Of a stretch of 64,000 bases of DNA, positions 1 through 64,000 are shown piece after piece. Made by a program: the position numbers and the translations under genes. A model generated the notes under the pieces. The model saw only the letters and a program-made list of their open reading frames with translations, had not been told where the DNA came from and did not search any database. Numbering within the stretch: position 1 is the stretch's first letter; the number at the start of each line of letters is the position of its first letter. This stretch comes from a virus. The stretch spans positions 64,001 through 128,000 of the IMG/VR virus record IMGVR_UViG_3300005573_000054; one strand, written 5' to 3'.

Positions 1-1
1 A

Positions 2-1258
2 ACAAATGAGAGAAGAAGTAAACCTCCAAAAAGACTTGATACTCTTTTTCAACAATGTGCAAACTTGATATGTCTCGTTTCTCAGGAGTGTTCAGGTGCT
101 GTGTCTCTAAATGATATCTCCACAGTAGCTGCGGGATATCTATACGTAATTGAAGAAATCGAAAAAACAGATAAGTTATCAGACTATGAACTTAAGAATA
201 TATGGCAGACATTTCTTTATAATATTAATCTTCCGTTTAGAACGGGTAATAGTCCCTTCACAAATATTACATTAGAATTCGGACAATGTGACCCAAGGTT
301 AGCAAACTTTCCAATAGTACATGCGGGAAAGTTATATCAACAAACATACTCTCAAATACCATCAGAGTATTTCGATAGAATAAACATGTCTTTTATATCC
401 TCAATGATAGAGGGTGATGCGGAGGGAAACCCGTTTACATTTCCACTCATCACAGTAAATGTTTATAACGATTTTAAATGGGATAATCCCTCTTGGTTGT
501 ATCTTGTTGAGAACTCTGATAAGTTTGGGGGATTTTACGTTCAAAACTACAGGAAGATAGGGTTCGAAAAAGATACCATTTGGAAGAAATTTAATCCTTA
601 TTTGAAACCTTTCGAAGTAGGAATGATTTACAGTAATTGTTGTAGAATGACTTTTGATCTAAACCTTGTCGAGGTTATAACGGGAAGTAATCCGTTCCAT
701 AGTGGTTCTGGAGTGGGTGGTATCGGAGTTTATGCCATTAACATTAATAGACTTCTCTGGCTCTATAAGAAAGATTTCGAGAGACTTAAAGAATCTCTCG
801 ATTATCTTATAGAAGTCGGGCAGAGTTTTTTAAACGCAAAAAGGAATTGGATACAGAAACATTATACAGATCTTTATCCCTATGTGGCCGCCTATCAAAA
901 AACCACTAAAACGTTGTATAACATCTTTTCAATTGTAGGTGGTCATGAAGGTCTAATCAATGCAGGGTTTGAAGAAGGCATCTTTGACATCGAAGCAATA
1001 AAATACTCTCACAAAATACTCCAATTCGTTTTGGAGAAACTTGATAGTATAATGAAAAGGGATCAGGTATTGGTTTCTTTAGAGTTTGCGCCGAGTGAGT
1101 CTGCATCTCCTTATCTTGCGAAGAAAGACCTACAATTTAAAGACAAATTACTTGAGTTTATCAACAAAAAAGATGTTCGTGGAATTGGTGACGTGACGAA
1201 CATTCCGTTTTTTAGACAGTCTATTTTACAGATACTTAAAGAAAGGGGGATAATCTAG
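2..1258 (+). CDS. nrdD: Anaerobic (class III) ribonucleoside-triphosphate reductase, N-terminal/catalytic part, 5'-truncated by the window
   Basis: Frame is open from base 2 (..SKPPKRLDTLFQQCANLICLVSQECSGA). Motifs: SPFTNITL, GDAEGNPFTFPLIT, SNCCRM (catalytic Cys region), GVYAININRL, EFAPSES. Confidence 0.88.
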   Translation, partial: TNERRSKPPKRLDTLFQQCANLICLVSQECSGAVSLNDISTVAAGYLYVIEEIEKTDKLSDYELKNIWQTFLYNINLPFRTGNSPFTNITLEFGQCDPRLANFPIVHAGKLYQQTYSQIPSEYFDRINMSFISSMIEGDAEGNPFTFPLITVNVYNDFKWDNPSWLYLVENSDKFGGFYVQNYRKIGFEKDTIWKKFNPYLKPFEVGMIYSNCCRMTFDLNLVEVITGSNPFHSGSGVGGIGVYAININRLLWLYKKDFERLKESLDYLIEVGQSFLNAKRNWIQKHYTDLYPYVAAYQKTTKTLYNIFSIVGGHEGLINAGFEEGIFDIEAIKYSHKILQFVLEKLDSIMKRDQVLVSLEFAPSESASPYLAKKDLQFKDKLLEFINKKDVRGIGDVTNIPFFRQSILQILKERGII

Positions 1259-1261
1259 AGG

Positions 1262-1765
1262 ATGAAGTCTTATTCAGAAATGTATGTGTCAGGAAATTCT
1301 GAAACGGGAAACGTCTTTTTAACGTCGGGATTCCTTCCACCTTTTCAAGAAGAAGATTTATTAAAACAGATAGATGTTTCTTGTCATTTTCAGAGTTACG
1401 CTACAGGAGGGTCAATCCTTCATCTTTTCCTGGGGGAAGAGATAAGTGTTGAGAAAAAAGTCGACATTATCAAAAAACTTACAAGTACACCGCTACAGTA
1501 TTTCACACTGACTTCAACCTTGATGAAATGTAATAATTGTAAAGAGAAGATTGTAGGGAAACATAATGTATGTCCTAAATGTAAGTCAAAAGATGTGACT
1601 TTATGGAGTAGGCCAATTGGGTATTTTAGACCGGTTTTAAGAGATAATATTACTGGTGATTTTACGAGTGCAAAGTATCAATACTGGACTAAACCTAGAG
1701 TAGTAGAGTTCTCTCAAAGACGTCTAGTTGTTGAAGATGACTACGAGACATTTTTAGATATGTAG
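1262..1765 (+). CDS. nrdD: Class III RNR C-terminal part (Zn ribbon and glycyl-radical loop) as a separate ORF
   Basis: QSYATGGSILHLFLGE, CNNC..CPKC, WSRPIGYFRPV glycyl-radical motif. Confidence 0.88.
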   Translation: MKSYSEMYVSGNSETGNVFLTSGFLPPFQEEDLLKQIDVSCHFQSYATGGSILHLFLGEEISVEKKVDIIKKLTSTPLQYFTLTSTLMKCNNCKEKIVGKHNVCPKCKSKDVTLWSRPIGYFRPVLRDNITGDFTSAKYQYWTKPRVVEFSQRRLVVEDDYETFLDM

Positions 1766-1773
1766 GGAAATTT

Positions 1774-4700
1774 ATGTTTGACGTGAGTGTTAGTCTTATC
1801 TATAAAACGAAGCAGGGAGAAGAACGAAACTTAATCCCGTATTGCTCAAAACTAGAGTTTGATATGGGGTGTCGTATCTCAAACCTGTTAAGGTGGGGTA
1901 TTGTCAGGTATCACACCAATTTTGACGTTCTTAGAACTCTGGATAGATCTTCAACGGAGCTTTTGGAGATTTATCCTCTTGACACCCCGTTTTCACTAAT
2001 CATCAAGACAAAGACAAACATTGTGGAAATTCCACTGTTATGTACTAATATCGATGTGATTCGAGACAACACTCAGAGGGACGGGTTATATCTTCATGAG
2101 AAACTTAATCAACCTCTAGAGTGGATTTTCGTACCAGCATACGAGATCTTCCTTAATAGGGATTCTCAACTTAAGGAATTGAATTTCTTTGAAAATTATA
2201 TTACTCCAGAGAAAGTTATACAGAAGTTTATAGACGATGATCCATCGTTTAGTATTTCACAGACAGAGGTTCAGAAAAGAGATTTTACGTATAAGATAGT
2301 AACAGGTCAGAGTTCTCCCGGAACAAAGCTTCCTGGAGCTCTCAAAAGTTCTTTTACGAAACAGGCTTTAAAGGGACAAGTTCAACGGAGGTTGGGGATA
2401 ATTAGCTCACTTCTCGCGACTTGTAACTCAATACTTGATACTATTACGAATATTATCAATACGTCTTTCTCTTTTTTCAATGGTTTCATAAAAGATGTTT
2501 GTAATAAAATATCAAATCTTATTAGAGGTGTCGCTCAGAAAGTTAGAGGTTTACTTTTTGACATACTAAAATCACTTCCTAATGCCGGAACACTTCTAGG
2601 ACCTATCTTAACGGTACTTGAAGTGTTCCAACAACTTTTTCAAGGAATCATTGGTCTTGTTTCGAAGATCATGCAACCAGTGAGAAGTTTAATCTCAGGT
2701 ATTTTTAGAACTATATCTACTCTTGTGGGATGTGCTGAACAAGTCGTGTCATCGGTTTTAGCAATTCCATCTGCTCTTTTTATGGGAGTGGAATCTGTGT
2801 TTGAAACAGTATTAGGAATTCCAAATACTTTTATCACAGCATACGATAGTAATTACAAGTGGTGGTCGGGAAAAACTAATCAATTAACAAATCTTATTGA
2901 CGATCTTTCGATTATTCTTCCTCAATATAACTGGTATCTCCCTCCATCACTTACCAAAAACTACAAATTGAAATTAAACAACATTTGGCCTCAGACATAC
3001 ACCTCAACACAGATATCATATATACCAACATACACCCCTAAACCATATATTTTCTCAGAGAACGTTTCGGGAAACCTGCAACAGGTGGAAGAAAAGAATA
3101 TTCCACAGGAAATAGTAAATAAACCTATTCCTATAGAGAATACTACAGAGTGGTCAGAGGCGTTTGGATCTGTAACTTCGGGTCAACCTTATATGCCCTT
3201 TGTAGGAATAGAAGAGATTTCTTCGCTAAAAAATATCATCCTAACGGGTCTTCCTTCGTATCCAGAGGATATCTCTAAGGGTGTTTCTAACGAGTTAAAC
3301 AAGACGTCGGAGACAATTCAGGCAAATAATAACATTCCAACCGAACTTAAAAAGGAATTTCAAAAAGTTACTGAGAAGTGTAATAATATAACTGAAAAGC
3401 TAGTAGATAATTCAGTACCATTTGAAGTTTTAGTCGCATCACCTATAATGGGGCCTTCTGGTTTCTTGAGTAGTGAGGTCTCTGGGGTGACGGTTAGCTT
3501 TGAAAAAAACGAGCAACCAATACCAGTGTATAAACAGACGAAACAGGTAGTTGATCAGATCATCAATATAGTAGAATCGGATCCGAGTTTTCCAGAAGAG
3601 ACGAAGAAAAGTCTTGAAGATCTTTCGTTCAATCTAGATTTGTTAATAAATTCAAAACAGAGTATTCAGTCTGGGTTCTCCATAGAAGATCCAACGTATA
3701 ATACAGCTAAAATTACTGAGAAAATTTTCTCTCAGGAAAAGTTTAAGAGTTTATCTCAAGAGTCAAGTGATCTAATCTCAGAGATGAAAAACGAGCTTGT
3801 TCAGTTTGTTGAAAACGATCTTAAAAACGAGATCAATTCACAGATACAAGATCCAGCTTTGAAAAATGAACTCCTTGATATGGCTGATGAAATCATCTCA
3901 GAGTTGAATGACAATTTTTCTGGTCTACCTCCTGAATTAACTACTATTCTCGAAGATGGTCAGTCTTCTGAGTGGTATAACAAAACAGTCGATCTTGCTA
4001 AAAGCTACTTCGTCGATCTTAATAAGTTTATCGACACGTTTACTCAAGCAATCCTTGAGACTCACGCTTTGTTAAATGACTGTGAGCAACAGACTGTTGT
4101 AGATTTAGGGATGTTTACCTCAGTAAAAGCAGACCCATTCCAAGTCTCTCTTATTATCGAGCACGATGATTATGAGACCATAGGGATAAAAGAGGCAACA
4201 GCAAAAGAATTTCCTCAATCTAAAATTCCAAGAGAAACCAAGTATTCTACTATCGCTGGTACAACTCTTGGGACTCTCTCGAGGTCGTTATATGATCTTT
4301 GTCCATGTCCTTTAGTCAATGCTTCTTCAATAGTCTATGTTGTTGATAAGTCAGAACACAAAGTGCACTATAGATACAGAGTCTATCCTGGAGGAGATAA
4401 AAGGATTGACTGGTATCTTGATTTCAGTAAAACCTCACATGATTTAACCAAAGGTCATCTTGGAGTAAAGAGTGCGGTTATTCAGACAGTAAAAAAACCT
4501 ACGAGTCTTATCACAGATTTAACGAAAAGTCCTAGTAAATTCTTTGAAACTTATACAAAGATTCGTTTAAGAACAGATACAGTTGTTGAAGGGAATCAGA
4601 TTTACACAGGATTAGATGTTCCTATGAGTGATTTTTCTAAGTCGATTTTTACAGCAGAGACACTTTATGTTGAACCAAAAGGAGGTCCTATATCAGATAG

Positions 4701-5118
4701 CGTATACAATATAAGATGTGATACACCTCTAGAGTTTTCAAGAGCAGTACTCCAGTCAATTGGAGATTTGTCAAATAGACTGTTTTTCGACTCAGAGGAG
4801 AAACAGGATTATATAATGTTTACAGAAGATGTAGATCTCTGGCCACTTGTTTGGCCGGGTGATATCATTGAAATCCTTCTTTACCCACCCGTAATAACTG
4901 ATTTCCTTTCTGGACCATGGTTAGTGAGAAGCAAGACTTTGACTCTTGATAGACAGGGAGGAAACGTTCAAAGAGTGGGTGTTACATTTCGTTTGAATCG
5001 TATTGCTCCACGAGACCCTAAGAAGGCCTCATCAATACCACAAGCTACAGATATTGTGAAAAAGATGTATGGACTTCCTTGGGAAAAGAAGAATAGACTG
5101 ATGGTAAATATAAAATAA
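1774..5118 (+). CDS. Large virion protein, possibly a baseplate hub (gp27/gpD-like C-terminus) with a long helical insertion
   Basis: C-terminal PGDIIEI..LSGPWLVRSKTLTL..FRLNR resembles hub-protein ends. Amphipathic helical tract at about aa 205-355. Confidence 0.4.
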   Translation: MFDVSVSLIYKTKQGEERNLIPYCSKLEFDMGCRISNLLRWGIVRYHTNFDVLRTLDRSSTELLEIYPLDTPFSLIIKTKTNIVEIPLLCTNIDVIRDNTQRDGLYLHEKLNQPLEWIFVPAYEIFLNRDSQLKELNFFENYITPEKVIQKFIDDDPSFSISQTEVQKRDFTYKIVTGQSSPGTKLPGALKSSFTKQALKGQVQRRLGIISSLLATCNSILDTITNIINTSFSFFNGFIKDVCNKISNLIRGVAQKVRGLLFDILKSLPNAGTLLGPILTVLEVFQQLFQGIIGLVSKIMQPVRSLISGIFRTISTLVGCAEQVVSSVLAIPSALFMGVESVFETVLGIPNTFITAYDSNYKWWSGKTNQLTNLIDDLSIILPQYNWYLPPSLTKNYKLKLNNIWPQTYTSTQISYIPTYTPKPYIFSENVSGNLQQVEEKNIPQEIVNKPIPIENTTEWSEAFGSVTSGQPYMPFVGIEEISSLKNIILTGLPSYPEDISKGVSNELNKTSETIQANNNIPTELKKEFQKVTEKCNNITEKLVDNSVPFEVLVASPIMGPSGFLSSEVSGVTVSFEKNEQPIPVYKQTKQVVDQIINIVESDPSFPEETKKSLEDLSFNLDLLINSKQSIQSGFSIEDPTYNTAKITEKIFSQEKFKSLSQESSDLISEMKNELVQFVENDLKNEINSQIQDPALKNELLDMADEIISELNDNFSGLPPELTTILEDGQSSEWYNKTVDLAKSYFVDLNKFIDTFTQAILETHALLNDCEQQTVVDLGMFTSVKADPFQVSLIIEHDDYETIGIKEATAKEFPQSKIPRETKYSTIAGTTLGTLSRSLYDLCPCPLVNASSIVYVVDKSEHKVHYRYRVYPGGDKRIDWYLDFSKTSHDLTKGHLGVKSAVIQTVKKPTSLITDLTKSPSKFFETYTKIRLRTDTVVEGNQIYTGLDVPMSDFSKSIFTAETLYVEPKGGPISDSVYNIRCDTPLEFSRAVLQSIGDLSNRLFFDSEEKQDYIMFTEDVDLWPLVWPGDIIEILLYPPVITDFLSGPWLVRSKTLTLDRQGGNVQRVGVTFRLNRIAPRDPKKASSIPQATDIVKKMYGLPWEKKNRLMVNIK

Positions 5119-5135
5119 ATGAAAGGAGGTTTACG

Positions 5136-5447
5136 ATGGATGGAGATAAGCTTCTTTCCACAGTAGACGATGTTGTCCTGTCTGTTGATGAACTCATAAA
5201 GAAATACAATGAGTTGAAAGGAGTTGTGCGTGTGATACAGTCCGCTATCACAGGGAAAGTAATTGAGTGTCAACAGAAAGGTCAGGAAGGAGAGGCAAAA
5301 CGATGGAATGAGTATGTAGAACTAATTCATAAAGTTATCGGTCCTCAATGTCTAGATCATAATAGTAATATAAGCACAACAGAGAAAAAATCAAAGAAAG
5401 GAAGAAAAAGATGGGTACAAATGCCACTATTCCAAGAGACGATATAG
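5136..5447 (+). CDS. Hypothetical protein
   Basis: 103-aa ORF with a strong AAGGAGG RBS. Confidence 0.7.
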   Translation: MDGDKLLSTVDDVVLSVDELIKKYNELKGVVRVIQSAITGKVIECQQKGQEGEAKRWNEYVELIHKVIGPQCLDHNSNISTTEKKSKKGRKRWVQMPLFQETI

Positions 5448-5836
5448 TTTATGGATTCGGACAACATCTAGTATTTGATGGATATAAAGGTTCATTTGCT
5501 ACTCTCGATAATATGGATGAAATTTTCAAATTTCTTGATACTCTTCCAGGCATCATTGGTATGACAAAGATAACTTGTCCTTATGTAATAAGATATAATG
5601 CTCCCATAAAAGAAGACTCGGGAATTACAGGGTTTGTGATTATCGCAGAAAGTCATATCAGTGTTCATACATTTCCATTCAAGAGATACGTGAGTATCGA
5701 TGTTTTCTCATGTAAAGAGTTTAATGTTGACCTCGCAGTAGAGTATATTTTGAGGACTTTTCAAGTAGAACAATATGAGAGTAAAGTCACAAAAAGGGGA
5801 CTAAAGTTTCCAAGAGGTCCTGTGTCCCTTATTTAA
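5411..5836 (+). CDS. speD: S-adenosylmethionine decarboxylase proenzyme (pyruvoyl type)
   Basis: GQHLVFDGY, SGITGFVIIAESHISVHTFP (E-SH autocleavage site), SIDVFSCKEF. Confidence 0.92.
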   Translation: MGTNATIPRDDIVYGFGQHLVFDGYKGSFATLDNMDEIFKFLDTLPGIIGMTKITCPYVIRYNAPIKEDSGITGFVIIAESHISVHTFPFKRYVSIDVFSCKEFNVDLAVEYILRTFQVEQYESKVTKRGLKFPRGPVSLI

Positions 5837-5875
5837 TTTTTCATCTTGACATTTTTACATTTTTAGGAGTATCCG

Positions 5876-8800
5876 ATGAATGGACTTTTAGATTTGAAAA
5901 CACAAGATATGTATCTTTTTTATGAATGGCTTTCCAATTCAAGAAAAGATTTACCTGATCACTTTTATAAGATTAAGTCAAGAGTCTTTCTTAGCTGGTT
6001 TGCGTTTTTAGTCAACTCGAATCAAATCGGGTTTATCAACGATCTATTTAACCATTGGGATTTGTTGTCAGTTTCTTCGAGAGTAATTCTTGAGTGTTTT
6101 AAGGATCTTGTCTCGAGAGGGATAGTTACTCTTAAACCAAAGAATCAGATTGATAACTTTCTTGTGTGTTTATCGTATTCGTCAGATAAAAGAGTTCAAG
6201 ATGTAATGGATATAATAAAAGAGTTAGATCTTGATAACCAAGAAAAAGATAGAGTCTTAAGAGTGATAAAGGGGTTAAATCCTATTGAACTTCAAATACT
6301 TAAAGAAACAAATTATATTAACACTTTAAAAAGTGAGTTGATCCCTTCGGTAACAAAAGAAAAACAAGGAAACTCTTTTGTAAAGAGTTTCTTAGAGCGT
6401 CTGAATGAAACTAGACTCTACATAGAGTCTGCAAAGACAAAAAGGTCTCAATGTCAAAAAATATGTACGTTAAGACCATCAAGACAGGTAAATTTTGATA
6501 TGGGAGGAGACGAAGAGAAGATCAGAAAAGGTCAAATCGATCTTCTATTTATTGGAGAAGCTCCTGGCGAAGAAGAAGTGAAACAATCTAAACCTTTTGT
6601 AGGTCCTTCGGGAAGATTGCTTAGAGAGTATATCAACACGAAACTAGAGGGATTTTCATGGGTAATTTCAAATTCGTGTCTATGTAGACCTCCAGAAAAT
6701 AGAACACCAACGAGAGTTGAAATTGAGTGTTGTAATGAACTTCTTTTTAATCTGATCGATGTTGTTCGACCTCGAATAGTTGTAGCAGTAGGAGGCACTG
6801 CCTATATAGCACTTCGCAAATTTTTCCACAATCAATTCCCAAAAGATTTGGGAATAACCAAACTACATGGATCTTTTGAGGATTTTGCGACACCTTCAGG
6901 AATAATAAGCAAGTTATTTGTGATTGTACATCCCAGTTTCGTAATTAGAAACAAACCAAAAAATATACACTACTTCGACGAAGGATTTGAAAGACTTAGA
7001 AACCATCTTAACTCATCGAGTAGTCTTCCAACGACTACTTCTCCACAGAGTACTATAAAAGTGTTATATGATGATTCACAATCTTCGTTTCTATTTAAAT
7101 ACCCCGAGAAGTATTATGACGTTGATAAATACTCTATTGTCGACATTCAAACCTTCGAGAAGAAGATCTTGTTCTTGTGGAAAAATATCGAGACGGGAAC
7201 AACTGAGTTTAAAACTATTCCATACCAAAATTACTACTACAGTATAAGTAACACTGCTAAGCCAGTAGTTCATTCAAGTGAAGTGGATAGGAATCATATC
7301 TCTAATGTATGTCTGCTACCGTCAGGAAAGTGGGTTCAAAGTGGTTTGGGAAAGTTTTCGAGACAAGAGACTACAGAGTATGAGAGTGATGTACATGTTA
7401 CTAGTAAGTGTCTCGTGGATTGGAAGTTAGAAATAGAGAGACAGGGAAAAATCCCGAGGTCGAGCCCATTTTCATACTGTATTGTTGATATAGAGGTTTA
7501 TGTTAAAGATGGGAAGTTCCCTAAACCCGAGGAGGCCTTTTACCCTGTTGTTTTATGTTCTATATATTCCAGTTTAGATGGGTCGATGACGGTGTTTTGT
7601 TGGGATGAGTTTAATAGGGAGCTTCCGGAGCAAGATGAAGTTATAATTGAGTTGCAAGGTAAAACTAGTGAGGTACAATATAGTATAAGAAGAGTTGGCT
7701 CGGAAGAAGAGCTTATCAGAGAATCAGTAAAACAAATACTTAAACATGATGTGGTAGCAGCGTGGAATAGTATATTTGACCTTGGGTATCTTTATACGAG
7801 GTCAAATAATCTTAACTTATCTCCAGAAAAACTCTTTACTAAGATCGAAGGTCTCTCTCCTAAAGTGGATTTACCTAAGTATATCTTTGACGTTCCGGGT
7901 CTAGTCTGTATGGATTTGTTGACCTGTTATAAGTTTATAACTCCACATGAGAGGGAAAGTTTTGCGTTGGGATATATTGCGGAAACTGAGCTTGGTGTCT
8001 CGAAACTTGAGAGAGGTTCAAGGTTTAATTTTGTATGGGAGTCAGATATAAGATATAGTATTAAATACAATGTGATGGATGTTGTCTTATGTGAAAAGAT
8101 AAATCAAAAGTTAAACATACTAGAGTTCTTTAACGAGCTTAGATTTTTCTATTGTGTTAATTGGAATAGTGTACAGTCATCAAATAAAGCTCTTGATGGA
8201 TTGATATACTATTTTTGTAAGAAGAATGGTTTTTACGTTAGAAGTAAACCCAAGAAAGATAGGAGAAGAGATCTTATAGGTGGTTTCGTTCATGAACCTG
8301 TACCAGGTCTTCATGTAGTAACTCAATTCGACTTTTCAAGTCTATATCCAAACATCATCATTACAGGAAATATCGATGGAAGTTTATTATCGATGAAGTT
8401 GAAAGATCATGACGATGTACTTAGGTATATAAAATACGTTTCCAGTGATGGTAAGGAAGATTCTGAAGTGAATGTTGTGTTCTTTGATGTTGACAGTCAG
8501 ACTTCATCTGAAAGAAAGTGTTTAACGTCACAAGTAGAGAGTTATCGACAGGAGATGAATGGAACGTTTCTGTTCAATGGAACGTTTTTTGATGGAAGAA
8601 AGAAGTCTGTGTTTAGTATGATTCTTGAAGAGCTTCTTAGCCGAAGGAAACAAGAGAAAAAGCTATTGAAAGAAACTAAAGATAAGCAACATGATCTAAA
8701 ACAAAGAGTGTATAAGGTTGCGGCAAATGCACTGTACGGTTATCTTGGATTCGAGGGGTCGAGATTTATCGATCCTAACTTGGTTGAAGCTGTGACTTTG

Positions 8801-9811
8801 ACGGGTCAGATGTTAAATAAATGCGTTTCATGGTTCACTGAAGAGTATCTTGGCTCATATTTTACGCGATCGTCTCTTAATGAGTTTAGTGTTAGTGAAG
8901 ATATTACTAAAAGTGTAGTTACGTACGTAGTTGAGAACTTCTATGAACCGACGAAACATATACCTAATCGTTCGTATATAGTTTATGGAGATACTGACTC
9001 GATATTTATAAAGTCTCCAAAAGTACTCTTAAACGTCTCCGAAGAGACTCTCGAAGATATAACAAGGCAACTTAGAGATAAGTTCTTCGAGTTCACCTCC
9101 TTAGTTGGAAAGATTTTTATCAAAAATCAAAATCCAAGGTTAGTTCTCGAGTTTGAGTATCTTGGTAAGATGTTTCTTATTAATGCAAAAAAGAGGTATG
9201 TTGTTTATAGTACTTATCCCGAAGTGAAGCTCGATATTAAAGGATTTGATTTAAAGAGAAGTGATTATCCATTTTTCTTTAAGGAAAGTTATAAGAAAGT
9301 TCTGGAAATGCTTCTTATCGAAGGAAAATCTATTAAGGAAATACAAGAGTTTATACTTGTTAAAGATGAGGAGTCTCGAAGTCTTCTCAAAAAGTTCGAT
9401 CCGAGCGTCGGGAAACCAGTTACATGGGTCAGGGAATCATATAGATCTATAACTCCAGGTGTGAGAGGTATGATATTGTTTAATAACCTTTTCCAGAGGG
9501 TTTTTCAGGAAGGTTCAAAAGGAGTATTATTTCCTATACGATTACTTCCTCATTATGTTCCTCAGGAAAAACTTCAGTCATATATCAATGAATTATCTTC
9601 ATTGACTTCAGCAACATTAAATATACAGAAAGAGGTAAATGAGGCTAGGTGGTTGACTGTCCCTTGGGATATTGATAAAGAACTACTTGATCAGATACTT
9701 TCGAAGTTGAATGAGTGGTTTTCTATATCTGTGAGTGAATGGGTACAAACAATGTGGATAGATAAGATGAAAGATATAGGATTGTTGGGTAGAAAGGTAG
9801 TTCAGATTTAA
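5876..9811 (+). CDS. Family B DNA polymerase with an N-terminal family-4 uracil-DNA glycosylase domain
   Basis: UDG4 motifs: GEAPGEEE..PFVGPSG, CLCRPPENRTPT..EIECC, HPSF. PolB motifs: VDIE (ExoI), WNSIFDLGYL, FDFSSLYPNII, KVAANALYG, YGDTDS, KKRY. Confidence 0.95.
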   Translation: MNGLLDLKTQDMYLFYEWLSNSRKDLPDHFYKIKSRVFLSWFAFLVNSNQIGFINDLFNHWDLLSVSSRVILECFKDLVSRGIVTLKPKNQIDNFLVCLSYSSDKRVQDVMDIIKELDLDNQEKDRVLRVIKGLNPIELQILKETNYINTLKSELIPSVTKEKQGNSFVKSFLERLNETRLYIESAKTKRSQCQKICTLRPSRQVNFDMGGDEEKIRKGQIDLLFIGEAPGEEEVKQSKPFVGPSGRLLREYINTKLEGFSWVISNSCLCRPPENRTPTRVEIECCNELLFNLIDVVRPRIVVAVGGTAYIALRKFFHNQFPKDLGITKLHGSFEDFATPSGIISKLFVIVHPSFVIRNKPKNIHYFDEGFERLRNHLNSSSSLPTTTSPQSTIKVLYDDSQSSFLFKYPEKYYDVDKYSIVDIQTFEKKILFLWKNIETGTTEFKTIPYQNYYYSISNTAKPVVHSSEVDRNHISNVCLLPSGKWVQSGLGKFSRQETTEYESDVHVTSKCLVDWKLEIERQGKIPRSSPFSYCIVDIEVYVKDGKFPKPEEAFYPVVLCSIYSSLDGSMTVFCWDEFNRELPEQDEVIIELQGKTSEVQYSIRRVGSEEELIRESVKQILKHDVVAAWNSIFDLGYLYTRSNNLNLSPEKLFTKIEGLSPKVDLPKYIFDVPGLVCMDLLTCYKFITPHERESFALGYIAETELGVSKLERGSRFNFVWESDIRYSIKYNVMDVVLCEKINQKLNILEFFNELRFFYCVNWNSVQSSNKALDGLIYYFCKKNGFYVRSKPKKDRRRDLIGGFVHEPVPGLHVVTQFDFSSLYPNIIITGNIDGSLLSMKLKDHDDVLRYIKYVSSDGKEDSEVNVVFFDVDSQTSSERKCLTSQVESYRQEMNGTFLFNGTFFDGRKKSVFSMILEELLSRRKQEKKLLKETKDKQHDLKQRVYKVAANALYGYLGFEGSRFIDPNLVEAVTLTGQMLNKCVSWFTEEYLGSYFTRSSLNEFSVSEDITKSVVTYVVENFYEPTKHIPNRSYIVYGDTDSIFIKSPKVLLNVSEETLEDITRQLRDKFFEFTSLVGKIFIKNQNPRLVLEFEYLGKMFLINAKKRYVVYSTYPEVKLDIKGFDLKRSDYPFFFKESYKKVLEMLLIEGKSIKEIQEFILVKDEESRSLLKKFDPSVGKPVTWVRESYRSITPGVRGMILFNNLFQRVFQEGSKGVLFPIRLLPHYVPQEKLQSYINELSSLTSATLNIQKEVNEARWLTVPWDIDKELLDQILSKLNEWFSISVSEWVQTMWIDKMKDIGLLGRKVVQI

Positions 9812-10359
9812 TGAAGACGTTTAGGCAGAAGGGGATTAATTTCGAAATAGAAATAGCGAAAACTCTTTCCAGGTGGATTGGTGATTCTAAACGGAAATAT
9901 TGTCTCTGGAGAAGTTTAGGATCAGGAAGTCTTGCTACAAGAGCTCAAAATTTTGAGTTTGTTGAACAGAGTGGAGATATCTGTGCTTTAAGTGAAAAAG
10001 GGAGGGAGTTTACTTCAAGGATCTATGTGGAGTGTAAAAGGTGGAAGACCCTCGATAGTCCTTTCGAAATTATCGATAAGAATAAGTCGCTTAAATTTAT
10101 AGATGTGATACAGGGTGCTATCGAGAATATCGGAGATCAGAGGAAAATTCCCTGGGTTATTATTAAGAGAGATTATTCCTCTTCTACCCTTCTTTTTACT
10201 CTTTGTCGTTACATAAACAGATTTTATTTATCCGCTTCTTTGAAAATCCAAATATCTCAATATGAGATCTGTGTAGTATCACTAGAGGAATTAATAAACA
10301 AGATTACATGGGAATCATACAAGAAATTTCTAGATGAAATGTTTCAAGACTGTATGTAG
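9811..10359 (+). CDS. Holliday junction resolvase-like PD-(D/E)XK nuclease
   Basis: KG.NFE..IAK.L, SGS, GDI, VECK motifs. Start overlaps the polymerase stop (TAATG). Confidence 0.8.
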   Translation: MKTFRQKGINFEIEIAKTLSRWIGDSKRKYCLWRSLGSGSLATRAQNFEFVEQSGDICALSEKGREFTSRIYVECKRWKTLDSPFEIIDKNKSLKFIDVIQGAIENIGDQRKIPWVIIKRDYSSSTLLFTLCRYINRFYLSASLKIQISQYEICVVSLEELINKITWESYKKFLDEMFQDCM

Positions 10360-10394
10360 ACATTAGACAAAAATTACCTAAAAGGAGATAGAAC

Positions 10395-11843
10395 ATGGAT
10401 CGATTGCTAAGTTCATCAGGAGAATCTTTTTGCCTTTTTATCCCTGGATTCGTGGGGAACATAACAAAGTGGCTGGAAGAAGCACAAAGAGATCATGGAG
10501 AAGCTTTGAAACGGGCTTTTAAAGAGTATACACCAATATTGATCGTTAGTTACGGTAACCTAATACCTCTTAATAATAAAACGATAAAGAAGCAAGATGA
10601 AAAGACTCGGTATAAAAACATCTTGTCTTACGCTTTTGAGAAGTGGAAGGATGAAACGGAATCCTTGGAAGGGATTTGTCAAATAATGTTAGATTCGGGA
10701 GGATTTCAGATCGTTGTTGGACGTATTTCGAAGGATGAAGTTCCGTTGCTCATGGAGACGTATTATAGTTTCGTGAAGACTCTAAATGAGACAGAGTCAC
10801 ATAAACTTCATAGCTTCTTCTTCCTTGATGTTCAGTTGTATAATTCGTTTGGAGTATGTATGGAACGTGAAATGGTTAAGTTTAATCTTGAGTCTGTTGA
10901 AAGGTTATTCTCTCTTGGCTTGAATAAAGATGAAGATCTTTGGAAGAAATTAATTTTTATTGTTCATCCAACGTCAACTGTAAAGTTTAAGATCTGGGAG
11001 AGAGTCGTGGATAAACTCTTTGAAAAATGTCAAACTCTTGAGGCTCTTCCCAGAAGGTATGCCGTAGGTGGTATCGCTGTTAATCCCTCAAGACAAAAAG
11101 AGTCAGTTGTGTTGTTTTGGGTGTATGGGTTGATTTATCTTTTGTGGTCGTTTCTTAAACGTGGAGTTCCTCTGGAATTCTTTTCAGGAGTTCATTTTCA
11201 TGTGTTGGGGCTTCTTAGTCTTCATTTTATAGTGGGTGTTAATATGGTTGCATATTATTTGCAACGTAAATATGGAGTGGTTCTTAATTTTAGTTTTGAT
11301 GGGACTGCCGCTGTGAGTAAAGTCTTTAGAGCGAGACGTATGGGTTTCGTTGATCCTAAGACGTTGTGTTATAAAGAGATTTCGCTTAAGTCAAAAGATT
11401 TAGGAAACCCGGTTCAAGTGGGAAGTAGTTTGACGTCTGAAACTTATTTTTATAAGATAATAAATGAGTTGTGGGAAAGCGTTGGATATGTGCCTTCGAA
11501 AGAGTATACCACAGTTTATAATAACAAGACAGAGACGTTTCACAAAGAAGTGATACCTTGGGTGTTTTTCCTTGATCCATACTTTCATCAAACATATTTT
11601 AAGAGATTCTTTGATGTGGCTAGAGAGGTAGTCGATCGTTATATTGAATCGGGTAACACCTCTAGAATTTGGGAAATCGTTAATTCAGTCTGTAGTGAGA
11701 GTTCACTCGATCATAAAAAACTCATATTTAGGCAGTTGAGTACTGTCTTCAAGATTATTGATGAAGTTATTGAAAATCCTAAAAACTACGATTTTGAGAC
11801 AAACATGTTGATGAAGTTTTATGGTATTTCAGAGGCAGAATGA
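10395..11843 (+). CDS. tRNA-guanine transglycosylase (TGT/DpdA)-like protein
   Basis: MLDSGGFQI, YAVGG, HFHVLG and SFDGT appear in TGT-barrel order. Confidence 0.6.
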   Translation: MDRLLSSSGESFCLFIPGFVGNITKWLEEAQRDHGEALKRAFKEYTPILIVSYGNLIPLNNKTIKKQDEKTRYKNILSYAFEKWKDETESLEGICQIMLDSGGFQIVVGRISKDEVPLLMETYYSFVKTLNETESHKLHSFFFLDVQLYNSFGVCMEREMVKFNLESVERLFSLGLNKDEDLWKKLIFIVHPTSTVKFKIWERVVDKLFEKCQTLEALPRRYAVGGIAVNPSRQKESVVLFWVYGLIYLLWSFLKRGVPLEFFSGVHFHVLGLLSLHFIVGVNMVAYYLQRKYGVVLNFSFDGTAAVSKVFRARRMGFVDPKTLCYKEISLKSKDLGNPVQVGSSLTSETYFYKIINELWESVGYVPSKEYTTVYNNKTETFHKEVIPWVFFLDPYFHQTYFKRFFDVAREVVDRYIESGNTSRIWEIVNSVCSESSLDHKKLIFRQLSTVFKIIDEVIENPKNYDFETNMLMKFYGISEAE

Positions 11844-11858
11844 AAAAAGGAGGTTTTC

Positions 11859-13535
11859 ATGCTTACCTGTAAGGAGATACTCAAAGTACTTCTTTCCGAT
11901 CTTCCTCAAGATGAGAATCCCGATAAACGAGTGTATTATATTTATCTACAGAAACTTTTAGCGAAGTTACTTCTGGTTGATGGAAGTCGATATATCAACA
12001 AGAACTCTTCCAATACAAATAAAGATCTCCAATCAAGTACAGAAAAACAAATATTTTCAGAAGTCTTTGCAGAACTTCAAGAATCCGATCAACATTATTT
12101 AAATAAATTAAAGCAAGTTTGTATAGAACATCTTGAGAGACCAGAACTATCGGGTCGAGAGATCTACGAAGTGAAAGTTGCATTATACGAAGATGTTGAG
12201 AGCTACTCCGAGTTGGTAGATGACCATGTTCCTATCTCTCAGATCGAGCTCTATATAGACACGTTACATAAGTATTTTGCTGTACTGGATATCAAGGGGT
12301 CTCTTAATAATTTATTTAAAGATTTAACAAGCTTCCTCTATGAGAAGACTCTACTCGAGCAAAGCGTAGAAATATCTAAATTCCTTCAAAATTTAGGTAA
12401 CGTTTTTCTCAAGAGTACAGAGAGGCTAACCAGTGAGTCTTATCTTGGTCTGAAGAATCAAGAAGTGTGTGAGTTATCGTTTACATCTGACGAAATTAGG
12501 AAATCTCTTATTGCTCTTTCTGATCTAGTCTCTAGAAAACAAAAGAAAGTATCGTCAGGATATTCGTCTCTTGATAATGTTCTTCAGGGTGGTTTCGAGA
12601 GTAGTAGAGTGTATGTCTTTTGCGGTAAACCAGGTCATGGAAAATCGTCACTCCTTCTTAATCTTGCGCTGAATGCTTCAAGATTCTTATCAAAAGATCA
12701 ATTCGTCGTGTATATTACTTTGGAGAATGATGTCCTTGAGACTACCGAAAGACTTCTTAAGATTCATTTATACGATGATCGTTCAAGAAAGGATGTTAAA
12801 CTAACTATGAATCAATTCTCTCAAGGAATAGGCAGTTTAACTTCTACTCAAGTAGAGTCGATCGTTCTAAAGTATCTATCCGACCTCAATATAATAATTA
12901 AATATTTCCCTCCAAAAACTGGGGTAATGAATATTTTCTCTTGGTTAAATACTGTGGATGTTCTGAAGAAGGTCTCATTTATTGTTATTGATTATTTATC
13001 ACTGATGAAGTCGACAAGAAGTTTCCAGGAGATGAGGTTCGAACTCGGTCAACTTGTTCTCGATTTGAAAGAAGTTTCAAGAAAGTTTAATGTTCCTGTA
13101 GTGACTGCCGCTCAAGTTAACACTCAAGGGTACGAAGGAATTCCTGATATGAGAAACGTTGATGAATCACGTCAGATCGTACAACACTCTGATTTCATCG
13201 CACTCCTTTACGATCCAAACGTGGATTCGTTAGCAACTACAGGTTCTTTAAGTACTCTGATGCCTTTTAAACACTCGGTTATTGGTATTAACGTTGATAA
13301 GAATAGAACGGGACCAAGAGGAAGACTGATGTTCTACTTTCTTTATGAGTGGTTTAAGTTTGTAGAATTTAATGATGTTGAGATTACAGTGTCGGACTCT
13401 GATGTCTCTTCTCGAGAAACTTCTTTTGATGAGATTCTTGAGGAGTTGACATCCCGTCAACTTTCTAAACAAGTAAATTTTGATGATAAGAAAGAAGACA
13501 ACTACCTACTTGATGATACTTCAAGTTTTCTCTAA
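11859..13535 (+). CDS. Replicative DnaB-like (SF4) helicase
   Basis: Walker A GKPGHGKS, ITLEN, IVIDYL, TAAQVN, DKNRTGP. Confidence 0.92.
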   Translation: MLTCKEILKVLLSDLPQDENPDKRVYYIYLQKLLAKLLLVDGSRYINKNSSNTNKDLQSSTEKQIFSEVFAELQESDQHYLNKLKQVCIEHLERPELSGREIYEVKVALYEDVESYSELVDDHVPISQIELYIDTLHKYFAVLDIKGSLNNLFKDLTSFLYEKTLLEQSVEISKFLQNLGNVFLKSTERLTSESYLGLKNQEVCELSFTSDEIRKSLIALSDLVSRKQKKVSSGYSSLDNVLQGGFESSRVYVFCGKPGHGKSSLLLNLALNASRFLSKDQFVVYITLENDVLETTERLLKIHLYDDRSRKDVKLTMNQFSQGIGSLTSTQVESIVLKYLSDLNIIIKYFPPKTGVMNIFSWLNTVDVLKKVSFIVIDYLSLMKSTRSFQEMRFELGQLVLDLKEVSRKFNVPVVTAAQVNTQGYEGIPDMRNVDESRQIVQHSDFIALLYDPNVDSLATTGSLSTLMPFKHSVIGINVDKNRTGPRGRLMFYFLYEWFKFVEFNDVEITVSDSDVSSRETSFDEILEELTSRQLSKQVNFDDKKEDNYLLDDTSSFL

Positions 13536-13608
13536 ATCATGGAAAAACATCCTGATACTATCAGAGAATAAACACGATCTTTGAATTCTATGTAAGGAGG
13601 AACGTTGT

Positions 13609-15573
13609 ATGGCTGAAGAATATCAAGTACCCGTAATAGGTGATTCAATAGTGAATAAGCCTCTGAGTTCTCCAAGAATTCAGACTTATTCAGCTATTGA
13701 TAAGGCTTTTGAGAAACTGCAGAGTTTGATGGCTGAGGAGAACAAGTCTGCTATTTCTGAAGAGGCAGTAACTCCTTGGACAGGAACAGGGCCTCTAGAA
13801 AATGCAGAAGAGATGTTTCAAACTGATTTAGACTCTGATAATGAAGAGGGTGAAGACGAAGAGCATGTTGAGCAAGTTCAAGGTCTTCTAGAGGCAAAAC
13901 GTGGAAGGAAGAAGGGTCGTAGAAGTAGGAAGAAGAAGCTCTTTGAGGAAGACGACTATGACTATCTTCTAGAAGCAGATGACGAAGATATCGAAGACGT
14001 CGAAGACACTGACGAAGAGGCTGAAGAAGAACCTGAAGAGGAATCCGAGGAAGATTGGTATGATCTTCTAGAGGCAAAACGCGGAAGGAAGAAGGGTCGT
14101 AGGAGTAGGAAGAAGAAGCTCTTTGAGGAAGATGATTACGATATCGATGATCTTCTAGAAGCAGATATGGAAGACGTTGAAGACGATGAGGAGCTTGAGG
14201 AAGATTGGTATGATCTTCTAGAGGCAAGGCGTAGAAGGAAGAAAGGTCGTAGGAAGAAGAAGCTCTTTGAGGAAGACGACTATGATTACCTCCTGGAAGC
14301 GGACGATGAAGACATTGAAGACGATGAGGACGAGGAAGAGCCTGAAGAGGAATCCGAGGGAGATTGGTATGATCTTCTAGAGGCAAAACGTGGAAGGAAG
14401 AAAGGTCGCAAGAGCAGGAAGAAGAAGCTCTTTGAGGAAGACGACTATGATTACCTCCTGGAAGCGGACGATGAAGACATCGAAGATGATGAGGAAGAGC
14501 CCGAAGAGGAACCTGAAGAGGAATCCGAGGAAGATTGGTATGATCTTCTAGAGGCAAAACGTGGAAGGAAGAAGGGTCGTAGGAAGAAGAGACTCTTCGA
14601 GGAAGACGACTATGACTATCTTCTAGAGGCCGATGATGAAGACATCGAAGATGATGAGGATGAGGAAGAGCCTGAAGAGGAATCCGAGGAAGACTGGTAT
14701 GATCTTCTAGAAGCAAGGCGTGGAAGAAAGAAGGGCCGTAAGAGCAGGAAGAAGAAGCTCTTTGAGGAAGACGACTATGATTACCTCCTGGAAGCGGACG
14801 ATGAAGACATCGAAGATGATGAGGAAGAGCCCGAAGAGGAATCCGAGGAGGATTGGTATGATCTTCTAGAGGCAAGACGTGGAAGAAAGAAGGGTCGTAA
14901 GAGCAGGAAGAAGAGACTCTTCGAGGAAGATGACTATGATGTTGATGATCTTCTAGAGAGTGAAGTTGATGACCTTTTAGAGGAAGACTTTTTAAAAAAA
15001 AGTTTAGATGATTCAGGAGAATATTCTCTCGAGTCTATTGAACTTTTAGCAGAAGCTATAAAGAAGAAGTCGAAGTCTTCAAGAGGGAAAAGGAAAAAAA
15101 GAGCGTTGAAAAAGCTGATGGAAGCTCTGTGGATCCTTGAAGGAGACACCGAAGAAATTGACGATGAAGATCTAAAAGTTGATGAAGAAGGCATGGATCT
15201 TGACGAATGTGAGTTGTCTGGTAAAAACAAATACGAACTTCTTGACGAAGAGGACTTTGACGAGGGAGATTTAGAAGATTACGACTACGAAGATCTTCTC
15301 GAAGAGATTGAACTGGAAGAAGCTAAAAGAAAGAAGTCTTCGAAAAGTAAAAAGAAAGCGAAGGCTAAGAAAGTATTAGAAGAGCTTGAGACTCTACTAG
15401 AAGAAGATAAGGAAGAAGATGAAGAAAAAGACGAAGATCTCAATGAAGACCTCGATCTCGGTAATACAGACCTCGAGGAACCTGAGGAGAGAGTGATGAA
15501 GCATAACGAGAAGAAGGCTTCATTGTTCGAAGAATCTCTAGTAGAGTCTATACTCAAGGACCTGGATATCTAA
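13609..15573 (+). CDS. Acidic/basic block-repeat protein, putative prohead core/scaffold or internal protein
   Basis: AAGGAGG RBS. Seven roughly 50-60 aa repeats of basic and acidic blocks bounded by LLE/LFE. Confidence 0.6.
   Translation: MAEEYQVPVIGDSIVNKPLSSPRIQTYSAIDKAFEKLQSLMAEENKSAISEEAVTPWTGTGPLENAEEMFQTDLDSDNEEGEDEEHVEQVQGLLEAKRGRKKGRRSRKKKLFEEDDYDYLLEADDEDIEDVEDTDEEAEEEPEEESEEDWYDLLEAKRGRKKGRRSRKKKLFEEDDYDIDDLLEADMEDVEDDEELEEDWYDLLEARRRRKKGRRKKKLFEEDDYDYLLEADDEDIEDDEDEEEPEEESEGDWYDLLEAKRGRKKGRKSRKKKLFEEDDYDYLLEADDEDIEDDEEEPEEEPEEESEEDWYDLLEAKRGRKKGRRKKRLFEEDDYDYLLEADDEDIEDDEDEEEPEEESEEDWYDLLEARRGRKKGRKSRKKKLFEEDDYDYLLEADDEDIEDDEEEPEEESEEDWYDLLEARRGRKKGRKSRKKRLFEEDDYDVDDLLESEVDDLLEEDFLKKSLDDSGEYSLESIELLAEAIKKKSKSSRGKRKKRALKKLMEALWILEGDTEEIDDEDLKVDEEGMDLDECELSGKNKYELLDEEDFDEGDLEDYDYEDLLEEIELEEAKRKKSSKSKKKAKAKKVLEELETLLEEDKEEDEEKDEDLNEDLDLGNTDLEEPEERVMKHNEKKASLFEESLVESILKDLDI
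13885..14958 (+). repeat. Seven imperfect coding tandem repeats of about 150-180 bp
   Basis: Recurrent gattggtatgatcttctagaggcaa..ggaaggaagaa..ctctttgaggaagacgactatga. Confidence 0.95.
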
Positions 15574-15601
15574 AGGTCCTTTACAATTAAATAAGTATCA
15601 T

Positions 15602-15633
15602 TGAAGAAGCCACTTTCAAAGGTGGCTTCTTCA
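15602..15633 (+). terminator. Stem-loop after the repeat-protein gene
   Basis: Perfect 12-bp arms TGAAGAAGCCAC / GTGGCTTCTTCA; weak U tail. Confidence 0.6.
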
Positions 15634-15672
15634 TCACTCTTTCCAATTTTCATTAAACATGGGAGGAATAAG

Positions 15673-16107
15673 ATGGCACTTTACAGTATTATAAAAATAA
15701 CAGGGCCTGGTACAGGGACACTGTGGGAAGGCTATTTTAGATATTTCCCGTTTATCGTAAGGTGTATGACTAAACAAGATCATGATATGATGATAGGAAG
15801 ACTTTCAGCAAAATTTCTTCGTTACGAAATCATTTCAGAACAGCAACCTAAAGAAGAAAAGATAGAAGTTGAAGAAAATCTTGAGGAGAACGTTGTCAAC
15901 GTGTCAATCCACGATAGTGCTCTTCCTATCCAAGATTCTACATCGGGAAAGAGACGGGGAAGAAGAAGAGTAGAAGTCACCACTCCCTCCAACGAAATCA
16001 AGATGGAGGAAGGGTCTGATAAAACTTTAACTCAGACGGAGAATAATAGTGAGTATCAAGATCTTGTTGGACCTTCAACTGATATCAAGACTGATACAAA
16101 CGCCTAA
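15673..16107 (+). CDS. Hypothetical protein
   Basis: Start moved from the track's 15601 to ATG 15673, which follows GGGAGG. Confidence 0.65.
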   Translation: MALYSIIKITGPGTGTLWEGYFRYFPFIVRCMTKQDHDMMIGRLSAKFLRYEIISEQQPKEEKIEVEENLEENVVNVSIHDSALPIQDSTSGKRRGRRRVEVTTPSNEIKMEEGSDKTLTQTENNSEYQDLVGPSTDIKTDTNA

Positions 16108-16657
16108 AGATATTGGCTCCATTATCATCGATGAACACTCTGGTTTTATACAAAGGGAGTTACAGAGTATAAAGGAGGAGTACATCGATAAGTATAGTGT
16201 GTGGAATATACTTGTAAAAGAGACTCCCATCCAACAGATTGTCTTATCGTATGCACCATTTAAAACACTAAAGAGTAAAGCTCTTAAAAAGGAGTGTGTA
16301 ATTTTATACCCCTCTCCTTCTGGAGGTCATTACTCTATTCCATTTTTTACCCAGAATGATATAACCTTTTTAAGCCAAATCAATAATCAACTTCATCAAA
16401 ACATTCCAATACAGATCACCGATACTTCTCTCTTAACCAATGAAAACTACTCGATTGTTACAAGACTTTTTATAGGAGCACTTTTAATAAGAAACGCTAC
16501 AGATTCAACTTTAGGTAGCGTTATTCCTGCTTTGATAGACTTTGTTGCCGATGCTAGAGTTAATCCCAGTGATAACTCGGAAATACTTGCTCGAGTTGTT
16601 CTCTTGACGAAGCTTGAGAAAGAAGTGATAGATAAAACGTCGAAAATCGTAAATTAA
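16049..16657 (+). CDS. Hypothetical protein
   Basis: 202-aa ORF in the gene run; start uncertain. Confidence 0.6.
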   Translation: MSIKILLDLQLISRLIQTPKDIGSIIIDEHSGFIQRELQSIKEEYIDKYSVWNILVKETPIQQIVLSYAPFKTLKSKALKKECVILYPSPSGGHYSIPFFTQNDITFLSQINNQLHQNIPIQITDTSLLTNENYSIVTRLFIGALLIRNATDSTLGSVIPALIDFVADARVNPSDNSEILARVVLLTKLEKEVIDKTSKIVN

Positions 16658-16665
16658 AAGGGGTA

Positions 16666-19266
16666 TTGGCGATGGCTGAGCCGTACGTTATAACTTATTC
16701 CAGAGAAAAACTTAGGTCCAAATTTCTCGAGACAATCAATGAGATTTTTAAGGCCAAAAATCTTACCCTTGACCTTGAGAACTCGTCGTTTGGTATCTTC
16801 CTTGTTAACTTAAATACCGCAATACTCTCTGATTTATTTAATTTCTCCAATTTCCTTTATGGAGAGACAAGTTTAGTTACAGCTTCGTTACCAGAGAGTG
16901 TAAACAACTGGGCAACATATATCGATTATGAAGCCAGTTTTGCAACTTCGGCTCAGCTTATCGCCTCAATATTGTTTCCTTATGACAATGCATTCACTTG
17001 TGAGATGAGACCTTACGAGTTTTACATGAAGTCCTCTGAAGGTATCATGTTTACTATAGATAAACCAGTAAGGATAGTTAACTCCTCTGGAGACGTTCAA
17101 GTACAGTTGATAGATGAAGAAACAAATACGTATGTCTCACTTCCTTGGCAGCTAATAATAGACGAATCGGGAAAAAAATACATCCTTATTGAAAGACCCG
17201 CTTTTAATAAGTATTTAAAAGAATTTACGTTTAGAATTCCTCCGTTGAGACAGTACCAGTTTCATGATGTTAATGTGGGAATCTCAGAGGGGGAGCGAGT
17301 CGTTGATACAAAACTATATGTTGATAACGAAGAATGGACTCGAGGTGTTCTCGTTCTTTCAGGACCTTATGATAAAGTCTATGAAGTAGTCATTCTTGGT
17401 AACAATGTATCATTTAGACTCGGTAACGATATCTTTGGAAAACAACCTAATGGTGATAATATCAGAATCATTCTAACTTTATGTAACGGAGAACAAGGAA
17501 ATATTCAGGCTGGTTCACTTGATTCCGCAGATACTTTGTATAACTTGTCCGGAACTGGTATTGTCGATTGTAAAGTTACGAATAGAGATAAGGCGGTGGG
17601 AGGAAAGAGTTCCGAAAGTATGACTTTGATAAAAAGGAATGCTCCTGTATCTCTTAGACAGCGTTATAGACTTGTTACTCTCCAAGATTTTATAGATGAT
17701 GTCAAAAAAGTGGAGTTTGTCCACGATGCCTTTGTGTTTCTGAAAAGATCTGATACAAGAACTAACGATGTCGATGTTTTCCTTGTCGTTGATGACTTTA
17801 GACCAGATAAAAAATACGTTTTTTGTCCTAGTTCTACAATAACAGTTAAATATAACTATCCGTTTACAGATGTACTCTTTCCTTTTTACACTGAGCTTCA
17901 GAGCGTAGATCCATATGACGGTCAAACAAAGTTTTATACTCCTGTTTTCACTATAATAGACTACGATACTGATACTTGGTATTCATATATTATTCCTGAT
18001 AGTATCGATTACACACAAGTTTCTTGTTTTTATGATTACCTTCAAGAAGGAGTTCCTTCTTCTGTGATTCCGGTGGGAACAAGTTGTGAGTGTAAACGTA
18101 TCTCAATACAAATTTCCAGAACAGAGAAGAAAATCACTTTTAAAGTATTGACAAGTGTTTCATCCACTTCTAATATAAAGCAAAAAATTGTCATTAGAAG
18201 GAAGGGTGGATCTCAGGAAGTAGCGAGTGAAGTTGATCTTCAAGCTGGATTTTCTGATTTTGTAACCCATGAGTATATATACTCAGATGCTAGCGATCTA
18301 ATGAAAATAATCTCATTACATGTTCATAATTTGTATATCAACGGTAACTCTCAGGTTCTTGTCTCGGGTTACAGTATTGGTATCGATTTCTTCACAAAGT
18401 TTGTTGACTATGGTCCCGTCTATAGAGTTAATAACTCTAGTACTGAAGCTTATGTAGCAGATATTCCTGTTTTCCAAAAAGACTACTGTGATGAATTAAC
18501 GGTTGATATTAAAGAGTCAATCTATGAGTGGACGAATGCTCTTTATAATACAGTGTTTCTTGATGAGAAAAAGAGGTTACTTAATGTAAGACCTCATCTA
18601 AGGTTTATAAGAACATCTATGTCTCCAAGTAAACTTAGAAATTTTCATCTTGGGTTTGGTGATGAAGTCGTTTTAAAGGTTGTGAACTCAAAAACTTCAA
18701 CCGATAGCCTGGCAATGGATATTGGCTCGAGTGTTGTGTTGAGTGATCCCATACCAGAGAGCGATCCTTGGTTTGATAAAGCGGGAAGTATAGTAACTTT
18801 AGTGGGTGTAGATCAATTAGGTAATAGAATCTATACGTTTAAGAAGCCAGGACAGGGTACACTCGTTAAAAATCTCGATGACGGAAAGTTATATTATGTT
18901 GTGGATACAAGGTGGAATGAAGTTGTTGTCACTAACCCTCTTGAAGTAGAAGTTGAGATATATGTCTCTGATCCTTCCGTAATGAATCTACTTGAGAAAT
19001 ATAAAGAGAAAATCTGTGAATTTATCAACAATAAAATGTGTGAAGAAGAGATTAGATTCAGTCACCTTGTAAAGTATCTCCAAGAAATTCAAGGTACTGT
19101 TTTTGTACGTGTGATTAAGCCTAAATACGATCTCTTTTGGAAGTATAGTAAAGGTGGAAAGACTGATGTCGGGTCTAAATTGGAAATTCTTATGTATTCT
19201 CCTGAAAAAGTGTTTACCACGAAAGACTTTGTTACTGTTCACCTTAAGGTTGCGTACGGTGTTTGA
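16666..19266 (+). CDS. Baseplate wedge subunit (T4 gp6/baseplate J-like)
   Basis: SLVTASLPESV, FRLGNDIFGKQP, AVGGKSSES..IKRNAP..RLVTLQDF. Confidence 0.85.
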   Translation: MAMAEPYVITYSREKLRSKFLETINEIFKAKNLTLDLENSSFGIFLVNLNTAILSDLFNFSNFLYGETSLVTASLPESVNNWATYIDYEASFATSAQLIASILFPYDNAFTCEMRPYEFYMKSSEGIMFTIDKPVRIVNSSGDVQVQLIDEETNTYVSLPWQLIIDESGKKYILIERPAFNKYLKEFTFRIPPLRQYQFHDVNVGISEGERVVDTKLYVDNEEWTRGVLVLSGPYDKVYEVVILGNNVSFRLGNDIFGKQPNGDNIRIILTLCNGEQGNIQAGSLDSADTLYNLSGTGIVDCKVTNRDKAVGGKSSESMTLIKRNAPVSLRQRYRLVTLQDFIDDVKKVEFVHDAFVFLKRSDTRTNDVDVFLVVDDFRPDKKYVFCPSSTITVKYNYPFTDVLFPFYTELQSVDPYDGQTKFYTPVFTIIDYDTDTWYSYIIPDSIDYTQVSCFYDYLQEGVPSSVIPVGTSCECKRISIQISRTEKKITFKVLTSVSSTSNIKQKIVIRRKGGSQEVASEVDLQAGFSDFVTHEYIYSDASDLMKIISLHVHNLYINGNSQVLVSGYSIGIDFFTKFVDYGPVYRVNNSSTEAYVADIPVFQKDYCDELTVDIKESIYEWTNALYNTVFLDEKKRLLNVRPHLRFIRTSMSPSKLRNFHLGFGDEVVLKVVNSKTSTDSLAMDIGSSVVLSDPIPESDPWFDKAGSIVTLVGVDQLGNRIYTFKKPGQGTLVKNLDDGKLYYVVDTRWNEVVVTNPLEVEVEIYVSDPSVMNLLEKYKEKICEFINNKMCEEEIRFSHLVKYLQEIQGTVFVRVIKPKYDLFWKYSKGGKTDVGSKLEILMYSPEKVFTTKDFVTVHLKVAYGV

Positions 19267-19276
19267 GGAGAAGTAG

Positions 19277-20023
19277 ATGTCTTTTACGCAAAGGACTGTA
19301 GATATAGATGATGTTTTTTATATATATAGTGTCTCGTTTAAGTATAATGTTATGAAGAGAGGTCTAATTTCTATTGATGGGAGTTTTATATCCTCTCTTG
19401 AGCCTCTTGTTAAGTCTTTAAATGACTCAAATCTTTCGACATATAATTCATATCTTGACGTTATGTTTCTTGATATTTACAATTGGATGCAAAAAGATTC
19501 TATACTTACTATTGTAGCTAATGATGATTCTAATATTCCGGTGTTGAATATACTTTCTACTCAACAGAGAGAAACTCTTTCGGAGTTAACAAAAGAAATT
19601 ATTTTATGTAACGTTACTGCTGTAAGAACTACAATTCAGTACTTTCAATTGATACTTCCGGTAGAGAAACTTTCACCTCCTCTTGTTGTTTCTCTTCTTA
19701 GAAGCTTCGGTCTTTACGATGAATTTATGGGATTTCCTTTACCTGTGTTAAGAAAGTTATTAAGGGTTCTAGTGAGATTATACAAGACGAAAGGAACAAA
19801 GTTTAGTGCTGAGACTCTTTTGAAAACTCTTTCTTTTGCAGAAGGTTCGATAACAGAGTTATATTCAAGAAATAGAGACCATAGTAACATCTATATCTTC
19901 CCGATCGAGTTCGTTGGTTGGAGGAGAAGATCAGACCGCGAGGTTGATGAGTTGGTATTTTCTGAAGATGAAGTTGTTGATCAACGTTGGTTTTTATCGA
20001 AAGAAGAATATAGGACGATGTAA
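19277..20023 (+). CDS. Baseplate wedge protein (gp7/protein I-like)
   Basis: RKLLRVLVRLYKTKGT motif, directly after the gp6-like gene. Confidence 0.6.
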   Translation: MSFTQRTVDIDDVFYIYSVSFKYNVMKRGLISIDGSFISSLEPLVKSLNDSNLSTYNSYLDVMFLDIYNWMQKDSILTIVANDDSNIPVLNILSTQQRETLSELTKEIILCNVTAVRTTIQYFQLILPVEKLSPPLVVSLLRSFGLYDEFMGFPLPVLRKLLRVLVRLYKTKGTKFSAETLLKTLSFAEGSITELYSRNRDHSNIYIFPIEFVGWRRRSDREVDELVFSEDEVVDQRWFLSKEEYRTM

Positions 20024-20038
20024 CACGGAGCTAAGTAA

Positions 20039-22534
20039 ATGACTGATACTATAATTTCCAACTCACTAGGTATGTCTCCTTTTTATGTTGGGGCTCTTCA
20101 TCAGAAGTTACATCTTATAGAGAAAGAGATTACAAAGTGGTTTAGTAGGGCAAAACGTGAGTATTTCTTAAAAAAAGAATATGAGACCTCGGGAGATGTA
20201 GCGAAACTCGAAGAATATCTCAAAACGAGAGTTATCAAGCTTGAGTCGCTCCCGGAACCTATAAACTTTTGGGAGGCTTGGATATTATGTAGGTATCTCT
20301 TTATGAAGATGAAAGGTGTTACTGATTCTCAATACGCTTCTGATAAAGACTTCTTTAATGTTCCATCAAGTCTTGAAGAGAATCAACTTCTTGATTTGCT
20401 TGATTTTTTCTATTCAAGAGTAGATGAGTTTCAAACAGAGCTTGGTAGATTGGAACTGAAAGGAGAATTTGGGGATTATATTCAAGTTAATGATAATGAG
20501 TTAACTGATTCTCCTATCCATGATTTTCCTTGTGAAAGATTAAGATTTGAGAGTAGGACAGACCCAGATACTCTGTCAAGTCTGGGACTTATTGAGAATA
20601 CTAGAAAGACAATCGTATATGAGTTAGGAAAAGATCTTATTGTAATAAATAGATACACGGCAAAACTTGAGCCTGTACTTATTGTCGATTATTATCGTGA
20701 TTATGGGAGTTTCAATCAACGTTATACTTATCCTTTACAGAGTTCAGAATTTGTGGTGTTTGCTAGAGTAGAGAATGATATTGATCTGGGAAAAAAGGTG
20801 TATATTACCGTCTTTAATTGTGATTATAATGCCTATAAGTTAATTAAGCTGGATATTTTCTCAGGACAGTGGTCTGTTGTAAACCCGTCTAGTATAGATT
20901 CAAATACTGCAATGTTCCTTAAGGGTTACTCTCTTGAACGTTGTTATGGGTCTCGACATAATTATATCGTGTTATTTTTGATAAAACATTTCGGTGAAGA
21001 TAAGGGATCTCCTTATGTTGCAATTTCAAGTTCTGAAAGAGGAGAACAACTGTACTTCACGTCTATTAAAATTCCTGATGATTTTGAATTTCTTAAGCCA
21101 TACGATAGAGCGAGTTTGATTCAAGTTGCGTGTCTTTCAAAGAAAGTAGTGTTTTTTAATCCCCTTAACAAAAAATTATTCATCGTAGACATTAAAGATC
21201 ACTCGTATGTAACTAAAGATCTTTCTGAAGAACTACCTTACCCAAGAAGTCTTTTGTTACCTGATTCGGAGTCAAGCTTCCATATTATCTCAGCGAAAGT
21301 AGGCGATTGGTATTTTGCTACTCATATGTATACGATTTACCAAGGAACCTACGTTGAGAGTGACGAATCAAAAACAAGATTTATCAGTATATTTTCTAAT
21401 CCTGTTTTACCACAACCTCCTGATTTTCCTACGGATGAAGATGCTTCGAAAACTCTTATTCATTTGTGGAATCAAGTTGATATTCCAGGTCTTCTACCAG
21501 AGGAAGAAGAATTTTTCATTAAACTGTTTCCTAACGTGGCAGATCTTATTCCATGTTTAGATGTATTTTCCATGCCTCTTTCTGTGTATCTTGATCTATT
21601 TCAGTCGGGAAGTTCTTACCAAGAAAGCTTTACTCCAGAAACACTTCCACCTTTTATAATACCCGAGGAAGATAATATTTATACAGAGAAACCGTACACC
21701 TACATTCCCAAATGGAAAGTATATCCCGAATTACTTGCTTGGCAACGTCTCGAAACCTCACTATATCCATATGTGTTGAAACAGGTTAAACTTTCTGGTA
21801 ATTCGGTCGAGGTCTTTCATGTGAAACAAGATCAAGCAAGACAGGTGATACAAAAATTATCTAAATTTGATGCAAATACCTCACTTGTTTTTGCTTCTAG
21901 ACCTGTAGAGCAGATTGCTGTTTTAAGTTCTGTGAATAGAACGTCATGGTATTTATACAATACAACAAGTGATCTCTATATAGGAGAAATTCATAAAGAG
22001 ACAACTATTCTGGAACCACTTATTAAACATAGACCTGATACAGGCGTAGAAACATGGGTTTCTATAGAAGATAAAAAGTGTCATGATTATCACAGTACAT
22101 TTTTCTGTGAGTATAACAATCCGAATTGTGATGAAGTGACAGTTCTAGATGAAAACTTTAATATCTCAACTTCAATAAGTGGTTTGGAGTCGTTTCTCAG
22201 TGAATCTTTTCCAGTTAACATAAGTCTTATCAATCAGACTCAAAACTTTACCGGGATAATTAGAGAAGTCTTGTATTACGTAGGTTTATTTTTGGGTGAA
22301 GAAGTCGATATAGGTATACTTTTTGATAGTGAACTCGTAGCGTTATATATAAAACTACTTGAATTTTTTATTACGATATACTCTCGTCCTACAGGATTCC
22401 AAGTTCAGGTAGTTATAGATCAACCGGCATGTAATAAAATACCTATGGAAGATGCGTTTGTTGTTCAACCTCTTCACAAAGAATATAGTAGAATTCCAAT
22501 CTACGATAGCGTAACTATATCTACGTCTCTGTAA
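20039..22534 (+). CDS. Putative baseplate-associated structural protein
   Basis: 831-aa ORF in the baseplate cluster; no motif recognised. Confidence 0.45.
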   Translation: MTDTIISNSLGMSPFYVGALHQKLHLIEKEITKWFSRAKREYFLKKEYETSGDVAKLEEYLKTRVIKLESLPEPINFWEAWILCRYLFMKMKGVTDSQYASDKDFFNVPSSLEENQLLDLLDFFYSRVDEFQTELGRLELKGEFGDYIQVNDNELTDSPIHDFPCERLRFESRTDPDTLSSLGLIENTRKTIVYELGKDLIVINRYTAKLEPVLIVDYYRDYGSFNQRYTYPLQSSEFVVFARVENDIDLGKKVYITVFNCDYNAYKLIKLDIFSGQWSVVNPSSIDSNTAMFLKGYSLERCYGSRHNYIVLFLIKHFGEDKGSPYVAISSSERGEQLYFTSIKIPDDFEFLKPYDRASLIQVACLSKKVVFFNPLNKKLFIVDIKDHSYVTKDLSEELPYPRSLLLPDSESSFHIISAKVGDWYFATHMYTIYQGTYVESDESKTRFISIFSNPVLPQPPDFPTDEDASKTLIHLWNQVDIPGLLPEEEEFFIKLFPNVADLIPCLDVFSMPLSVYLDLFQSGSSYQESFTPETLPPFIIPEEDNIYTEKPYTYIPKWKVYPELLAWQRLETSLYPYVLKQVKLSGNSVEVFHVKQDQARQVIQKLSKFDANTSLVFASRPVEQIAVLSSVNRTSWYLYNTTSDLYIGEIHKETTILEPLIKHRPDTGVETWVSIEDKKCHDYHSTFFCEYNNPNCDEVTVLDENFNISTSISGLESFLSESFPVNISLINQTQNFTGIIREVLYYVGLFLGEEVDIGILFDSELVALYIKLLEFFITIYSRPTGFQVQVVIDQPACNKIPMEDAFVVQPLHKEYSRIPIYDSVTISTSL

Positions 22535-22543
22535 GAACGATTG

Positions 22544-22557
22544 GAACAAAATTCGAG
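22544..22557 (+). promoter_or_regulatory. GAACAWA-N3-5-GAK motif (putative phage late promoter)
   Basis: GAACAAA ATTC GAG; the motif recurs in several short intergenic gaps. Confidence 0.45.
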
Positions 22558-22575
22558 GAAGGAGAGATTCTACTT

Positions 22576-23151
22576 ATGTCAATGGTTAAAGGTCGTGTTG
22601 AAATCAGGAAGATCGTTTTTCCTTCTAACAGAGAAGAGCTTATATTAAGTACTAATAATCTCGTTGTCTATACAGGAAGAGAGTTTGTTTTGCCATCTCT
22701 ACTAAAATACGATAATCCGAACATTACTCCAAAAGCTTCTTGGGGTTTATATTTCTGGTCTGTTGGTAACGGAGGTTTATTAAATCCTCTTGATCCTTTG
22801 ACGAGAATTCCTCCCAATCCTTCGGATGTTGGACTTAATAATGAGTTATCTGGTCTTGATATCAACGATCCTAACACTACTCCAGATGGAAGAAAAAGAA
22901 GGTTTTCTAACGTTACTTTTGTACAGGACACGATAAACGATAATAAATATCTTATAACTTCTCTTTCTATGTATATTGGTAGTAGTGAGCTTGTTGGCTC
23001 TTCTATTTCAGAAGCAGGTCTATGGATTTCTAACGATTCTAATGCGAAATTTCCTGGTCTTCAACATGTTCTTTTTTCGAAAGTGACGTTTAATCCCGTA
23101 CAGAAAGCTTCATCGTTCTCTTTAGTAATTACCTGGTATCTTTACACGTAG
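22576..23151 (+). CDS. Baseplate/tail-collar structural protein
   Basis: NLVVYTGRE..ISEAGL..FSKVTF..K...SLVITW pattern typical of fibre-attachment proteins. Confidence 0.6.
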   Translation: MSMVKGRVEIRKIVFPSNREELILSTNNLVVYTGREFVLPSLLKYDNPNITPKASWGLYFWSVGNGGLLNPLDPLTRIPPNPSDVGLNNELSGLDINDPNTTPDGRKRRFSNVTFVQDTINDNKYLITSLSMYIGSSELVGSSISEAGLWISNDSNAKFPGLQHVLFSKVTFNPVQKASSFSLVITWYLYT

Positions 23152-23161
23152 GAGACATAGT

Positions 23162-23833
23162 ATGCTTAACACGTTAATAATAACACCACAGGGATATAAC
23201 GCTATAGACTACGCAATACAAAATCATCAGGTAATGCTGATAAACTCTGTAAAGTTTTCTGACGCTTATCAACCAGAGTACGATCAGAACAATCCTTTCA
23301 ACACGCTTTACGGAACTAATATAAACGGTTATATACTACTTGATTATAGGATGATCTATCAGGAACAACAGTGTATAACGATGTTACTTTATGCGGATAA
23401 GTTACAGTATCCTACTGATGATTATATGCCTCGAAGTTTTGGGATATTTAAAGATAATGGGACTCTTATTGCGTATAGTAATATTAAACCATCTGGTGAT
23501 GAAGTAGGGAGTCTTGTAAAGGCAGGACTTGTTTTGTGGGGAAAGAGTTTTCCTCCAGGAGAGTTGAATCCACCCGCAGAGTATATACAGGTTGTGACGG
23601 AGTATGAGGGCATCTTTGATGTTGATCAGTATGTAAAAAGCTTATTTACAAATCATGAGTCGAGAAGTATTGTAACTGAGAATAATGTGTCTTCTTGGGC
23701 GTACTATAAGTTAGATAATAATCTGAGAATTTACCCTGTGTACAACGAAGTTAGGTGTAAATTCTTAAACAATTACTATAGAGTTAAGTTTAATGAAAAT
23801 GAAAAAAAATTGTATGGCGAATTAATACAGTGA
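23162..23833 (+). CDS. Putative tail-collar-like structural protein
   Basis: N-terminal IITPQG and SFGIF..GTLIAYS; tail-gene context. Confidence 0.45.
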   Translation: MLNTLIITPQGYNAIDYAIQNHQVMLINSVKFSDAYQPEYDQNNPFNTLYGTNINGYILLDYRMIYQEQQCITMLLYADKLQYPTDDYMPRSFGIFKDNGTLIAYSNIKPSGDEVGSLVKAGLVLWGKSFPPGELNPPAEYIQVVTEYEGIFDVDQYVKSLFTNHESRSIVTENNVSSWAYYKLDNNLRIYPVYNEVRCKFLNNYYRVKFNENEKKLYGELIQ

Positions 23834-23843
23834 GGAAGGTATT

Positions 23844-24467
23844 ATGTCATTAGTTGTTCTTAATGATGGGTATAAGGATTTAATTCTCAACTGTTTACAG
23901 ACAAATAATCCTCTCCCTGCTTTTTCCATAGAGTTCTACTCAGGAAATAATAAATACTTTACAACACAGAACTATCTAGCTCTTAACCACACTCAGAATT
24001 TAAAAACGATATCCCTTATTGCAATCTGTGATAAGGATCATACTATTGCTCCCTGCACTCATGTTTTGTGGAAAGATGATCAAGGTAATATCGTTTATCG
24101 TGTAGAATATGATATCTCTCTTCCAGTAGGAGTTGAACATATATGTCATATAGTCCTCGGGATTATTAATAACTCTCAAGAAGACGTAGGGTATTACTCT
24201 GTTCCAACCGAATTACTAGTTAGATATCTGGAACCTGATTATATTAGAATGGCTATGTATCAACTTAGAAAGGGTCTTCCTGCTTCTGATACTAACAGTA
24301 TACCCAATGGTTACTTTTACACTAAAGTCTATGATGTTATGTATAAGGAAAGTCCTAGTAATCCTATTTATATAGAAAGTAATATCGAGGTAAATCTTTC
24401 TGCTACTTTGGGAAATCATGGACGTTTGAAAGTTATAAACCAGGCTCTTTATATTGAGACAGATTAA
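23844..24467 (+). CDS. Hypothetical structural protein
   Basis: 207-aa ORF with RBS in the tail cluster. Confidence 0.45.
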   Translation: MSLVVLNDGYKDLILNCLQTNNPLPAFSIEFYSGNNKYFTTQNYLALNHTQNLKTISLIAICDKDHTIAPCTHVLWKDDQGNIVYRVEYDISLPVGVEHICHIVLGIINNSQEDVGYYSVPTELLVRYLEPDYIRMAMYQLRKGLPASDTNSIPNGYFYTKVYDVMYKESPSNPIYIESNIEVNLSATLGNHGRLKVINQALYIETD

Positions 24468-24485
24468 AATACGGGAAGAAAAAAT

Positions 24486-25079
24486 ATGTTTGTAGAACTT
24501 ACTGTTTACGCAAAAGATCAGATTCAACAGGCTATGGCGGGTAACTCTCTTTTAACAGTCTTTCCATTCCTCTTTAAATATGCTCTTATTACCCCTCAGA
24601 GTATCAACGTCATTCCTTACCTTAATAATCCCGTAAATATTTCGTGTAGTACTATTATTTCCGGGAACCCTGTAACGTGGTTCCAGTATGATCTGGTTGT
24701 TACACCACATAATGTTCTTCCCACTCAGTTTAGAGTTACAACAACAGAGAACTGTCCACAAAACATAAAAACTTTCTTTATCTGTAGTAACTCTGGTCTT
24801 CTATCAGCAGTAGGGACTATAGAGATTTCTACGAAAAGACTTAGTTTCGATATGTTTATAAAGCATCTTATTGGAGGAGAGAAAACATCTTTAGCTACTG
24901 TAGTAAATTATGATGATCCTCCAGACTTTACACCATACGCAGCTGAGGAGACCTATAAACCCTACGCATCTACGGATAGATTATTTGTTGAAATGAATGT
25001 GATAGAGTTACCTCTTACTTCATTTCCACCGAATCCACCTAAACCTATTTCTCCTATTTGCGATTTTACAAACTTGTGA
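24486..25079 (+). CDS. Hypothetical structural protein
   Basis: 197-aa ORF in the tail cluster. Confidence 0.45.
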   Translation: MFVELTVYAKDQIQQAMAGNSLLTVFPFLFKYALITPQSINVIPYLNNPVNISCSTIISGNPVTWFQYDLVVTPHNVLPTQFRVTTTENCPQNIKTFFICSNSGLLSAVGTIEISTKRLSFDMFIKHLIGGEKTSLATVVNYDDPPDFTPYAAEETYKPYASTDRLFVEMNVIELPLTSFPPNPPKPISPICDFTNL

Positions 25080-25122
25080 TCAAATGAATGATACTTATAA
25101 ACTTTAAAGGAGGATTTATAGA

Positions 25123-27804
25123 ATGATAGCAGTTTCACCAGGTGTCTATACAAGTATTACTCCTTTGAGTAGCTACGTTCAAGAAATACCTTCTAGTACT
25201 GGGTTCATCTGCTTTTTCTCAAATAAAGGTCCAGATAACCAACTGAAGGTAGCGACAAGTGTAAATTCTTTTCTCAAACTGTACGGAGATCCCGATTACT
25301 TGAAATATGGTGCTGTGTATGGTGGTGGTCAGCACGTGGCCTTTTCTTTCATTCAGACTTCTCCTAAGTGTTACGTAATGAGAGTGTTACCGTATGATGC
25401 CACTTATGCAAATAGGATGTTCTTCTTTGGAGCAGAAAAACCGTTTAGGTTACAGTCTAAGGTAGGAAGTGTAACTCTTTCTTTCAGTGCAACAACAGGA
25501 GTAATGAGTTTTTCAAGTAGTGGTATACAAATACTGGGTGATGGATATCTTACTGCAGAGTTTCCGACATCAGATGAAAATGTGTGGTTGATTGTTCGTC
25601 AAGATGGAGGTATGTCTGTAAGAATTAGTGGTGCAAGATCAATGAATGAAGCGACACTTCATCTGATGTCTGGTTCCGATGTAACTGGTTCGATAAGAAT
25701 CGATGCAAAAGGAAACATTTATGTTAACGGACATGGCTCTGCTACAATAGACTGTACAGATCCGTCAACAGGTTCAGTGTTTATGTTTGCCGATGATATC
25801 GACATGTTTGTCTATGATAAACCCATAAACAATGTTACTTCAAAGGATTCTGTGGATCTTGAAGTGATAAAGAATAATCTGAAATCTACATTTAGACCTC
25901 TTTACTCACTTTCTGGATATGGAGTAATCATTGGGTCTCAGATTGATGCAACAACTTATAACGTCTTGAAAAGAAGACTCCTTCCAAAAGAAAGATCTCT
26001 AGTTAAACAACTTCTTGTAGTACCTGATCTAACGGGAAATACTTATTATACTGTAAAAATTGATCCTAATACTATGAACTTCCAGATTGATCAACTTGAT
26101 ACAGCTAAGTGGGATGTTGAAGACTCGAGACCTTACCAAGTTGTTATAGGTCAAGATATTTATGAGCTTAAGTATGATGAAGCAAATACAAGACTGGTGT
26201 GGAAACAAGTTTCAGGGCAAGTTGATGATCTATGGAACAGTTTTATGTTCGATATGTCTCCTATGTTGATGGTGTTTGGGAAGTATAGGGGTCAATATTA
26301 TAATGGTTACAGAATTAGCTTCTTGAGTGTTCTAAATAGGGAAAATACGTTTTCGTTTAATGTTTACGAATATAAGAAGGTTTCAAAAACCGAGGCCTTG
26401 GCGGGAAGCTACTATATTAGCTTTGATCCTGATGCTGTTGATCAGTCTGGACAGACTATATTTATCAAAGATGTGATTGATAGATATAGTGAAGACGTGG
26501 AAGTGAAAGTCTATTCTTATGAAAAGTACGATGAGTTAATCGAGTTCTTGAATAATTATGGTTATTTGATTCAAGCTAAAGTTGTATCAGATGTGACTAC
26601 TCTTCTAACTCCTGGGTGGTATTATATAAAGAAAGATGCAACTGTTGGAACTAATACTTTTTCAATAGATTTTTCTGACTATCTTGGACGATTAGTGTTT
26701 ATAAGGTCAGATGGTCACTTGTTTAATAATAATAACCTTGTGTTTTCTACGAATATTGGAGCAATATTAACCAACGAAGATATCATTTTTAAAGACGAAG
26801 AAACAAACACTTGTCAATATTTAACTCCAGATGAGATTATACTTCCTTTTAAGTTTATACAAAATACGTTAGTTGAACACTCTATATCTGATTATCTTTA
26901 TGGTGAGGGAGTAAATCTTGGTGCAGGTACTGATGGACAGTTGTTTTTACCAAATGGAAAAATTAATGATAGTATCGCTAAGTCTCTTCTTGTCAACGCG
27001 TATACAGGACAGATAGATCCAAATGTTACCGATACAGAGTTTGTGTGGTATGATATAGTCTTAGATGGAGGATATCCGACTGACGTAAAGAGTGCGATTG
27101 TGACGCTTGTTCATGAAATAAGAAGGGATTGCATAGCTTTGCTTGATAATGGTGATAATAAAGATCCACAGGAAGCTCTTGATACTCGTATGAAACGTCA
27201 TACGTGGAACTCTGAATACGTAGCAGTCTATGAACCCTATATTCAGATCTATGATCAGTTCTCAGGACGTGATATCTGGGTATCACCTGTGTATGCAGTG
27301 GCAAGGCTTCTTGCTTTAAATGATAGGGTTAATGAAGTTTGGTACGCTGTAGCAGGTTACAGAAGAGGTATGACTCCTGTAATCAAGGGTATTAGATATA
27401 GCCCAAGGTTGAGTGAAAGAGATGACTTCTACCTGAACCAGATTAACCCCTTTGTGAACTTTAGAGAAGGAACAGTCTTGTGGGGTCAGTTAACTTCAAG
27501 AAGGATGACAGACGCTCTACAGAACTTGAACGTTATGAGATTAATACTTTACTGTAAGAGAGCGTTAGAACAGTACTGCAAGTACTTCATCTTTGAGTTC
27601 AATGACTCTATAACTTGGGAAAATATTAAGAAGGGAGTTACGGGATTCTTGGCTGATGTTCAGAGAAGAAGAGGTCTGTATAGCTTCAGTGTTAATGTCT
27701 GGGCTGATGAATACGCTATTCTAAGGAAGTCGGCGTATCTTGATGTAGTGTTGTTCCCGACAAGGGCTCTTGAGAAGATTTACTTGAACTTCTACGTAAA
27801 GTAA
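25123..27804 (+). CDS. Contractile tail sheath protein
   Basis: SPGVY N-terminus, WYAVAGYRRG, YLNQINP, WGQLT, LNVMRL, FIFEFND. Confidence 0.95.
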   Translation: MIAVSPGVYTSITPLSSYVQEIPSSTGFICFFSNKGPDNQLKVATSVNSFLKLYGDPDYLKYGAVYGGGQHVAFSFIQTSPKCYVMRVLPYDATYANRMFFFGAEKPFRLQSKVGSVTLSFSATTGVMSFSSSGIQILGDGYLTAEFPTSDENVWLIVRQDGGMSVRISGARSMNEATLHLMSGSDVTGSIRIDAKGNIYVNGHGSATIDCTDPSTGSVFMFADDIDMFVYDKPINNVTSKDSVDLEVIKNNLKSTFRPLYSLSGYGVIIGSQIDATTYNVLKRRLLPKERSLVKQLLVVPDLTGNTYYTVKIDPNTMNFQIDQLDTAKWDVEDSRPYQVVIGQDIYELKYDEANTRLVWKQVSGQVDDLWNSFMFDMSPMLMVFGKYRGQYYNGYRISFLSVLNRENTFSFNVYEYKKVSKTEALAGSYYISFDPDAVDQSGQTIFIKDVIDRYSEDVEVKVYSYEKYDELIEFLNNYGYLIQAKVVSDVTTLLTPGWYYIKKDATVGTNTFSIDFSDYLGRLVFIRSDGHLFNNNNLVFSTNIGAILTNEDIIFKDEETNTCQYLTPDEIILPFKFIQNTLVEHSISDYLYGEGVNLGAGTDGQLFLPNGKINDSIAKSLLVNAYTGQIDPNVTDTEFVWYDIVLDGGYPTDVKSAIVTLVHEIRRDCIALLDNGDNKDPQEALDTRMKRHTWNSEYVAVYEPYIQIYDQFSGRDIWVSPVYAVARLLALNDRVNEVWYAVAGYRRGMTPVIKGIRYSPRLSERDDFYLNQINPFVNFREGTVLWGQLTSRRMTDALQNLNVMRLILYCKRALEQYCKYFIFEFNDSITWENIKKGVTGFLADVQRRRGLYSFSVNVWADEYAILRKSAYLDVVLFPTRALEKIYLNFYVK

Positions 27805-27825
27805 ATAGATAGGAGGTTATGATAA

Positions 27826-28530
27826 ATGCCTTGGAATGATAATGTTTTTACGAGAGTTTTTGGTGGTACAAAAGAGACGTATGTAGGTGACCCGTTTGTA
27901 CGAGGTTATGGATACTGGTGGATAGATCTACCAGAGAGTCTTAAAGACGTGAGTGCGGCTGATAGTGCGAAACTCGCGGCGCTTGCTCGTGGAGTAACAG
28001 GACTTGCTTCAATCACTCTTGATGTGGAAGATATAGAGGGTCTCGGTGGAGTAAGGTTTGCTATTCCTACAAAGTTGACTATGCCAAGTAGAGTGTCGGT
28101 AACGTATATGGAAGTTCAACAGAACTTTATCTTCAACTTGCATAACAGATGGATCAATATGATTAGAGACCTTAGGTATGGTACAACTGCTCTTATGGGT
28201 CTTGATGGATATACTAAGTCGAAGTACTCGGGAATAGGGTACACCTGGTTGACTCTTCCCGACGGTGAGACGATAGTAGAAGCATACGTCTTGACAGGTC
28301 TTGTACCCACGACTCTTCCTGTATCAGACATGGGATTTGAGCTTGGTACTGTAGGTAAGGTCGATCTGACGATCGAGTACGCATTCGACCATATTTACTT
28401 CTACAGGATTCCCGATGAGAGCGCTTCTGCTACAAGTACTGGAATCTCTAGCGCGTTTGAGAGTAAGTTAAAGGGTCTAATTGGAGAAGTCAAGAAGTAT
28501 TATCAACAGTTTAACAACTCACTGGCTTAA
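27826..28530 (+). CDS. Tail tube protein (gp19-like)
   Basis: Directly follows the sheath gene; size and pattern (W..MI.D..G..Y...G..P) fit tube proteins. Confidence 0.8.
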   Translation: MPWNDNVFTRVFGGTKETYVGDPFVRGYGYWWIDLPESLKDVSAADSAKLAALARGVTGLASITLDVEDIEGLGGVRFAIPTKLTMPSRVSVTYMEVQQNFIFNLHNRWINMIRDLRYGTTALMGLDGYTKSKYSGIGYTWLTLPDGETIVEAYVLTGLVPTTLPVSDMGFELGTVGKVDLTIEYAFDHIYFYRIPDESASATSTGISSAFESKLKGLIGEVKKYYQQFNNSLA

Positions 28531-28544
28531 TAGATAACATATTC

Positions 28545-28576
28545 GACCCTCTACCTTGAGTAGAGGGTCCATCTTT
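28545..28576 (+). terminator. Stem-loop terminating the sheath/tube unit
   Basis: GACCCTCTAC-cttga-GTAGAGGGTC 10-bp stem followed by catcttt. Confidence 0.65.
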
Positions 28577-28595
28577 CCACGTAAAAGTCGATATA

Positions 28596-28601
28596 TATAA
28601 T
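28596..28601 (+). promoter_or_regulatory. -10 box (TATAAT) just upstream of the candidate ncRNA
   Basis: gatataTATAATtatGAGGG; no good -35 element seen. Confidence 0.5.
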
Positions 28602-28604
28602 TAT

Positions 28605-28795
28605 GAGGGTAGACGCCTCGTAGCCCTGTTCCCGAGGGCGTCTATTCCTCTGAAAACGTTGAGGTTCGGGAGTTCAGGGGGCGGTTTTGTGCATCCCACC
28701 GCCATACCGAAAAGGATGCACTGGAGGGCACGCTCTTTGAAAGCCCTGGAGCTCCCGCATGTGCCCTCCACCCTCCTAATTCCCCTCCTTTTTTT
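28605..28795 (+). ncRNA. Candidate structured non-coding RNA with a 5' hairpin and two pseudoknots; family not recognised
   Basis: GC-rich island with five complementary stem pairs, G-U pairs favouring the + strand, and a terminal T7 run. Confidence 0.75.
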
Positions 28796-28936
28796 GTGTA
28801 GCAATATTTTTTTCTTGCTTTGAAACAAATCGAACCAGCGAGAACGAGTGAGAAAGTCTGAGATACACGAGGGTTATTTTTTCTAACGTCTCTTCTGTAC
28901 AAATAGGATTTAACTTTGCATCAAAGGGAGAAACAA

Positions 28937-30391
28937 GTGCAAGAAACTCAACAGGATCAAGCCTCACAGAAAGCAGTATCCCTTCTTCCCTTTCAGGAAC
29001 AAGTCGTAAAAAAATTCTTCACAACTTCCAATGGTAAACTCTTGGTTGGCCTTCCAGTGGGAACTGGAAAAACGATTATCACACTTAAGATAATTGAGCA
29101 CCTTTTCAGAGAAAACCCAGACGCAAGAGTACTAATTATTACTCCGGCGGGTCTACGACTTAACTTCGTGGAGAGTAGGTCTAAAGTCCCAGATGTTCCT
29201 CCAATCGTGATGTGTACCTCTTTTTCTCAACTTAAGAGTGTTATCAATGCTGGAAGTATACCAGTGATCAGTTATAACTTTATCGTTAAGTTAGTGAATA
29301 GTTCTGAATTCGTGGCTCTCGAGTGGGACCTTGTGATCTTCGATGAGCTTCATTTTACGAAGAACTACCAAACTCTTACGTCAAGAGCATGTGTTCTGTT
29401 GGCTTCGAGATCTAAAATGAGGTTAGGTCTCACTGCGAGTTATATAGCCAATAAGTTGGAAGAGTTTGCTACGATGTTGTATATTATAACTTTAGATGAG
29501 TTTGCGAAGACGTTGACAAGTATTGAAAAGATTAGAATCTATTCTTTTTTTATTAAGAAGTACACTTTTATAGTAAAAGAGGAAGAAGTTAATATTCATA
29601 TAAGAAGGCCTTCGCTTCAGTTTACGAGAGTTCCTTGTGTTCTTTCAGAGCAGGAGAATATCGCTTATAAATACGTAGAAGGAAAACTTAATCCTATGAC
29701 TTTACTTAAGATGAAACTTCTACAATTTACTGATTTCAAAAGAGTCCTTAACTGGGTTATAGCCGCTCAACAAGTACTTCTCTTTCCCGCGTATATTATT
29801 AAATCGGAACCTGATTCTCCAAATAAACCAACAGGTATTTTTCCTGAAGTTGGAATAAAGGTAATAGAGTGTGCTCGTCATATTCTTGAAAACGAAGCGG
29901 CTAAACATATGGTCTTTACTCCGTACGTGACATTCGGAGTAAACGTTATTGAGAACTTTTTTTCTCATCATGGAATTCGTTGTCTTAAATATGTAGGTGG
30001 AACGTCTCTTGAAGAACGACAAGAAATAATATCTAAGTTTACAGACCCAGATAGTGGTTATAATGCTATTATTTTATCACTGGCTGGAAAAGAAGGTATA
30101 AATCTTCCAAACACAGATTTTATTCATTGTTTAGGATACCACTGGAACCCTGAAGTGATGGCTCAGGTGTTCGGAAGAGCAAGGAGGATGACTTCTACGA
30201 AACCAGTTGTTGAAGTAAGGCTGTATGAGGCTATAAAACCTCATTCTAAGTTGAAAGCGCTTTTTATGGGGTTTTTTAGTAAGATGAAGTTTTTAGCGTC
30301 TATTATTACTATCGATGGAATGATGTTACAGGCATTGAAGAGGAAGTCGATACTTAAGGCTGTTGTAGTAGAAACGATTCATAAATCATGA
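28937..30391 (+). CDS. SF2 (SNF2-like) helicase/ATPase
   Basis: LPVGTGKT, FDELH, LTAS, GKEGINL, WNP..QVFGRARR. Likely GTG start at 28937 after GGGAG. Confidence 0.88.
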   Translation: MQETQQDQASQKAVSLLPFQEQVVKKFFTTSNGKLLVGLPVGTGKTIITLKIIEHLFRENPDARVLIITPAGLRLNFVESRSKVPDVPPIVMCTSFSQLKSVINAGSIPVISYNFIVKLVNSSEFVALEWDLVIFDELHFTKNYQTLTSRACVLLASRSKMRLGLTASYIANKLEEFATMLYIITLDEFAKTLTSIEKIRIYSFFIKKYTFIVKEEEVNIHIRRPSLQFTRVPCVLSEQENIAYKYVEGKLNPMTLLKMKLLQFTDFKRVLNWVIAAQQVLLFPAYIIKSEPDSPNKPTGIFPEVGIKVIECARHILENEAAKHMVFTPYVTFGVNVIENFFSHHGIRCLKYVGGTSLEERQEIISKFTDPDSGYNAIILSLAGKEGINLPNTDFIHCLGYHWNPEVMAQVFGRARRMTSTKPVVEVRLYEAIKPHSKLKALFMGFFSKMKFLASIITIDGMMLQALKRKSILKAVVVETIHKS

Positions 30392-30406
30392 TTTTTTCTT
30401 AGTCTA

Positions 30407-30420
30407 GAACAAACGAAGAT
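30407..30420 (+). promoter_or_regulatory. GAACAWA-N3-5-GAK motif
   Basis: GAACAAA CGAA GAT upstream of the fibre gene. Confidence 0.45.
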
Positions 30421-30455
30421 TAAAGATCAAGTATATCTATGGAGGTATCCAAAGT

Positions 30456-33400
30456 ATGATACGTCGTATTGACGAACATACGCTAGTTTTTGATTCTGAT
30501 ACTGTTGATTATATACATGCGTCTAAGACGCCAGTGGCTAATCAGCTTCTTGCTCTTGATAATAATGCTAAATTTCCACATGTGGCTTTATACGCAAGTT
30601 ATTCACCTGGACAGAATACAATACCAATTGTAGATACGGATGGAATTTTAAAAATACCGGGGGGAGTGTGGTTAGCTACAGCAAGTGGCAATGTTGGTGT
30701 TGGGACGACGAGTCCAGCTGGAAAGTTGCAGGTTTCGGGAGGTAATGCAATATTTGATGGCAACGTCGGCATCGGAATAACTAGTCCTTCCGAAAAACTT
30801 CATGTTGTGGGCAATATAGGGATATCAGCAGGTGCGAATGCGTTTATTGGGACAAAAGATAATTACGCTTTGAGTCTGAGAACTAACAACGCTGATAGAA
30901 TTTTTATAACAAGTGGTGGCGATGTTGGTGTTGGGACATCAGCTCCGGGATATAAACTGGACGTGAATGGCGTTATTAGAGCAACAAGTTATATTAAAGC
31001 TGAGAGTTATTTACAAAGCTATTCAACAACTCCATATGTAGATTTTTATCAGAGTGGTGTACAAGAATGGAAGATTGGACAACTTACAGCCGGTAGCGGC
31101 ACGTTTACTATTCAAGCAACCGGAACTACTGATCCTGACAAAGTCACAATTTTAACATCTGGCGACGTCGGCATTGGGACAACAACACCTCAGGCAAAGC
31201 TGGATGTAAATGGGAAGATACGTGCATCACAAGCTACTCAAGCTGGAGAAGTTGTAACAGCAGATAGAACCATTAACACGGGTATTGGTCTTCAGGGTGG
31301 AGGAAATCTTACAGCGGATAGAACAATATCTTTAACGAACACAGGAGTTGTTGCGGGAACGTATGGAGATGCAACACATGTGGGACAATTTACCGTGGAC
31401 GCACAAGGAAGAATAACTAGCGCAACTAACGTCCAGATAACTGGTGTGTCGCCTGTAGGGTCAACTTTAACTAGTGGACGTATATGGGTGGGAAATTCGA
31501 GTAATCAAGCTGCTGAAGTGTCTGTGACTGGTCACGCTACTTTATCCAATACTGGAGTACTCACGATATCAGATGGAGCAATTACAGATTCGAAAGTAGC
31601 TAACAACGCAGGTATAGCGTGGACTAAAATATCTAAGAGTGGGTCTAATTTAGCAGATTTACAGACGAGAAGCGCGAGTGATTTAAATAGTGGAAATCTA
31701 GATATAGCGCGGATGCCCTTGGGGGGAAACTGGGTATTAACTAGCAGTTTAGGTATAACTGGAGCTAATGTTGGTATCGGGACAACAACACCTCAGGCAA
31801 AGCTGGATGTAAATGGGAAGATACGTGCATCACAAGCTACTCAAGCTGGAGAAGTTGTAACAGCAGATAGAACCATTAACACGGGTATTGGTCTTCAGGG
31901 TGGAGGAAATCTTACAGCGGATAGAACAATATCTTTAGCGAACACAGGAGTTGTTGCGGGAACGTATGGAGATGCAACACATGTGGGACAATTTACCGTG
32001 GACGCACAAGGAAGAATAACTAGTGCAACTGACGTCCAGATAACTGGTGCGTCACCTGTGGGGTCAGCTTTAGGTAGTGGACATATATGGGTGGGAAATT
32101 CGAGTAATCAAGCTGCTGAAGTAGCTGTGACTGGTGACGCTACTTTATCCAATACCGGAATACTCACGATATCAAGCGGGGTAATTACAGATTCGAAAGT
32201 AGCTAGTAACGCAGGTATAGCGTGGACTAAAATATCTAAGAGCGGGTCTAACTTAGCAGATTTACAGACGAGAAGCGCGAGTGATTTAAGTAGTGGAAAT
32301 CTGGATATAGCGCGGATGCCCTTGGGGGGAAACTGGACGATAAGTAGTGATTTAAGTGTACTTGGAAGTGTACTTGTGGTGAAAACAACGGGTAACGTCG
32401 GTGTCGGGACAACTAGTCCAGAGGCACTGTTACATGTTCAAGGAAATCTCAAAGTTACAGGACAAACGAACTTTGGAAATGTGTTTTACACGTGGCCATC
32501 GAGCGCGGGAGGTTCGAACCAGGTTTTGTCGACTAACGGAAGTGGAGGTCTAAGTTGGAAGTCAATAAACGACCTTCTTCTTTACCCTGTTTCTCAAACC
32601 CCGGCACCGAATAGTATTGTTGTTTCAGAGTCTACTGGGAAAATTAATGCAGGATGGATACCAACTGGACCTCTTGGGTGGATAGATAGAAAGGAGTATA
32701 CGCTTTCATCAGGCAATTCAGGATATAGAAGACTTTTTACTTTTGACGGTTCTTCTATGGCTAATTCTACAGAAAAGTCAATACGGTTCTGTATTGAGTG
32801 GAGTGGTCAGTCACCTGAAAGACGGGGAATGGCTATAGTTAAGGGGTCCGTCTATAAGCAGTATGATGGTACATTTGACCTCCTTGTTGATGTAGAATGG
32901 GAGTGGCATAAAGAAGATGACAATCATTTGGGTGTTTATGATGTTGTCCTATGGAAACCTACAAATTCTTCTGAAATAAAACTTTCATCATGGGTCTATG
33001 CTTACGGTGGTTTAACTGTTACATTGTCATTATTGGAAGCTCCATCGGATATAGTATTACCGAGTAGTTTAGTTGGTGATAATGTTAGTAGTTATGATCT
33101 TGTTGATAGTAGGTGGCTCTTTACGGATAACATAAATACAGCTTATGCAATGCATCTTGCTAATCCTATTCCTGAGACAGGAATACAGCGGTTTTTTGCA
33201 ACAGCATCACAAACGCCTAGTGGTAGAAGTATAGTCGTTTCAAGATCTGATGGAACGATTGATCCAGGGTGGTTACCAGGTGGAGGTGGTAGTCTTCCAC
33301 CAGGAAGCGCTAATCAGACTTTGAGACACGATGGCACTACATGGGTGGCAAGTAGTTTACTTGTAAACACAGGAGCGAACATCGGTATTGGGACATCGAG

Positions 33401-34703
33401 CCCATCACAAAAACTTGAAGTTGTCGGTAATATCAAAGTGAGCTCCTCTGATTTAGGAGTAATACTTAATGCTGATAATAGACCGCTTATTACTCGAGGG
33501 TGGGATCCTTTTAATTCTGGAAAGTATAGTGGAATAGGTAGATGGGGACTGTTTATGGAAGAAACGAAACTCACTATAGGGACACCAGCTATTCCTGGTA
33601 ATGGAATTGTTCAGTTTGCAAGGTATAGAGATGATAGCACAATTGATCAGGTTACGATGACGTTTGACCCATCGGGTAACGTTGGCATCGGGACAACAGT
33701 GCCAGAAACAAAGTTACATGTTCAAGGAAATCTCAAAGTTACGGGACAAACGAACTTTGGAGGAGTGTCTTACGCGTGGCCAACAACTGGAGGAAGTTCA
33801 GGACAGGTTTTAACTACTGATGGAAATGGAAATTTGAGTTGGGCTCCAGTTGGTGGTATGGCGTTTGGATGGGCAACGACATCAGGATCAATATATGGAT
33901 TAGGTTATTTAGCTGGTTGTGGAGATATAAATAATGCTCTTAAATTCGGTGGGTACTCTTTCCCATATGCTTATGGTTACACAGAAAAATGGTCAGGTAG
34001 TAGTTGGGCTACAACATCGGTATTGAAACAAGGGAGAGATTACTTGGCTGGTTGTGGAAATGTATATAATGCTCTTAGCTTTGGTGGGGAGGACGTTAGC
34101 GGGAACCCGACTGGTACTACAGAAAAGTGGTTAGGTGACTCTTGGCAAACAACAACGAGTTTACTTTGGCTAAGAGAAGGTCCGGCGGGTTGTGGAGATG
34201 TGAATAATGCTCTTAGCTTCGGTGGGCTTAGCTTCGGTGGGTATGACGATACAAGTTATCTTAGTACCACAGAAAAATGGTCAGGTAGTAGTTGGGCTAC
34301 AACAACAGCTTTGAATCAAGCAAGAGGTTACTTAGCTGGTTGTGGAAATGTGAATAGTGCTCTTAGCTTTGGTGGGTATGATGATACAAGTTATCTTAGT
34401 ACTACAGAAAAATGGATGGGTAGTAGTTGGACTGTAACATCAGTTTTGAATCAGTCAAGAGCTTATTTAGCTGGTTGTGGAGATATATATAATGCTCTTT
34501 GTTTTGGTGGGTGGAACGGTGGTGCTATTAATACCACCGAAAAATGGATAGGTACTAGTTGGGCAACAACACTAGGATTAACTGTAGGAAGACATGGTTT
34601 AGCCGGTTGTGGAAGTATTAGTGGTGCCCTTAGTTTTGGTGGAGTCACAGGTACAGATGCAGATTATGGACTTGCTACAACAGAAAAATGGTGCAGTGCA
34701 TAA
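30456..34703 (+). CDS. Long tail fibre/adhesin with a C-terminal six-blade kelch-like domain
   Basis: About 8 GNVGIGTT-type repeats, an internal duplication, and 6 GCG..ALSFGG..TEKW repeats. Confidence 0.85.
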   Translation: MIRRIDEHTLVFDSDTVDYIHASKTPVANQLLALDNNAKFPHVALYASYSPGQNTIPIVDTDGILKIPGGVWLATASGNVGVGTTSPAGKLQVSGGNAIFDGNVGIGITSPSEKLHVVGNIGISAGANAFIGTKDNYALSLRTNNADRIFITSGGDVGVGTSAPGYKLDVNGVIRATSYIKAESYLQSYSTTPYVDFYQSGVQEWKIGQLTAGSGTFTIQATGTTDPDKVTILTSGDVGIGTTTPQAKLDVNGKIRASQATQAGEVVTADRTINTGIGLQGGGNLTADRTISLTNTGVVAGTYGDATHVGQFTVDAQGRITSATNVQITGVSPVGSTLTSGRIWVGNSSNQAAEVSVTGHATLSNTGVLTISDGAITDSKVANNAGIAWTKISKSGSNLADLQTRSASDLNSGNLDIARMPLGGNWVLTSSLGITGANVGIGTTTPQAKLDVNGKIRASQATQAGEVVTADRTINTGIGLQGGGNLTADRTISLANTGVVAGTYGDATHVGQFTVDAQGRITSATDVQITGASPVGSALGSGHIWVGNSSNQAAEVAVTGDATLSNTGILTISSGVITDSKVASNAGIAWTKISKSGSNLADLQTRSASDLSSGNLDIARMPLGGNWTISSDLSVLGSVLVVKTTGNVGVGTTSPEALLHVQGNLKVTGQTNFGNVFYTWPSSAGGSNQVLSTNGSGGLSWKSINDLLLYPVSQTPAPNSIVVSESTGKINAGWIPTGPLGWIDRKEYTLSSGNSGYRRLFTFDGSSMANSTEKSIRFCIEWSGQSPERRGMAIVKGSVYKQYDGTFDLLVDVEWEWHKEDDNHLGVYDVVLWKPTNSSEIKLSSWVYAYGGLTVTLSLLEAPSDIVLPSSLVGDNVSSYDLVDSRWLFTDNINTAYAMHLANPIPETGIQRFFATASQTPSGRSIVVSRSDGTIDPGWLPGGGGSLPPGSANQTLRHDGTTWVASSLLVNTGANIGIGTSSPSQKLEVVGNIKVSSSDLGVILNADNRPLITRGWDPFNSGKYSGIGRWGLFMEETKLTIGTPAIPGNGIVQFARYRDDSTIDQVTMTFDPSGNVGIGTTVPETKLHVQGNLKVTGQTNFGGVSYAWPTTGGSSGQVLTTDGNGNLSWAPVGGMAFGWATTSGSIYGLGYLAGCGDINNALKFGGYSFPYAYGYTEKWSGSSWATTSVLKQGRDYLAGCGNVYNALSFGGEDVSGNPTGTTEKWLGDSWQTTTSLLWLREGPAGCGDVNNALSFGGLSFGGYDDTSYLSTTEKWSGSSWATTTALNQARGYLAGCGNVNSALSFGGYDDTSYLSTTEKWMGSSWTVTSVLNQSRAYLAGCGDIYNALCFGGWNGGAINTTEKWIGTSWATTLGLTVGRHGLAGCGSISGALSFGGVTGTDADYGLATTEKWCSA
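31176..32336 (+). repeat. Direct repeat of about 558 bp (31176-31733 and 31779-32336, period 603 bp)
   Basis: Near-identical DNA and protein, from GTTTPQAKLDVNGK to MPLGGNW. Confidence 0.95.
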
Positions 34704-34728
34704 AACATTTAAACGGAGGTATTAAACT

Positions 34729-35091
34729 ATGGCAGTAGTATATGTTAAATTCTTTTGTCAAGGAAATCCAACGAATCCAAATCAATGCACGACTCCTTGG
34801 GATAAAACAATCAAGTGTTCTATTCCAATAAACGGAATACATGAGGGTATATATTACAACCTTATGGTAATGGAGGGAGATGAAAACCTTATAAAGCAGT
34901 GGGTAAACGAGAATGTTGGTAAAGTTCAAATAATAACTAAAGATGAGGCTAACCAATTAGGACAATTACTTGTTCCTCCTGGAACTGAGAGAACTAGAGT
35001 CGGAATGCCGGATCGAAAGGAACCTGTAACCTACATAGCAACAGAATTCGATGTTGATCATCCAGAGAATTTATGGGTAGTTAAACAGTAA
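34729..35091 (+). CDS. Small partner protein of the kelch-like fibre (possible chaperone or cap); paralog of 43970..44332
   Basis: Highly similar to the 43970 ORF; both directly follow a kelch-repeat gene. Confidence 0.7.
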   Translation: MAVVYVKFFCQGNPTNPNQCTTPWDKTIKCSIPINGIHEGIYYNLMVMEGDENLIKQWVNENVGKVQIITKDEANQLGQLLVPPGTERTRVGMPDRKEPVTYIATEFDVDHPENLWVVKQ

Positions 35092-35142
35092 ACCATATAT
35101 AAAATCTAAACCAAAAATCTAACATTAGGAGGACATTCGAAA

Positions 35143-36606
35143 ATGGACAATGAAGTAAAAGAACTTAGACCAATTCAAAAAAACAAAGCGTTAATCTCTA
35201 ACATCGATGTATTAAGAAACACAGAATTAGTTAAACCAGAAGACTTTGAATTCTTAAAAGATCACGCTGAAAAATTCCAAAAGAGATTCAGAACAAGATC
35301 TTTTTTCAGGTCTAAAACAGAAATGATTGCCGGTGTTCTAAACGACGCTGAACATCCTACTCCAGACAGTAAGTATTGGCAAGCAATTGGTGAACAAAAT
35401 GTTCATCTTACAGAGTTAATTAGTCTTTCTTACGAATACAAAAAACTAGAAGCAAATAACGACCTCTTACTAGCCGAAATCGAAGAACTCGAGGACAAAA
35501 TATCAAAAGAAACAAATGAAATTAAAATAAAGAAACTACAAGCCAGATTGAAAAAAAAGAGAGTCGAGTTAGCTCAAGCACAATTTATAATGGTGCAACA
35601 GGTTAAAGTCGCTCAAGAAAGACTAAGAGAGGTAAAAACCTGGGAAGGTATCATCCAAGAGTTAGAGGGACAACTAGAGTATGGAGATGAGGATTTCGAA
35701 CTCCATCATCCAAAGAGGTACTACCTAAGATACAAAAATAAAATGGAAAAGTTACAACTACTTGAACCTTCCGCGAAAGAGAACGTCGTAAACCACTTTG
35801 AAGCATTTTCAAAACTGATCAACGAAAACCCATCTCTTATGAAACCTAATGTTCCACCGGGTCTACCAGGTAGTGCTAGTGAAGATGTTAAATCATTGGA
35901 GGAAGCATCTAAAAATGATGCCATAGTGAAAAAATACTTTGACCACAAAGTCAGAAAAATACTAGTAGTTGCACCTCATAGAAATAAAGAAGATGGAAAT
36001 GTGACTAATTTTAATTTGATGCAAGTTCCTGCTGCTTTCAGCGCATCTTTATTTGAACCTTATGGATATCTAGTAGCAGATGCTCAAAACTACGCTGTTA
36101 AAAAGGCCCTCGACGAAGGATATAACTATATCTTCTTCGTTGAAGACGATGTCTTAATCCCAAGAAATGCTTTAGTGCAGTTGATGAAACATAACGCAGA
36201 CGTTGTAGGTGGTTTCTACTATAGAAAGTATCTTCCTCTTGAATCAGCTGGAATGCACTATAACGAAAATGGAGAACCTTCGTCTATAGATGATTTTAAG
36301 ATAGGAGATGTAATTCACAATACTCTTGTTTTGCCTATGGGATGTACATTGATAAAGACGGATGTGTTTAAAGATATGGAGTATCCTTGGTACAAAGAAG
36401 TCCAGGTGAGTGGTAAACCAGCTCTTACCTCTGATACTTATATCTGTGAAAAATTTAGACAGAAGAACATTGATGTAATTACTGATACGGGTGTTCAGTG
36501 TTTACATATAGATAAAAAAAGAGGGATAATCTATGGGCATCCTGATATCGTCGATCACATCACTAATACAATACGAGAAGCGTGGAGAGAATATTTCGCT
36601 CGGTAA
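35143..36606 (+). CDS. Coiled-coil domain fused to a GT-A fold (GT2-like) glycosyltransferase
   Basis: C-terminal YIFFVEDDVLIP, DVVGGFYY, GCTLIKTDVF, SDTYICEK, CLHID. Confidence 0.78.
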   Translation: MDNEVKELRPIQKNKALISNIDVLRNTELVKPEDFEFLKDHAEKFQKRFRTRSFFRSKTEMIAGVLNDAEHPTPDSKYWQAIGEQNVHLTELISLSYEYKKLEANNDLLLAEIEELEDKISKETNEIKIKKLQARLKKKRVELAQAQFIMVQQVKVAQERLREVKTWEGIIQELEGQLEYGDEDFELHHPKRYYLRYKNKMEKLQLLEPSAKENVVNHFEAFSKLINENPSLMKPNVPPGLPGSASEDVKSLEEASKNDAIVKKYFDHKVRKILVVAPHRNKEDGNVTNFNLMQVPAAFSASLFEPYGYLVADAQNYAVKKALDEGYNYIFFVEDDVLIPRNALVQLMKHNADVVGGFYYRKYLPLESAGMHYNENGEPSSIDDFKIGDVIHNTLVLPMGCTLIKTDVFKDMEYPWYKEVQVSGKPALTSDTYICEKFRQKNIDVITDTGVQCLHIDKKRGIIYGHPDIVDHITNTIREAWREYFAR

Positions 36607-36619
36607 CATCTGAAGGGGT

Positions 36620-37009
36620 ATGATGATTTTTAAATTTCTTTCTATTCTTAAAACTACAACACTGATTTCTATTGTGGTATGTCTCTTCTTAAGTGTATTC
36701 TATATAAAGCACCTAAGAAAAGAGGTCGACCAGTACAAATCTCTTTATAATACATCACAATACCAACTTGAGACGTGTAAGTCGACCAATAAAGAGCTTC
36801 TTGAGCAGATCTCTGTACAACGTCAAGACTACGAAGTCAAAGTAAACTCACTTCTCAGGAAGATTAAAGACCTGAGTTCAAAAACTCCTGTCATTCAAAT
36901 TCCTAAAGATGTTCCAAAAGAATCAAAAATAACCCAAGAAGAATGTTTGAAAATGGGAGTAATGCTCGATGACTTTGAGAACGCTATTAAAACGCTTGAT
37001 TCTCACTAA
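36620..37009 (+). CDS. Putative inner-membrane spanin (Rz-like)
   Basis: N-terminal TM helix followed by a coiled coil; overlaps a lipoprotein gene. Confidence 0.7.
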   Translation: MMIFKFLSILKTTTLISIVVCLFLSVFYIKHLRKEVDQYKSLYNTSQYQLETCKSTNKELLEQISVQRQDYEVKVNSLLRKIKDLSSKTPVIQIPKDVPKESKITQEECLKMGVMLDDFENAIKTLDSH

Positions 37010-37247
37010 CCTCATCATTATCATTACTCTCATTTTCTTTGGGTGTGCTTCTCCAAAGTTACAACCGGCGGTTATTGAAAAACCTGTAATGATGAAATGC
37101 CCTATTCCGGATATACCTAAAGCCGATATTAAACCTATTCCACCTAACGCTTCGTACTTAGAGAAGCTTCAAATCATTCTTAACAACTATATACAACTTT
37201 ACCAAGAGAATATTCTTCTTCGAGAATCAATTAAGTTATGCAAATAA
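36969..37247 (+). CDS. Putative outer-membrane spanin lipoprotein (Rz1-like)
   Basis: Signal peptide with lipobox-like IFFGC and a Pro-rich mature part. Confidence 0.72.
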   Translation: MTLRTLLKRLILTNLIIIITLIFFGCASPKLQPAVIEKPVMMKCPIPDIPKADIKPIPPNASYLEKLQIILNNYIQLYQENILLRESIKLCK

Positions 37248-37264
37248 CTTGGAGGTATTATCCA

Positions 37265-37525
37265 ATGAAGCGTTTTCTAAAAAGATATAGCGTTGATATT
37301 TTCTTTTCGGTTTTGTTTGTTTTCTTGACGTATATCATTTCTGTAGTAGGCCAAGAGAATATTGCAGTTGTTTTTAGAAAAGTAGCGGTGTTCTCCGCGT
37401 GGTCAGTAATGTGGTATTTAAGTAGGATTCTAAAGGTTGGGTTTGTTGAGTGGTCTGAAGAGGATAAGAAGAAGTATTCTTATGTGTATATGATCTCTTC
37501 TGCTTTAATATTTGCTCTTGCCTAG
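37265..37525 (+). CDS. Putative holin
   Basis: Small protein with about 3 hydrophobic segments between the spanins and endolysin; ATG 37265 follows GGAGG. Confidence 0.65.
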   Translation: MKRFLKRYSVDIFFSVLFVFLTYIISVVGQENIAVVFRKVAVFSAWSVMWYLSRILKVGFVEWSEEDKKKYSYVYMISSALIFALA

Positions 37526-37543
37526 ACTCGCTTTGATCTAAAG

Positions 37544-38173
37544 ATGCGTAATTTTTTTTCCTGGATAATTTCGATATTCGCCACAGTATTGTTTTTGTTT
37601 CCTTCATATGCATCATCTAATGACAGATGTAGATCAATTCAATCTCTTATAGAACAAAGCCACAAAGCCATTCTTGGAGAGGAATATCCTTGGTGGTATG
37701 GTGTTGGCCAAGCTAAAGTAGAATCAAACTGTAAGTGGATTGCTTCCCAAGATGGTTATGGTAGTATCGGATATTTTCAATTAACTCCAAAATTTCTTGA
37801 TCCTATTATCAGACCACTCTATCCTGATTATACGAAATTCAACAGTCCACATCACTTTTACGCGGCTGCTACTTATATAAAGATTCTGTGGAATGAATCA
37901 CCTTCCCCTGTTTTGTGGGTTATTTATCAACAATATAATGGTGGGTATTGGGTGGTTAAGGAGTGTAAACGAGCTAAGTCGTGGACTTGGGAGTATTGTA
38001 AACGAGAGTGTAGGAGATCTGACGTCTGTGTAAAGTTACAGGGAGGAAAGTGTTTTCAGCATAGAAGTTCGTGTGATATTAACTATGAGTATAGTTTAAA
38101 GGTCTTTGAAAATGGTTCTCTCTATAGACCTGATTATGTAAACGAAGATCAGCTTTTGTATTCATATTGGTAG
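37544..38173 (+). CDS. Lytic transglycosylase (SLT-like) endolysin with a signal peptide
   Basis: Q..VES, GYFQL and YNGG motifs; hydrophobic N-terminus ending in SYA. Confidence 0.85.
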   Translation: MRNFFSWIISIFATVLFLFPSYASSNDRCRSIQSLIEQSHKAILGEEYPWWYGVGQAKVESNCKWIASQDGYGSIGYFQLTPKFLDPIIRPLYPDYTKFNSPHHFYAAATYIKILWNESPSPVLWVIYQQYNGGYWVVKECKRAKSWTWEYCKRECRRSDVCVKLQGGKCFQHRSSCDINYEYSLKVFENGSLYRPDYVNEDQLLYSYW

Positions 38174-38185
38174 AACATATTAGAG
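38173..38185 (+). promoter_or_regulatory. GAACAWA-N3-5-GAK motif
   Basis: GAACATA TTA GAG. Confidence 0.45.
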
Positions 38186-38210
38186 CGTACATCGTTTAGG
38201 GAGGGTTAAA

Positions 38211-38489
38211 ATGGGAGCATTTTATGAGGAAGGCGTAGAAAGTACTATACTCGTTTTACGAGAACGTTCTAGCGTATGGATTGTTTCCACCGGAAAAAAG
38301 GAACCTACTAATTATCCTATCGTAGAACGTATCTACTGGTTTGATACATCTTCTGATGCTATCGTGTTGAAGAGGAAATTTTTGAGACAAAAAGAATGGG
38401 AAGTAGTAACTGAAGAAACCGATCAAGACTACTCTATTGTTCTCAAAAAGGCGAAAGATTCTCTTGATACGTTTCCTTTAAAAGATTAA
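38211..38489 (+). CDS. Hypothetical protein
   Basis: 92-aa ORF with a GGAGG RBS. Confidence 0.65.
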   Translation: MGAFYEEGVESTILVLRERSSVWIVSTGKKEPTNYPIVERIYWFDTSSDAIVLKRKFLRQKEWEVVTEETDQDYSIVLKKAKDSLDTFPLKD

Positions 38490-38507
38490 GAGAAAGCGAG
38501 GTCTAAA

Positions 38508-38729
38508 GTGCCAGCTAGAAGCGAGTCTCAAAGACGTCTTTTTGCTATGGCTTTGGCTTATAAAAGAGGGACTCCTCTTAGAAAAGGCCTTTCAAAAGAG
38601 ATTCAGAAGACTGTTAGAGAACTTTCTAAGCTTCCTGAAAAGAAACTAGAATTATACTCAAGAAAGACGAAACCTCTACCCCAAAAGGTAAAAAAGAAGA
38701 TTATTGAACTTATAGAGATTTTCCTTTAA
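38508..38729 (+). CDS. Small basic phage protein (MPAxSxxQxRLFxMALAxKRG type)
   Basis: N-terminal motif resembles one seen in large phages; strongly basic. Confidence 0.6.
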   Translation: MPARSESQRRLFAMALAYKRGTPLRKGLSKEIQKTVRELSKLPEKKLELYSRKTKPLPQKVKKKIIELIEIFL

Positions 38730-38747
38730 AAAAGAGAGGTTATTAGG

Positions 38748-41279
38748 ATGCCTACAATTAGATTAAAACGAGGAACACGATCTCAGATCTTATCAGGGAG
38801 TTTTCTCGAAGGAGAACCTCTGTTCTCAACTGATACTATGGAATTGATTCTTCAGGGAGTTTCTTCTAAAGTAATCTTAGCAAGAGCTGATCTAGATAAT
38901 GTCGAGAACGTGGCAATTCTAAATAAGATAAAAGAAGTTGATGGAACAGGATCGGGACTTGACGCTGATACAGTAGATGGATTCCATGCTAGTCAAACAC
39001 CTACAGCAAATCAGATTCCCGTTTTAGATTCAAACGGAATCTTGAACCTATCTTATGGAGCGAATTTAGCGATAAGTTTAGGAAAAGTTGGGATCGGAAT
39101 AAGTTCTCCAAGTCAAAAATTATCGGTTTCGGGAAGAATTCAGATAGGTGACGACAATGAGTTGTCTGTTGCTGGTACTGTTCGCTGGACTGGAACAGAC
39201 TTTGAAGGATATACTGGGAGTGAGTGGGCGTCTTTTACTACGTCAGGTATTACACCGAGTCCACTAGAAGAAGTTATTAAAGCTTCTGGAGCCACATTAT
39301 CTGATTCAGAGGTACGTAATACTATAATTAATAATTATGGTCAAACCAGTCATATAATTTACACACTTCCAGTGGCGGCGGCTGGAATGAATTTTACTAT
39401 CATTATAGGGTCAGGTGGAGAAAGTTCAGATTCTTCACTGTCGAATATTGGAAAAGCTCTTAGAATTGAACCAGATTCATCTAATTCTATTTACTTTAAT
39501 AATGTCGATGCTGGACGTGGTACTAACGTTGGAGCACCTTTGGCTATTAAAGGTTCACAGATAAAGTTTACTTCCTTTAAGACGGGTTCTTCTAACTGGA
39601 ATTGGTTGGCAGTGACGAAAGGTCTAGGATGGGATGTATGTGTGAATGTGTGGTCTATAACGTCGAGTTTAAACCAAGCAAAGAACCAATTAGCTGGTTG
39701 TGGAGATATGAATGTTGCTCTTAGTTTTGGTGGAAACACAGGTAGTACTGTTAATACTACAGAAAAATGGTCGGGTAGTAGTTGGGTTACAACATCAGCT
39801 TTGAATCAGGCAAGAGGTTACTTGGCTGGTTGTGGAAACGTAAATAATGCTCTTAGTTTTGGCGGGTGGAACGGTGCAAGTTATCTTAGTACCACAGAAA
39901 AATGGTCAGGTAGTAGTTGGGCTACAACAACAGCTTTGAATCAAGCGAGAAGCAATCTAGCTGGTTGCGGAAATGTGAATAATGCTCTTAGTTTTGGTGG
40001 GTGGAACGGTATTGCTGTTAATACCACCGAAAAATGGTCAGGTAGTAGTTGGACTATAACGTCGTCATTAAATCGAGCAAGAACTGAGCTTACCGGTTGT
40101 GGAGATATAAACAACGCTCTTAGTTTTGGTGGGTGGAACGGTACAAGTTATTTTAATACCACAGAAAGATGGTCGAGTACTAGTTGGGCCACGACATCGG
40201 TTTTGAATCAAGCAAAGTCTGGTCTAGCTGGTTGTGGAAATGTAGATAATGCTCTTAGTTTTGGTGGATATACAGGTAGTACTGTTAATACCACAGAAAA
40301 ATGGTCAGGTAGTAGTTGGGTTATAACATCAGTATTGAATCAAGCAAGAACTGAATTTACCGGTTGTGGAGATGTAAACACTGCTCTTAGTTTTGGCGGG
40401 TTGGGTAATACAAGTTATCTTAATATTACAGAAAAGTGGTCACCTTTCACTCCTAATTTCGTTACTGCTTGGAGAACAGCTAGTAGAATGAATCAAGCGA
40501 GAAGCAGTCTAGCTGGTTGTGGAGATGTGAATAATGCTCTTAGTTTTGGTGGGTGGAACGGTATTGCTGTTAATACCACCGAAAAATGGTCAGGTAGTAG
40601 TTGGATCACAACAACAGTTTTAAACATTACAAGAGTTGCCTTGACTGGTTGTGGAAATGTGAATAATGCTCTTAGCTTTGGTGGAGAAACAGGTGTAGGT
40701 AGTCGTGTTAATACTACAGAAAAATGGTCGGGTAGTAGTTGGGCTACAACATCAGTATTGAGCCAAGTAAAAAGCCAATTAGCTGGTTGTGGAGATATGA
40801 ATACTGCTCTTTGTATTGGTGGGACCCCAGCTGGTGGTGCCGTTACTGGAACTACAGAAAAATGGTCGGGTAGTAGTTGGGCTACAACATCATCGTTGAA
40901 TCAAGCGAGATGTGCTCTAGCTGGTTGTGGAAATGTGAATAGTGCTCTTAGTTTTGCTGGGTGGGACGGTACAAATTATTTTGAGACTACAGAAAGATGG
41001 TCGGGTAGTAGTTGGGCTACAACATCAACTTTGAATCAGGTAAAACGTGATCTTGCCGGTTGTGGAAATGTGAATAATGCTCTCTGTTTTGGTGGGTGGA
41101 ACAATACAAGTTATTTTAATACCACAGAGAGATGGTCGGGTAGTAGTTGGGCTACAACATCATCGTTGAATCAAGCGAGATGTGGTCTAGCTGGTTGTGG
41201 AAATGTAAATAATGCCCTTGGTTTTGGTGGAAGCACAGGTAACTACGTCGGTACTACAGAAAAATGGTCAGGAGTATGA
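38748..41279 (+). CDS. Adhesin/fibre with an Mtd_N-like N-terminus and two six-blade kelch-like domains
   Basis: IRLKRGT..EGEP.F.TDT, LDADTVDGFHAS, and 12 GCG..FGG..TEKW repeats split 6+6 by a linker. Confidence 0.8.
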   Translation: MPTIRLKRGTRSQILSGSFLEGEPLFSTDTMELILQGVSSKVILARADLDNVENVAILNKIKEVDGTGSGLDADTVDGFHASQTPTANQIPVLDSNGILNLSYGANLAISLGKVGIGISSPSQKLSVSGRIQIGDDNELSVAGTVRWTGTDFEGYTGSEWASFTTSGITPSPLEEVIKASGATLSDSEVRNTIINNYGQTSHIIYTLPVAAAGMNFTIIIGSGGESSDSSLSNIGKALRIEPDSSNSIYFNNVDAGRGTNVGAPLAIKGSQIKFTSFKTGSSNWNWLAVTKGLGWDVCVNVWSITSSLNQAKNQLAGCGDMNVALSFGGNTGSTVNTTEKWSGSSWVTTSALNQARGYLAGCGNVNNALSFGGWNGASYLSTTEKWSGSSWATTTALNQARSNLAGCGNVNNALSFGGWNGIAVNTTEKWSGSSWTITSSLNRARTELTGCGDINNALSFGGWNGTSYFNTTERWSSTSWATTSVLNQAKSGLAGCGNVDNALSFGGYTGSTVNTTEKWSGSSWVITSVLNQARTEFTGCGDVNTALSFGGLGNTSYLNITEKWSPFTPNFVTAWRTASRMNQARSSLAGCGDVNNALSFGGWNGIAVNTTEKWSGSSWITTTVLNITRVALTGCGNVNNALSFGGETGVGSRVNTTEKWSGSSWATTSVLSQVKSQLAGCGDMNTALCIGGTPAGGAVTGTTEKWSGSSWATTSSLNQARCALAGCGNVNSALSFAGWDGTNYFETTERWSGSSWATTSTLNQVKRDLAGCGNVNNALCFGGWNNTSYFNTTERWSGSSWATTSSLNQARCGLAGCGNVNNALGFGGSTGNYVGTTEKWSGV

Positions 41280-41304
41280 ATTAATTAGACGGAGGTGTTA
41301 AGTC

Positions 41305-41343
41305 GTGGCAATAGTGTATGTTAAATTCTCGTTACGGACTTGA
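41305..41343 (+). pseudogene. Truncated remnant of the 120-aa partner gene
   Basis: Same upstream sequence (acggaggtgttaagtcGTGGCA) as 43970; reads MAIVYVKFSLRT then stop. Confidence 0.8.
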
Positions 41344-41383
41344 ACTATATGAACGAAGGTCAATTTCCACACTTTTATTAGTA

Positions 41384-41397
41384 GAACATATTAAGAT
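41384..41397 (+). promoter_or_regulatory. GAACAWA-N3-5-GAK motif
   Basis: GAACATA TTAA GAT. Confidence 0.45.
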
Positions 41398-41421
41398 AAA
41401 TATCGCCCGGAGAGAGTTAAA

Positions 41422-43944
41422 ATGACCACGATTAGATTAAAACGAGGAACACGATCTCAGATCTTATCAGAGAGTTTTCTCGAAGGAGAACCTTTGTTCT
41501 CGACTGATACTATGGAGCTGATTCTTCAAGGAGTTTCTTCTAAAGTAATCTTAGCGAGAGCTGATCTAGATAACGTCGAGAATGTGACAATTCTAAATAG
41601 ATTAAAAGAGGTTGATGGATCAGGATCGGGACTTGATGCTGATATAGTAGATGGATTCCATGCTAGTCAAACACCTACAGCAAATCAGATTCCTGTTTTA
41701 AATTCAAATGGAATCTTAAATCTATCAAATGGAGCAAATTTAGCAGTAAGTTCAGGGAAAGTTGGAATTGGAATAAGTTCCCCAAGTCAGAAATTAACAG
41801 TGTCAGGAAAAATTCAGATAGGTGATGACAATGAGTCGCCTACCGCCGGCACCATTCGGTGGACTGGAACAGACTTTGAAGGATATACTGGGAGTGAGTG
41901 GACGTCTTTTACTGCGACAAATTCACAAAAAGAAATCATCAAAGCTTCTGGAGCTACATTATCTACTTCAGAAGTACGTGATACTATAATTAATAATTAT
42001 GGTCAGACCAGCCATATAGTTTATACACTTCCACTAGCTTCTGCTGCAATGAATTTTACTATCGTTATAGGATCCGGTGGAGAAAGTTCAGATCCTTCGC
42101 TGCCGAATGTTGGAAAAGCCCTTAGAATTGAACCGAATTCATCTAATTCTATTTATTTTAATAGTGTCAATGTTGGACGTGGTATTAATATTGGAACACC
42201 ATTAGCTATCAAAGGTTCACAGATAAAGTTTACTTCCTTTAAGACGGATTCTTCAGTCTGGGATTGGTCGGTAGTAACAGAAGGTCCAGGATGGGATACA
42301 TGTGTGAGTGTATGGTCTATAACGTCAAATTTAAACCAAGCAAAAGGTCAGTTAACTGGTTGTGGAGATATAAATACTGCTCTTTGTATTGGTGGGGCCC
42401 CAGCTGGTGGTGTTGTTGTTGGGACTACAGAAAGGTGGTCGGGTAGTAGTTGGGTTATAACATCATCGTTGAATCAAGCGAGATGTAGTCTAGCTAGTTG
42501 TGGAAATGTAAATAGAGCTCTTGGCTTTGGTGGTTGGGATGGTATAAATCTTTTTAACAGCACAGAGAGATGGTCAGGTAGTAGTTGGGCTACAACATCA
42601 GCTTTGAATCAAGCAAGACGTGAACTTGCCGGTTGTGGAGATATAAACGACGCTCTTAGTTTTGGTGGGTGGAACGGTACAAGTTATCTTAGTACCACAG
42701 AAAAATGGTCAGGTAGTAGTTGGGCTACAACAACAGCTTTGAATCAGGCGAGAAGCAATCTAGCTGGTTGCGGAAATGTGAATAATGCTCTTAGTTTTGG
42801 TGGGTGGAACGGTATTGCTGTTAATACCACCGAAAAATGGTCAGGTAGCAGTTGGGCTGTAACATCGGTATTGAATCAAGCGAGAAGTTACTTGGCTGGT
42901 TGTGGAGATGTAAACACTGCTCTTAGCTTTGGTGGAGGCACAGGTAACTACGTCGGTACTACAGAAAAATGGTCAGGTAGTAGTTGGGTCGTAACATCGG
43001 TATTGAATCAAGGGAGAGATGCTTTAGGTGGTTGTGGGAACGTGAACACCGCTCTTAGCTTTGGTGGAAGCACAGGTAATTACGTTAGTGCTACAGAAAA
43101 ATGGTCACCTTTCACTCCTAATTTTGTTTCCGGTTGGAGAACAGCTAGTGGAATGAATCAAGCAAGAGGTTACTTGGCTGGTTGTGGAGATGTAAATAAT
43201 GCTCTTAGCTTTGGTGGAAGCACAGGTAGTACTGTTAATACTACCGAAAAATGGTCGGGTAGTAGTTGGATCACAACAACAGCTTTAAGCGTTGCAAGAG
43301 CTGACATAGCTGGTTGTGGAAATGTGAATAATGCTCTTAGCTTCGGTGGGTATGACGATACAAGTTATCTTAGTACCACAGAAAAATGGTCAGGTAGTAG
43401 TTGGGCTACAACAACAGCTTTGAATCAAGCAAGAGGTTACTTAGCTGGTTGTGGAAATGTGAATAGTGCTCTTAGCTTTGGTGGGTATGATGATACAAGT
43501 TATCTTAGTACTACAGAAAAATGGATGGGTAGTAGTTGGGCTACAACATCATCGTTGAATCAAGCAAGAGGTTACTTAGCTGGTTGTGGAAATGTGAATA
43601 GTGCTCTTAGCTTCGGTGGGTGGTCAGATAGTGGTGCTGTTGGCATCACAGAAAGATGGATGGGTAGTACTTGGGCTACAGCATCATTATTAAATCAAGC
43701 AAGAAGTGATCTAGGTGGTTGTGGAGATGTAAATAATGCTCTTAGCTTTGGTGGGAGTGATGGTATAGATTTTTATTATAATATCACGGAGAAGTGGTCA
43801 GGTAGTAGTTGGGCTACAACGTCAGTATTAAATCAAGAAAGAAGTGATCTAGGTGGTTGTGGAGATGTAAATAATGCTCTTAGCTTTGGTGGAAACGTTG
43901 ATTTTAATTATCTTGGTGTTACAGAAAAATGGTTTGGAATATAA
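41422..43944 (+). CDS. Adhesin/fibre paralog of 38748..41279 with 12 kelch-like repeats
   Basis: Colinear, highly similar N-terminal ~295 aa, followed by 6+6 repeats. Confidence 0.8.
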   Translation: MTTIRLKRGTRSQILSESFLEGEPLFSTDTMELILQGVSSKVILARADLDNVENVTILNRLKEVDGSGSGLDADIVDGFHASQTPTANQIPVLNSNGILNLSNGANLAVSSGKVGIGISSPSQKLTVSGKIQIGDDNESPTAGTIRWTGTDFEGYTGSEWTSFTATNSQKEIIKASGATLSTSEVRDTIINNYGQTSHIVYTLPLASAAMNFTIVIGSGGESSDPSLPNVGKALRIEPNSSNSIYFNSVNVGRGINIGTPLAIKGSQIKFTSFKTDSSVWDWSVVTEGPGWDTCVSVWSITSNLNQAKGQLTGCGDINTALCIGGAPAGGVVVGTTERWSGSSWVITSSLNQARCSLASCGNVNRALGFGGWDGINLFNSTERWSGSSWATTSALNQARRELAGCGDINDALSFGGWNGTSYLSTTEKWSGSSWATTTALNQARSNLAGCGNVNNALSFGGWNGIAVNTTEKWSGSSWAVTSVLNQARSYLAGCGDVNTALSFGGGTGNYVGTTEKWSGSSWVVTSVLNQGRDALGGCGNVNTALSFGGSTGNYVSATEKWSPFTPNFVSGWRTASGMNQARGYLAGCGDVNNALSFGGSTGSTVNTTEKWSGSSWITTTALSVARADIAGCGNVNNALSFGGYDDTSYLSTTEKWSGSSWATTTALNQARGYLAGCGNVNSALSFGGYDDTSYLSTTEKWMGSSWATTSSLNQARGYLAGCGNVNSALSFGGWSDSGAVGITERWMGSTWATASLLNQARSDLGGCGDVNNALSFGGSDGIDFYYNITEKWSGSSWATTSVLNQERSDLGGCGDVNNALSFGGNVDFNYLGVTEKWFGI

Positions 43945-43969
43945 ATTAATTAAACGGAGGTGTTAAGTC

Positions 43970-44332
43970 GTGGCAACAGTGTATGTTAAATTTTCTTGTC
44001 AAGGAAGTCCAACAGATTCAAGTAAATGTACGACTCGTTGGGATGAAACAATTAAATGCTCTATTCCAATTTGTGGAACACATGAGGATATGTATTATAA
44101 CCTCATGGTAATGGAGGGAGATGAAAACCTTATAAAACAGTGGGTAAATGAGAACACTGGTAAAGTTGAGATAATAACCAAAGATCAAGCCAACCAATTA
44201 GGACAATTACTTGTTCCTCCGGGAACGGAAAGAACTGGCATCACGAGATGGGAGCAAGAAGAGCCTGTAACCTATATAGCAACAAAGTTTGATGTCGATC
44301 ATCCAGAGAACTTATGGGTAATTAAACAGTAG
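43970..44332 (+). CDS. Small partner protein, paralog of 34729..35091
   Basis: Shared YVKF.CQG.PT, YYNLMVMEGDENLIKQWVNEN and FDVDHPENLWV. Confidence 0.7.
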   Translation: MATVYVKFSCQGSPTDSSKCTTRWDETIKCSIPICGTHEDMYYNLMVMEGDENLIKQWVNENTGKVEIITKDQANQLGQLLVPPGTERTGITRWEQEEPVTYIATKFDVDHPENLWVIKQ

Positions 44333-44366
44333 ATTAAAATCGGTATATTTATAAGGAGGTTGAGAG

Positions 44367-44654
44367 ATGGCTATTCAGTATTCTTTTTCAAGAGTAGAAT
44401 TGTTTAGAGACAAAGTTACTAACGACGTAGTTAAATTAGTTATAGGAATGACGGCTCGAGATGAAGAAACAGGTGTATCTTCTTATATAGATACAGTTCA
44501 TGTTTTACCTAAACCAGTTGCTTCGTTGACTAATGACGAAATAAGGGAAATATGTCTAGAAGTGGCTCAGAGGAATGAATGGTATTCGATATTATATGGT
44601 CAAATACAGGCGCTTATTAATCAACCAGTACCAACTGAAGTAACTGATATCTAG
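44367..44654 (+). CDS. Hypothetical fibre-associated protein
   Basis: 95-aa ORF with an AGGAGG RBS. Confidence 0.6.
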   Translation: MAIQYSFSRVELFRDKVTNDVVKLVIGMTARDEETGVSSYIDTVHVLPKPVASLTNDEIREICLEVAQRNEWYSILYGQIQALINQPVPTEVTDI

Positions 44655-44667
44655 AGGAGGTTTGTAG

Positions 44668-44922
44668 ATGAACGTAAAAGTATCTTTTTCCGAAAAAAAA
44701 GACAATGATGGTAAGATTGTAGGGTTTATAGCAGATTTTACTGCAGAAGAAGGAACTTATAATTCGACTTCTTCTTCTGAAGTAGGCTTCGATAGTCCAG
44801 TGGATTCAATAGATGGAAAGGAAGTATTGAAAAAGTTAGATTTAACCTCAATCATTAAATCACTTAAAGACGATCTTGTAAACAAAGGTGCAAATATAAC
44901 TAAGTTAACAATTTCCTTGTAA
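44668..44922 (+). CDS. Hypothetical protein
   Basis: 84-aa ORF with an AGGAGG RBS. Confidence 0.6.
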   Translation: MNVKVSFSEKKDNDGKIVGFIADFTAEEGTYNSTSSSEVGFDSPVDSIDGKEVLKKLDLTSIIKSLKDDLVNKGANITKLTISL

Positions 44923-44972
44923 ATCTAACTTTTCCTATATTTTGGTAATACAAGAGAGGAACTTGATCGAAG

Positions 44973-47900
44973 ATGTCCACATACACACGATTTCCTATTC
45001 AAGTAGCGTGGTTTGGAACGGTTGAACCAGGGGATCCACCTGATGGTACAATATGGATCGATACATCAATAACTCCTCCTTTTGTAAAGGTATGGGATGG
45101 TTCGAGGTGGAGAGCTTTTGCTTCACTTTACGAAGCTTCTTTTACAATATCACCTACACCTCCCTTAGATCCTCTAAAGGGATTTCTCTGGGTTGATACC
45201 TCCGCATCTCCAATTCTCAAAGTTTGGGATGGATCTACTTGGAAAGAAGTCGGAGGATCTGGACAAGGTCAATATCTAAACGCCGATACACTTGATGGGT
45301 TCGACGGAACATATTATTTAAGTAGAAGTAATCATACAGGAACCCAGACTCCTAATACAATAAGCCCTCAAGGCCCTGGAAGTGGTCTTAACGCAGATTT
45401 AGTAGATGGATTCCATGCCAGTCAGACACCTTCGGCAAATCAGATTCCTGTTTTAAATTCAAATGGGATCTTAAATTTATCAAATGGAGCAAATTTAGCA
45501 ACAAGTTCAGGGAAAGTCGGGATTGGGTTAACAAATCCACAGTATGAGTTAGATGTCCTCGGAGATCTACGAGTTTCAGGACAGACAAACTTCGGAGGAG
45601 TGTCTTACACGTGGCCACCGAGTGTGGGAGCTTTGAACCAGGTTTTGTCAACTAACGGAAGTGGAGGTCTAAGTTGGAAGTCAATAAACGACCTTCTTCC
45701 TTATCCTCTTTCTCAAACCCCGGCACCGAATAGTATTGTTGTTTCAGAGTCTAGTGGGAAAATTAATGCAGGATGGATACCAACTAGACCCTATGGGTGG
45801 ATAGATAGAAAGGAGTATACGTTCTCATCATCAGATACAGGATGTAGAAGACTTTTTACTTTTGACGGTTCTTCTATAGGTGATGAAACAGAAAAGTCAA
45901 TACGGTTCTGTATTGAGTGGAGCGGTCAGTCACCTGAAAGACGGGGAATGGCTATAGTTAAGGGGTCCGTCTATAAGTGGTATGATGGTACATTTGACCT
46001 CTTTCTTGATGTAGAATGGGAGTGGCATAAAGAAGCTTCCGATGATTTGGGTGTTTTTGGTGTTTTTCTATGGAAACCTGTAGGTCTTTCTGAAATAAGA
46101 CTTTCATCATGGATCTATGCTTACAACGGTTTAACTGTTACATTGTCATTATTGGAAGCTCCACCGGATATAATGTTACCGAGTAGTTTAGTCTACGAAA
46201 ATGATGATGTTAATAATTTTGAACTTCTTGATGATAGGGGTTTTCTTACGTTTAGTATAAATACAGCTTTTGCAATGCATCTTTATGATCCTATTCCTGA
46301 GACAGGAATACAGCAGTTTTTCGCAACAGCATCACAAACACCTAGTGGTAGAAGTATAGTCGTTTCAAGATCTGATGGAACAATTGATCCAGGGTGGTTA
46401 CCAAGTGGTAGCGGTAATCTTCCACCAGGAAGCACTAATCAGACTTTGAGACATAACGGTACTACGTGGGAAGCGAGTAGTTTACTTGTAAATACAGGAA
46501 CGAACATCGGTATTGGAACGACAAATCCAGGAAGTGAGTTAGACGTAGCAGGTACTGTTCAACTCAGAGGGTCTATAGTAGGGATAGGGTTATATGTCGA
46601 TCCCTTCGGTGATGTCGGCATCGGGACAACGACACCAAAGGGAAAATTACAAGTGGTAGGAAATGCGTATATAGATGATAGGCTATTCGTTAGAAGTGGA
46701 AGCGGATGGCCAGGTTCACCAGCCATTTCTCTGGCTATAGGAGATTATGATACAGGATTCAATTGGATTTCAGATGGCAATTTAGCAATTTACACTAACA
46801 ACGCTGAAAGAATAAGAATTGATTCTTCTGGCAACGTCGGTATTGGGACGACGGTACCAGGAGCGAAGTTACATGTAAATGGAAATCTCAAAGTTGAGGG
46901 ACAAACGAACTTCGGAGGAGTGTCTTACACGTGGCCAACAAGCGCTGGAACTCCGGGACAGGTTTTGACTATTGGTGCAAATGGAAGTCTAAGTTGGTCT
47001 ACAGTTAGTGGTGGTGGTAGTCTCCCGTCAGGAAGCGCTAATCAGACTTTAAGACACGATGGCACTTCATGGGTAGCAAGTAGTTTACTTGTAAACACAG
47101 GAACGAACATCGGTATTGGAACGACGACACCAGGAGCGAAGTTACATGTAGCGTCTACAGGTGAAGCTTTAAGAATTATGCCTAACACAATGGTTACTGG
47201 GGAATACACATCTATTTCCTTTAGAGACCCTGACGGAGGAACAGGGCCTATGGAAATTCGTTATACAGATGATGGTTCTCCAGATCTAGCAATTTTAGGT
47301 GGTAACTTTGGTATTGGAACGACAAGTCCAACTGGAAAATTGCATGTTTCGGGAGGTAATGCAATATTTGATGGCAACGTTGGCATTGGAACGACGGCAC
47401 CTGGGGCGAAACTTGAAATTTCAGGTGGAGCATTAGCAATAAATGCAAATTACTTCTATTTAGGAGCACCGGGTGACACTGCACACTATATTAAATATGC
47501 GGGAACCAAAAACGGTATAACTGATTCTGACATCTTTAGTTTTAACAATGCATTACAGTTTGCTTATTTAGACTCTTCACCTCGCATGGTAATTTTAGGA
47601 CCAAGCGGCAACATCGGTATTGGAACGACGGTACCAGGAGCGAAGTTACATGTAGTTGCAGCGGGTGGATTCGGTAACGAGCCTATTCGGGTACAAGCTA
47701 ATAATACGTTCTTTAGTGGTATAGACGCTGGAGGTACACAGCGCTTTGCTATTAATAATGATCCAGGTCCAGTATTAAGTTTTAACGGTTACGATACTAA
47801 TTGGTTTAACTTTATGACTGTGAGTAATACTGGTAGTAGAACAGTTTCATTTAATGCTGGTAATGTCGGTATTGGGACGACGGACCCGACTGAAAGATTA

Positions 47901-49088
47901 ATGGTTAATGGAAATATTAAATCGGTGAATACTGATACTGATAGGATTTATTATCGTTTTATACAGGCTCCCAGCACCAATTTACATTTGGATACATCTG
48001 GACTTTCTTACGGTCTTTATTTAAATCATTTCCAAAATGGTAATGTTTACATGGGACCAAACGGTAGTTGGGTTACGGTTAAAAATAACGGTAATGTCGG
48101 TATTGGGACGACGGACCCAGGTCAAAAACTTGAAGTTGTCGGTAATATCAAAATGACTTCTTCCAATCTCGGAATAATGCTTGATGCTCAAACTAGACCA
48201 TTTATTACTCGTGGATATGATCCCTTTACATCTGGAAACTATACTGGAGCGGGTAGATGGGGACTATTCTTAGAGCCTGATGGACTTGTTGTTGGAGTAC
48301 CTGCTATCTCTGGTCATGGATATGTTTATTTTGTAAGGTACAATGAAAATAGTTCAATAAATCAAGTCACGATGACGATTGACCCATCGGGTAACGTTGG
48401 TATTGGGACAATAAGTCCAACCACTAAATTAGATGTAGTTGGAGATATTTTTGCTGAATTTGGAAATGATACAACACGAATAGTAGGGATTACAGGTTTT
48501 AGTAGCGGAAAAACTGGAATACTTCGTTTTGCAGATCAATTCAATCAATTAGAAACCACATATGGTGGAAACATGATTTTAAAAGGATATCATTCGGTTG
48601 AATTGGTCGGTTCTTCTGGCAATAGTTCATCTGATAAAGTGTTAAGAGTTAAGGAATATACAACAGATAGATTAGTTATTGATAAGGGAGGAAATGTCGG
48701 TATTGGGACAACTAACGTAACAAATATTTTGACGGTTGTTCAAGGTTCTTTAACAGATCCTATAGCGGACGCTTGGCTCTCATACAGCTCAAAAAGATGG
48801 AAAACAAATATAAGAGAGATCTCTGATGCTTTAGAAAAAGTGATGTCACTAAAAGGTGTTTACTTCAACTGGAAATCTGATAATAGGCCAGATATTGGTA
48901 TGATCGCCGAGGACGTTGGAGAAGTTTTCCCTGAGCTTGTCGAATATGAAGAAAATGGAGTGGATGCGAGGTCACTCGATTATTCAAGACTTGTTGCAGT
49001 TTTAGTCGAGGCAATAAAAGCACAACAAAAAATAATTCAAAACCAAAGTGAACGTCTTGCTAAGTTAGAGTCAAATCTAAATGTTTAA
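44973..49088 (+). CDS. Long tail fibre with a C-terminal intramolecular chaperone (peptidase S74-like)
   Basis: About 12 GNVGIGTT-type repeats; C-terminal YSSKRWKTNI..IGMIAEDV..P..V..LDYSRLVAVLVEAIK and a coiled coil. Confidence 0.9.
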   Translation: MSTYTRFPIQVAWFGTVEPGDPPDGTIWIDTSITPPFVKVWDGSRWRAFASLYEASFTISPTPPLDPLKGFLWVDTSASPILKVWDGSTWKEVGGSGQGQYLNADTLDGFDGTYYLSRSNHTGTQTPNTISPQGPGSGLNADLVDGFHASQTPSANQIPVLNSNGILNLSNGANLATSSGKVGIGLTNPQYELDVLGDLRVSGQTNFGGVSYTWPPSVGALNQVLSTNGSGGLSWKSINDLLPYPLSQTPAPNSIVVSESSGKINAGWIPTRPYGWIDRKEYTFSSSDTGCRRLFTFDGSSIGDETEKSIRFCIEWSGQSPERRGMAIVKGSVYKWYDGTFDLFLDVEWEWHKEASDDLGVFGVFLWKPVGLSEIRLSSWIYAYNGLTVTLSLLEAPPDIMLPSSLVYENDDVNNFELLDDRGFLTFSINTAFAMHLYDPIPETGIQQFFATASQTPSGRSIVVSRSDGTIDPGWLPSGSGNLPPGSTNQTLRHNGTTWEASSLLVNTGTNIGIGTTNPGSELDVAGTVQLRGSIVGIGLYVDPFGDVGIGTTTPKGKLQVVGNAYIDDRLFVRSGSGWPGSPAISLAIGDYDTGFNWISDGNLAIYTNNAERIRIDSSGNVGIGTTVPGAKLHVNGNLKVEGQTNFGGVSYTWPTSAGTPGQVLTIGANGSLSWSTVSGGGSLPSGSANQTLRHDGTSWVASSLLVNTGTNIGIGTTTPGAKLHVASTGEALRIMPNTMVTGEYTSISFRDPDGGTGPMEIRYTDDGSPDLAILGGNFGIGTTSPTGKLHVSGGNAIFDGNVGIGTTAPGAKLEISGGALAINANYFYLGAPGDTAHYIKYAGTKNGITDSDIFSFNNALQFAYLDSSPRMVILGPSGNIGIGTTVPGAKLHVVAAGGFGNEPIRVQANNTFFSGIDAGGTQRFAINNDPGPVLSFNGYDTNWFNFMTVSNTGSRTVSFNAGNVGIGTTDPTERLMVNGNIKSVNTDTDRIYYRFIQAPSTNLHLDTSGLSYGLYLNHFQNGNVYMGPNGSWVTVKNNGNVGIGTTDPGQKLEVVGNIKMTSSNLGIMLDAQTRPFITRGYDPFTSGNYTGAGRWGLFLEPDGLVVGVPAISGHGYVYFVRYNENSSINQVTMTIDPSGNVGIGTISPTTKLDVVGDIFAEFGNDTTRIVGITGFSSGKTGILRFADQFNQLETTYGGNMILKGYHSVELVGSSGNSSSDKVLRVKEYTTDRLVIDKGGNVGIGTTNVTNILTVVQGSLTDPIADAWLSYSSKRWKTNIREISDALEKVMSLKGVYFNWKSDNRPDIGMIAEDVGEVFPELVEYEENGVDARSLDYSRLVAVLVEAIKAQQKIIQNQSERLAKLESNLNV

Positions 49089-49127
49089 CAATATTCTGGT
49101 TAAAATAAAGGAGGAAAGAAATTACAA

Positions 49128-50066
49128 ATGGCTACTTTTTCAAGATTTCCCGTTCAGGTAGCATGGTCAGGATCTACGGAACCCGGAGATCCTCCCGATG
49201 GATTTGTCTGGATAGACACATCAGTAACACCCCCTATAGTAAAAATATGGGATGGTTCTAGATGGAGGATAATAGGAGGGTATGACGAATCTCTAATCAA
49301 ACATCCTTTACTGGTTAGCGATGTAGCTCCAGAACCACCTCCTAGAGGATATCTCTGGTGTGATACCTCTTTTCAGAATCCTGTAGTTAAAGTATGGAAT
49401 GGTACAAATTGGATTCCTATAAGTGGTAGTGGTGGTTCTCAGGGTTGTAATCTTTCTTATGTTAACCTCAATGAGGTCGATCCTGACGATCCTATTACTC
49501 TTAACCTATGTGAAACTGGTATCTTGTATTTTACGGAGAATAACATTTCTGCACGTATTCCAGTTATTATGGAACAAGGTAGTGTATTTGAGATGATAGT
49601 ATCGACTATGAAACCATGGACTTGGGATACGACTTCAACATTTATACTCAGGCCTGAAATGTCTCTACAAAGTTCTCCTTCAGTGCCAATTCATCTTTAC
49701 TATAAAGTTCTTAAACTGGATAATACTGTAGTAACAGAAATGGGAGCAATAAGTGACGACGTGACGCCGGGATTCGTATTAGGAAAAGGAGTTATTTTTG
49801 GAAAATATGTTTTTGGTAATGTTCGAAAGAGAAAATTTCTCCATGGTACATCTCAAGCATATTATTCCTCTCAGGCTCCAATAACATTCTTTGTATCATC
49901 AGAATGGGTAGATTATAATGAAGAATATACGTGGGAAGGAATAGGAGAGATTCTTGCTAAAGCTGATTATCAATCCGACACATTGTATAATTTATATAAT
50001 GGATTTCTTATAATACGAAAAATCGCTTCTAACGTTACTTATCCGTGGGTCTTTTCAGAATATTAA
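49128..50066 (+). CDS. Virion appendage protein with P..P..G..W.DTS repeats
   Basis: N-terminus is paralogous to those of 44973 and 51282. Confidence 0.65.
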   Translation: MATFSRFPVQVAWSGSTEPGDPPDGFVWIDTSVTPPIVKIWDGSRWRIIGGYDESLIKHPLLVSDVAPEPPPRGYLWCDTSFQNPVVKVWNGTNWIPISGSGGSQGCNLSYVNLNEVDPDDPITLNLCETGILYFTENNISARIPVIMEQGSVFEMIVSTMKPWTWDTTSTFILRPEMSLQSSPSVPIHLYYKVLKLDNTVVTEMGAISDDVTPGFVLGKGVIFGKYVFGNVRKRKFLHGTSQAYYSSQAPITFFVSSEWVDYNEEYTWEGIGEILAKADYQSDTLYNLYNGFLIIRKIASNVTYPWVFSEY

Positions 50067-50079
50067 AAGGAGATTTCCG

Positions 50080-51261
50080 ATGGCAATCCAAATTCAAAAC
50101 AGTGATAAAGTTGATATTCTCTTTGTGGGTAATACAGGGTATCCGTTTTCTCACTCTGGTGTCGGAACGTTTATACGGACACTTATTCAAGAAATGCCTT
50201 CATTGACGTTTGGCATTTTATCCTTGATGAGTGGTAACGCTTCTTCAATTATATGGGATCTTCCTGGAAATGTTCGTTTCGTGGCTTCACAAGAAGTTCC
50301 AAGAAGTTTGGAACCACATAAGATTTCAACTTCGGGTGTAGAAGATTTCATGAAGGAAACTATAAATGAAATCTTTCCCAAAATTTCTCCCAGAATAGTT
50401 CACGCAGTTTCACCAGAGTATTCTGGGTTGTTTGCAAAAACTCTTAAATTGAATCATAGTATTCCCGTTGTTTACACGGAACATTACGATATTATTCAGC
50501 TTAGGGAAGCAATGAAAGATCTTATAATAGAAGAGGATAGATCTACATTCGATCCTATTTTTGAAGAGTCGAGACGATGTCTATATAATTTTAGTGACAT
50601 CGTAGTACTTGTAGATAATGTTTCCATGGAGAAGTATTTGAAACTTGGTGGAAGAGAAGAAAAGGCTCGAGTAATCTCGAATGCTGTTAATGTTAACTTG
50701 TTTTCTCAATATGTGAAAGATTTTTCTGAAAAATCTAATGTGGTTGTTTATGTTTCAAGGTCTTCTCCTCACAAAAACATCGTTGATTTTATTCAAGTTA
50801 TCAAAATTCTTAATGAAAGAGATAGTTCAATAGAAGGTCTTCTTATCGGTATAGGAGAAAGAGAATCTTTACCTTATGAGTTTGTTAAAGTTATTCCTTT
50901 TACGAGTAATACTATTGAACAGCTTTCTAAAGCGAAAGTGTTCCTTTCAACTAGTAGATATGAAACGAATACTATTGCTGTTTTAGAAGCTTTAGCTTGT
51001 GGAGTTCCTTGTGTTTTAACAAATGTAGGTAGCCATGAAGAGATAATTTATGGAAAAACGATTGAGGATAAGCTTAAAGGTTATTGTGGGTTTATAGTAA
51101 GAGTCGGAGATATAGATCAGATGGTTGATTCAGTTTATAAGTTGTTAAATGATGAGAAGTTGTGGATGAAATATAGAGATGTTGGTCTACAAAGAGTTTC
51201 GTCTCAATACTCTATTGATAAAATGGTTTCAGAGTACTTAAAAGTATATACTTCGTTTTGA
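50080..51261 (+). CDS. GT-B fold (GT4) glycosyltransferase with a PelF-like N-terminus
   Basis: GYPF..SGV, YTEH, ISNAVN, KNI..F, S..E....AVLEALACGVPCVLTNVG. Confidence 0.88.
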   Translation: MAIQIQNSDKVDILFVGNTGYPFSHSGVGTFIRTLIQEMPSLTFGILSLMSGNASSIIWDLPGNVRFVASQEVPRSLEPHKISTSGVEDFMKETINEIFPKISPRIVHAVSPEYSGLFAKTLKLNHSIPVVYTEHYDIIQLREAMKDLIIEEDRSTFDPIFEESRRCLYNFSDIVVLVDNVSMEKYLKLGGREEKARVISNAVNVNLFSQYVKDFSEKSNVVVYVSRSSPHKNIVDFIQVIKILNERDSSIEGLLIGIGERESLPYEFVKVIPFTSNTIEQLSKAKVFLSTSRYETNTIAVLEALACGVPCVLTNVGSHEEIIYGKTIEDKLKGYCGFIVRVGDIDQMVDSVYKLLNDEKLWMKYRDVGLQRVSSQYSIDKMVSEYLKVYTSF

Positions 51262-51281
51262 TCAAAATAAGGAGTTAAAAG

Positions 51282-51704
51282 ATGTCAGGGTATACAAGAT
51301 ATCCAATACAAGCCGCGTGGACTGGTTCGGTACCTCCAGGAGAACCACCAGAGGGTGCTATCTGGGTAGATACATCTGAAGTTCCTTATGTAGTAAAGAT
51401 CTGGGATAGGACTCGCTGGAGAGTAATTAGTCAGATTCGACGCGAAGCCCTAAGAATTAGTTCGATACCTCCTGATTCTCCCGAAGTTGGAGATATATGG
51501 TGTGATGTTTCTTTACCCGTTCCAACCTTGAAGATTTGGGATGGTCAGGATTGGATCGATATTAGAAGTCATGTAGACGCGGAAACGTTGAATGGATTTC
51601 ATGCTTCGGAAGTTCCTCTACCGTATACAATACCCGTGTCAGGCTTCGATGGTTATATTACGTGGAACTGGTTGCCTCCTGTATTAGATGGAGGTCAATT
51701 ATAA
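51282..51704 (+). CDS. Small virion appendage protein
   Basis: Two P..P..G.IW.D repeats, DAETLNGFHAS, C-terminal LDGG. Confidence 0.65.
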   Translation: MSGYTRYPIQAAWTGSVPPGEPPEGAIWVDTSEVPYVVKIWDRTRWRVISQIRREALRISSIPPDSPEVGDIWCDVSLPVPTLKIWDGQDWIDIRSHVDAETLNGFHASEVPLPYTIPVSGFDGYITWNWLPPVLDGGQL

Positions 51705-51735
51705 AAAAGTATTTTTAGAAGGAGGATGATGAGTT

Positions 51736-52758
51736 ATGCCGAAAATTTTAATCAAAAGAGGGACAGTAGGTCCAGGTACTACTCTTGATCTAGGTGAATT
51801 GGCGTTCCGTCATGACACCAATGAACTGTTTATTGGTAAGGGTGTAGGTAATCAACCAGTAAAAGTTTCCACTTGGAAAGAGTATCACACAGATTTCTCT
51901 ATTCTGGTTGCTAATACCGCAGAAACTCCCGAGAGCATCACTATACCAACGAATACTGTTTTGGGTCGTACAACTGGTAGTATTACACCTCTGAGTGGTT
52001 CTGCTGTCTGGGATATTATTAATGGATACAACGAAACCAATATCAATGTTAACAGCAAAAGAATTACAAACCTTGCTAATCCCGTTAATGCTTCAGATGC
52101 TACCACAAAGTCTTATGTTGATAGCCTCGTTTCCGTAGGTCTTACTTTCCATGAAGCCGTTCTTACGAAGTCTCTATCTTCTCCACCTGCTAATCCAACA
52201 ACAGGGGCTCGTTACTGGATTGGTGAATCTCCTTCGGGGGATTGGTCTGGGCACGCATATCAGATTGCTACCTGGAATGGAACCGCATGGATATTTGAAG
52301 AGATGACCAAGGGTGATACAGCATACGTGATTGATGAGTCAGTGTTCTATTTCTATGATCCAGATGCTACAGGTGATAAGAGAAGACAACTTTATACGGG
52401 TATAGGTAACCACGCTGCAACACATCATGCAGGTGGTTCTGATCCTATCGATGTAAAAGACCTTGTTGATTCTGGTAACAACCTATTGTTCCACGCATTC
52501 TCTGCAAAGGGTCAGATTCTTGTAGGAACAGGAAATGGTACCTGGACTGCTCTTCCTGTTGGTTCTGATGGTCAATTTCTTGTAGCCGACTCAAATGAAG
52601 CCTCTGGAGTTAAATGGTCGACAAATGTATATACTACTTTCTTGAACCTAACTGACACACCATCATCATATACTGGTTCAGAAGGTTATTTTGTGAGAGT
52701 AAATTCTACTGGTACGGCCTTAGAGTTTGTTAATGTAATAGATGGTGGAACACTGTAA
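51736..52758 (+). CDS. Fibre/collar protein with an Mtd_N-like N-terminus
   Basis: ILIKRGT..GELAF..DT.ELFIG, RITNLANP...DATTKSYVD, IDGGTL end. Confidence 0.7.
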   Translation: MPKILIKRGTVGPGTTLDLGELAFRHDTNELFIGKGVGNQPVKVSTWKEYHTDFSILVANTAETPESITIPTNTVLGRTTGSITPLSGSAVWDIINGYNETNINVNSKRITNLANPVNASDATTKSYVDSLVSVGLTFHEAVLTKSLSSPPANPTTGARYWIGESPSGDWSGHAYQIATWNGTAWIFEEMTKGDTAYVIDESVFYFYDPDATGDKRRQLYTGIGNHAATHHAGGSDPIDVKDLVDSGNNLLFHAFSAKGQILVGTGNGTWTALPVGSDGQFLVADSNEASGVKWSTNVYTTFLNLTDTPSSYTGSEGYFVRVNSTGTALEFVNVIDGGTL

Positions 52759-52773
52759 TCTTTAACGTTAAAA

Positions 52774-52808
52774 CAACCTGCTATCTTTATTTGTAAGGTA
52801 GCAGGTTG
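52774..52808. terminator. Intergenic stem-loop
   Basis: CAACCTGCTATCTT ... AAGGTAGCAGGTTG; no + strand U tail. Confidence 0.55.
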
Positions 52809-52892
52809 AAAAATCTCCAATCACTCTATCAAAAAATTACATAACCATGTTACGCAAAAACATAAATTCACTTTTAATAAGGAGTTTTCAAA

Positions 52893-53324
52893 ATGAAAGA
52901 AAGTATGGAAGAAGGAGTAGTTGCGACTATAATAAGTGATGAAAATGAGAAAGCTGTTCTCTCTGTCGATGATTTGATAATGAAGATAGGAACTCTTACT
53001 GTAGAAAAGTTGGAACTTGAAAAGAAAATAAGCCAGGTTTCTAAGACTTACACCGAGATTATAGAAAAATTGACACAGACAACTAAAGACTTCGAGTTGA
53101 AAAAACAAGAGTATCAGAATTTAATGTCTAAGTATAGTGAGGCGATTGAACAGTTAGATCAGGAAAAACGGAAAACTAATTCTCTCAATAAAGAAGTTGA
53201 GAGATTGAATAGTGAAAATAAACGTCTTCGAGAAGAGAACTCTCAACTTTCAGAGATAATACAGAATCGACAACAACAAATCTCAAGTCTCGAAGAAAAC
53301 ATACGTAAATTAGAACAAAGATAA
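52893..53324 (+). CDS. Coiled-coil hypothetical protein
   Basis: Heptad-like E/K/Q/L-rich sequence with an RBS. Confidence 0.65.
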   Translation: MKESMEEGVVATIISDENEKAVLSVDDLIMKIGTLTVEKLELEKKISQVSKTYTEIIEKLTQTTKDFELKKQEYQNLMSKYSEAIEQLDQEKRKTNSLNKEVERLNSENKRLREENSQLSEIIQNRQQQISSLEENIRKLEQR

Positions 53325-53355
53325 AAAAATAAAACCATATGGAAGGACTCAAATC

Positions 53356-53724
53356 ATGAAAGGAAAAATCCAAATCTTTGAGTTCTGGTCGAAAGAAGTT
53401 GGAAATATGAATATTGTGACTAAGTTTTTGGTAGATCTAGTTCAACGCATAGGAATGACCCCTCATGGATATCCTCAGGTTATTCCTTATCCTAAAGAAA
53501 ATTTAGGGAATACTGTGATTAGTTCTTTTGTGGCTTATCAACCACTATATGAAAGTTATGTTGTTTTCGATAATTGGGTTGATTTAAATTATGCGAATCT
53601 TGTTGTAAATTCTTGTAAAGACTATGATTCTAGTATTGTTGAGCAAACTATTATAGAACACTTTGCTTGTGAGGAAGTGAGGTCACTAGAACCAGTATTC
53701 TATACTGGAGAAAAGGAAGTTTGA
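53356..53724 (+). CDS. Divergent AdoMet-decarboxylase-fold protein
   Basis: FL..L...IGMT..G.P, LYESYV..D.W, NSCKDYD align by eye with IGMT, AESHI and FSCKEF of 5411..5836. Confidence 0.6.
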   Translation: MKGKIQIFEFWSKEVGNMNIVTKFLVDLVQRIGMTPHGYPQVIPYPKENLGNTVISSFVAYQPLYESYVVFDNWVDLNYANLVVNSCKDYDSSIVEQTIIEHFACEEVRSLEPVFYTGEKEV

Positions 53725-53743
53725 AAGTTCCTTTGGTAAAAAA

Positions 53744-53756
53744 GAACAAAAAAGAT
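53744..53756 (+). promoter_or_regulatory. GAACAWA-N3-5-GAK motif
   Basis: GAACAAA AAA GAT. Confidence 0.4.
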
Positions 53757-53801
53757 ATGATCATATGACAAAATCAATTAAAACAGAGGAGGAGTTTTAA
53801 C

Positions 53802-54122
53802 ATGAAGTGTACATTTGTTGATGTTGTCAATCTTTCATTAGAAAGACGTTCACAGTCATGGCAGGATTTTCGTCAACTTAAGATGTCCACACAACAGGCA
53901 GTAAAGATTGTTCGTCTTCTTTCTGAAGTAAACAAGAAGGCGGAAGAGTTTGATAAAATGCGACAAGAGATTATAGAAAACGAATCAATTACCGATAAAG
54001 CAGCTGCTATTAATGAGCTTTTACTTCAGGAGGTTGAAATTGACTCTGGTTACATTGAACTTCCTGAGGAGGCTCCGTTTTCAGTAATCGAAGTGTTAGC
54101 ACCATTTTCCAAACAAGATTAA
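53802..54122 (+). CDS. Hypothetical protein
   Basis: 106-aa ORF with a GAGGAGGAG RBS. Confidence 0.65.
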   Translation: MKCTFVDVVNLSLERRSQSWQDFRQLKMSTQQAVKIVRLLSEVNKKAEEFDKMRQEIIENESITDKAAAINELLLQEVEIDSGYIELPEEAPFSVIEVLAPFSKQD

Positions 54123-54137
54123 ATAGAATATTATTAG

Positions 54138-54172
54138 AGAATAATGTGCCCTTCCAGGCGCATTATTCTTTT
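54138..54172 (+). terminator. Intrinsic terminator
   Basis: AGAATAATGTGCC-cttcca-GGCGCATTATTCT followed by TTT. Confidence 0.7.
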
Positions 54173-54197
54173 CTGTTCTCGCCTTTGTTAAACATTT

Positions 54198-54211
54198 GAA
54201 CAAATATCGAT
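54198..54211 (+). promoter_or_regulatory. GAACAWA-N3-5-GAK motif
   Basis: GAACAAA TATC GAT, just after a terminator. Confidence 0.45.
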
Positions 54212-54243
54212 AAGTTTTTATCTTTTTAACTGGGGGAATCCGA

Positions 54244-54570
54244 ATGCCTATCTCTTTAACAAGTGGTATCTTGGCTGCAGCGAAACCTACAGCAAATAGC
54301 TTCCAAGATTTGTGGACTTGTCCTTCTGGAAAAAGCGGAACATTTTCTATTTACGTCTCCAATTTGGGGAGCAATTCTTGTGAAATTTTTATAAGAGCGG
54401 TAAAGTCAGGAGATACTCCTGGAGATCAGCATGTAATCCTCCATACAGTGATGCCTGGAGTTAGCTCGTGGAATCTTACAGGTATTGCTTTAGGCTCTGG
54501 TGATAAGATTCAAGTAATGTCTAATACCGGTAACACGAGTTTTGTTCTTATGGGTGTGTTAACATCGTAG
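54244..54570 (+). CDS. Small beta-rich virion protein
   Basis: LWTCPSG..VSN..GIALGSGDKIQV..SF.L.G pattern resembles phage structural accessory proteins. Confidence 0.6.
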   Translation: MPISLTSGILAAAKPTANSFQDLWTCPSGKSGTFSIYVSNLGSNSCEIFIRAVKSGDTPGDQHVILHTVMPGVSSWNLTGIALGSGDKIQVMSNTGNTSFVLMGVLTS

Positions 54571-54582
54571 TGAGGTGATATT

Positions 54583-54906
54583 ATGTCTGTGTTGATTCCC
54601 CTTTTTAACTGCTACGTATCTCAAACTCCGCCTCCTCAAGCCGTTTTGGGAACTCTATGGCTTGATACAAACACCAACGAATTCAAGGTCTGTACCAACC
54701 CTGACACTAATACTTGGTATGTTATCGATATCGACGTATCCAATACTCCACCACCAAATCCCAGTATTGGAGATTTGTTTGTCAATACTTCGTATTCACC
54801 ACCTCTTCTAGAGATATATTTAGGTCCAAGTTCAGGTTGGGTAGTAATTTCAAATGAATATAATGAGATACAGTCAATAGCGTTAAACTTTTTCTGTATT
54901 TCTTAA
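54583..54906 (+). CDS. Small virion protein with P..P..G.LW.DT repeats
   Basis: Two repeats similar to those in 44973, 49128 and 51282. Confidence 0.6.
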   Translation: MSVLIPLFNCYVSQTPPPQAVLGTLWLDTNTNEFKVCTNPDTNTWYVIDIDVSNTPPPNPSIGDLFVNTSYSPPLLEIYLGPSSGWVVISNEYNEIQSIALNFFCIS

Positions 54907-54918
54907 AAAGGAACTAAT

Positions 54919-55221
54919 ATGTCACTACCAGAAGATGTTGAAAAGATAATTAAAGGTCATTTTGAGTCTTGTGAAAATAAGTTTAGACTCATAGTTTCGG
55001 AAGCTATTGATTCGAAATTAGTAAGAGTTAATGATACAAAAGTAGATGTTGATATTTGTAGAACGAAACACGAAGCAGTTCACGCAAAAATTGATTCTCT
55101 TAAAGAAGAAATCCGTGAGTTGCAAACTCACGTGAAGAAAACAAATTTTATGTTAATATCAACTCTTATAGGTTTTATATTATCTCTTATTATGAATGTT
55201 TTTAGTAGACTTTTAAAATAA
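54919..55221 (+). CDS. Coiled-coil protein with a C-terminal TM helix
   Basis: Hydrophobic MLISTLIGFILSLIMNVF. Confidence 0.6.
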   Translation: MSLPEDVEKIIKGHFESCENKFRLIVSEAIDSKLVRVNDTKVDVDICRTKHEAVHAKIDSLKEEIRELQTHVKKTNFMLISTLIGFILSLIMNVFSRLLK

Positions 55222-55229
55222 AAAAAGGA

Positions 55230-55436
55230 GTGTATCTCTTGGATGCTCAAGCTAAATCTTTAGATTCACACTCACTAGAAGCTAGTTTAGACGAGTTAAA
55301 CAAAAAAATTCTTACCACAATAGATGATATACAGAAAGACCTCAAGCGTCTTAAATTCAGATTAAAAATAATAAGAATATCTTCGTTTTCTCTTAATATT
55401 GCTTATTGTATTATGTTAATTAAAATGTTTTTCTAA
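55230..55436 (+). CDS. Small coiled-coil/TM hypothetical protein
   Basis: 68-aa ORF, similar architecture to the preceding gene. Confidence 0.45.
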   Translation: MYLLDAQAKSLDSHSLEASLDELNKKILTTIDDIQKDLKRLKFRLKIIRISSFSLNIAYCIMLIKMFF

Positions 55437-55475
55437 TTTTACTAAACTCTCAATTAACAATAAGGAGAAACCCAT

Positions 55476-56213
55476 ATGTCCAAATTCGACCATCTCCGGT
55501 ATAAAGACGTGTTACTTTGGCTTCAATATGTAGTTGATCATCTTCAGGATTCAGAGTCATACAGGAAAGGACTCGCAAAAGAGCTTTTATACAACTATTA
55601 CCCCAAAGATGTCGTCGAAGAAGGTTTTTTTGACAAAGGTCCCACAATAGAGACTATCCTCGTGGACTTCTATGATAATACCCTATCAAAATTTCCTCCT
55701 GTAGTCGATCTTGTACTTCTTGAGTCTGTGTTGTTATTCGGAAGTAGGTGGAGTGAGAGACCTATTCTTAGAGCACTAACTCAGTGTATTAACTATAAGA
55801 AGCTTGATGATCCCATGTTTTCAAAAGACTTTTCTCGAAAAGAAAAGGTTGTTGATCCTGAGATAATCTCGTTTTTATGGAATCTTTCTTTGAAAGACAG
55901 GTTCATCTTTTGTATCTTATGTCTCAGTGAATATCTCACTACTACTTCATATCTAATTAAAATCGGGAAAAGAACTTCTTCAGATCTAATAAAAATAATT
56001 GGATATAAAATTACTTCATTAAAGAAGTATCTTTTTGAAAGATTCATTTCGTCGAAAAATTTCGCAGAAATTCGTCAAAACTTTTTATATAAAGAAGGTC
56101 TCCTTGAAACTCCAGGAGTTCCTATAGTAAACGATTTTATTGACAACAACGTTATTGACCAAGAGAACTCTTCTCAAGATCCAGATTTTTCAAAGTTTTT
56201 CCAAAATTCTTAA
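55476..56213 (+). CDS. Hypothetical protein
   Basis: 245-aa ORF with an AAGGAG RBS. Confidence 0.65.
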   Translation: MSKFDHLRYKDVLLWLQYVVDHLQDSESYRKGLAKELLYNYYPKDVVEEGFFDKGPTIETILVDFYDNTLSKFPPVVDLVLLESVLLFGSRWSERPILRALTQCINYKKLDDPMFSKDFSRKEKVVDPEIISFLWNLSLKDRFIFCILCLSEYLTTTSYLIKIGKRTSSDLIKIIGYKITSLKKYLFERFISSKNFAEIRQNFLYKEGLLETPGVPIVNDFIDNNVIDQENSSQDPDFSKFFQNS

Positions 56214-56234
56214 TAAACAACAAGGAGGTTTCTT

Positions 56235-57110
56235 ATGACATTGCCCAGTACCCCATTGTTTTCTCCAGACGTTCTAAAAAGCTTTGAATACCCAAAATAT
56301 GAAGTTCTTCTTCCGGGATTCAAACAACAGAAGACAGTACTCGTCACAAGTCTTCTTATCAAAGATGAAATGGAACTATCTTCTATTTCTACAGTAACGG
56401 AACACAAGTGGTTTGAAGAAATATGTAGGCTTGCGTTTAATAAGATTGTTGAAGGAAGAAAAGAGTTGTTCCCTTTAGGGTATGATCAGTTTCTTGAGAT
56501 GTGTAGCATTGACGATAGAGATGCGTTGCTCTTGGGAATTATTCATGCGACGTATGGAAACGACTTAAGTATCACCTTTAACTGTAATTCATGTTCTACT
56601 CCCAACGAACTGAAATTTCCTTTGAGTGAGTGTGTTCAAGTGACTCTACCTAAAATCCCTGAAGGAGTTGAGAAATATACCGATGTTACAACGTCCTTCG
56701 AGATGGACGTTCCTTTTCACGTAAAAGCTACATTGAAAGTTCCCTCTCTTATAGAGTATAAGAGGTGTCTGGAATATGTGGATAAAGTTTGTTCCTCTGA
56801 GAGCAAGAGGAGAGGATTTATGGCAAGTATTTTTCCCATGTTGACATGTCTACAGAGCCTTGAACTGCAAAGCACTGATCTGAACATTCCCAGTATTCAA
56901 CTCTCAAAGAATAATATGATTGACCTGGTTTCCCACTTATTGTCAATGCCAAAAAATTTTAAGAAGACCTTTTCATCAAAGATACGTGAGATAAATCCTG
57001 AAGACGTTGGAATTAAATTGCAGATGAAATTTACTTGTAGAGAGTGTGGAACCCTGAATGATGTTTCTCTTACGATTGTTGACCTTTTTTTCCAAATGAT
57101 CCTAAGTTAG
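56235..57110 (+). CDS. Baseplate hub/tail assembly chaperone (T4 gp26-like)
   Basis: Y.V.LP, DRDALLL.I...TYG, CNSC, CREC, C-terminal DLFF. Confidence 0.75.
   Translation: MTLPSTPLFSPDVLKSFEYPKYEVLLPGFKQQKTVLVTSLLIKDEMELSSISTVTEHKWFEEICRLAFNKIVEGRKELFPLGYDQFLEMCSIDDRDALLLGIIHATYGNDLSITFNCNSCSTPNELKFPLSECVQVTLPKIPEGVEKYTDVTTSFEMDVPFHVKATLKVPSLIEYKRCLEYVDKVCSSESKRRGFMASIFPMLTCLQSLELQSTDLNIPSIQLSKNNMIDLVSHLLSMPKNFKKTFSSKIREINPEDVGIKLQMKFTCRECGTLNDVSLTIVDLFFQMILS
57086..57092 (+). other. Putative -1 ribosomal frameshift heptamer T TTT TTC
   Basis: Correctly phased in the 56235 ORF; the -1 frame is open and joins 57131..57334. Confidence 0.7.
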
Positions 57111-57130
57111 CTAAGGAAAAGATATATAAT

Positions 57131-57334
57131 GTGTTTGAGATGGTAGCTTCCTTTCAGAAGTTAACTCAAACTACTTTCTCTGATATACTTTTTTTACCAG
57201 TCCCGTTTTTGACGACTATAAGTGATATCATAGTTAAGCGTGAGAAAGTCCTCCTTGAGCAACTAGAGAAAATCACAGAACAGAGAAAGTCTTCCTCGAA
57301 AGAAGTTAATAGATTGACAGCTCTTGGTTTGTAG
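57131..57334 (+). CDS. Frameshift extension (gpT/gp51-like) of the tail chaperone
   Basis: FSDILFLPV motif; lies in the -1 frame relative to the upstream gene. Confidence 0.65.
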   Translation: MFEMVASFQKLTQTTFSDILFLPVPFLTTISDIIVKREKVLLEQLEKITEQRKSSSKEVNRLTALGL

Positions 57335-57347
57335 AGATCTAATTTTT

Positions 57348-57362
57348 GAACAAACGAAAGAG
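57348..57362 (+). promoter_or_regulatory. GAACAWA-N3-5-GAK motif
   Basis: GAACAAA CGAAA GAG. Confidence 0.45.
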
Positions 57363-57391
57363 CTTATGTCAAACTTCTCGGGGTAGAGTTC

Positions 57392-57805
57392 GTGGATATT
57401 TTTGAAGAAAATTCTCCTATAAAATTAGCAAGAGTTTCAGAGTTTAAATCTCCAATATACGATTATCTTACACTCTTTGAAGTAGACGCTGTTATAGACC
57501 ACATCCTTAAAATACTCTCTTGTCCTAAGGGGACTTATGTCTTTGATCCCGAGTTCGGATCTGATCTTCTTACCTACGTCTTTCAACCCCTTGATGAACT
57601 AACGATTACTTCTATTAAAAAAGAAGTTGAAAGAGTAATAAAATCTCATTCGAGAATATCTACTTTTTCTGTTATCGTAACTCCTAATATTACAGCAAAC
57701 AAGGTTGATATAGATATTACTCTAACGTTCTCTACTGGTCAGACGAGAAACGTTGGACTAGTTGTTAACAGAAACGCTCAGTCCATCTCTGTCTTAGGAG
57801 TATAA
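57392..57805 (+). CDS. Baseplate wedge/sheath initiator (gp25-like)
   Basis: IL.CPKGT..FDPEFGSDL..YVFQPLD. Confidence 0.88.
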   Translation: MDIFEENSPIKLARVSEFKSPIYDYLTLFEVDAVIDHILKILSCPKGTYVFDPEFGSDLLTYVFQPLDELTITSIKKEVERVIKSHSRISTFSVIVTPNITANKVDIDITLTFSTGQTRNVGLVVNRNAQSISVLGV

Positions 57806-57811
57806 TATTTA

Positions 57812-58714
57812 ATGCCTGGAAACACTTTAGGTTCCAACTTTTTCAATGATAAAAAAATTGTCTCTATAGTAAAATGTAAGAAGTGGGTAACCGATGACCT
57901 CCCACTTGCAAGAGAATTTATGAAAGTAATCCCTCATCTTGAGGATTCTGTCTTTTTTTCATTTAAGAAAGGAGAGTCTCTTAGGTCCCAGCTTCAGAAG
58001 TTTTTTCTAAAAACTAGTGAAAAGACATCAGGTTTCAACTCAATAGCTGGTCTTGCTACCTCAGACTTTATCCTCGTTAACACGTTTTTTAGGTCAGGTC
58101 TGGCTAACGAAGAAGAAGTTCTACATACTCCCGTTCCAGTTAGGTTTAGAGCATGGGCTGTTTTGTTCCACGAATTAACCCATTTTATCTGTAACCAGTC
58201 TAATTATTTATTTCTTAAGAGCAAAGATAAGTTATTTGAATTTTACTTCGAACTCTATTCCAAATGTTTTTCTTCGAGTAATCTATCTCAATACCCAAAA
58301 AGTATTGCTGGGTTGTATGTTGATCTTCTTCGTAGTGCTACTTCCGGAGAATCAGAAAAACTTCATAATACGTTATATAAAAATCTGAAGTCGTTTTTGT
58401 TGAAAAACTCATCAAAAGCCTCTGATAAGAAGCTTCTTGAACAGATTCTTGAAGTAGCGAATATCCTTAATAGCGCTAAAGCAGAGTCAGTAGCAATGGC
58501 TCTCCTTAAGAGGAAGTTGCTTCAAGAGACTTTTAGACAGGTGTATGATCAAGTGTTTAAACTTGGTAATGTTGCTACTAGAACTACATTGTTTGGACAA
58601 GAGATTCTTATCCCTTCTGAGGTTCTTGCTGTAGTAGCTGGAGATGTCATCTTTAAGAATAAGTATTCGATGGTTATTTGTAAAAGTATCCTTCAGTATT
58701 TTCTTGAGGGGTAA
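57812..58714 (+). CDS. Hypothetical protein with an HExxH motif
   Basis: VLFHELTHF. Confidence 0.55.
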   Translation: MPGNTLGSNFFNDKKIVSIVKCKKWVTDDLPLAREFMKVIPHLEDSVFFSFKKGESLRSQLQKFFLKTSEKTSGFNSIAGLATSDFILVNTFFRSGLANEEEVLHTPVPVRFRAWAVLFHELTHFICNQSNYLFLKSKDKLFEFYFELYSKCFSSSNLSQYPKSIAGLYVDLLRSATSGESEKLHNTLYKNLKSFLLKNSSKASDKKLLEQILEVANILNSAKAESVAMALLKRKLLQETFRQVYDQVFKLGNVATRTTLFGQEILIPSEVLAVVAGDVIFKNKYSMVICKSILQYFLEG

Positions 58715-58810
58715 GAAGATGAATTTGTTCTCTATAGAGTATATGGAGGGTGGAAAGTATTAAAATTAGTTTAAATAATGAAAAATTTCAAAAAGGAGGA
58801 TTCAAAAGAA

Positions 58811-59560
58811 ATGAGTAGTGTTTTGTGGTTAGATGATGATTGGGATGGTTATCTTCTTGAGGCAAAGATGAGGAAAAGGGCCGCGAAAAAGAGAGCAATA
58901 AAGAGAGCTCTTCGTAAAAAGGCAATGAAGAAGCTTGCTGAGGCTTATCACTATTTGGCGCTTCTTGAAAATGAAAATCCAGAAACAAATCCAACAACAG
59001 ATTCACCAAAACTTTCTGATGAACAAATCAAAGAACTACATAAACAAAGGGAAACAGAGGCCAAAGGTGCACTCAGAGAGTTAGTTAAAAAGTTTGCAGC
59101 AGAACACAATCTCACAGATGACCAGATAAATGCGACTGTTGATAGATTATATGACGCGTGTATGAAAGATTTTATACGTGCATCAATATCCAAAGAAGAT
59201 GTGTTGAAATTTATGAAGGGAGAAGGTTTCTTCAAGAGATTATGGAATAAAGTTGTAGCAGGGTTTAAATTCTTAGGAAAACCTTTCACTAAGATTGCAA
59301 AGTTCGTTAAAGATCAGTGGAATAAAGACACTCATAAGTGGTGGAGAAGAATAGGTCTAATCGCAGCTGCTTTAGCAGTAGTAGTATTGCTTATACTTGG
59401 TCGTAGGTATATTTGGGCCTTTTTAAAGTTCTTGGGGGGACTTGCAAAAAGAGGTTTCGATGCCGTAAAGAATTTCTTTGCAAGGATATTTGGTGGAAAC
59501 AAGAGTGCTGAAGAGATTCGAAACGATGTAATCAACGTCGTCTCGTTGTACGATATGTAA
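58811..59560 (+). CDS. Putative internal head/ejection protein with an L-x-E-bounded basic leader and a TM helix
   Basis: ATG 58811 follows AAGGAGGA; YLLE-AKMRKRAAKKR..KKLAE; hydrophobic IGLIAAALAVVVLLILG. Confidence 0.55.
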   Translation: MSSVLWLDDDWDGYLLEAKMRKRAAKKRAIKRALRKKAMKKLAEAYHYLALLENENPETNPTTDSPKLSDEQIKELHKQRETEAKGALRELVKKFAAEHNLTDDQINATVDRLYDACMKDFIRASISKEDVLKFMKGEGFFKRLWNKVVAGFKFLGKPFTKIAKFVKDQWNKDTHKWWRRIGLIAAALAVVVLLILGRRYIWAFLKFLGGLAKRGFDAVKNFFARIFGGNKSAEEIRNDVINVVSLYDM

Positions 59561-59576
59561 CAAGCAAAAGGGTGCT

Positions 59577-60236
59577 TTGTATGTTATTAGTGCAAAGCAC
59601 CCCACGTTGAAGGAGCAAATAATTATGGGTTTTTATACAACGTCTCTACTCTCAAGACCTCTCTTTGAGTATATACACAAAAAAGCTCCACGGTTAAGTA
59701 ATATTATAAATAAGGGTATGGAAGTGGGTGCTATGGCTCAAGACGTATTATCTATGTATAATGCATACAGTAGCGTTAAAGCGGTTTACAGTTTAGCCAA
59801 AACTTTCATTAAACTACGCAAGGAATCTGAAAAGAAGGAAACTAAAGAAACGGATACTGAATCAACCGAGCTAAAAGACGAAGATTTTTTTCTTCCAGAG
59901 GACGAATCTACACCTTCTTCATCAATACTTGAAGCTTCTATGAATTCCAATCTTTCTCGCAGTAGAATAGTTGCGAGTGCTCTTACAAAGAAGTTCGAAC
60001 ATATTAATCCAAAAATGTCCGATTTAATGCGAAAAACAATTCAACTTGCTGTGAAGTTACCTCCTAAAGAGCAACAAGAGATTTTAACTGGAGTAGCTTC
60101 AATAGCTATAGGTAGTTCTCTTAGACAAAAAGGAGCGTCACCGGAAGCAGCTCAAAAGGCAACCCTTCTTACCACAGCTTCTATGCTTAAGGGAAGATGG
60201 GATCTTGTTAAAAAACTCACTAAAAAAGCATCTTAA
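59577..60236 (+). CDS. Hypothetical protein (possible internal virion protein)
   Basis: 219-aa ORF; acidic tract ending in SILE-A; start uncertain. Confidence 0.5.
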   Translation: MYVISAKHPTLKEQIIMGFYTTSLLSRPLFEYIHKKAPRLSNIINKGMEVGAMAQDVLSMYNAYSSVKAVYSLAKTFIKLRKESEKKETKETDTESTELKDEDFFLPEDESTPSSSILEASMNSNLSRSRIVASALTKKFEHINPKMSDLMRKTIQLAVKLPPKEQQEILTGVASIAIGSSLRQKGASPEAAQKATLLTTASMLKGRWDLVKKLTKKAS

Positions 60237-60255
60237 CCCTTTTTAAATAACATAG

Positions 60256-60936
60256 ATGACAAATTTCTTTGATGTCTATAGGCAAAACTATTATGTTCAG
60301 AAGTATATACAACTTCTTCATGATAAGTATCGTATAGTTCAACGTATTATCACTACAGACTATTTTCTGTTCGATGTATCATCCTCGACATTACAAGTAG
60401 AGTTACTTCAAGGTGGAAGTTACCAGGAGATTGGACCCTATTCTCCTATAAAGTATATTTGCGTAAAGGGATGGCCACTTTCGTTATTTTCGAACTACAC
60501 AATTTCATCTGTAGGAACTGAGTTTGGAATAGTTAACGAGACAGAACTTGAATGTCTCTTTACTTATTACGAAGGTTGCTTTAAACCCTCCTTACAAGAC
60601 CTTGTTGTTATAATGTTTGGAGTGGAGTCCCAAGAACATAAATATTATCTTCCTGTGTTTCGTGTAGCTAATATAGAAGTAATGTCTCTTTATAAGTCAA
60701 GTTTCTATAAGTTGAAGTTGGTAACGTCAGGAAAGAGATATCACGATCTGCGGAATTATTGGAATCAAGTTGTACAGACGTATATCTTTGATGAGATGTC
60801 AAAGAAGATATTACCTCCTGATTCTTATCGTCTCATCAATGAGATACGATTAAGAAAAAGAAATTATGTGGATGAACTCAGTGTTGAAAAAACCATAGGA
60901 AATTATATCTCTTCATTGGGTGTTACTGGACTTTGA
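60256..60936 (+). CDS. Hypothetical structural protein (possible neck/head-closure protein)
   Basis: Beta-rich; P...DLV..FRV.NIE..YKLKL pattern; weak support. Confidence 0.4.
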   Translation: MTNFFDVYRQNYYVQKYIQLLHDKYRIVQRIITTDYFLFDVSSSTLQVELLQGGSYQEIGPYSPIKYICVKGWPLSLFSNYTISSVGTEFGIVNETELECLFTYYEGCFKPSLQDLVVIMFGVESQEHKYYLPVFRVANIEVMSLYKSSFYKLKLVTSGKRYHDLRNYWNQVVQTYIFDEMSKKILPPDSYRLINEIRLRKRNYVDELSVEKTIGNYISSLGVTGL

Positions 60937-61882
60937 AAACTTTATAGGAGAACTATCTCTAATGTTGAGAGAAGAGATCGAGAAAAACGTAGTTATCCTT
61001 GAGACACTCGAGTCGACGTTTATTACTTATTCCCGGGGAAGCGTTGTTTACCAACAGTTTTACAGTACGTTTCTAAAAGTAGTTCCTAAAGAGCTGATAC
61101 AGAGTGGATGGGATATAATTAAAGAGTACTTCTCTCAGAGACTTCCTAAACTGCTTTCTTCGCCTTACGCAGGTTACTGGTTTTATTGCGTAGATCTTGC
61201 GTATAGAGCGATTGATAGGAATTATCAGCTTGTTACCGAATTTCTCCGACGGCTTAATAGAGTTTACACACTTATTCATATAAATTCACTTGTATTTAAA
61301 TTTATCCCACACCATTTCGATCCTGAGACTTGGAACAAAGCGGTTATTTCTTCGAAAGTAAAATATCTTAAGATGGGTCATGAGTTTGTAGCAGATGTTT
61401 TTTCAAAGTCGTTGACTAAACGTCTTGAAGAGAAATACTTCAATATGGGAAGAAGAGGGCTTATAAAAGCTTATTTTGAGCTTCGACATAGAGTAGCACA
61501 GATGATTAAACATGTTATTACTACGTATTATGTTCTAGCTCGAGTTAAACAGTCGAAGACCTCAGTTAGTAATGAGCAATACGTTAGTAGATCACTTATC
61601 TTCCTTCACCAACTTTCTTTGAGTCCTCCAGAGATTCAAGAAGACTTCGTCTCTCAGTTGCATGAGTGTGAAGCCATCACAAGAAAGTTTATCGAGAATT
61701 TTTCGAATATCAACCAGCAGAGTTTAGAATTTGTTGTTAGGAATATTGTTCAAGGAGTGTCAGACGTTTCATTCTATCTCAATAATATTACCTTCAAAGA
61801 AGTTGTTGATTCTATTCAAGAAGAGCTTTCACCCGAAGTAGTAGAATGTATTATAGAAATTATTAAAAGGTCAATTAGGTAA
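60920..61882 (+). CDS. Hypothetical helical protein
   Basis: 320-aa ORF in the gene run. Confidence 0.6.
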   Translation: MLLDFENFIGELSLMLREEIEKNVVILETLESTFITYSRGSVVYQQFYSTFLKVVPKELIQSGWDIIKEYFSQRLPKLLSSPYAGYWFYCVDLAYRAIDRNYQLVTEFLRRLNRVYTLIHINSLVFKFIPHHFDPETWNKAVISSKVKYLKMGHEFVADVFSKSLTKRLEEKYFNMGRRGLIKAYFELRHRVAQMIKHVITTYYVLARVKQSKTSVSNEQYVSRSLIFLHQLSLSPPEIQEDFVSQLHECEAITRKFIENFSNINQQSLEFVVRNIVQGVSDVSFYLNNITFKEVVDSIQEELSPEVVECIIEIIKRSIR

Positions 61883-61895
61883 GAAGTAGGTTGTT

Positions 61896-64000
61896 ATGGC
61901 TACTTTTATTCCGTCTCTTGCCACTCGATCGCTAATATATGCTGCAAAGTATGTTCCATCGAAAATTCTATCGAGAAAGAGAGAACCTTCTGAATCTCCG
62001 CTTTCTCGGAAGCTTTTAGGTGAAAGTAGACGGATTAAAGCATTAATTCCTGTAAATATTTCACGGCTAAGAGCGCTTCCAGAGAAACTTGAAATCTCTA
62101 GACGTGAGTTGAAAACACTGTCAGTAGCTTCTGTTTCTCCAGTAGTCGCGGCTTTCCAGTCGCTAGTTGCCGATGAGCAAGACGTTATCTCTGCAAATTT
62201 TGAAAAGCAAAATGAAATCATCTCTGAACAAGTGAGAGAGACAAAAGGCATTAAATTCTTTCTTGAAGAGAAGTTGTCTGGAGTGATCGGTAGTGGTTTT
62301 TGGGAGTATCTGGGTATTAGTAAAGGTCTGCTAAAGAAAGGGTTTGTTGCTTGGCTTGCTTCTATACCTATACTTGAACGATTCGCCTTTCAACCTGGAT
62401 TTAGTAAAGGACAGCTCGTAAGTGACGCGCTGAGACAGTTTACCACGACTTTGTTAGGTAAAGGTAGTGTAGTATCAGGAATTGCGTCAATTTTCGCAGA
62501 CACTTTTATAGGAAAATTCTTTGAGAGACTTTCAGAGCCAAAGAGTGCTTTCGGAAAACGTCTATCTGCATTTTTCAAGTTTATAGAGACAATGCCTACT
62601 AAGGCACCGCTATTGACTGATGTTTTGCTTAGACAACTGTACTCAAAATCACCCTTTTTGGGTATGGCTGGAAGCGCTCTTGGAGGTATGAAACCATCAC
62701 AAACTCTTAAATACCTGTGGATGCCTCGACTTATACCTGGATGGTCGTCTCTGCCAATTATACAGATGTTCATTGAAGGATTTCAGGCAAGTCTTAAGAA
62801 AATCCTTGAAGCCACTGAGAAAGCAAGAGAAAAGCTTCTTTCGTCTTTGGAAAGTCGTTTTACTAAATTACAAGAAAGCACCTCAAATTTTCTTGATAGA
62901 TGGTCGATAGGGTTTTTCAAGAGGTTCTCGAGGTTTCTTCTAGAAGAAATTCCTAGACGGATATCTGCGAGAGAGACTCTTACTAAGGGTCTCGTTAGAT
63001 CTCTGTTGCTTATCTCTCCCGAGTATAGAATGGTTGAGGGTTTAGTGACGGGAAAGACGTGGCAAATTATATATGGACAGTTTGGTAAAAAATTTCCAGT
63101 ATTGTATAAAGTCTTGAACATTGGTAAGTTTGTCGAAGATCTAGTCTTGTTCCCTTTGAAAAAAATCTTCCAGTTTCTTGATGAAAGGACAAAAGGCTTC
63201 TTATCGAGACTACGCAAGAGGATTCAAGATATCTTTAGTTTTATTATGCGAAGTATGTTCATAATGAGCTCTGATTTGTTAAAAGTGTTTTCCTCTAAGA
63301 TCGTACCAGAGGTTCTAAAGTTTGTCTTGGTTAAGATTCCATCTACTTTTTATAAAGAAATGAGAAAGATTTATGAGTCAGAGTTTTTCGTCTTTGTGAG
63401 GAAAAAGTTTAAAGAATTGTTCCAGGAAGTAAAAGGTGGCTTTTTGAAACTGGTTAGTGTAATAGGAAAACCATTTTCCAAAATACTTAAAGGAATAGGA
63501 GGATGGTTCTCTAAACCGTTTGAATTAATCAAGGAAAGATTTCCTGGAATTTTTGGAAAAGTATTTGAGAAAGTTCTTGTACCTTTGAGAAAAATTGGTG
63601 AGACCCCAATCGGAAGATATTTGAAGAGCGTGCGTGAGAGGGCTCTTAAGAGAGAGGCAGAAAGACAACCTCTATTAGGAGCTATATGGCAGGAGATGAA
63701 GGGTCTTCGTGGAGATTTTACGAGTGAAGTGATGAAGAAAGTTTCTTCTTTGCTTGAAGAGATTAGACAAAAAACTTCTGATGTTGCTGGTGAGGTTTCT
63801 TCTTCGAAGGGAATTCTACAAAAGGTTCTTGAAAAGTTTAGTTCTGTGATAGAAGAATCGTGGATTAGAGTGAGGCAAGTTTTGGGTCAAGAGCCACCTT
63901 ATTATAAAAGTAAAAGATCTGAAAGTTACGTATATACTAGTGAAAGAGCGTTTGAGAAAGAACGGAAGAAACTTCTAGAAGAGAAAAGGAGGCAGTTAGA
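61896..64000 (+). CDS. Long helical protein, probable tape-measure protein, 3'-truncated and absent from the ORF track
   Basis: ATG 61896 (MATFIPSLATRS..). The frame reads open at the start and end where checked. Amphipathic repeats such as GFLKLVSVIGKPFSKILKGIGGWFSKPF. Confidence 0.6.
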   Translation, partial: MATFIPSLATRSLIYAAKYVPSKILSRKREPSESPLSRKLLGESRRIKALIPVNISRLRALPEKLEISRRELKTLSVASVSPVVAAFQSLVADEQDVISANFEKQNEIISEQVRETKGIKFFLEEKLSGVIGSGFWEYLGISKGLLKKGFVAWLASIPILERFAFQPGFSKGQLVSDALRQFTTTLLGKGSVVSGIASIFADTFIGKFFERLSEPKSAFGKRLSAFFKFIETMPTKAPLLTDVLLRQLYSKSPFLGMAGSALGGMKPSQTLKYLWMPRLIPGWSSLPIIQMFIEGFQASLKKILEATEKAREKLLSSLESRFTKLQESTSNFLDRWSIGFFKRFSRFLLEEIPRRISARETLTKGLVRSLLLISPEYRMVEGLVTGKTWQIIYGQFGKKFPVLYKVLNIGKFVEDLVLFPLKKIFQFLDERTKGFLSRLRKRIQDIFSFIMRSMFIMSSDLLKVFSSKIVPEVLKFVLVKIPSTFYKEMRKIYESEFFVFVRKKFKELFQEVKGGFLKLVSVIGKPFSKILKGIGGWFSKPFELIKERFPGIFGKVFEKVLVPLRKIGETPIGRYLKSVRERALKREAERQPLLGAIWQEMKGLRGDFTSEVMKKVSSLLEEIRQKTSDVAGEVSSSKGILQKVLEKFSSVIEESWIRVRQVLGQEPPYYKSKRSESYVYTSERAFEKERKKLLEEKRRQL

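Follow-up and report, generated by a model that had tools for sequence, protein, structure and literature searches.

Introduction

Little is understood of the way in which giant phages neutralise and order several hundred kilobases of DNA packed at near-crystalline density, or of what makes up their scaffold cores. Among the closest described systems is the head of phage T4, in which the protease gp21 breaks gp22, gp67 and gp68 down into small peptides as the head matures (PMC9958956, PMC5694885). All three are acidic on the whole and saturated with L/I-x-E. In gp22 there are 16 sites where 5.8 ± 2.1 are expected, i.e., 5.9 per 100 aa, as against 0.5–1.8 in T4 non-substrates; in gp67 three sites precede a purely acidic tail, and in gp68 five precede a basic tail of 71 aa. 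The acidic and basic tails of the T4 core proteins are separate and delimited by the protease motif, and their role has never been clear. T4 cleavage sites include LTE↓A in gp23, LRE↓S, and IAE↓A and ITE↓A in the IPs, which are freed there as basic products retained in the head; the IPs are single 8–20 kDa proteins with a 10–19-aa N-terminal leader, and are mildly basic (+2 to +9 over 95–193 aa).

Head-internal proteins with many cleavage sites after Glu are also found in the jumbo phages phiKZ and SPN3US, where inner-body and ejection proteins are processed by gp175/gp245 (MEROPS S80) through multiple cuts C-terminal to Glu (PMC10052503, PMC5694885). The motif in these phages is A/S/G-x-E and not L-x-E, and the products are large folded proteins. 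A maturation protease that sets free, within the capsid, a short and highly basic peptide associated with DNA is familiar from adenovirus pre-mu (pX) and pVII and from other virion DNA-condensing basic peptides; there the virus belongs to another lineage, the protease to another family, and the cleavage motif is a different one, and each precursor gives one peptide and has no acidic spacers.

Here we describe a 654-aa protein of an uncultured AR9/phiR1-37-like jumbo phage, encoded in a window of 64,000 nucleotides (positions 64,001 to 128,000 of the IMG/VR virus record IMGVR_UViG_3300005573_000054). We hold, at about even confidence, that this is a prohead core (scaffold or internal) protein cut at L-x-E, which would most likely be a functional analogue, much expanded, of T4 gp22, gp67 and gp68 combined.

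Results

A hyper-acidic protein with nine embedded basic blocks

The ORF at 13609..15573 (plus strand, as are all features below unless stated otherwise) encodes a protein of 654 aa and about 78 kDa with 40 L/I-x-E sites, and is preceded by a perfect ribosome-binding site, AAGGAGG (13594..13600), 8 nt 5' of the ATG as read from the sequence. Its 116 K/R and 256 D/E residues give a net charge of −140, about −15 per unit. This charge contradicts the first-pass annotation in one respect, namely that the precursor would be self-neutralised; the repeat layout proposed there, seven tandem units plus two degenerate basic blocks, is present in the ORF.

A unique acidic N-terminal region (aa 1–95, 13609..13893), with one predicted helix at aa 27–42, terminates in G-L-L-E↓A and could be a targeting or propeptide region. 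It is followed by the seven-unit tandem array (aa 96–450, 13894..14958; placed by TRF at 13884–14940 with a period of 159–165), which is predicted to be disordered and has the unit consensus A(K/R)R(G/R)RKKGR(xx)RKK(K/R)LFE ↓ EDDYD(Y or I/V-DD)LLE ↓ acidic spacer ending DWYDLLE. Spacer lengths differ among units, and unit 7 is without an acidic spacer. Basic block 1, AKRGRKKGRRSRKKKLFE, occupies 13894..13947 and carries a charge of +10; blocks 2, 3 and 4 lie at 14074–14127, 14224–14271 and 14383–14436, and blocks 5, 6 and 7 at 14554–14601, 14713–14766 and 14872–14925.

Downstream of the array, an acidic helix-prone linker (aa 451–482, 14959..15054) with four more L-x-E sites terminates in L-A-E↓A and leads into the first degenerate basic block, AIKKKSKSSRGKRKKRALKKLME (aa 483–505, 15055..15123, +11), which lies between LAE↓ and LME↓ (LAE↓AIKKK...KKLME). 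The second, AKRKKSSKSKKKAKAKKVLEE (aa 572–592, 15322..15384, +9), lies between LEE↓ and L-E-E↓ (LEE↓AKRKK...KKVLEE), the latter site being L-K-E↓ in the relative described below. An acidic helical C-terminal tail with more L-x-E sites completes the chain (aa 593–654, 15385..15570). All nine basic blocks are 16–23 aa long with a net charge of +9 to +11, and are made almost wholly of K/R/G/S, hydrophobic residues being limited to the terminal L-F. Overall, the protein is mostly disordered and hyper-acidic, with nine polybasic peptides embedded in it; it has neither a signal peptide nor a transmembrane segment, and AlphaFold2 on the single sequence gave a pLDDT of 46 and no fold usable as a search query.

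L-x-E motifs coincide with charge boundaries

The motif [L/I]-x-E directly precedes nine of nine basic blocks, each of which starts with Ala, and lies directly 3' of eight of them; the ninth ends in V-L-E-E, with L-E-E one residue later. All 18 basic-block boundaries therefore coincide with [LI]xE or miss it by a single residue, which bears out the earlier claim that charge changes at L-x-E. Bracketing by [LI]xE with Ala at P1' extends to the two degenerate blocks, neither of which is a copy of the repeat unit. Composition-preserving shuffles have 21.2 ± 3.8 sites as compared with the observed 40, and the resulting density of 6.1 per 100 aa is the highest in the 159-kb contig and close to that of T4 gp22. 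Enrichment is also found independently in the non-repeat C-terminal third (aa 451–654), which has 17 sites where 8.8 ± 2.3 are expected (P = 0.0006); the N-terminal 95 aa show no enrichment of L-x-E. Of the 29 alanines, 16 sit directly after an L/I-x-E site, and, when the repeats are collapsed to one unit, Ala is at P1' in 5 of 22 sites against a background of 4.8% (P = 0.003).

Motif density alone is unspecific, because the HNH nuclease g032 of AR9, which has no head link, reaches 6.8 sites per 100 aa (z = 5.4). Saturation of scaffolds with the motif of their own protease also fails as a general rule, a point against a prohead core protein: in the SPN3US scaffold candidate gp22, which is neither acidic nor motif-rich, A-x-E occurs once in 617 aa. 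A short T4-like N-terminal targeting leader is absent from the 654-aa protein, which likewise counts against such a role. N-terminal L-x-E leaders were also considered as a genome-wide signature of head proteins and rejected, being found in 32 of 156 ORFs against 21% expected, i.e., with no enrichment. Finally, L-x-E could belong to some other short linear motif, e.g., (W/Y)xD/Y-LLE.

Purifying selection and rare relatives

Among the seven units, pS is 0.51 and pN is 0.043 (pN/pS 0.08), with synonymous divergence near saturation, and LFEEDDYD, LLE and DWYDLLE are invariant. The units are old duplicates under strong purifying selection, and the gene is real and constrained.

Searches with the 654-aa protein gave no match in Pfam or PHROG, while an exhaustive phmmer search of 1.84 billion representatives returned two fragments of a near-identical gene and two compositional matches (P0003, P0004). 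Word-indexed searches in the 'shorter' and 'near' length ranges found the same two fragments or nothing, the ESM Atlas had no usable match, and blastn against phages had none. No viral contig carried the gene or its helicase neighbour, nor did any metagenome contig, and the N- and C-terminal parts have no paralogue among the ORFs of the 159-kb contig.

The N- and C-terminal parts are 93–95% identical in the relative, the relatives being roughly 90% identical, and its gene has one basic block as against seven here, although it is known from a single 1,021-bp Logan contig that may be a collapsed repeat. Between the two proteins, none of 39 P3/P1 positions differs, against 2 of 14 at P2 and 19 of 241 elsewhere, a borderline difference (P about 0.04–0.06).

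A gp21-type protease and a probable L-x-E capsid maturation site

The 159-kb contig represents only about 50% of the genome. The cleavage scheme of the first-pass annotation called for a prohead protease, and the phage encodes one of the S77 (T4 gp21) type (G000 27651–28307; Pfam PF03420, 62.7 bits; PHROG 207 'head maturation protease', E = 8.5e-37). Its identity with T4 gp21 is 32%, and its His69, Ser133 and Asp160 align with invariant T4 gp21 positions; an AdoMet decarboxylase gene lies directly upstream.

The MCP of phiR1-37 is annotated 'mature N-terminus at Ser87' (experimentally determined), and its residues 84–86 are LQE. The aligned site is LQE↓S in AR9 and LLE↓Q in this phage (MCP gene at G000 1580–3061), and the MCP propeptides of phiR1-37 and AR9 have five L-x-E sites each. 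The check named in the first-pass annotation, whether the capsid protein is cut at L-x-E, has a positive outcome for phiR1-37, whose MCP matures after LQE, and in this phage extends to the aligned LLE↓Q only. Judging from alignment with the clade and T4 sites, the protease of this phage probably cuts after L/I-x-E as its lineage appears to do. The refuting condition set earlier, a protease with a different motif, is thus not borne out by the MCP sites of the clade.

Gene neighbourhood and expression signals

The gene lies between DnaB-like helicase and baseplate genes, with PolB-UDG, PDDEXK nuclease and DnaB-like helicase genes directly 5' of it. This is outside the head module, and not between portal (G000 5147)/protease and MCP, the position characteristic of the T4 core/scaffold families. 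The location argues against a prohead core protein, as does AR9, in which the helicase-to-baseplate junction is present without such a gene. In favour, neither the protease nor the MCP has another scaffold candidate beside it in the 159-kb contig; the missing half of the genome may hold a scaffold gene of the conventional kind. The downstream baseplate gene had no useful matches among cultured phages, and no hyper-acidic gene was found in the region 3' of the weak homologue of AR9 g165 in this phage.

A promoter-like motif, GAACAAA, is over-represented between genes (12 of its 31 copies) and stands ahead of the portal, the protease and several structural genes. With membership of the late regulon defined by GAACAAA 32–66 nt upstream of the start codon, only GAATAAA, at −43, was found upstream of the 654-aa gene; it ranks 86 of 151 by PWM and is equalled by 31% of random windows, so that it is indistinguishable from chance and was rejected as late-promoter evidence. 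A scan for sigma-70 promoters and terminators gave nothing above chance.

Comparison with acidic head proteins of the clade and of T4

The AR9/phiR1-37 clade packages hyper-acidic proteins, which speaks for a prohead core protein. Three of them, g129 (−52), g130 and g134 (−29) of phiR1-37, are annotated 'phage structural protein', and g134, like AR9 g116, is directly upstream of MCP. Together with AR9 g163, g164 (−91, 8.0 sites per 100 aa) and g116, they range from −27 to −91 and have L-x-E sites like the 654-aa protein. In contrast with the latter, however, they lack basic blocks and a tandem unit, show no detectable homology to it and are weakly enriched in the motif over composition (z = 1.7 for AR9 g164). 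The 654-aa protein shows no similarity to AR9 g164, and no match to the acidic head proteins of the clade was found among the ORFs of the 159-kb contig.

With T4 gp22, gp67 and gp68 the protein shares an overall acidic character and saturation with L/I-x-E, and with gp67 and gp68 in particular a charge block beside the protease motif. It differs from them in lacking sequence homology (Pfam, PHROG, phmmer), in joining acidic and basic elements in one chain with a unit repeated seven times, in its far more extreme charge, and in the position of its gene, which adjoins neither protease nor MCP, its entry into the prohead and its cleavage there being presumed. The junction before all nine basic blocks is that at which the T4 IPs are freed, but the IPs are not repeated 16–23-aa, +9 to +11 peptides cut from a polyprotein.

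Discussion

The prohead core is the best explanation of the protein because of the strong constraint on it, the bracketing of its basic blocks and the independent enrichment of the motif in its C-terminal part, together with the presence of an S77 protease, the L-x-E specificity in the clade and a site density like that of T4 gp22; against it stands the lack of homology to any known head protein. The hyper-acidic protein would be incorporated into the prohead, where the activated gp21-type serine protease would cleave it after [L/I]-x-E in as many as about 40 places. The products would be nine Ala-initiated peptides of 16–23 aa, +9 to +11 each, plus about 30 short acidic peptides. The acidic pieces would exit the shell or be displaced by the incoming DNA, and the basic pieces may exit too or may remain bound to DNA. 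Entry, cutting at the sites and fate of the fragments are all steps that we infer. The protein can be seen as an exaggerated, modular version of the T4 design, with nine polycationic and about thirty polyanionic peptides per chain. If it does belong to the core, it points to patterning in electrostatic blocks as a principle by which large prohead cores work. A straightforward rule for designing scaffolds that remove themselves and for delivering peptides into capsids would follow as well.

The alternative that survives best, which we consider possible but on the unlikely side, is that the protein is a blocky polyampholyte acting in the cytoplasm, whether as a decoy or mimic of nucleic acid, as a chaperone of basic DNA-/RNA-binding proteins or as an organiser of replication that forms condensates. 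EEDWYD and EDDYDY would then be DNA-like or binding motifs, the Arg/Lys blocks would bind nucleic acid, and L-x-E would be another linear motif or serve in helix capping. Such a role is consistent with a gene directly 3' of replication genes with no terminator between, with the undetectable late-type GAACAAA upstream, with the predicted disorder of the repeat region, and with the L-x-E enrichment of AR9 g032 outside any head context; moreover, invariance among the units reaches aromatic and acidic residues past L-x-E, beyond what a minimal cleavage site needs. However, it leaves unexplained why each basic block, the two degenerate ones included, has [LI]xE at its end and, at its start, Ala immediately behind another [LI]xE, why P3/P1 are kept while P2 varies in the relative, and why the site density equals that of T4 gp22. 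No similar protein supporting such a family was found among the 1.84 billion representatives and, to our knowledge, known phage DNA mimics are folded proteins.

Within the prohead-core explanation, a special case is that the nine basic peptides stay in the head as protamine-like DNA counter-ions while the acidic spacers are discarded, repeat number setting the dose. If retained, they would constitute the first phage-encoded protamine-like counter-ion system, but we regard this outcome as unlikely. The nine peptides total +89 and, at 600–1500 copies per head—a range assumed by analogy with T4 core proteins (PMC9958956)—would neutralise about 8–21% of the phosphates of a 320-kb genome. Their Ala start after [LI]xE is that of the retained T4 products IPI*, IPII*, IPIII* and gp23*, and they are short with very high K/R content, as are DNA-condensing virion peptides. 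Among the packaged proteins of phiR1-37 is g131, an HU-type 'histone family DNA-binding protein' annotated as structural; no HU homologue was found in the 159-kb contig, although this search covered half of the genome. The AdoMet decarboxylase gene next to the protease suggests investment in DNA counter-ions, but polyamine synthesis could equally make peptide counter-ions needless. The majority of T4 core fragments are believed to leave the head (PMC9958956), and with a strongly negative precursor the logic of self-neutralisation fails as stated. The contrast in repeat number between this phage and its close relative would fit dosage, but the one-block contig, possibly a collapsed repeat, is the sole basis for calling the system copy-number-tunable. 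In its fullest form, which we judge quite unlikely, a DNA-like polyanionic polyprotein would fill the prohead with nine masked polycations, the protease would cut every charge boundary, DNA would expel the acidic fragments by ion exchange, and the basic peptides would remain in a dose given by repeat number (1 vs 7).

Eukaryotic multi-peptide antimicrobial precursors consist of cationic peptide repeats separated by anionic spacers, and the architecture of the 654-aa protein matches that class. It is nevertheless very improbable that it is a multi-copy precursor of host-acting cationic peptides (membrane-active, lysis-related or antimicrobial), masked by anionic pro-pieces and released by any protease: the basic blocks have no amphipathic or hydrophobic face, signal peptide and transmembrane segment are both lacking, and the junctions fit the prohead protease of the phage itself and not dibasic or signal-type sites.

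Least probable of all is the reading of the ORF as a low-complexity repeat that expands without function, or as a frame called in error, which the orphan status, extreme composition and long antisense open frame might suggest but which is effectively refuted by the low pN/pS at near-saturated synonymous divergence, and is further opposed by the perfect ribosome-binding site and the conservation of the N- and C-terminal parts in the relative. The antisense frame itself (374 aa, 13751..14875, minus strand) is an artefact of the stop-free repeat, as selection acts on the plus frame, and 151 of the 156 ORFs called in the 159-kb contig lie on the plus strand.

The repeat protein and its motif-bounded charge blocks

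The open reading frame at window positions 13609-15573 (+ strand), preceded 8 nt upstream by a perfect AAGGAGG ribosome-binding site, encodes a 654-aa, 78-kDa chain composed of a unique acidic N-terminal region (aa 1-95), seven tandem units (aa 96-450) and a helix-prone acidic C-terminal third that contains two degenerate basic blocks (aa 483-505, +11, and aa 572-592, +9). Each unit starts with a basic block of 16-18 aa, A(K/R)R(G/R)RKKGR(xx)RKK(K/R)LFE, carrying +9 or +10, and continues with an acidic-aromatic element of 9-11 aa, EDDYD(Y)LLE, and a variable-length acidic spacer with DWYDLLE at its end; the spacer is missing from unit 7. At the DNA level the array spans 13884-14940 by Tandem Repeats Finder, with a period of 159-165. 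AlphaFold2 predicts disorder for the repeats and low-confidence helices for the C-terminal third. The first-pass annotation described the repeats, charge blocks and L-x-E delimiters accurately; its term "self-neutralised" is wrong, because each unit carries a net charge of about -15, and the whole protein, with 116 K/R versus 256 D/E, one of -140.

Between the seven units the pooled synonymous difference is 0.51 and the non-synonymous difference 0.043 (ratio 0.08). The units are old duplicates, and the + frame is therefore translated and its peptide sequence under strong purifying selection; an antisense frame of 374 aa is a repeat artefact. Invariance across units falls exactly on the junctions (LFEEDDYD, LLE, DWYDLLE), and variation is found in spacer length and, within the basic blocks, as K/R swaps and a two-residue indel. 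An [L/I]-x-E site precedes all nine basic blocks, with Ala as the first residue in each, and closes eight of them directly, the ninth ending in V-L-E-E and thus reaching L-E-E one residue later. Sites are in excess in the whole protein (40 versus 21.2 ± 3.8 in shuffles) and also in the non-repeat C-terminal third, a region independent of the duplication (17 versus 8.8 ± 2.3, P = 0.0006). Over the whole protein their density is 6.1 per 100 aa, where the next highest among ORFs of the contig is 4.1. Alanine follows a site directly in 16 of its 29 occurrences, and with the repeats collapsed to one unit it occupies P1' in 5 of 22 sites against a background of 4.8% (P = 0.003).

True relatives among 1.84 billion representative proteins are limited to two fragments, P0001 and P0002, which share a 1,021-bp Logan contig and are 93-95% identical to the N- and C-terminal parts of the protein; no paralogue was found among the contig ORFs. 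In P0001 the N-terminal region runs into just one basic block and then the tail of unit 7, so that the sequence is either a genuine allele with one unit or the product of a collapsed assembly. In the aligned parts, none of 39 P3/P1 positions of the sites is changed in the relative, versus 2 of 14 P2 positions (LLE to LME, LEE to LKE) and 19 of 241 others, a borderline pattern (P about 0.04-0.06) that would fit L-x-E with a free middle residue.

The prohead protease and its probable cleavage motif

The contig encodes an S77 prohead protease (contig positions 27651-28307) that is 32% identical to T4 gp21 and has His69, Ser133 and Asp160 at invariant aligned positions. Its major capsid protein (MCP), of the T4 gp23 family (L002:1580-3061, i.e., contig positions 1580-3061), has 7X30 as best solved-structure match; no more than five ORFs were called on the minus strand, this one among them. 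In GenBank, the phiR1-37 capsid protein is recorded with a "mature N-terminus at Ser87", residues 84-86 being L-Q-E, and the site aligned to it, about 15 residues before a conserved P-I-L segment, reads LQE↓S in AR9 and LLE↓Q in this phage. The propeptides of phiR1-37 and AR9 each contain five L-x-E sites, and candidate maturation sites of the present MCP are ILE↓A (residues 16-19) and LLE↓Q (residues 75-78, aligned with the experimentally mapped phiR1-37 site). The T4 record lists LTE↓A (gp23), LRE↓S (gp24), IAE↓A (IPII, IPIII) and ITE↓A (IPI); Alt is cut at ITE-6 and LTE-619, and phiKZ-type phages use A/S/G-x-E (PMC5694885, PMC10052503). The MCPs of the clade and the T4 sites argue indirectly for L/I-x-E as the motif of this protease, as the first-pass annotation had assumed, rather than a different one. 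The genome shows no enrichment of short N-terminal L-x-E leaders.

Comparison with head-core proteins of T4 and jumbo phages

The T4 scaffold gp22, degraded to small peptides by gp21 (PMC9958956), has 16 sites in 269 aa (5.9 per 100 aa) where its composition predicts 5.8 ± 2.1 sites, and other T4 proteins, among them sheath, tube, portal, Hoc and UvsW, show no enrichment, at 0.5-1.8 per 100 aa. In T4 gp67 a purely acidic tail comes after three sites, and in gp68 a strongly basic tail of 71 aa comes after five; the T4 core thus already contains charge blocks bounded by the protease motif, and the present protein looks like a fused and multiplied version of them.

Among jumbo phages, the clade of this phage packages hyper-acidic proteins too: phiR1-37 g129 (-52), g130 (-27) and g134 (-29), the last directly upstream of the capsid gene, carry the annotation "phage structural protein". 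In AR9, g163 and g164 (L017:35408-36541) are annotated as hypothetical and come after the gene of virion protein g165; they are probably head-core proteins of this clade that have been overlooked. AR9 g164 (199 aa) has a net charge of -91 and 16 L/I-x-E sites (8.0 per 100 aa), and g163 (-28) has a duplicated ...EETLVE unit, resembles phiR1-37 g130 (E = 2e-4) and is a plausible homologue of it. Site density alone is not diagnostic, because the motif of its own protease is not abundant in the SPN3US scaffold candidate gp22, and because 6.8 sites per 100 aa (z = 5.4) occur in the AR9 HNH nuclease g032, which has no head link; the diagnostic feature is the coincidence of sites with charge boundaries together with Ala at P1'. 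The cluster adjoining the phiR1-37 capsid gene also includes g131 (L009:1694-2056), an HU-type "histone family DNA-binding protein" flagged as phage structural protein; no HU homologue was found in the half-genome contig of this phage.

By homology the repeat protein belongs to no known family, and the literature yielded no precedent for it. Mechanistically, it is best regarded as a novel and exaggerated form of the prohead core or internal proteins that gp21 processes. We consider the chances about even that it is such a protein, diced at [L/I]-x-E by the S77 protease. We infer that its alternating polyanionic and polycationic blocks and helical C-terminal part would let it assemble into or onto the core, that the activated protease would cut the chain after as many as some 40 [L/I]-x-E motifs, reducing it to peptides of at most 51 residues, most under 35, and that these could leave the shell or be displaced by DNA.

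Genomic setting and alternative roles

The source contig (159,483 bp, IMG/VR viral, rated about 50% complete), of which the window covers bases 64001-128000, carries nearly all its genes on one strand. It has portal, large terminase, and split and unsplit multisubunit RNA polymerase genes; the phages in culture that come closest to it, with 20-30% identity, are Listeria phage LPJP1, Yersinia phage phiR1-37, Bacillus phages AR9 and PBS1, and the Staphylococcus S6/PALS2 group. Before the repeat gene lie genes for a family-B DNA polymerase with a fused UDG-like domain, for a PDDEXK nuclease, for an unknown protein and for a DnaB-like helicase; after it come two small ORFs, both unknown, a gene for a baseplate-wedge-like protein, and the genes for tail sheath, tube and fibre. 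AR9 has the same succession of helicase, two small ORFs and baseplate genes, so the repeat gene is an extra gene at a conserved module junction.

GAACAAA, a good candidate for a phage promoter element, occurs in 31 + strand copies on the contig, 12 of them in intergenic DNA, which makes up 5% of it. The intergenic copies sit 32-66 nt upstream of start codons (in the window, those at 22576, 30456, 53356, 53802, 54244 and 57392), and the genes so preceded include portal, prohead protease, vRNAP beta', a virion structural protein and a tail fibre gene. By PWM, a GAATAAA at -43 of the repeat gene is no better than chance, and no terminators or sigma-70 promoters isolating this gene were found. Its position and absent late motif would be accounted for if the product were a cytoplasmic polyampholyte, serving as a decoy or chaperone or forming condensates, and were expressed together with the replication genes; this main alternative to a prohead protein leaves the junction rule unexplained, however, and seems rather unlikely.

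Directly upstream of the protease gene, within contig positions 26682-27612, lie two genes (L003:6682-7089 and L003:7118-7612) coding for an S-adenosylmethionine decarboxylase (PF02675, E = 1.2e-26) and a 6-pyruvoyl-tetrahydropterin synthase/QueD (PF01242, E = 3.2e-29). Their annotations point to polyamine synthesis, a source of DNA counter-ions, and probably to 7-deazaguanine DNA modification. Within the prohead reading, the first-pass annotation, whose observation is confirmed and whose interpretation is supported in part, had gone further and kept the nine basic peptides in the head as DNA counter-ions. Those peptides total +89 per chain, and 600-1500 copies (assumed, T4-like) would suffice to neutralise 8-21% of a 320-kb genome. 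Their [L/I]-x-E↓A junction is also that of T4's retained products, and the AdoMet decarboxylase gene next to the protease gene hints at counter-ion demand; on balance, this stronger version is unlikely.

Several other genes deserve mention. The 1,311-aa family-B DNA polymerase (window 5876-9811) has an N-terminal uracil-DNA-glycosylase-superfamily domain (aa 220-374; PF03167, E = 5.4e-22), notable since the clade's cultured members AR9/PBS1, phiR1-37 and S6 have uracil DNA. A 482-aa ORF between PDDEXK nuclease and helicase (window 10395-11843) weakly matches a queuine tRNA-ribosyltransferase PHROG (E = 0.0074) and, taken with QueD, may be a DpdA-like DNA transglycosylase. Immediately downstream of the repeat gene, a small ORF (window 15601-16107) for which no family match was found has a similar polybasic patch, SGKRRGRRRVEV, in an otherwise acidic C-terminal half. 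The genome's basic counterpart outlier is a 1,353-aa ORF (window 61896-63998, continuing to contig position 129957) with a net charge of +79 and long Gly/hydrophobic stretches, which looks like a tape-measure or ejection-type protein.

What the first reader, a model, noticed from the sequence alone, without database searches (positions are those of the whole stretch)
28596..28795. Unrecognised ~190-nt structured RNA with two pseudoknots between the tail tube and helicase genes
Seen: a GC-rich island in an AT-rich genome, insulated upstream by a terminator hairpin (28545-28569), preceded by TATAAT (28596) and ending in a T7 run. Pairings read directly: (a) 5' hairpin 28605-28620 with 28633-28650; (b) CGGGAGTTCAGGG 28667-28679 with CCCTGGAGCTCCCG 28744-28757, one bulge and one G-U; (c) GGCGGT 28680-28685 with ACCGCC 28698-28703; (d) loop GTGCATCC 28689-28696 with GGATGCAC 28714-28721, an H-type pseudoknot with c; (e) TGGAGGGCAC 28722-28731 with GTGCCCTCCA 28761-28770, crossing b to form a second pseudoknot. 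Stems b/c and d/e abut, suggesting coaxial stacking, and the G-U pairs favour the + strand. I cannot match it to tRNA, tmRNA or a ribozyme or riboswitch consensus I know. Inference: an independently transcribed phage RNA with a compact tertiary fold (ribozyme, protein or ribosome decoy, anti-defence sponge or virion RNA), possibly working with the adjacent SF2 helicase.
Basis: partly seen in the sequence, partly recalled or inferred. Interest (0 to 1): 0.9.

Follow-up and report, generated by a model that had tools for sequence, protein, structure and literature searches.

The report
Orphan structured RNA in hot-spring jumbo phage
A single-copy, unusually GC-rich stretch of about 190 bases in a hot-spring jumbo phage almost certainly folds into a very stable RNA made from an early-type phage promoter, but its exact fold and its job cannot be settled because no relative carries it.

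Summary
The stretch is the most GC-rich 150-nt window of the whole 159-kb record (60% against 37.7%), it is non-coding, and it folds far better than shuffles at both 37 and 75 C.

New context:
- The phage comes from Obsidian Pool, Yellowstone, and encodes two multisubunit RNA polymerases.
- The TATAAT is part of a 12-mer, GATATATATAAT. It occurs 4 times on the + strand against 0.065 expected, and resembles the AR9 early (virion-polymerase) promoter. That places the RNA start at G28608, at the foot of hairpin a.

There is no Rfam, tRNA or tmRNA match. The element is single-copy. It is absent downstream of the tube gene in the closest relatives (55-57% tube identity) and from every collection scanned, so covariation cannot be tested.

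The double pseudoknot is not established:
- A nested Y-shaped fold has the same energy. Its closing stem b' (28661-81 with 28772-90) abuts the U7 run like a terminator.
- Complementarity exceeds what one nested fold can use, which suggests pseudoknots or a b/b' switch.

My best reading is an early structured RNA at the head of the helicase unit, ending conditionally at U7. Interest is moderate.

The parts
28545..28569 (+). Hairpin after the tube gene stop (GACCCTCTAC / GTAGAGGGTC). It has a weak U tract and may act as an end or insulator for the upstream late operon.
   Evidence: inverted repeat I4, 10 bp perfect. Not scored as a terminator.
28590..28601 (+). Promoter-like 12-mer GATATATATAAT, which contains the TATAAT. 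I take it as an early (virion-RNAP type) promoter.
   Evidence: Four exact copies on the + strand against 0.065 expected, and none on the - strand. Intergenic copies lie at genome 37677, 92590 and 157492, with one-mismatch copies at 9226 and 157400. It resembles the AR9 early consensus AAATATATATTAT-(6N)-G (PMC5312081).
28608..28608 (+). Predicted transcription start, G, 6 nt after the motif.
   Evidence: Inference by analogy with AR9, phiKZ and phiR1-37 (PMC5312081). No RNA data were available.
28605..28650 (+). Hairpin a, a 5'-terminal stem-loop of about -23 kcal/mol.
   Evidence: Pairing probability is about 1.
28667..28679 (+). Seg1, the 5' strand of helix b. The same bases are the 5' strand of the alternative closing stem b'.
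28680..28703 (+). Hairpin c (GGCGGU / ACCGCC, 6 bp). Its 12-nt loop holds the 5' strand of d.
   Evidence: A bracket helix of this kind arises in 6 of 1000 shuffles.
28689..28721 (+). Helix d (GUGCAUCC / GGAUGCAC, 8 bp). With c it gives textbook H-type loop lengths: L1 3 nt, L2 1 nt, and an A-rich L3 of 10 nt.
   Evidence: I8; probability about 1.
28722..28770 (+). Helix e (UGGAGGGCAC / GUGCCCUCCA, 10 bp plus one G-U).
   Evidence: (I5).
28744..28757 (+). Seg7, the 3' strand of helix b. It contains the palindrome GGAGCUCC.
   Evidence: I3.
28771..28788 (+). C-rich tail CCCUCCUAAUUCCCCUCC. It is the 3' strand of b' (28772-84 with 28668-81, and 28787-90 with 28661-64). It also carries anti-Shine-Dalgarno-like CCUCC motifs.
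28789..28795 (+). U7 run. It is terminator-like only if b' forms.
   Evidence: There are 24 T7-or-longer runs on the + strand in 159 kb.
28796..28936 (+). AT-rich, unstructured spacer. The inverted repeat 28808-29 / 28915-36 overlaps the helicase ribosome-binding site.
   Evidence: z = +0.64; inverted repeat I1. Both SNPs seen among the sampled contigs fall at or near it, at 28904 and 28937.
28937..30391 (+). SF2/SNF2-type helicase gene. The start codon is GTG, and ATG in one contig.

Best explanation
The element is a single-copy, thermostable, + strand structured RNA of about 188 nt (G28608 to the U7 run at 28789-95). It is transcribed from an early-type promoter (GATATATATAAT) of a thermophilic jumbo myovirus that carries two multisubunit RNA polymerases. 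It forms the 5' part of the transcription unit that contains the SNF2-type helicase.

Hairpin a sits at the 5' end and probably protects the transcript. The core (28661-28790) can adopt two states. In one, Seg1 (28667-79) pairs with Seg7 (helix b, stacked on c) and the C-rich tail stays free. In the other, Seg1 pairs with the tail (b'), closing a Y-shaped junction of d and e directly before U7, which is an intrinsic-terminator shape.

I propose conditional termination. The terminated product would be a stable small RNA of about 188 nt. Read-through would give the helicase mRNA.

Shown: the structure signal, the promoter motif class, single copy, and the absence of any known family. Inferred: the start, the end, the switch and any function.
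For: - Composition and folding statistics.
- The 12-mer occurs 4 times against 0.065 expected, on the + strand only. At two other loci it drives protein genes with 5' hairpins, and at a third a hairpin+T7 mini-unit.
- Two sets of RNAP beta and beta' genes are present. Jumbo-phage early promoters are AT-rich motifs of about 10 nt near -10, and the AR9 consensus is AAATATATATTAT-(6N)-G (PMC7598289, PMC5312081).
- The sigma-70-type consensus scan, the only one run, finds no other promoter-like site between the element and the helicase start.
- Stem b' ends right at U7, and b and b' use the same bases 28668-79.
- The sequence has more complementarity than one nested fold can use.
- The phage is found in Obsidian Pool, where GC-rich islands in AT-rich genomes are a classical sign of structural RNA. 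That link is my own knowledge (Klein, Misulovin and Eddy, PNAS 2002).
Against:
- There is no homolog, so there is no covariation.
- A segment with two good partners is common in shuffles of this composition: 39 of 200. The b/b' switch is therefore not statistically supported.
- A terminator stem enclosing about 90 nt is atypical.
- The termination rules of jumbo-phage RNAPs are unknown, and strictly canonical hairpin+T sites are rare in this genome.
- The 140-nt gap between U7 and the ribosome-binding site is long for an attenuator.
- The helicase could have an unrecognised phage promoter of its own.
Confidence: 0.35

Rival explanations
1. The element is a free-standing, trans-acting early small RNA with the first reader's doubly pseudoknotted fold. 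Two antiparallel stacks, b+c (19 bp) and d+e (18-19 bp), leave the 3' tail with its CCUCC motifs single-stranded. The tail could then pair with Shine-Dalgarno regions or mimic the 16S rRNA 3' end, or the compact body could bind a protein.
For: - All four helices can form in the order of synthesis without displacing anything (sequence order).
- c with d has textbook H-type loop lengths, and a c-like helix is rare by chance (6 of 1000).
- The two stacks have equal length, which is what closure by the 3-nt linker requires. This is geometric inference.
- Three CCUCC motifs lie within 24 nt, against one per 1.6 kb genome-wide. GGAGG precedes 56 of 138 ORFs, and the tail complements several phage ribosome-binding sites.
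- C-rich seeds that target Shine-Dalgarno regions are typical of Bacillota small RNAs such as RoxS/RsaE (my own knowledge).
Against: - With the tail unpaired there is no terminator stem before U7, so a discrete 3' end is unexplained.
- The fold-back of c on d has no precedent I know of, and L1 (3 nt) would be fully stretched.
- The nested alternative has the same energy.
- A C-rich 3' strand followed by a U run is simply what a terminator looks like. The terminator at genome 38.1 kb is also GGGAGGGG/CCCCTCCC.
- The tail would also bind the phage's own ribosome-binding sites.
Confidence: 0.25
2. The element is a passive structural module with no specific tertiary fold or ligand. It would be a very stable 5' stabiliser and insulator between the late tail operon and the next unit, GC-rich only because any RNA structure must be GC-rich to survive at about 75 C.
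For: - The other units behind the same 12-mer also begin with a hairpin.
- The element keeps about -26 kcal/mol at 75 C, whereas the spacer has no structure.
- The closest relatives carry only an ordinary terminator hairpin at this position.
Against: - Hairpin a alone would be enough for 5' protection.
- 130 further nucleotides with interlocking complementarity, forming the single highest GC peak of 159 kb, is more than other leaders in this genome have.
Confidence: 0.2
3. The element acts as DNA: an origin, a packaging site or a protein-binding array. Alternatively it is a decayed foreign or mobile GC-rich insert without function.
For: - Both strands fold equally well.
- The ends carry imperfect inverted repeats, 28599-613 and 28767-81 (I2).
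- The element is absent in relatives.
- The palindrome GGAGCTCC is present.
Against: - Interleaved inverted repeats with spacers of 17-63 nt make no sense as protein sites or cruciforms.
- G-U positions would become C-A mismatches on the other strand.
- It is single-copy in the genome by BLAST and by covariance model. A 20-mer scan of 185,579 species genomes gave only two chance hits, which argues against a mobile repeat.
- A far better origin candidate, an iteron field, lies at genome 54.6-56.4 kb.
- None of the three ORFs across it has a Pfam match.
Confidence: 0.12

Closest known systems
Early transcription units of RNAP-encoding jumbo phages (AR9, phiKZ; PMC5312081, PMC7598289)
   Same: A highly conserved AT-rich motif of 10-13 nt lies near -10 (AAATATATATTAT in AR9, GATATATATAAT here). 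The phage has two multisubunit RNAP gene sets. The motif is over-represented upstream of operons on the coding strand.
   Different: Only about 5 intergenic copies occur in the 159 kb held, against 41 in AR9. The start site has not been mapped. In the passages I read, those papers describe antisense RNAs and tRNA genes but no structured non-coding early RNA of this kind. The phage proteins are very distant: helicase identity is at most 31% to anything and tube identity at most 57%.
Lambda pR'-tR' leader ('6S' transcript, 194 nt) and riboswitch or attenuator leaders (own knowledge)
   Same: A short transcript of similar size runs from a promoter to a terminator just upstream of an operon. Read-through would give the mRNA. 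The two pairings of one segment (b and b') are mutually exclusive.
   Different: No antiterminator protein, ligand or conserved aptamer is known here. The terminator stem would enclose a 90-nt insert. The switch is not statistically supported.
C-rich-seed small RNAs of Bacillota (RoxS/RsaE, RNAIII hairpins; own knowledge)
   Same: C-rich motifs complementary to Shine-Dalgarno sequences lie next to a U-rich 3' end. The host is probably a Bacillota, judging from the bacterial homologs of the helicase.
   Different: No Rfam hit to RsaE or any other small RNA. The motifs sit in a 3' tail that may be paired, not in hairpin loops. The body is much larger.
Nested double-pseudoknot RNAs with two parallel helical stacks (HDV-like ribozymes, glmS; own knowledge)
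   Same: Crossing helices could pack as two side-by-side coaxial stacks joined by very short linkers.
   Different: The strand order differs: it is b5', c5', d5', c3', d3', e5', b3', e3'. There is no match to the Rfam models. No cleavage site or catalytic core can be recognised.
Stable small RNAs of unknown function in large phages (T4 species RNAs C and D; own knowledge)
   Same: They are phage-encoded, structured, abundant-type small RNAs without a known role.
   Different: The T4 RNAs lie in the tRNA cluster and are processed from a precursor. This record has no tRNA genes.

Membership tests
Any Rfam 15 family (riboswitches, ribozymes, small RNAs, 6S, SRP, RNase P, T-box, EAR and others) | A covariance-model score at or above the family's gathering threshold | tested here: not met
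   No hits at gathering threshold in the window or in the rest of the genome. No hits at E<=10 on 601 nt. On 203 nt only three chance hits to animal miRNA and lncRNA models appeared, at 9-15 bits against gathering scores of 55-85.
tRNA / tmRNA | Cloverleaf or tRNA-like domain with a tag reading frame, as recognised by ARAGORN | tested here: not met
   No genes in the window or in the whole 159-kb record.
Jumbo-phage early (virion-RNAP) promoter unit | A highly conserved AT-rich motif of about 10 nt, over-represented upstream of operons on the coding strand | tested here: met
   Four exact copies on the + strand against 0.065 expected, none on the - strand. The criterion is quoted from PMC7598289 and the AR9 consensus from PMC5312081.
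Jumbo-phage early (virion-RNAP) promoter unit | The phage encodes virion and non-virion multisubunit RNAPs | tested here: met
   There are two Rpb2_6 (beta-like) loci and two Rpb1_2 (beta'-like) loci. Which set is packaged in the virion was not tested.
Jumbo-phage early (virion-RNAP) promoter unit | Transcript 5' end 6 nt downstream of the motif, present early and independent of protein synthesis | not testable with these tools
No RNA data were available.
Intrinsic terminator / attenuator leader | A GC-rich stem immediately followed by a U tract | tested here: inconclusive
   The simple consensus scan finds no compact hairpin. The long-range stem b' (28661-81 with 28772-90) does abut U7 and dominates the nested ensemble.
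Intrinsic terminator / attenuator leader | A mutually exclusive antiterminator pairing beyond chance | tested here: inconclusive
   b and b' share 28668-79. A second partner of equal strength occurs in 39 of 200 shuffles.
H-type pseudoknot (c with d) | Two stems with a loop-to-downstream pairing and sterically allowed loop lengths | tested here: met
   S1 is 6 bp, L1 3 nt, S2 8 bp, L2 1 nt and L3 10 nt. A bracket helix of 6 bp or more arises in 6 of 1000 shuffles. Whether it actually forms is unproven.
Conserved structured RNA family (any new family) | Homologs with compensatory base changes | tested here: not met
   Five other contigs of the same phage are identical across the element. No homolog was found in phage GenBank records, IMG/VR patterns, JGI metagenomes, species genomes or relatives' records by BLAST and covariance model. 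The position downstream of the tube gene is filled differently in relatives.

The most novel reading that the evidence does not exclude
This would be a new class of thermostable early phage RNA. Its body is a closed double pseudoknot made of two antiparallel 19-bp stacks. Its exposed 3' tail carries repeated anti-Shine-Dalgarno (CCUCC) motifs. Made by the injected virion RNA polymerase, it would act in host takeover, for example by sequestering Shine-Dalgarno regions, mimicking the 16S rRNA 3' end, or soaking up a host protein or defence sensor.
Probability: 0.1. Interest if true: 0.8.

Novelty: new variant of a known kind. Interest (0 to 1): 0.5.

Why it matters
Structured non-coding RNAs are almost undescribed in jumbo phages that carry their own RNA polymerases, and thermophilic ones are barely sampled. 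If this RNA is made early and has a defined fold, it would be a compact, heat-stable RNA of unknown family with a clean promoter. That would make it useful as a structural-biology target and as an entry point to early host takeover, or to gene control by non-canonical phage RNA polymerases. If it is only a heat-proof leader and terminator module, it still shows how thermophilic phages build mRNA 5' ends. As it stands it is a well-defined experimental candidate, not a discovery.

Tried and rejected
Searches that gave no identification:
- Rfam at gathering and E-value thresholds gave no real hit.
- ARAGORN found nothing.
- blastn against 50,697 phage records found nothing.
- Two IMG/VR pattern scans and a JGI metagenome pattern scan found nothing.
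- A 20-mer scan of species genomes gave two Stenotrophomonas hits with no flanking similarity, so they are chance.

Protein-guided search for relatives:
- The helicase has at most 31% identity to anything.
- The tube protein has one 55% and one 57% relative on short Logan contigs, with different neighbours and AT-rich intergenic DNA.
- Three IMG/VR relatives at 31-37% identity lack the element by GC profile, BLAST and covariance model R1.
- No close relatives were found through the DNA polymerase or helicase in IMG/VR, or through the tube protein in JGI metagenomes.
- Other contigs of the same phage carry no variation in the element.

Other attempts:
- Coding readings were rejected. The + strand 54-aa ORF and the - strand 75- and 86-aa ORFs all have TTG starts and no Pfam match.
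- A mobile-repeat (MITE) reading was rejected because the element is single-copy.
- Strand choice by folding energy was uninformative.
- Earlier notes of this scan held no look-alikes in other genomes.

Full report
**What is there.**
The window is bases 64001-128000 of a 159,483-bp IMG/VR record, rated about 50% complete. The finding lies in a 406-nt gap. Upstream is a tail-tube-like gene (27826-28530), preceded by an 893-aa sheath gene. Downstream is an SF2/SNF2 helicase.

- TATAAT lies at 28596-601 and the T7 run at 28789-95.
- Helices c, d and e are perfect.
- Helix b has one bulge and one G-U pair.
- Helix a is an imperfect long hairpin.

The stretch is 57.6% GC in a 37.5% GC window. It is the most GC-rich 150-nt window of the entire record and it is non-coding. 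The ORFs that cross it have TTG starts and no family match.

**Is it more than chance?**
Yes.
- MFE z-scores are about -4 at 37 C and about -3.4 at 75 C.
- The total length of non-overlapping helices of 6 bp or more is 34 bp, against 17 +/- 6 in shuffles; 2 of 1000 reach it.
- With d and e fixed, the remaining bases still carry 27 bp of helices against 8.3 +/- 5.5 (0 of 1000). A helix bracketing the 5' strand of d, as c does, arises in 6 of 1000 (post hoc, mononucleotide shuffle).
- The 165 nt downstream of the T7 run are unstructured, with z = +0.64.

**Context found here.**
The same phage occurs in Obsidian Pool, Yellowstone (run SRR6049666, identified in PMC10762115). It also occurs in an IMG data set credited to J. 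G. Elkins. The helicase's bacterial homologs are Bacillota, several from genera I know as thermophiles. In AT-rich thermophiles, GC-rich islands are a classical sign of structural RNA (own knowledge: Klein, Misulovin and Eddy, 2002).

The genome carries two beta-like and two beta'-like RNAP loci. It is therefore an RNAP-encoding jumbo phage of the AR9/phiKZ type.

- It occurs four times on the + strand against 0.065 expected, and never on the - strand.
- Three exact and two one-mismatch copies are intergenic.
- At genome 37677 it precedes a hairpin, a 99-aa ORF and a canonical terminator.
- At 157492 it precedes a gene. At 157400 it precedes only a hairpin plus T7. At 9226 it precedes two tandem 19-aa hydrophobic ORFs.

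Jumbo-phage early promoters are exactly such AT-rich motifs near -10 (PMC7598289). The AR9 consensus is AAATATATATTAT-(6N)-G, with the start 6 nt downstream (PMC5312081). By analogy the RNA starts at G28608, at the foot of hairpin a. This is inference.

**The fold.**
The pseudoknotted set a+b+c+d+e sums to about -81.2 kcal/mol before any pseudoknot penalty. The best nested fold is -80.4 kcal/mol.

The nested fold keeps a, d and e. It replaces b and c by b', in which 28668-81 pairs with 28772-84 and 28661-64 pairs with 28787-90. This stem ends exactly at the U7 run. It dominates the nested ensemble.

So Seg1 (28667-79) has two equally good partners. That looks like a terminator/antiterminator pair. 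However, a second partner of that strength occurs in 39 of 200 shuffles of this G-run and C-run composition.

Geometry is inference from A-form dimensions.
- If c stacks on d as in a classical H-type knot, and b stacks on c and e on d, the result is a rod of about 37 bp. Its ends would have to be joined by the 3-nt linker 28758-60, which is impossible.
- The five helices can coexist only if stack b+c (19 bp) and stack d+e (18-19 bp) lie antiparallel side by side. The equal lengths make closure possible, but L1 (UUU) would be fully stretched.

Order of synthesis favours the pseudoknotted set, because each 3' strand finds a free partner. Only b' gives the U7 run a terminator stem. The data cannot decide between them.

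**Comparative evidence.**
There is none, despite a broad search.
- Five other contigs of the same phage are identical across the element. The only two SNPs in 4.7 kb are at 28904 and at 28937, where GTG becomes ATG; this supports 28937 as the helicase start.
- The closest tube relatives (55% and 57% identity) have other neighbours and AT-rich intergenic DNA with an ordinary terminator.
- More distant relatives lack it by GC profile, BLAST and a covariance model.
- Pattern scans of IMG/VR, JGI metagenomes and 185,579 species genomes gave nothing beyond two chance 20-mer hits.
- Rfam gives nothing, and ARAGORN gives nothing.
- The RNA-seq route was closed.

**Reading.**
The element is very likely (about 0.8) a functional + strand RNA structure. 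My best single explanation, at 0.35, is an early-promoter transcript heading the helicase unit.
- Hairpin a acts as a 5' protector.
- The core either closes into the b' Y-fold and ends at U7, giving a stable RNA of about 188 nt, or holds b and c and lets the polymerase run on to the helicase.

The rivals are:
- a free-standing doubly pseudoknotted small RNA with an exposed anti-Shine-Dalgarno tail (0.25). CCUCC occurs three times within 24 nt, GGAGG precedes 56 of 138 ORFs, and the tail complements several phage ribosome-binding sites;
- a passive heat-proof stabiliser and insulator (0.2);
- a DNA-level or decayed foreign element (0.12).

No functional link to the helicase is shown beyond adjacency.

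**Verdict.**
This is an orphan candidate RNA of no known family, in a known general kind: a phage small RNA or leader. Interest is moderate (0.5). The candidate is clean and well delimited with a likely early promoter, but it rests on a single sequence, with no covariation, no expression data and no demonstrated fold.

Noticed in passing
genome 54605-56373 (L006:15005-16773; about 9.4-7.6 kb before the window start): A 1.8-kb non-coding field is packed with short direct repeats (units such as GCTGCTGCTATATAA, CGTCTATATAATGCGAGCTA). It looks like iterons and is a better replication-origin candidate than the finding.
   Followed up: no
genome 9226-9470 (L004:9226-9470): A one-mismatch promoter motif, GATATATATGAT, is followed by two tandem paralogous 19-aa hydrophobic ORFs (MWPGLAILGLTVLILWAKS and MWPGAVILGLTILILWIKS). 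Each has a strong AAGGAGGTG ribosome-binding site and a long hairpin. They could be small membrane peptides or a type I toxin-like pair.
   Followed up: partly
genome 53953-54235 (L006:14353-14635): This structured intergenic region (z = -4.8 on the + strand) holds two copies of a unit. The unit is an ACCUCCUUU(C/G)AUG motif, like the 16S rRNA 3' end, followed by a 13-bp hairpin GAGUGGU(A/G)G...C(U/C)ACCACUC and a U run. These may be further small RNAs that carry anti-Shine-Dalgarno motifs.
   Followed up: partly
genome 157400-157446 and 157492 (L009:9800-9846 and 9892): Tandem promoter motifs occur here. The first (GATATATATACT) is followed only by a hairpin plus T7, giving a predicted transcript of about 30 nt. 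The second lies 92 nt downstream and leads into a gene.
   Followed up: no
window 28904 and 28937: These are the only two SNPs among four other contigs of this phage over 4.7 kb. One is T>C in the spacer. The other changes the helicase start codon from GTG to ATG, which supports 28937 as the true start.
   Followed up: yes
window 28808-28829 with 28915-28936, and 28811-18 with 28939-46: Inverted repeats pair the U-rich stretch just after the element with the helicase ribosome-binding site and start codon. They may mask translation, although the region as a whole is not significantly structured.
   Followed up: partly
genome 30097-30498, 34983-36236, 142026-142493, 147356-148480: There are two separate sets of multisubunit RNAP beta- and beta'-like genes, so this thermophilic phage belongs with the jumbo phages that encode a virion and a non-virion RNAP.
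   Followed up: partly
window 33924-34493 and 42367-43875: Near-copies of the promoter 12-mer lie inside repeated coding units (GGTTGTGGAGATATAAATAATGCTCTT, encoding G-C-G-D-I-N-N-A-L) of the Kelch-like fibre genes. They are a by-product of the coding repeat and are probably not promoters.
   Followed up: no
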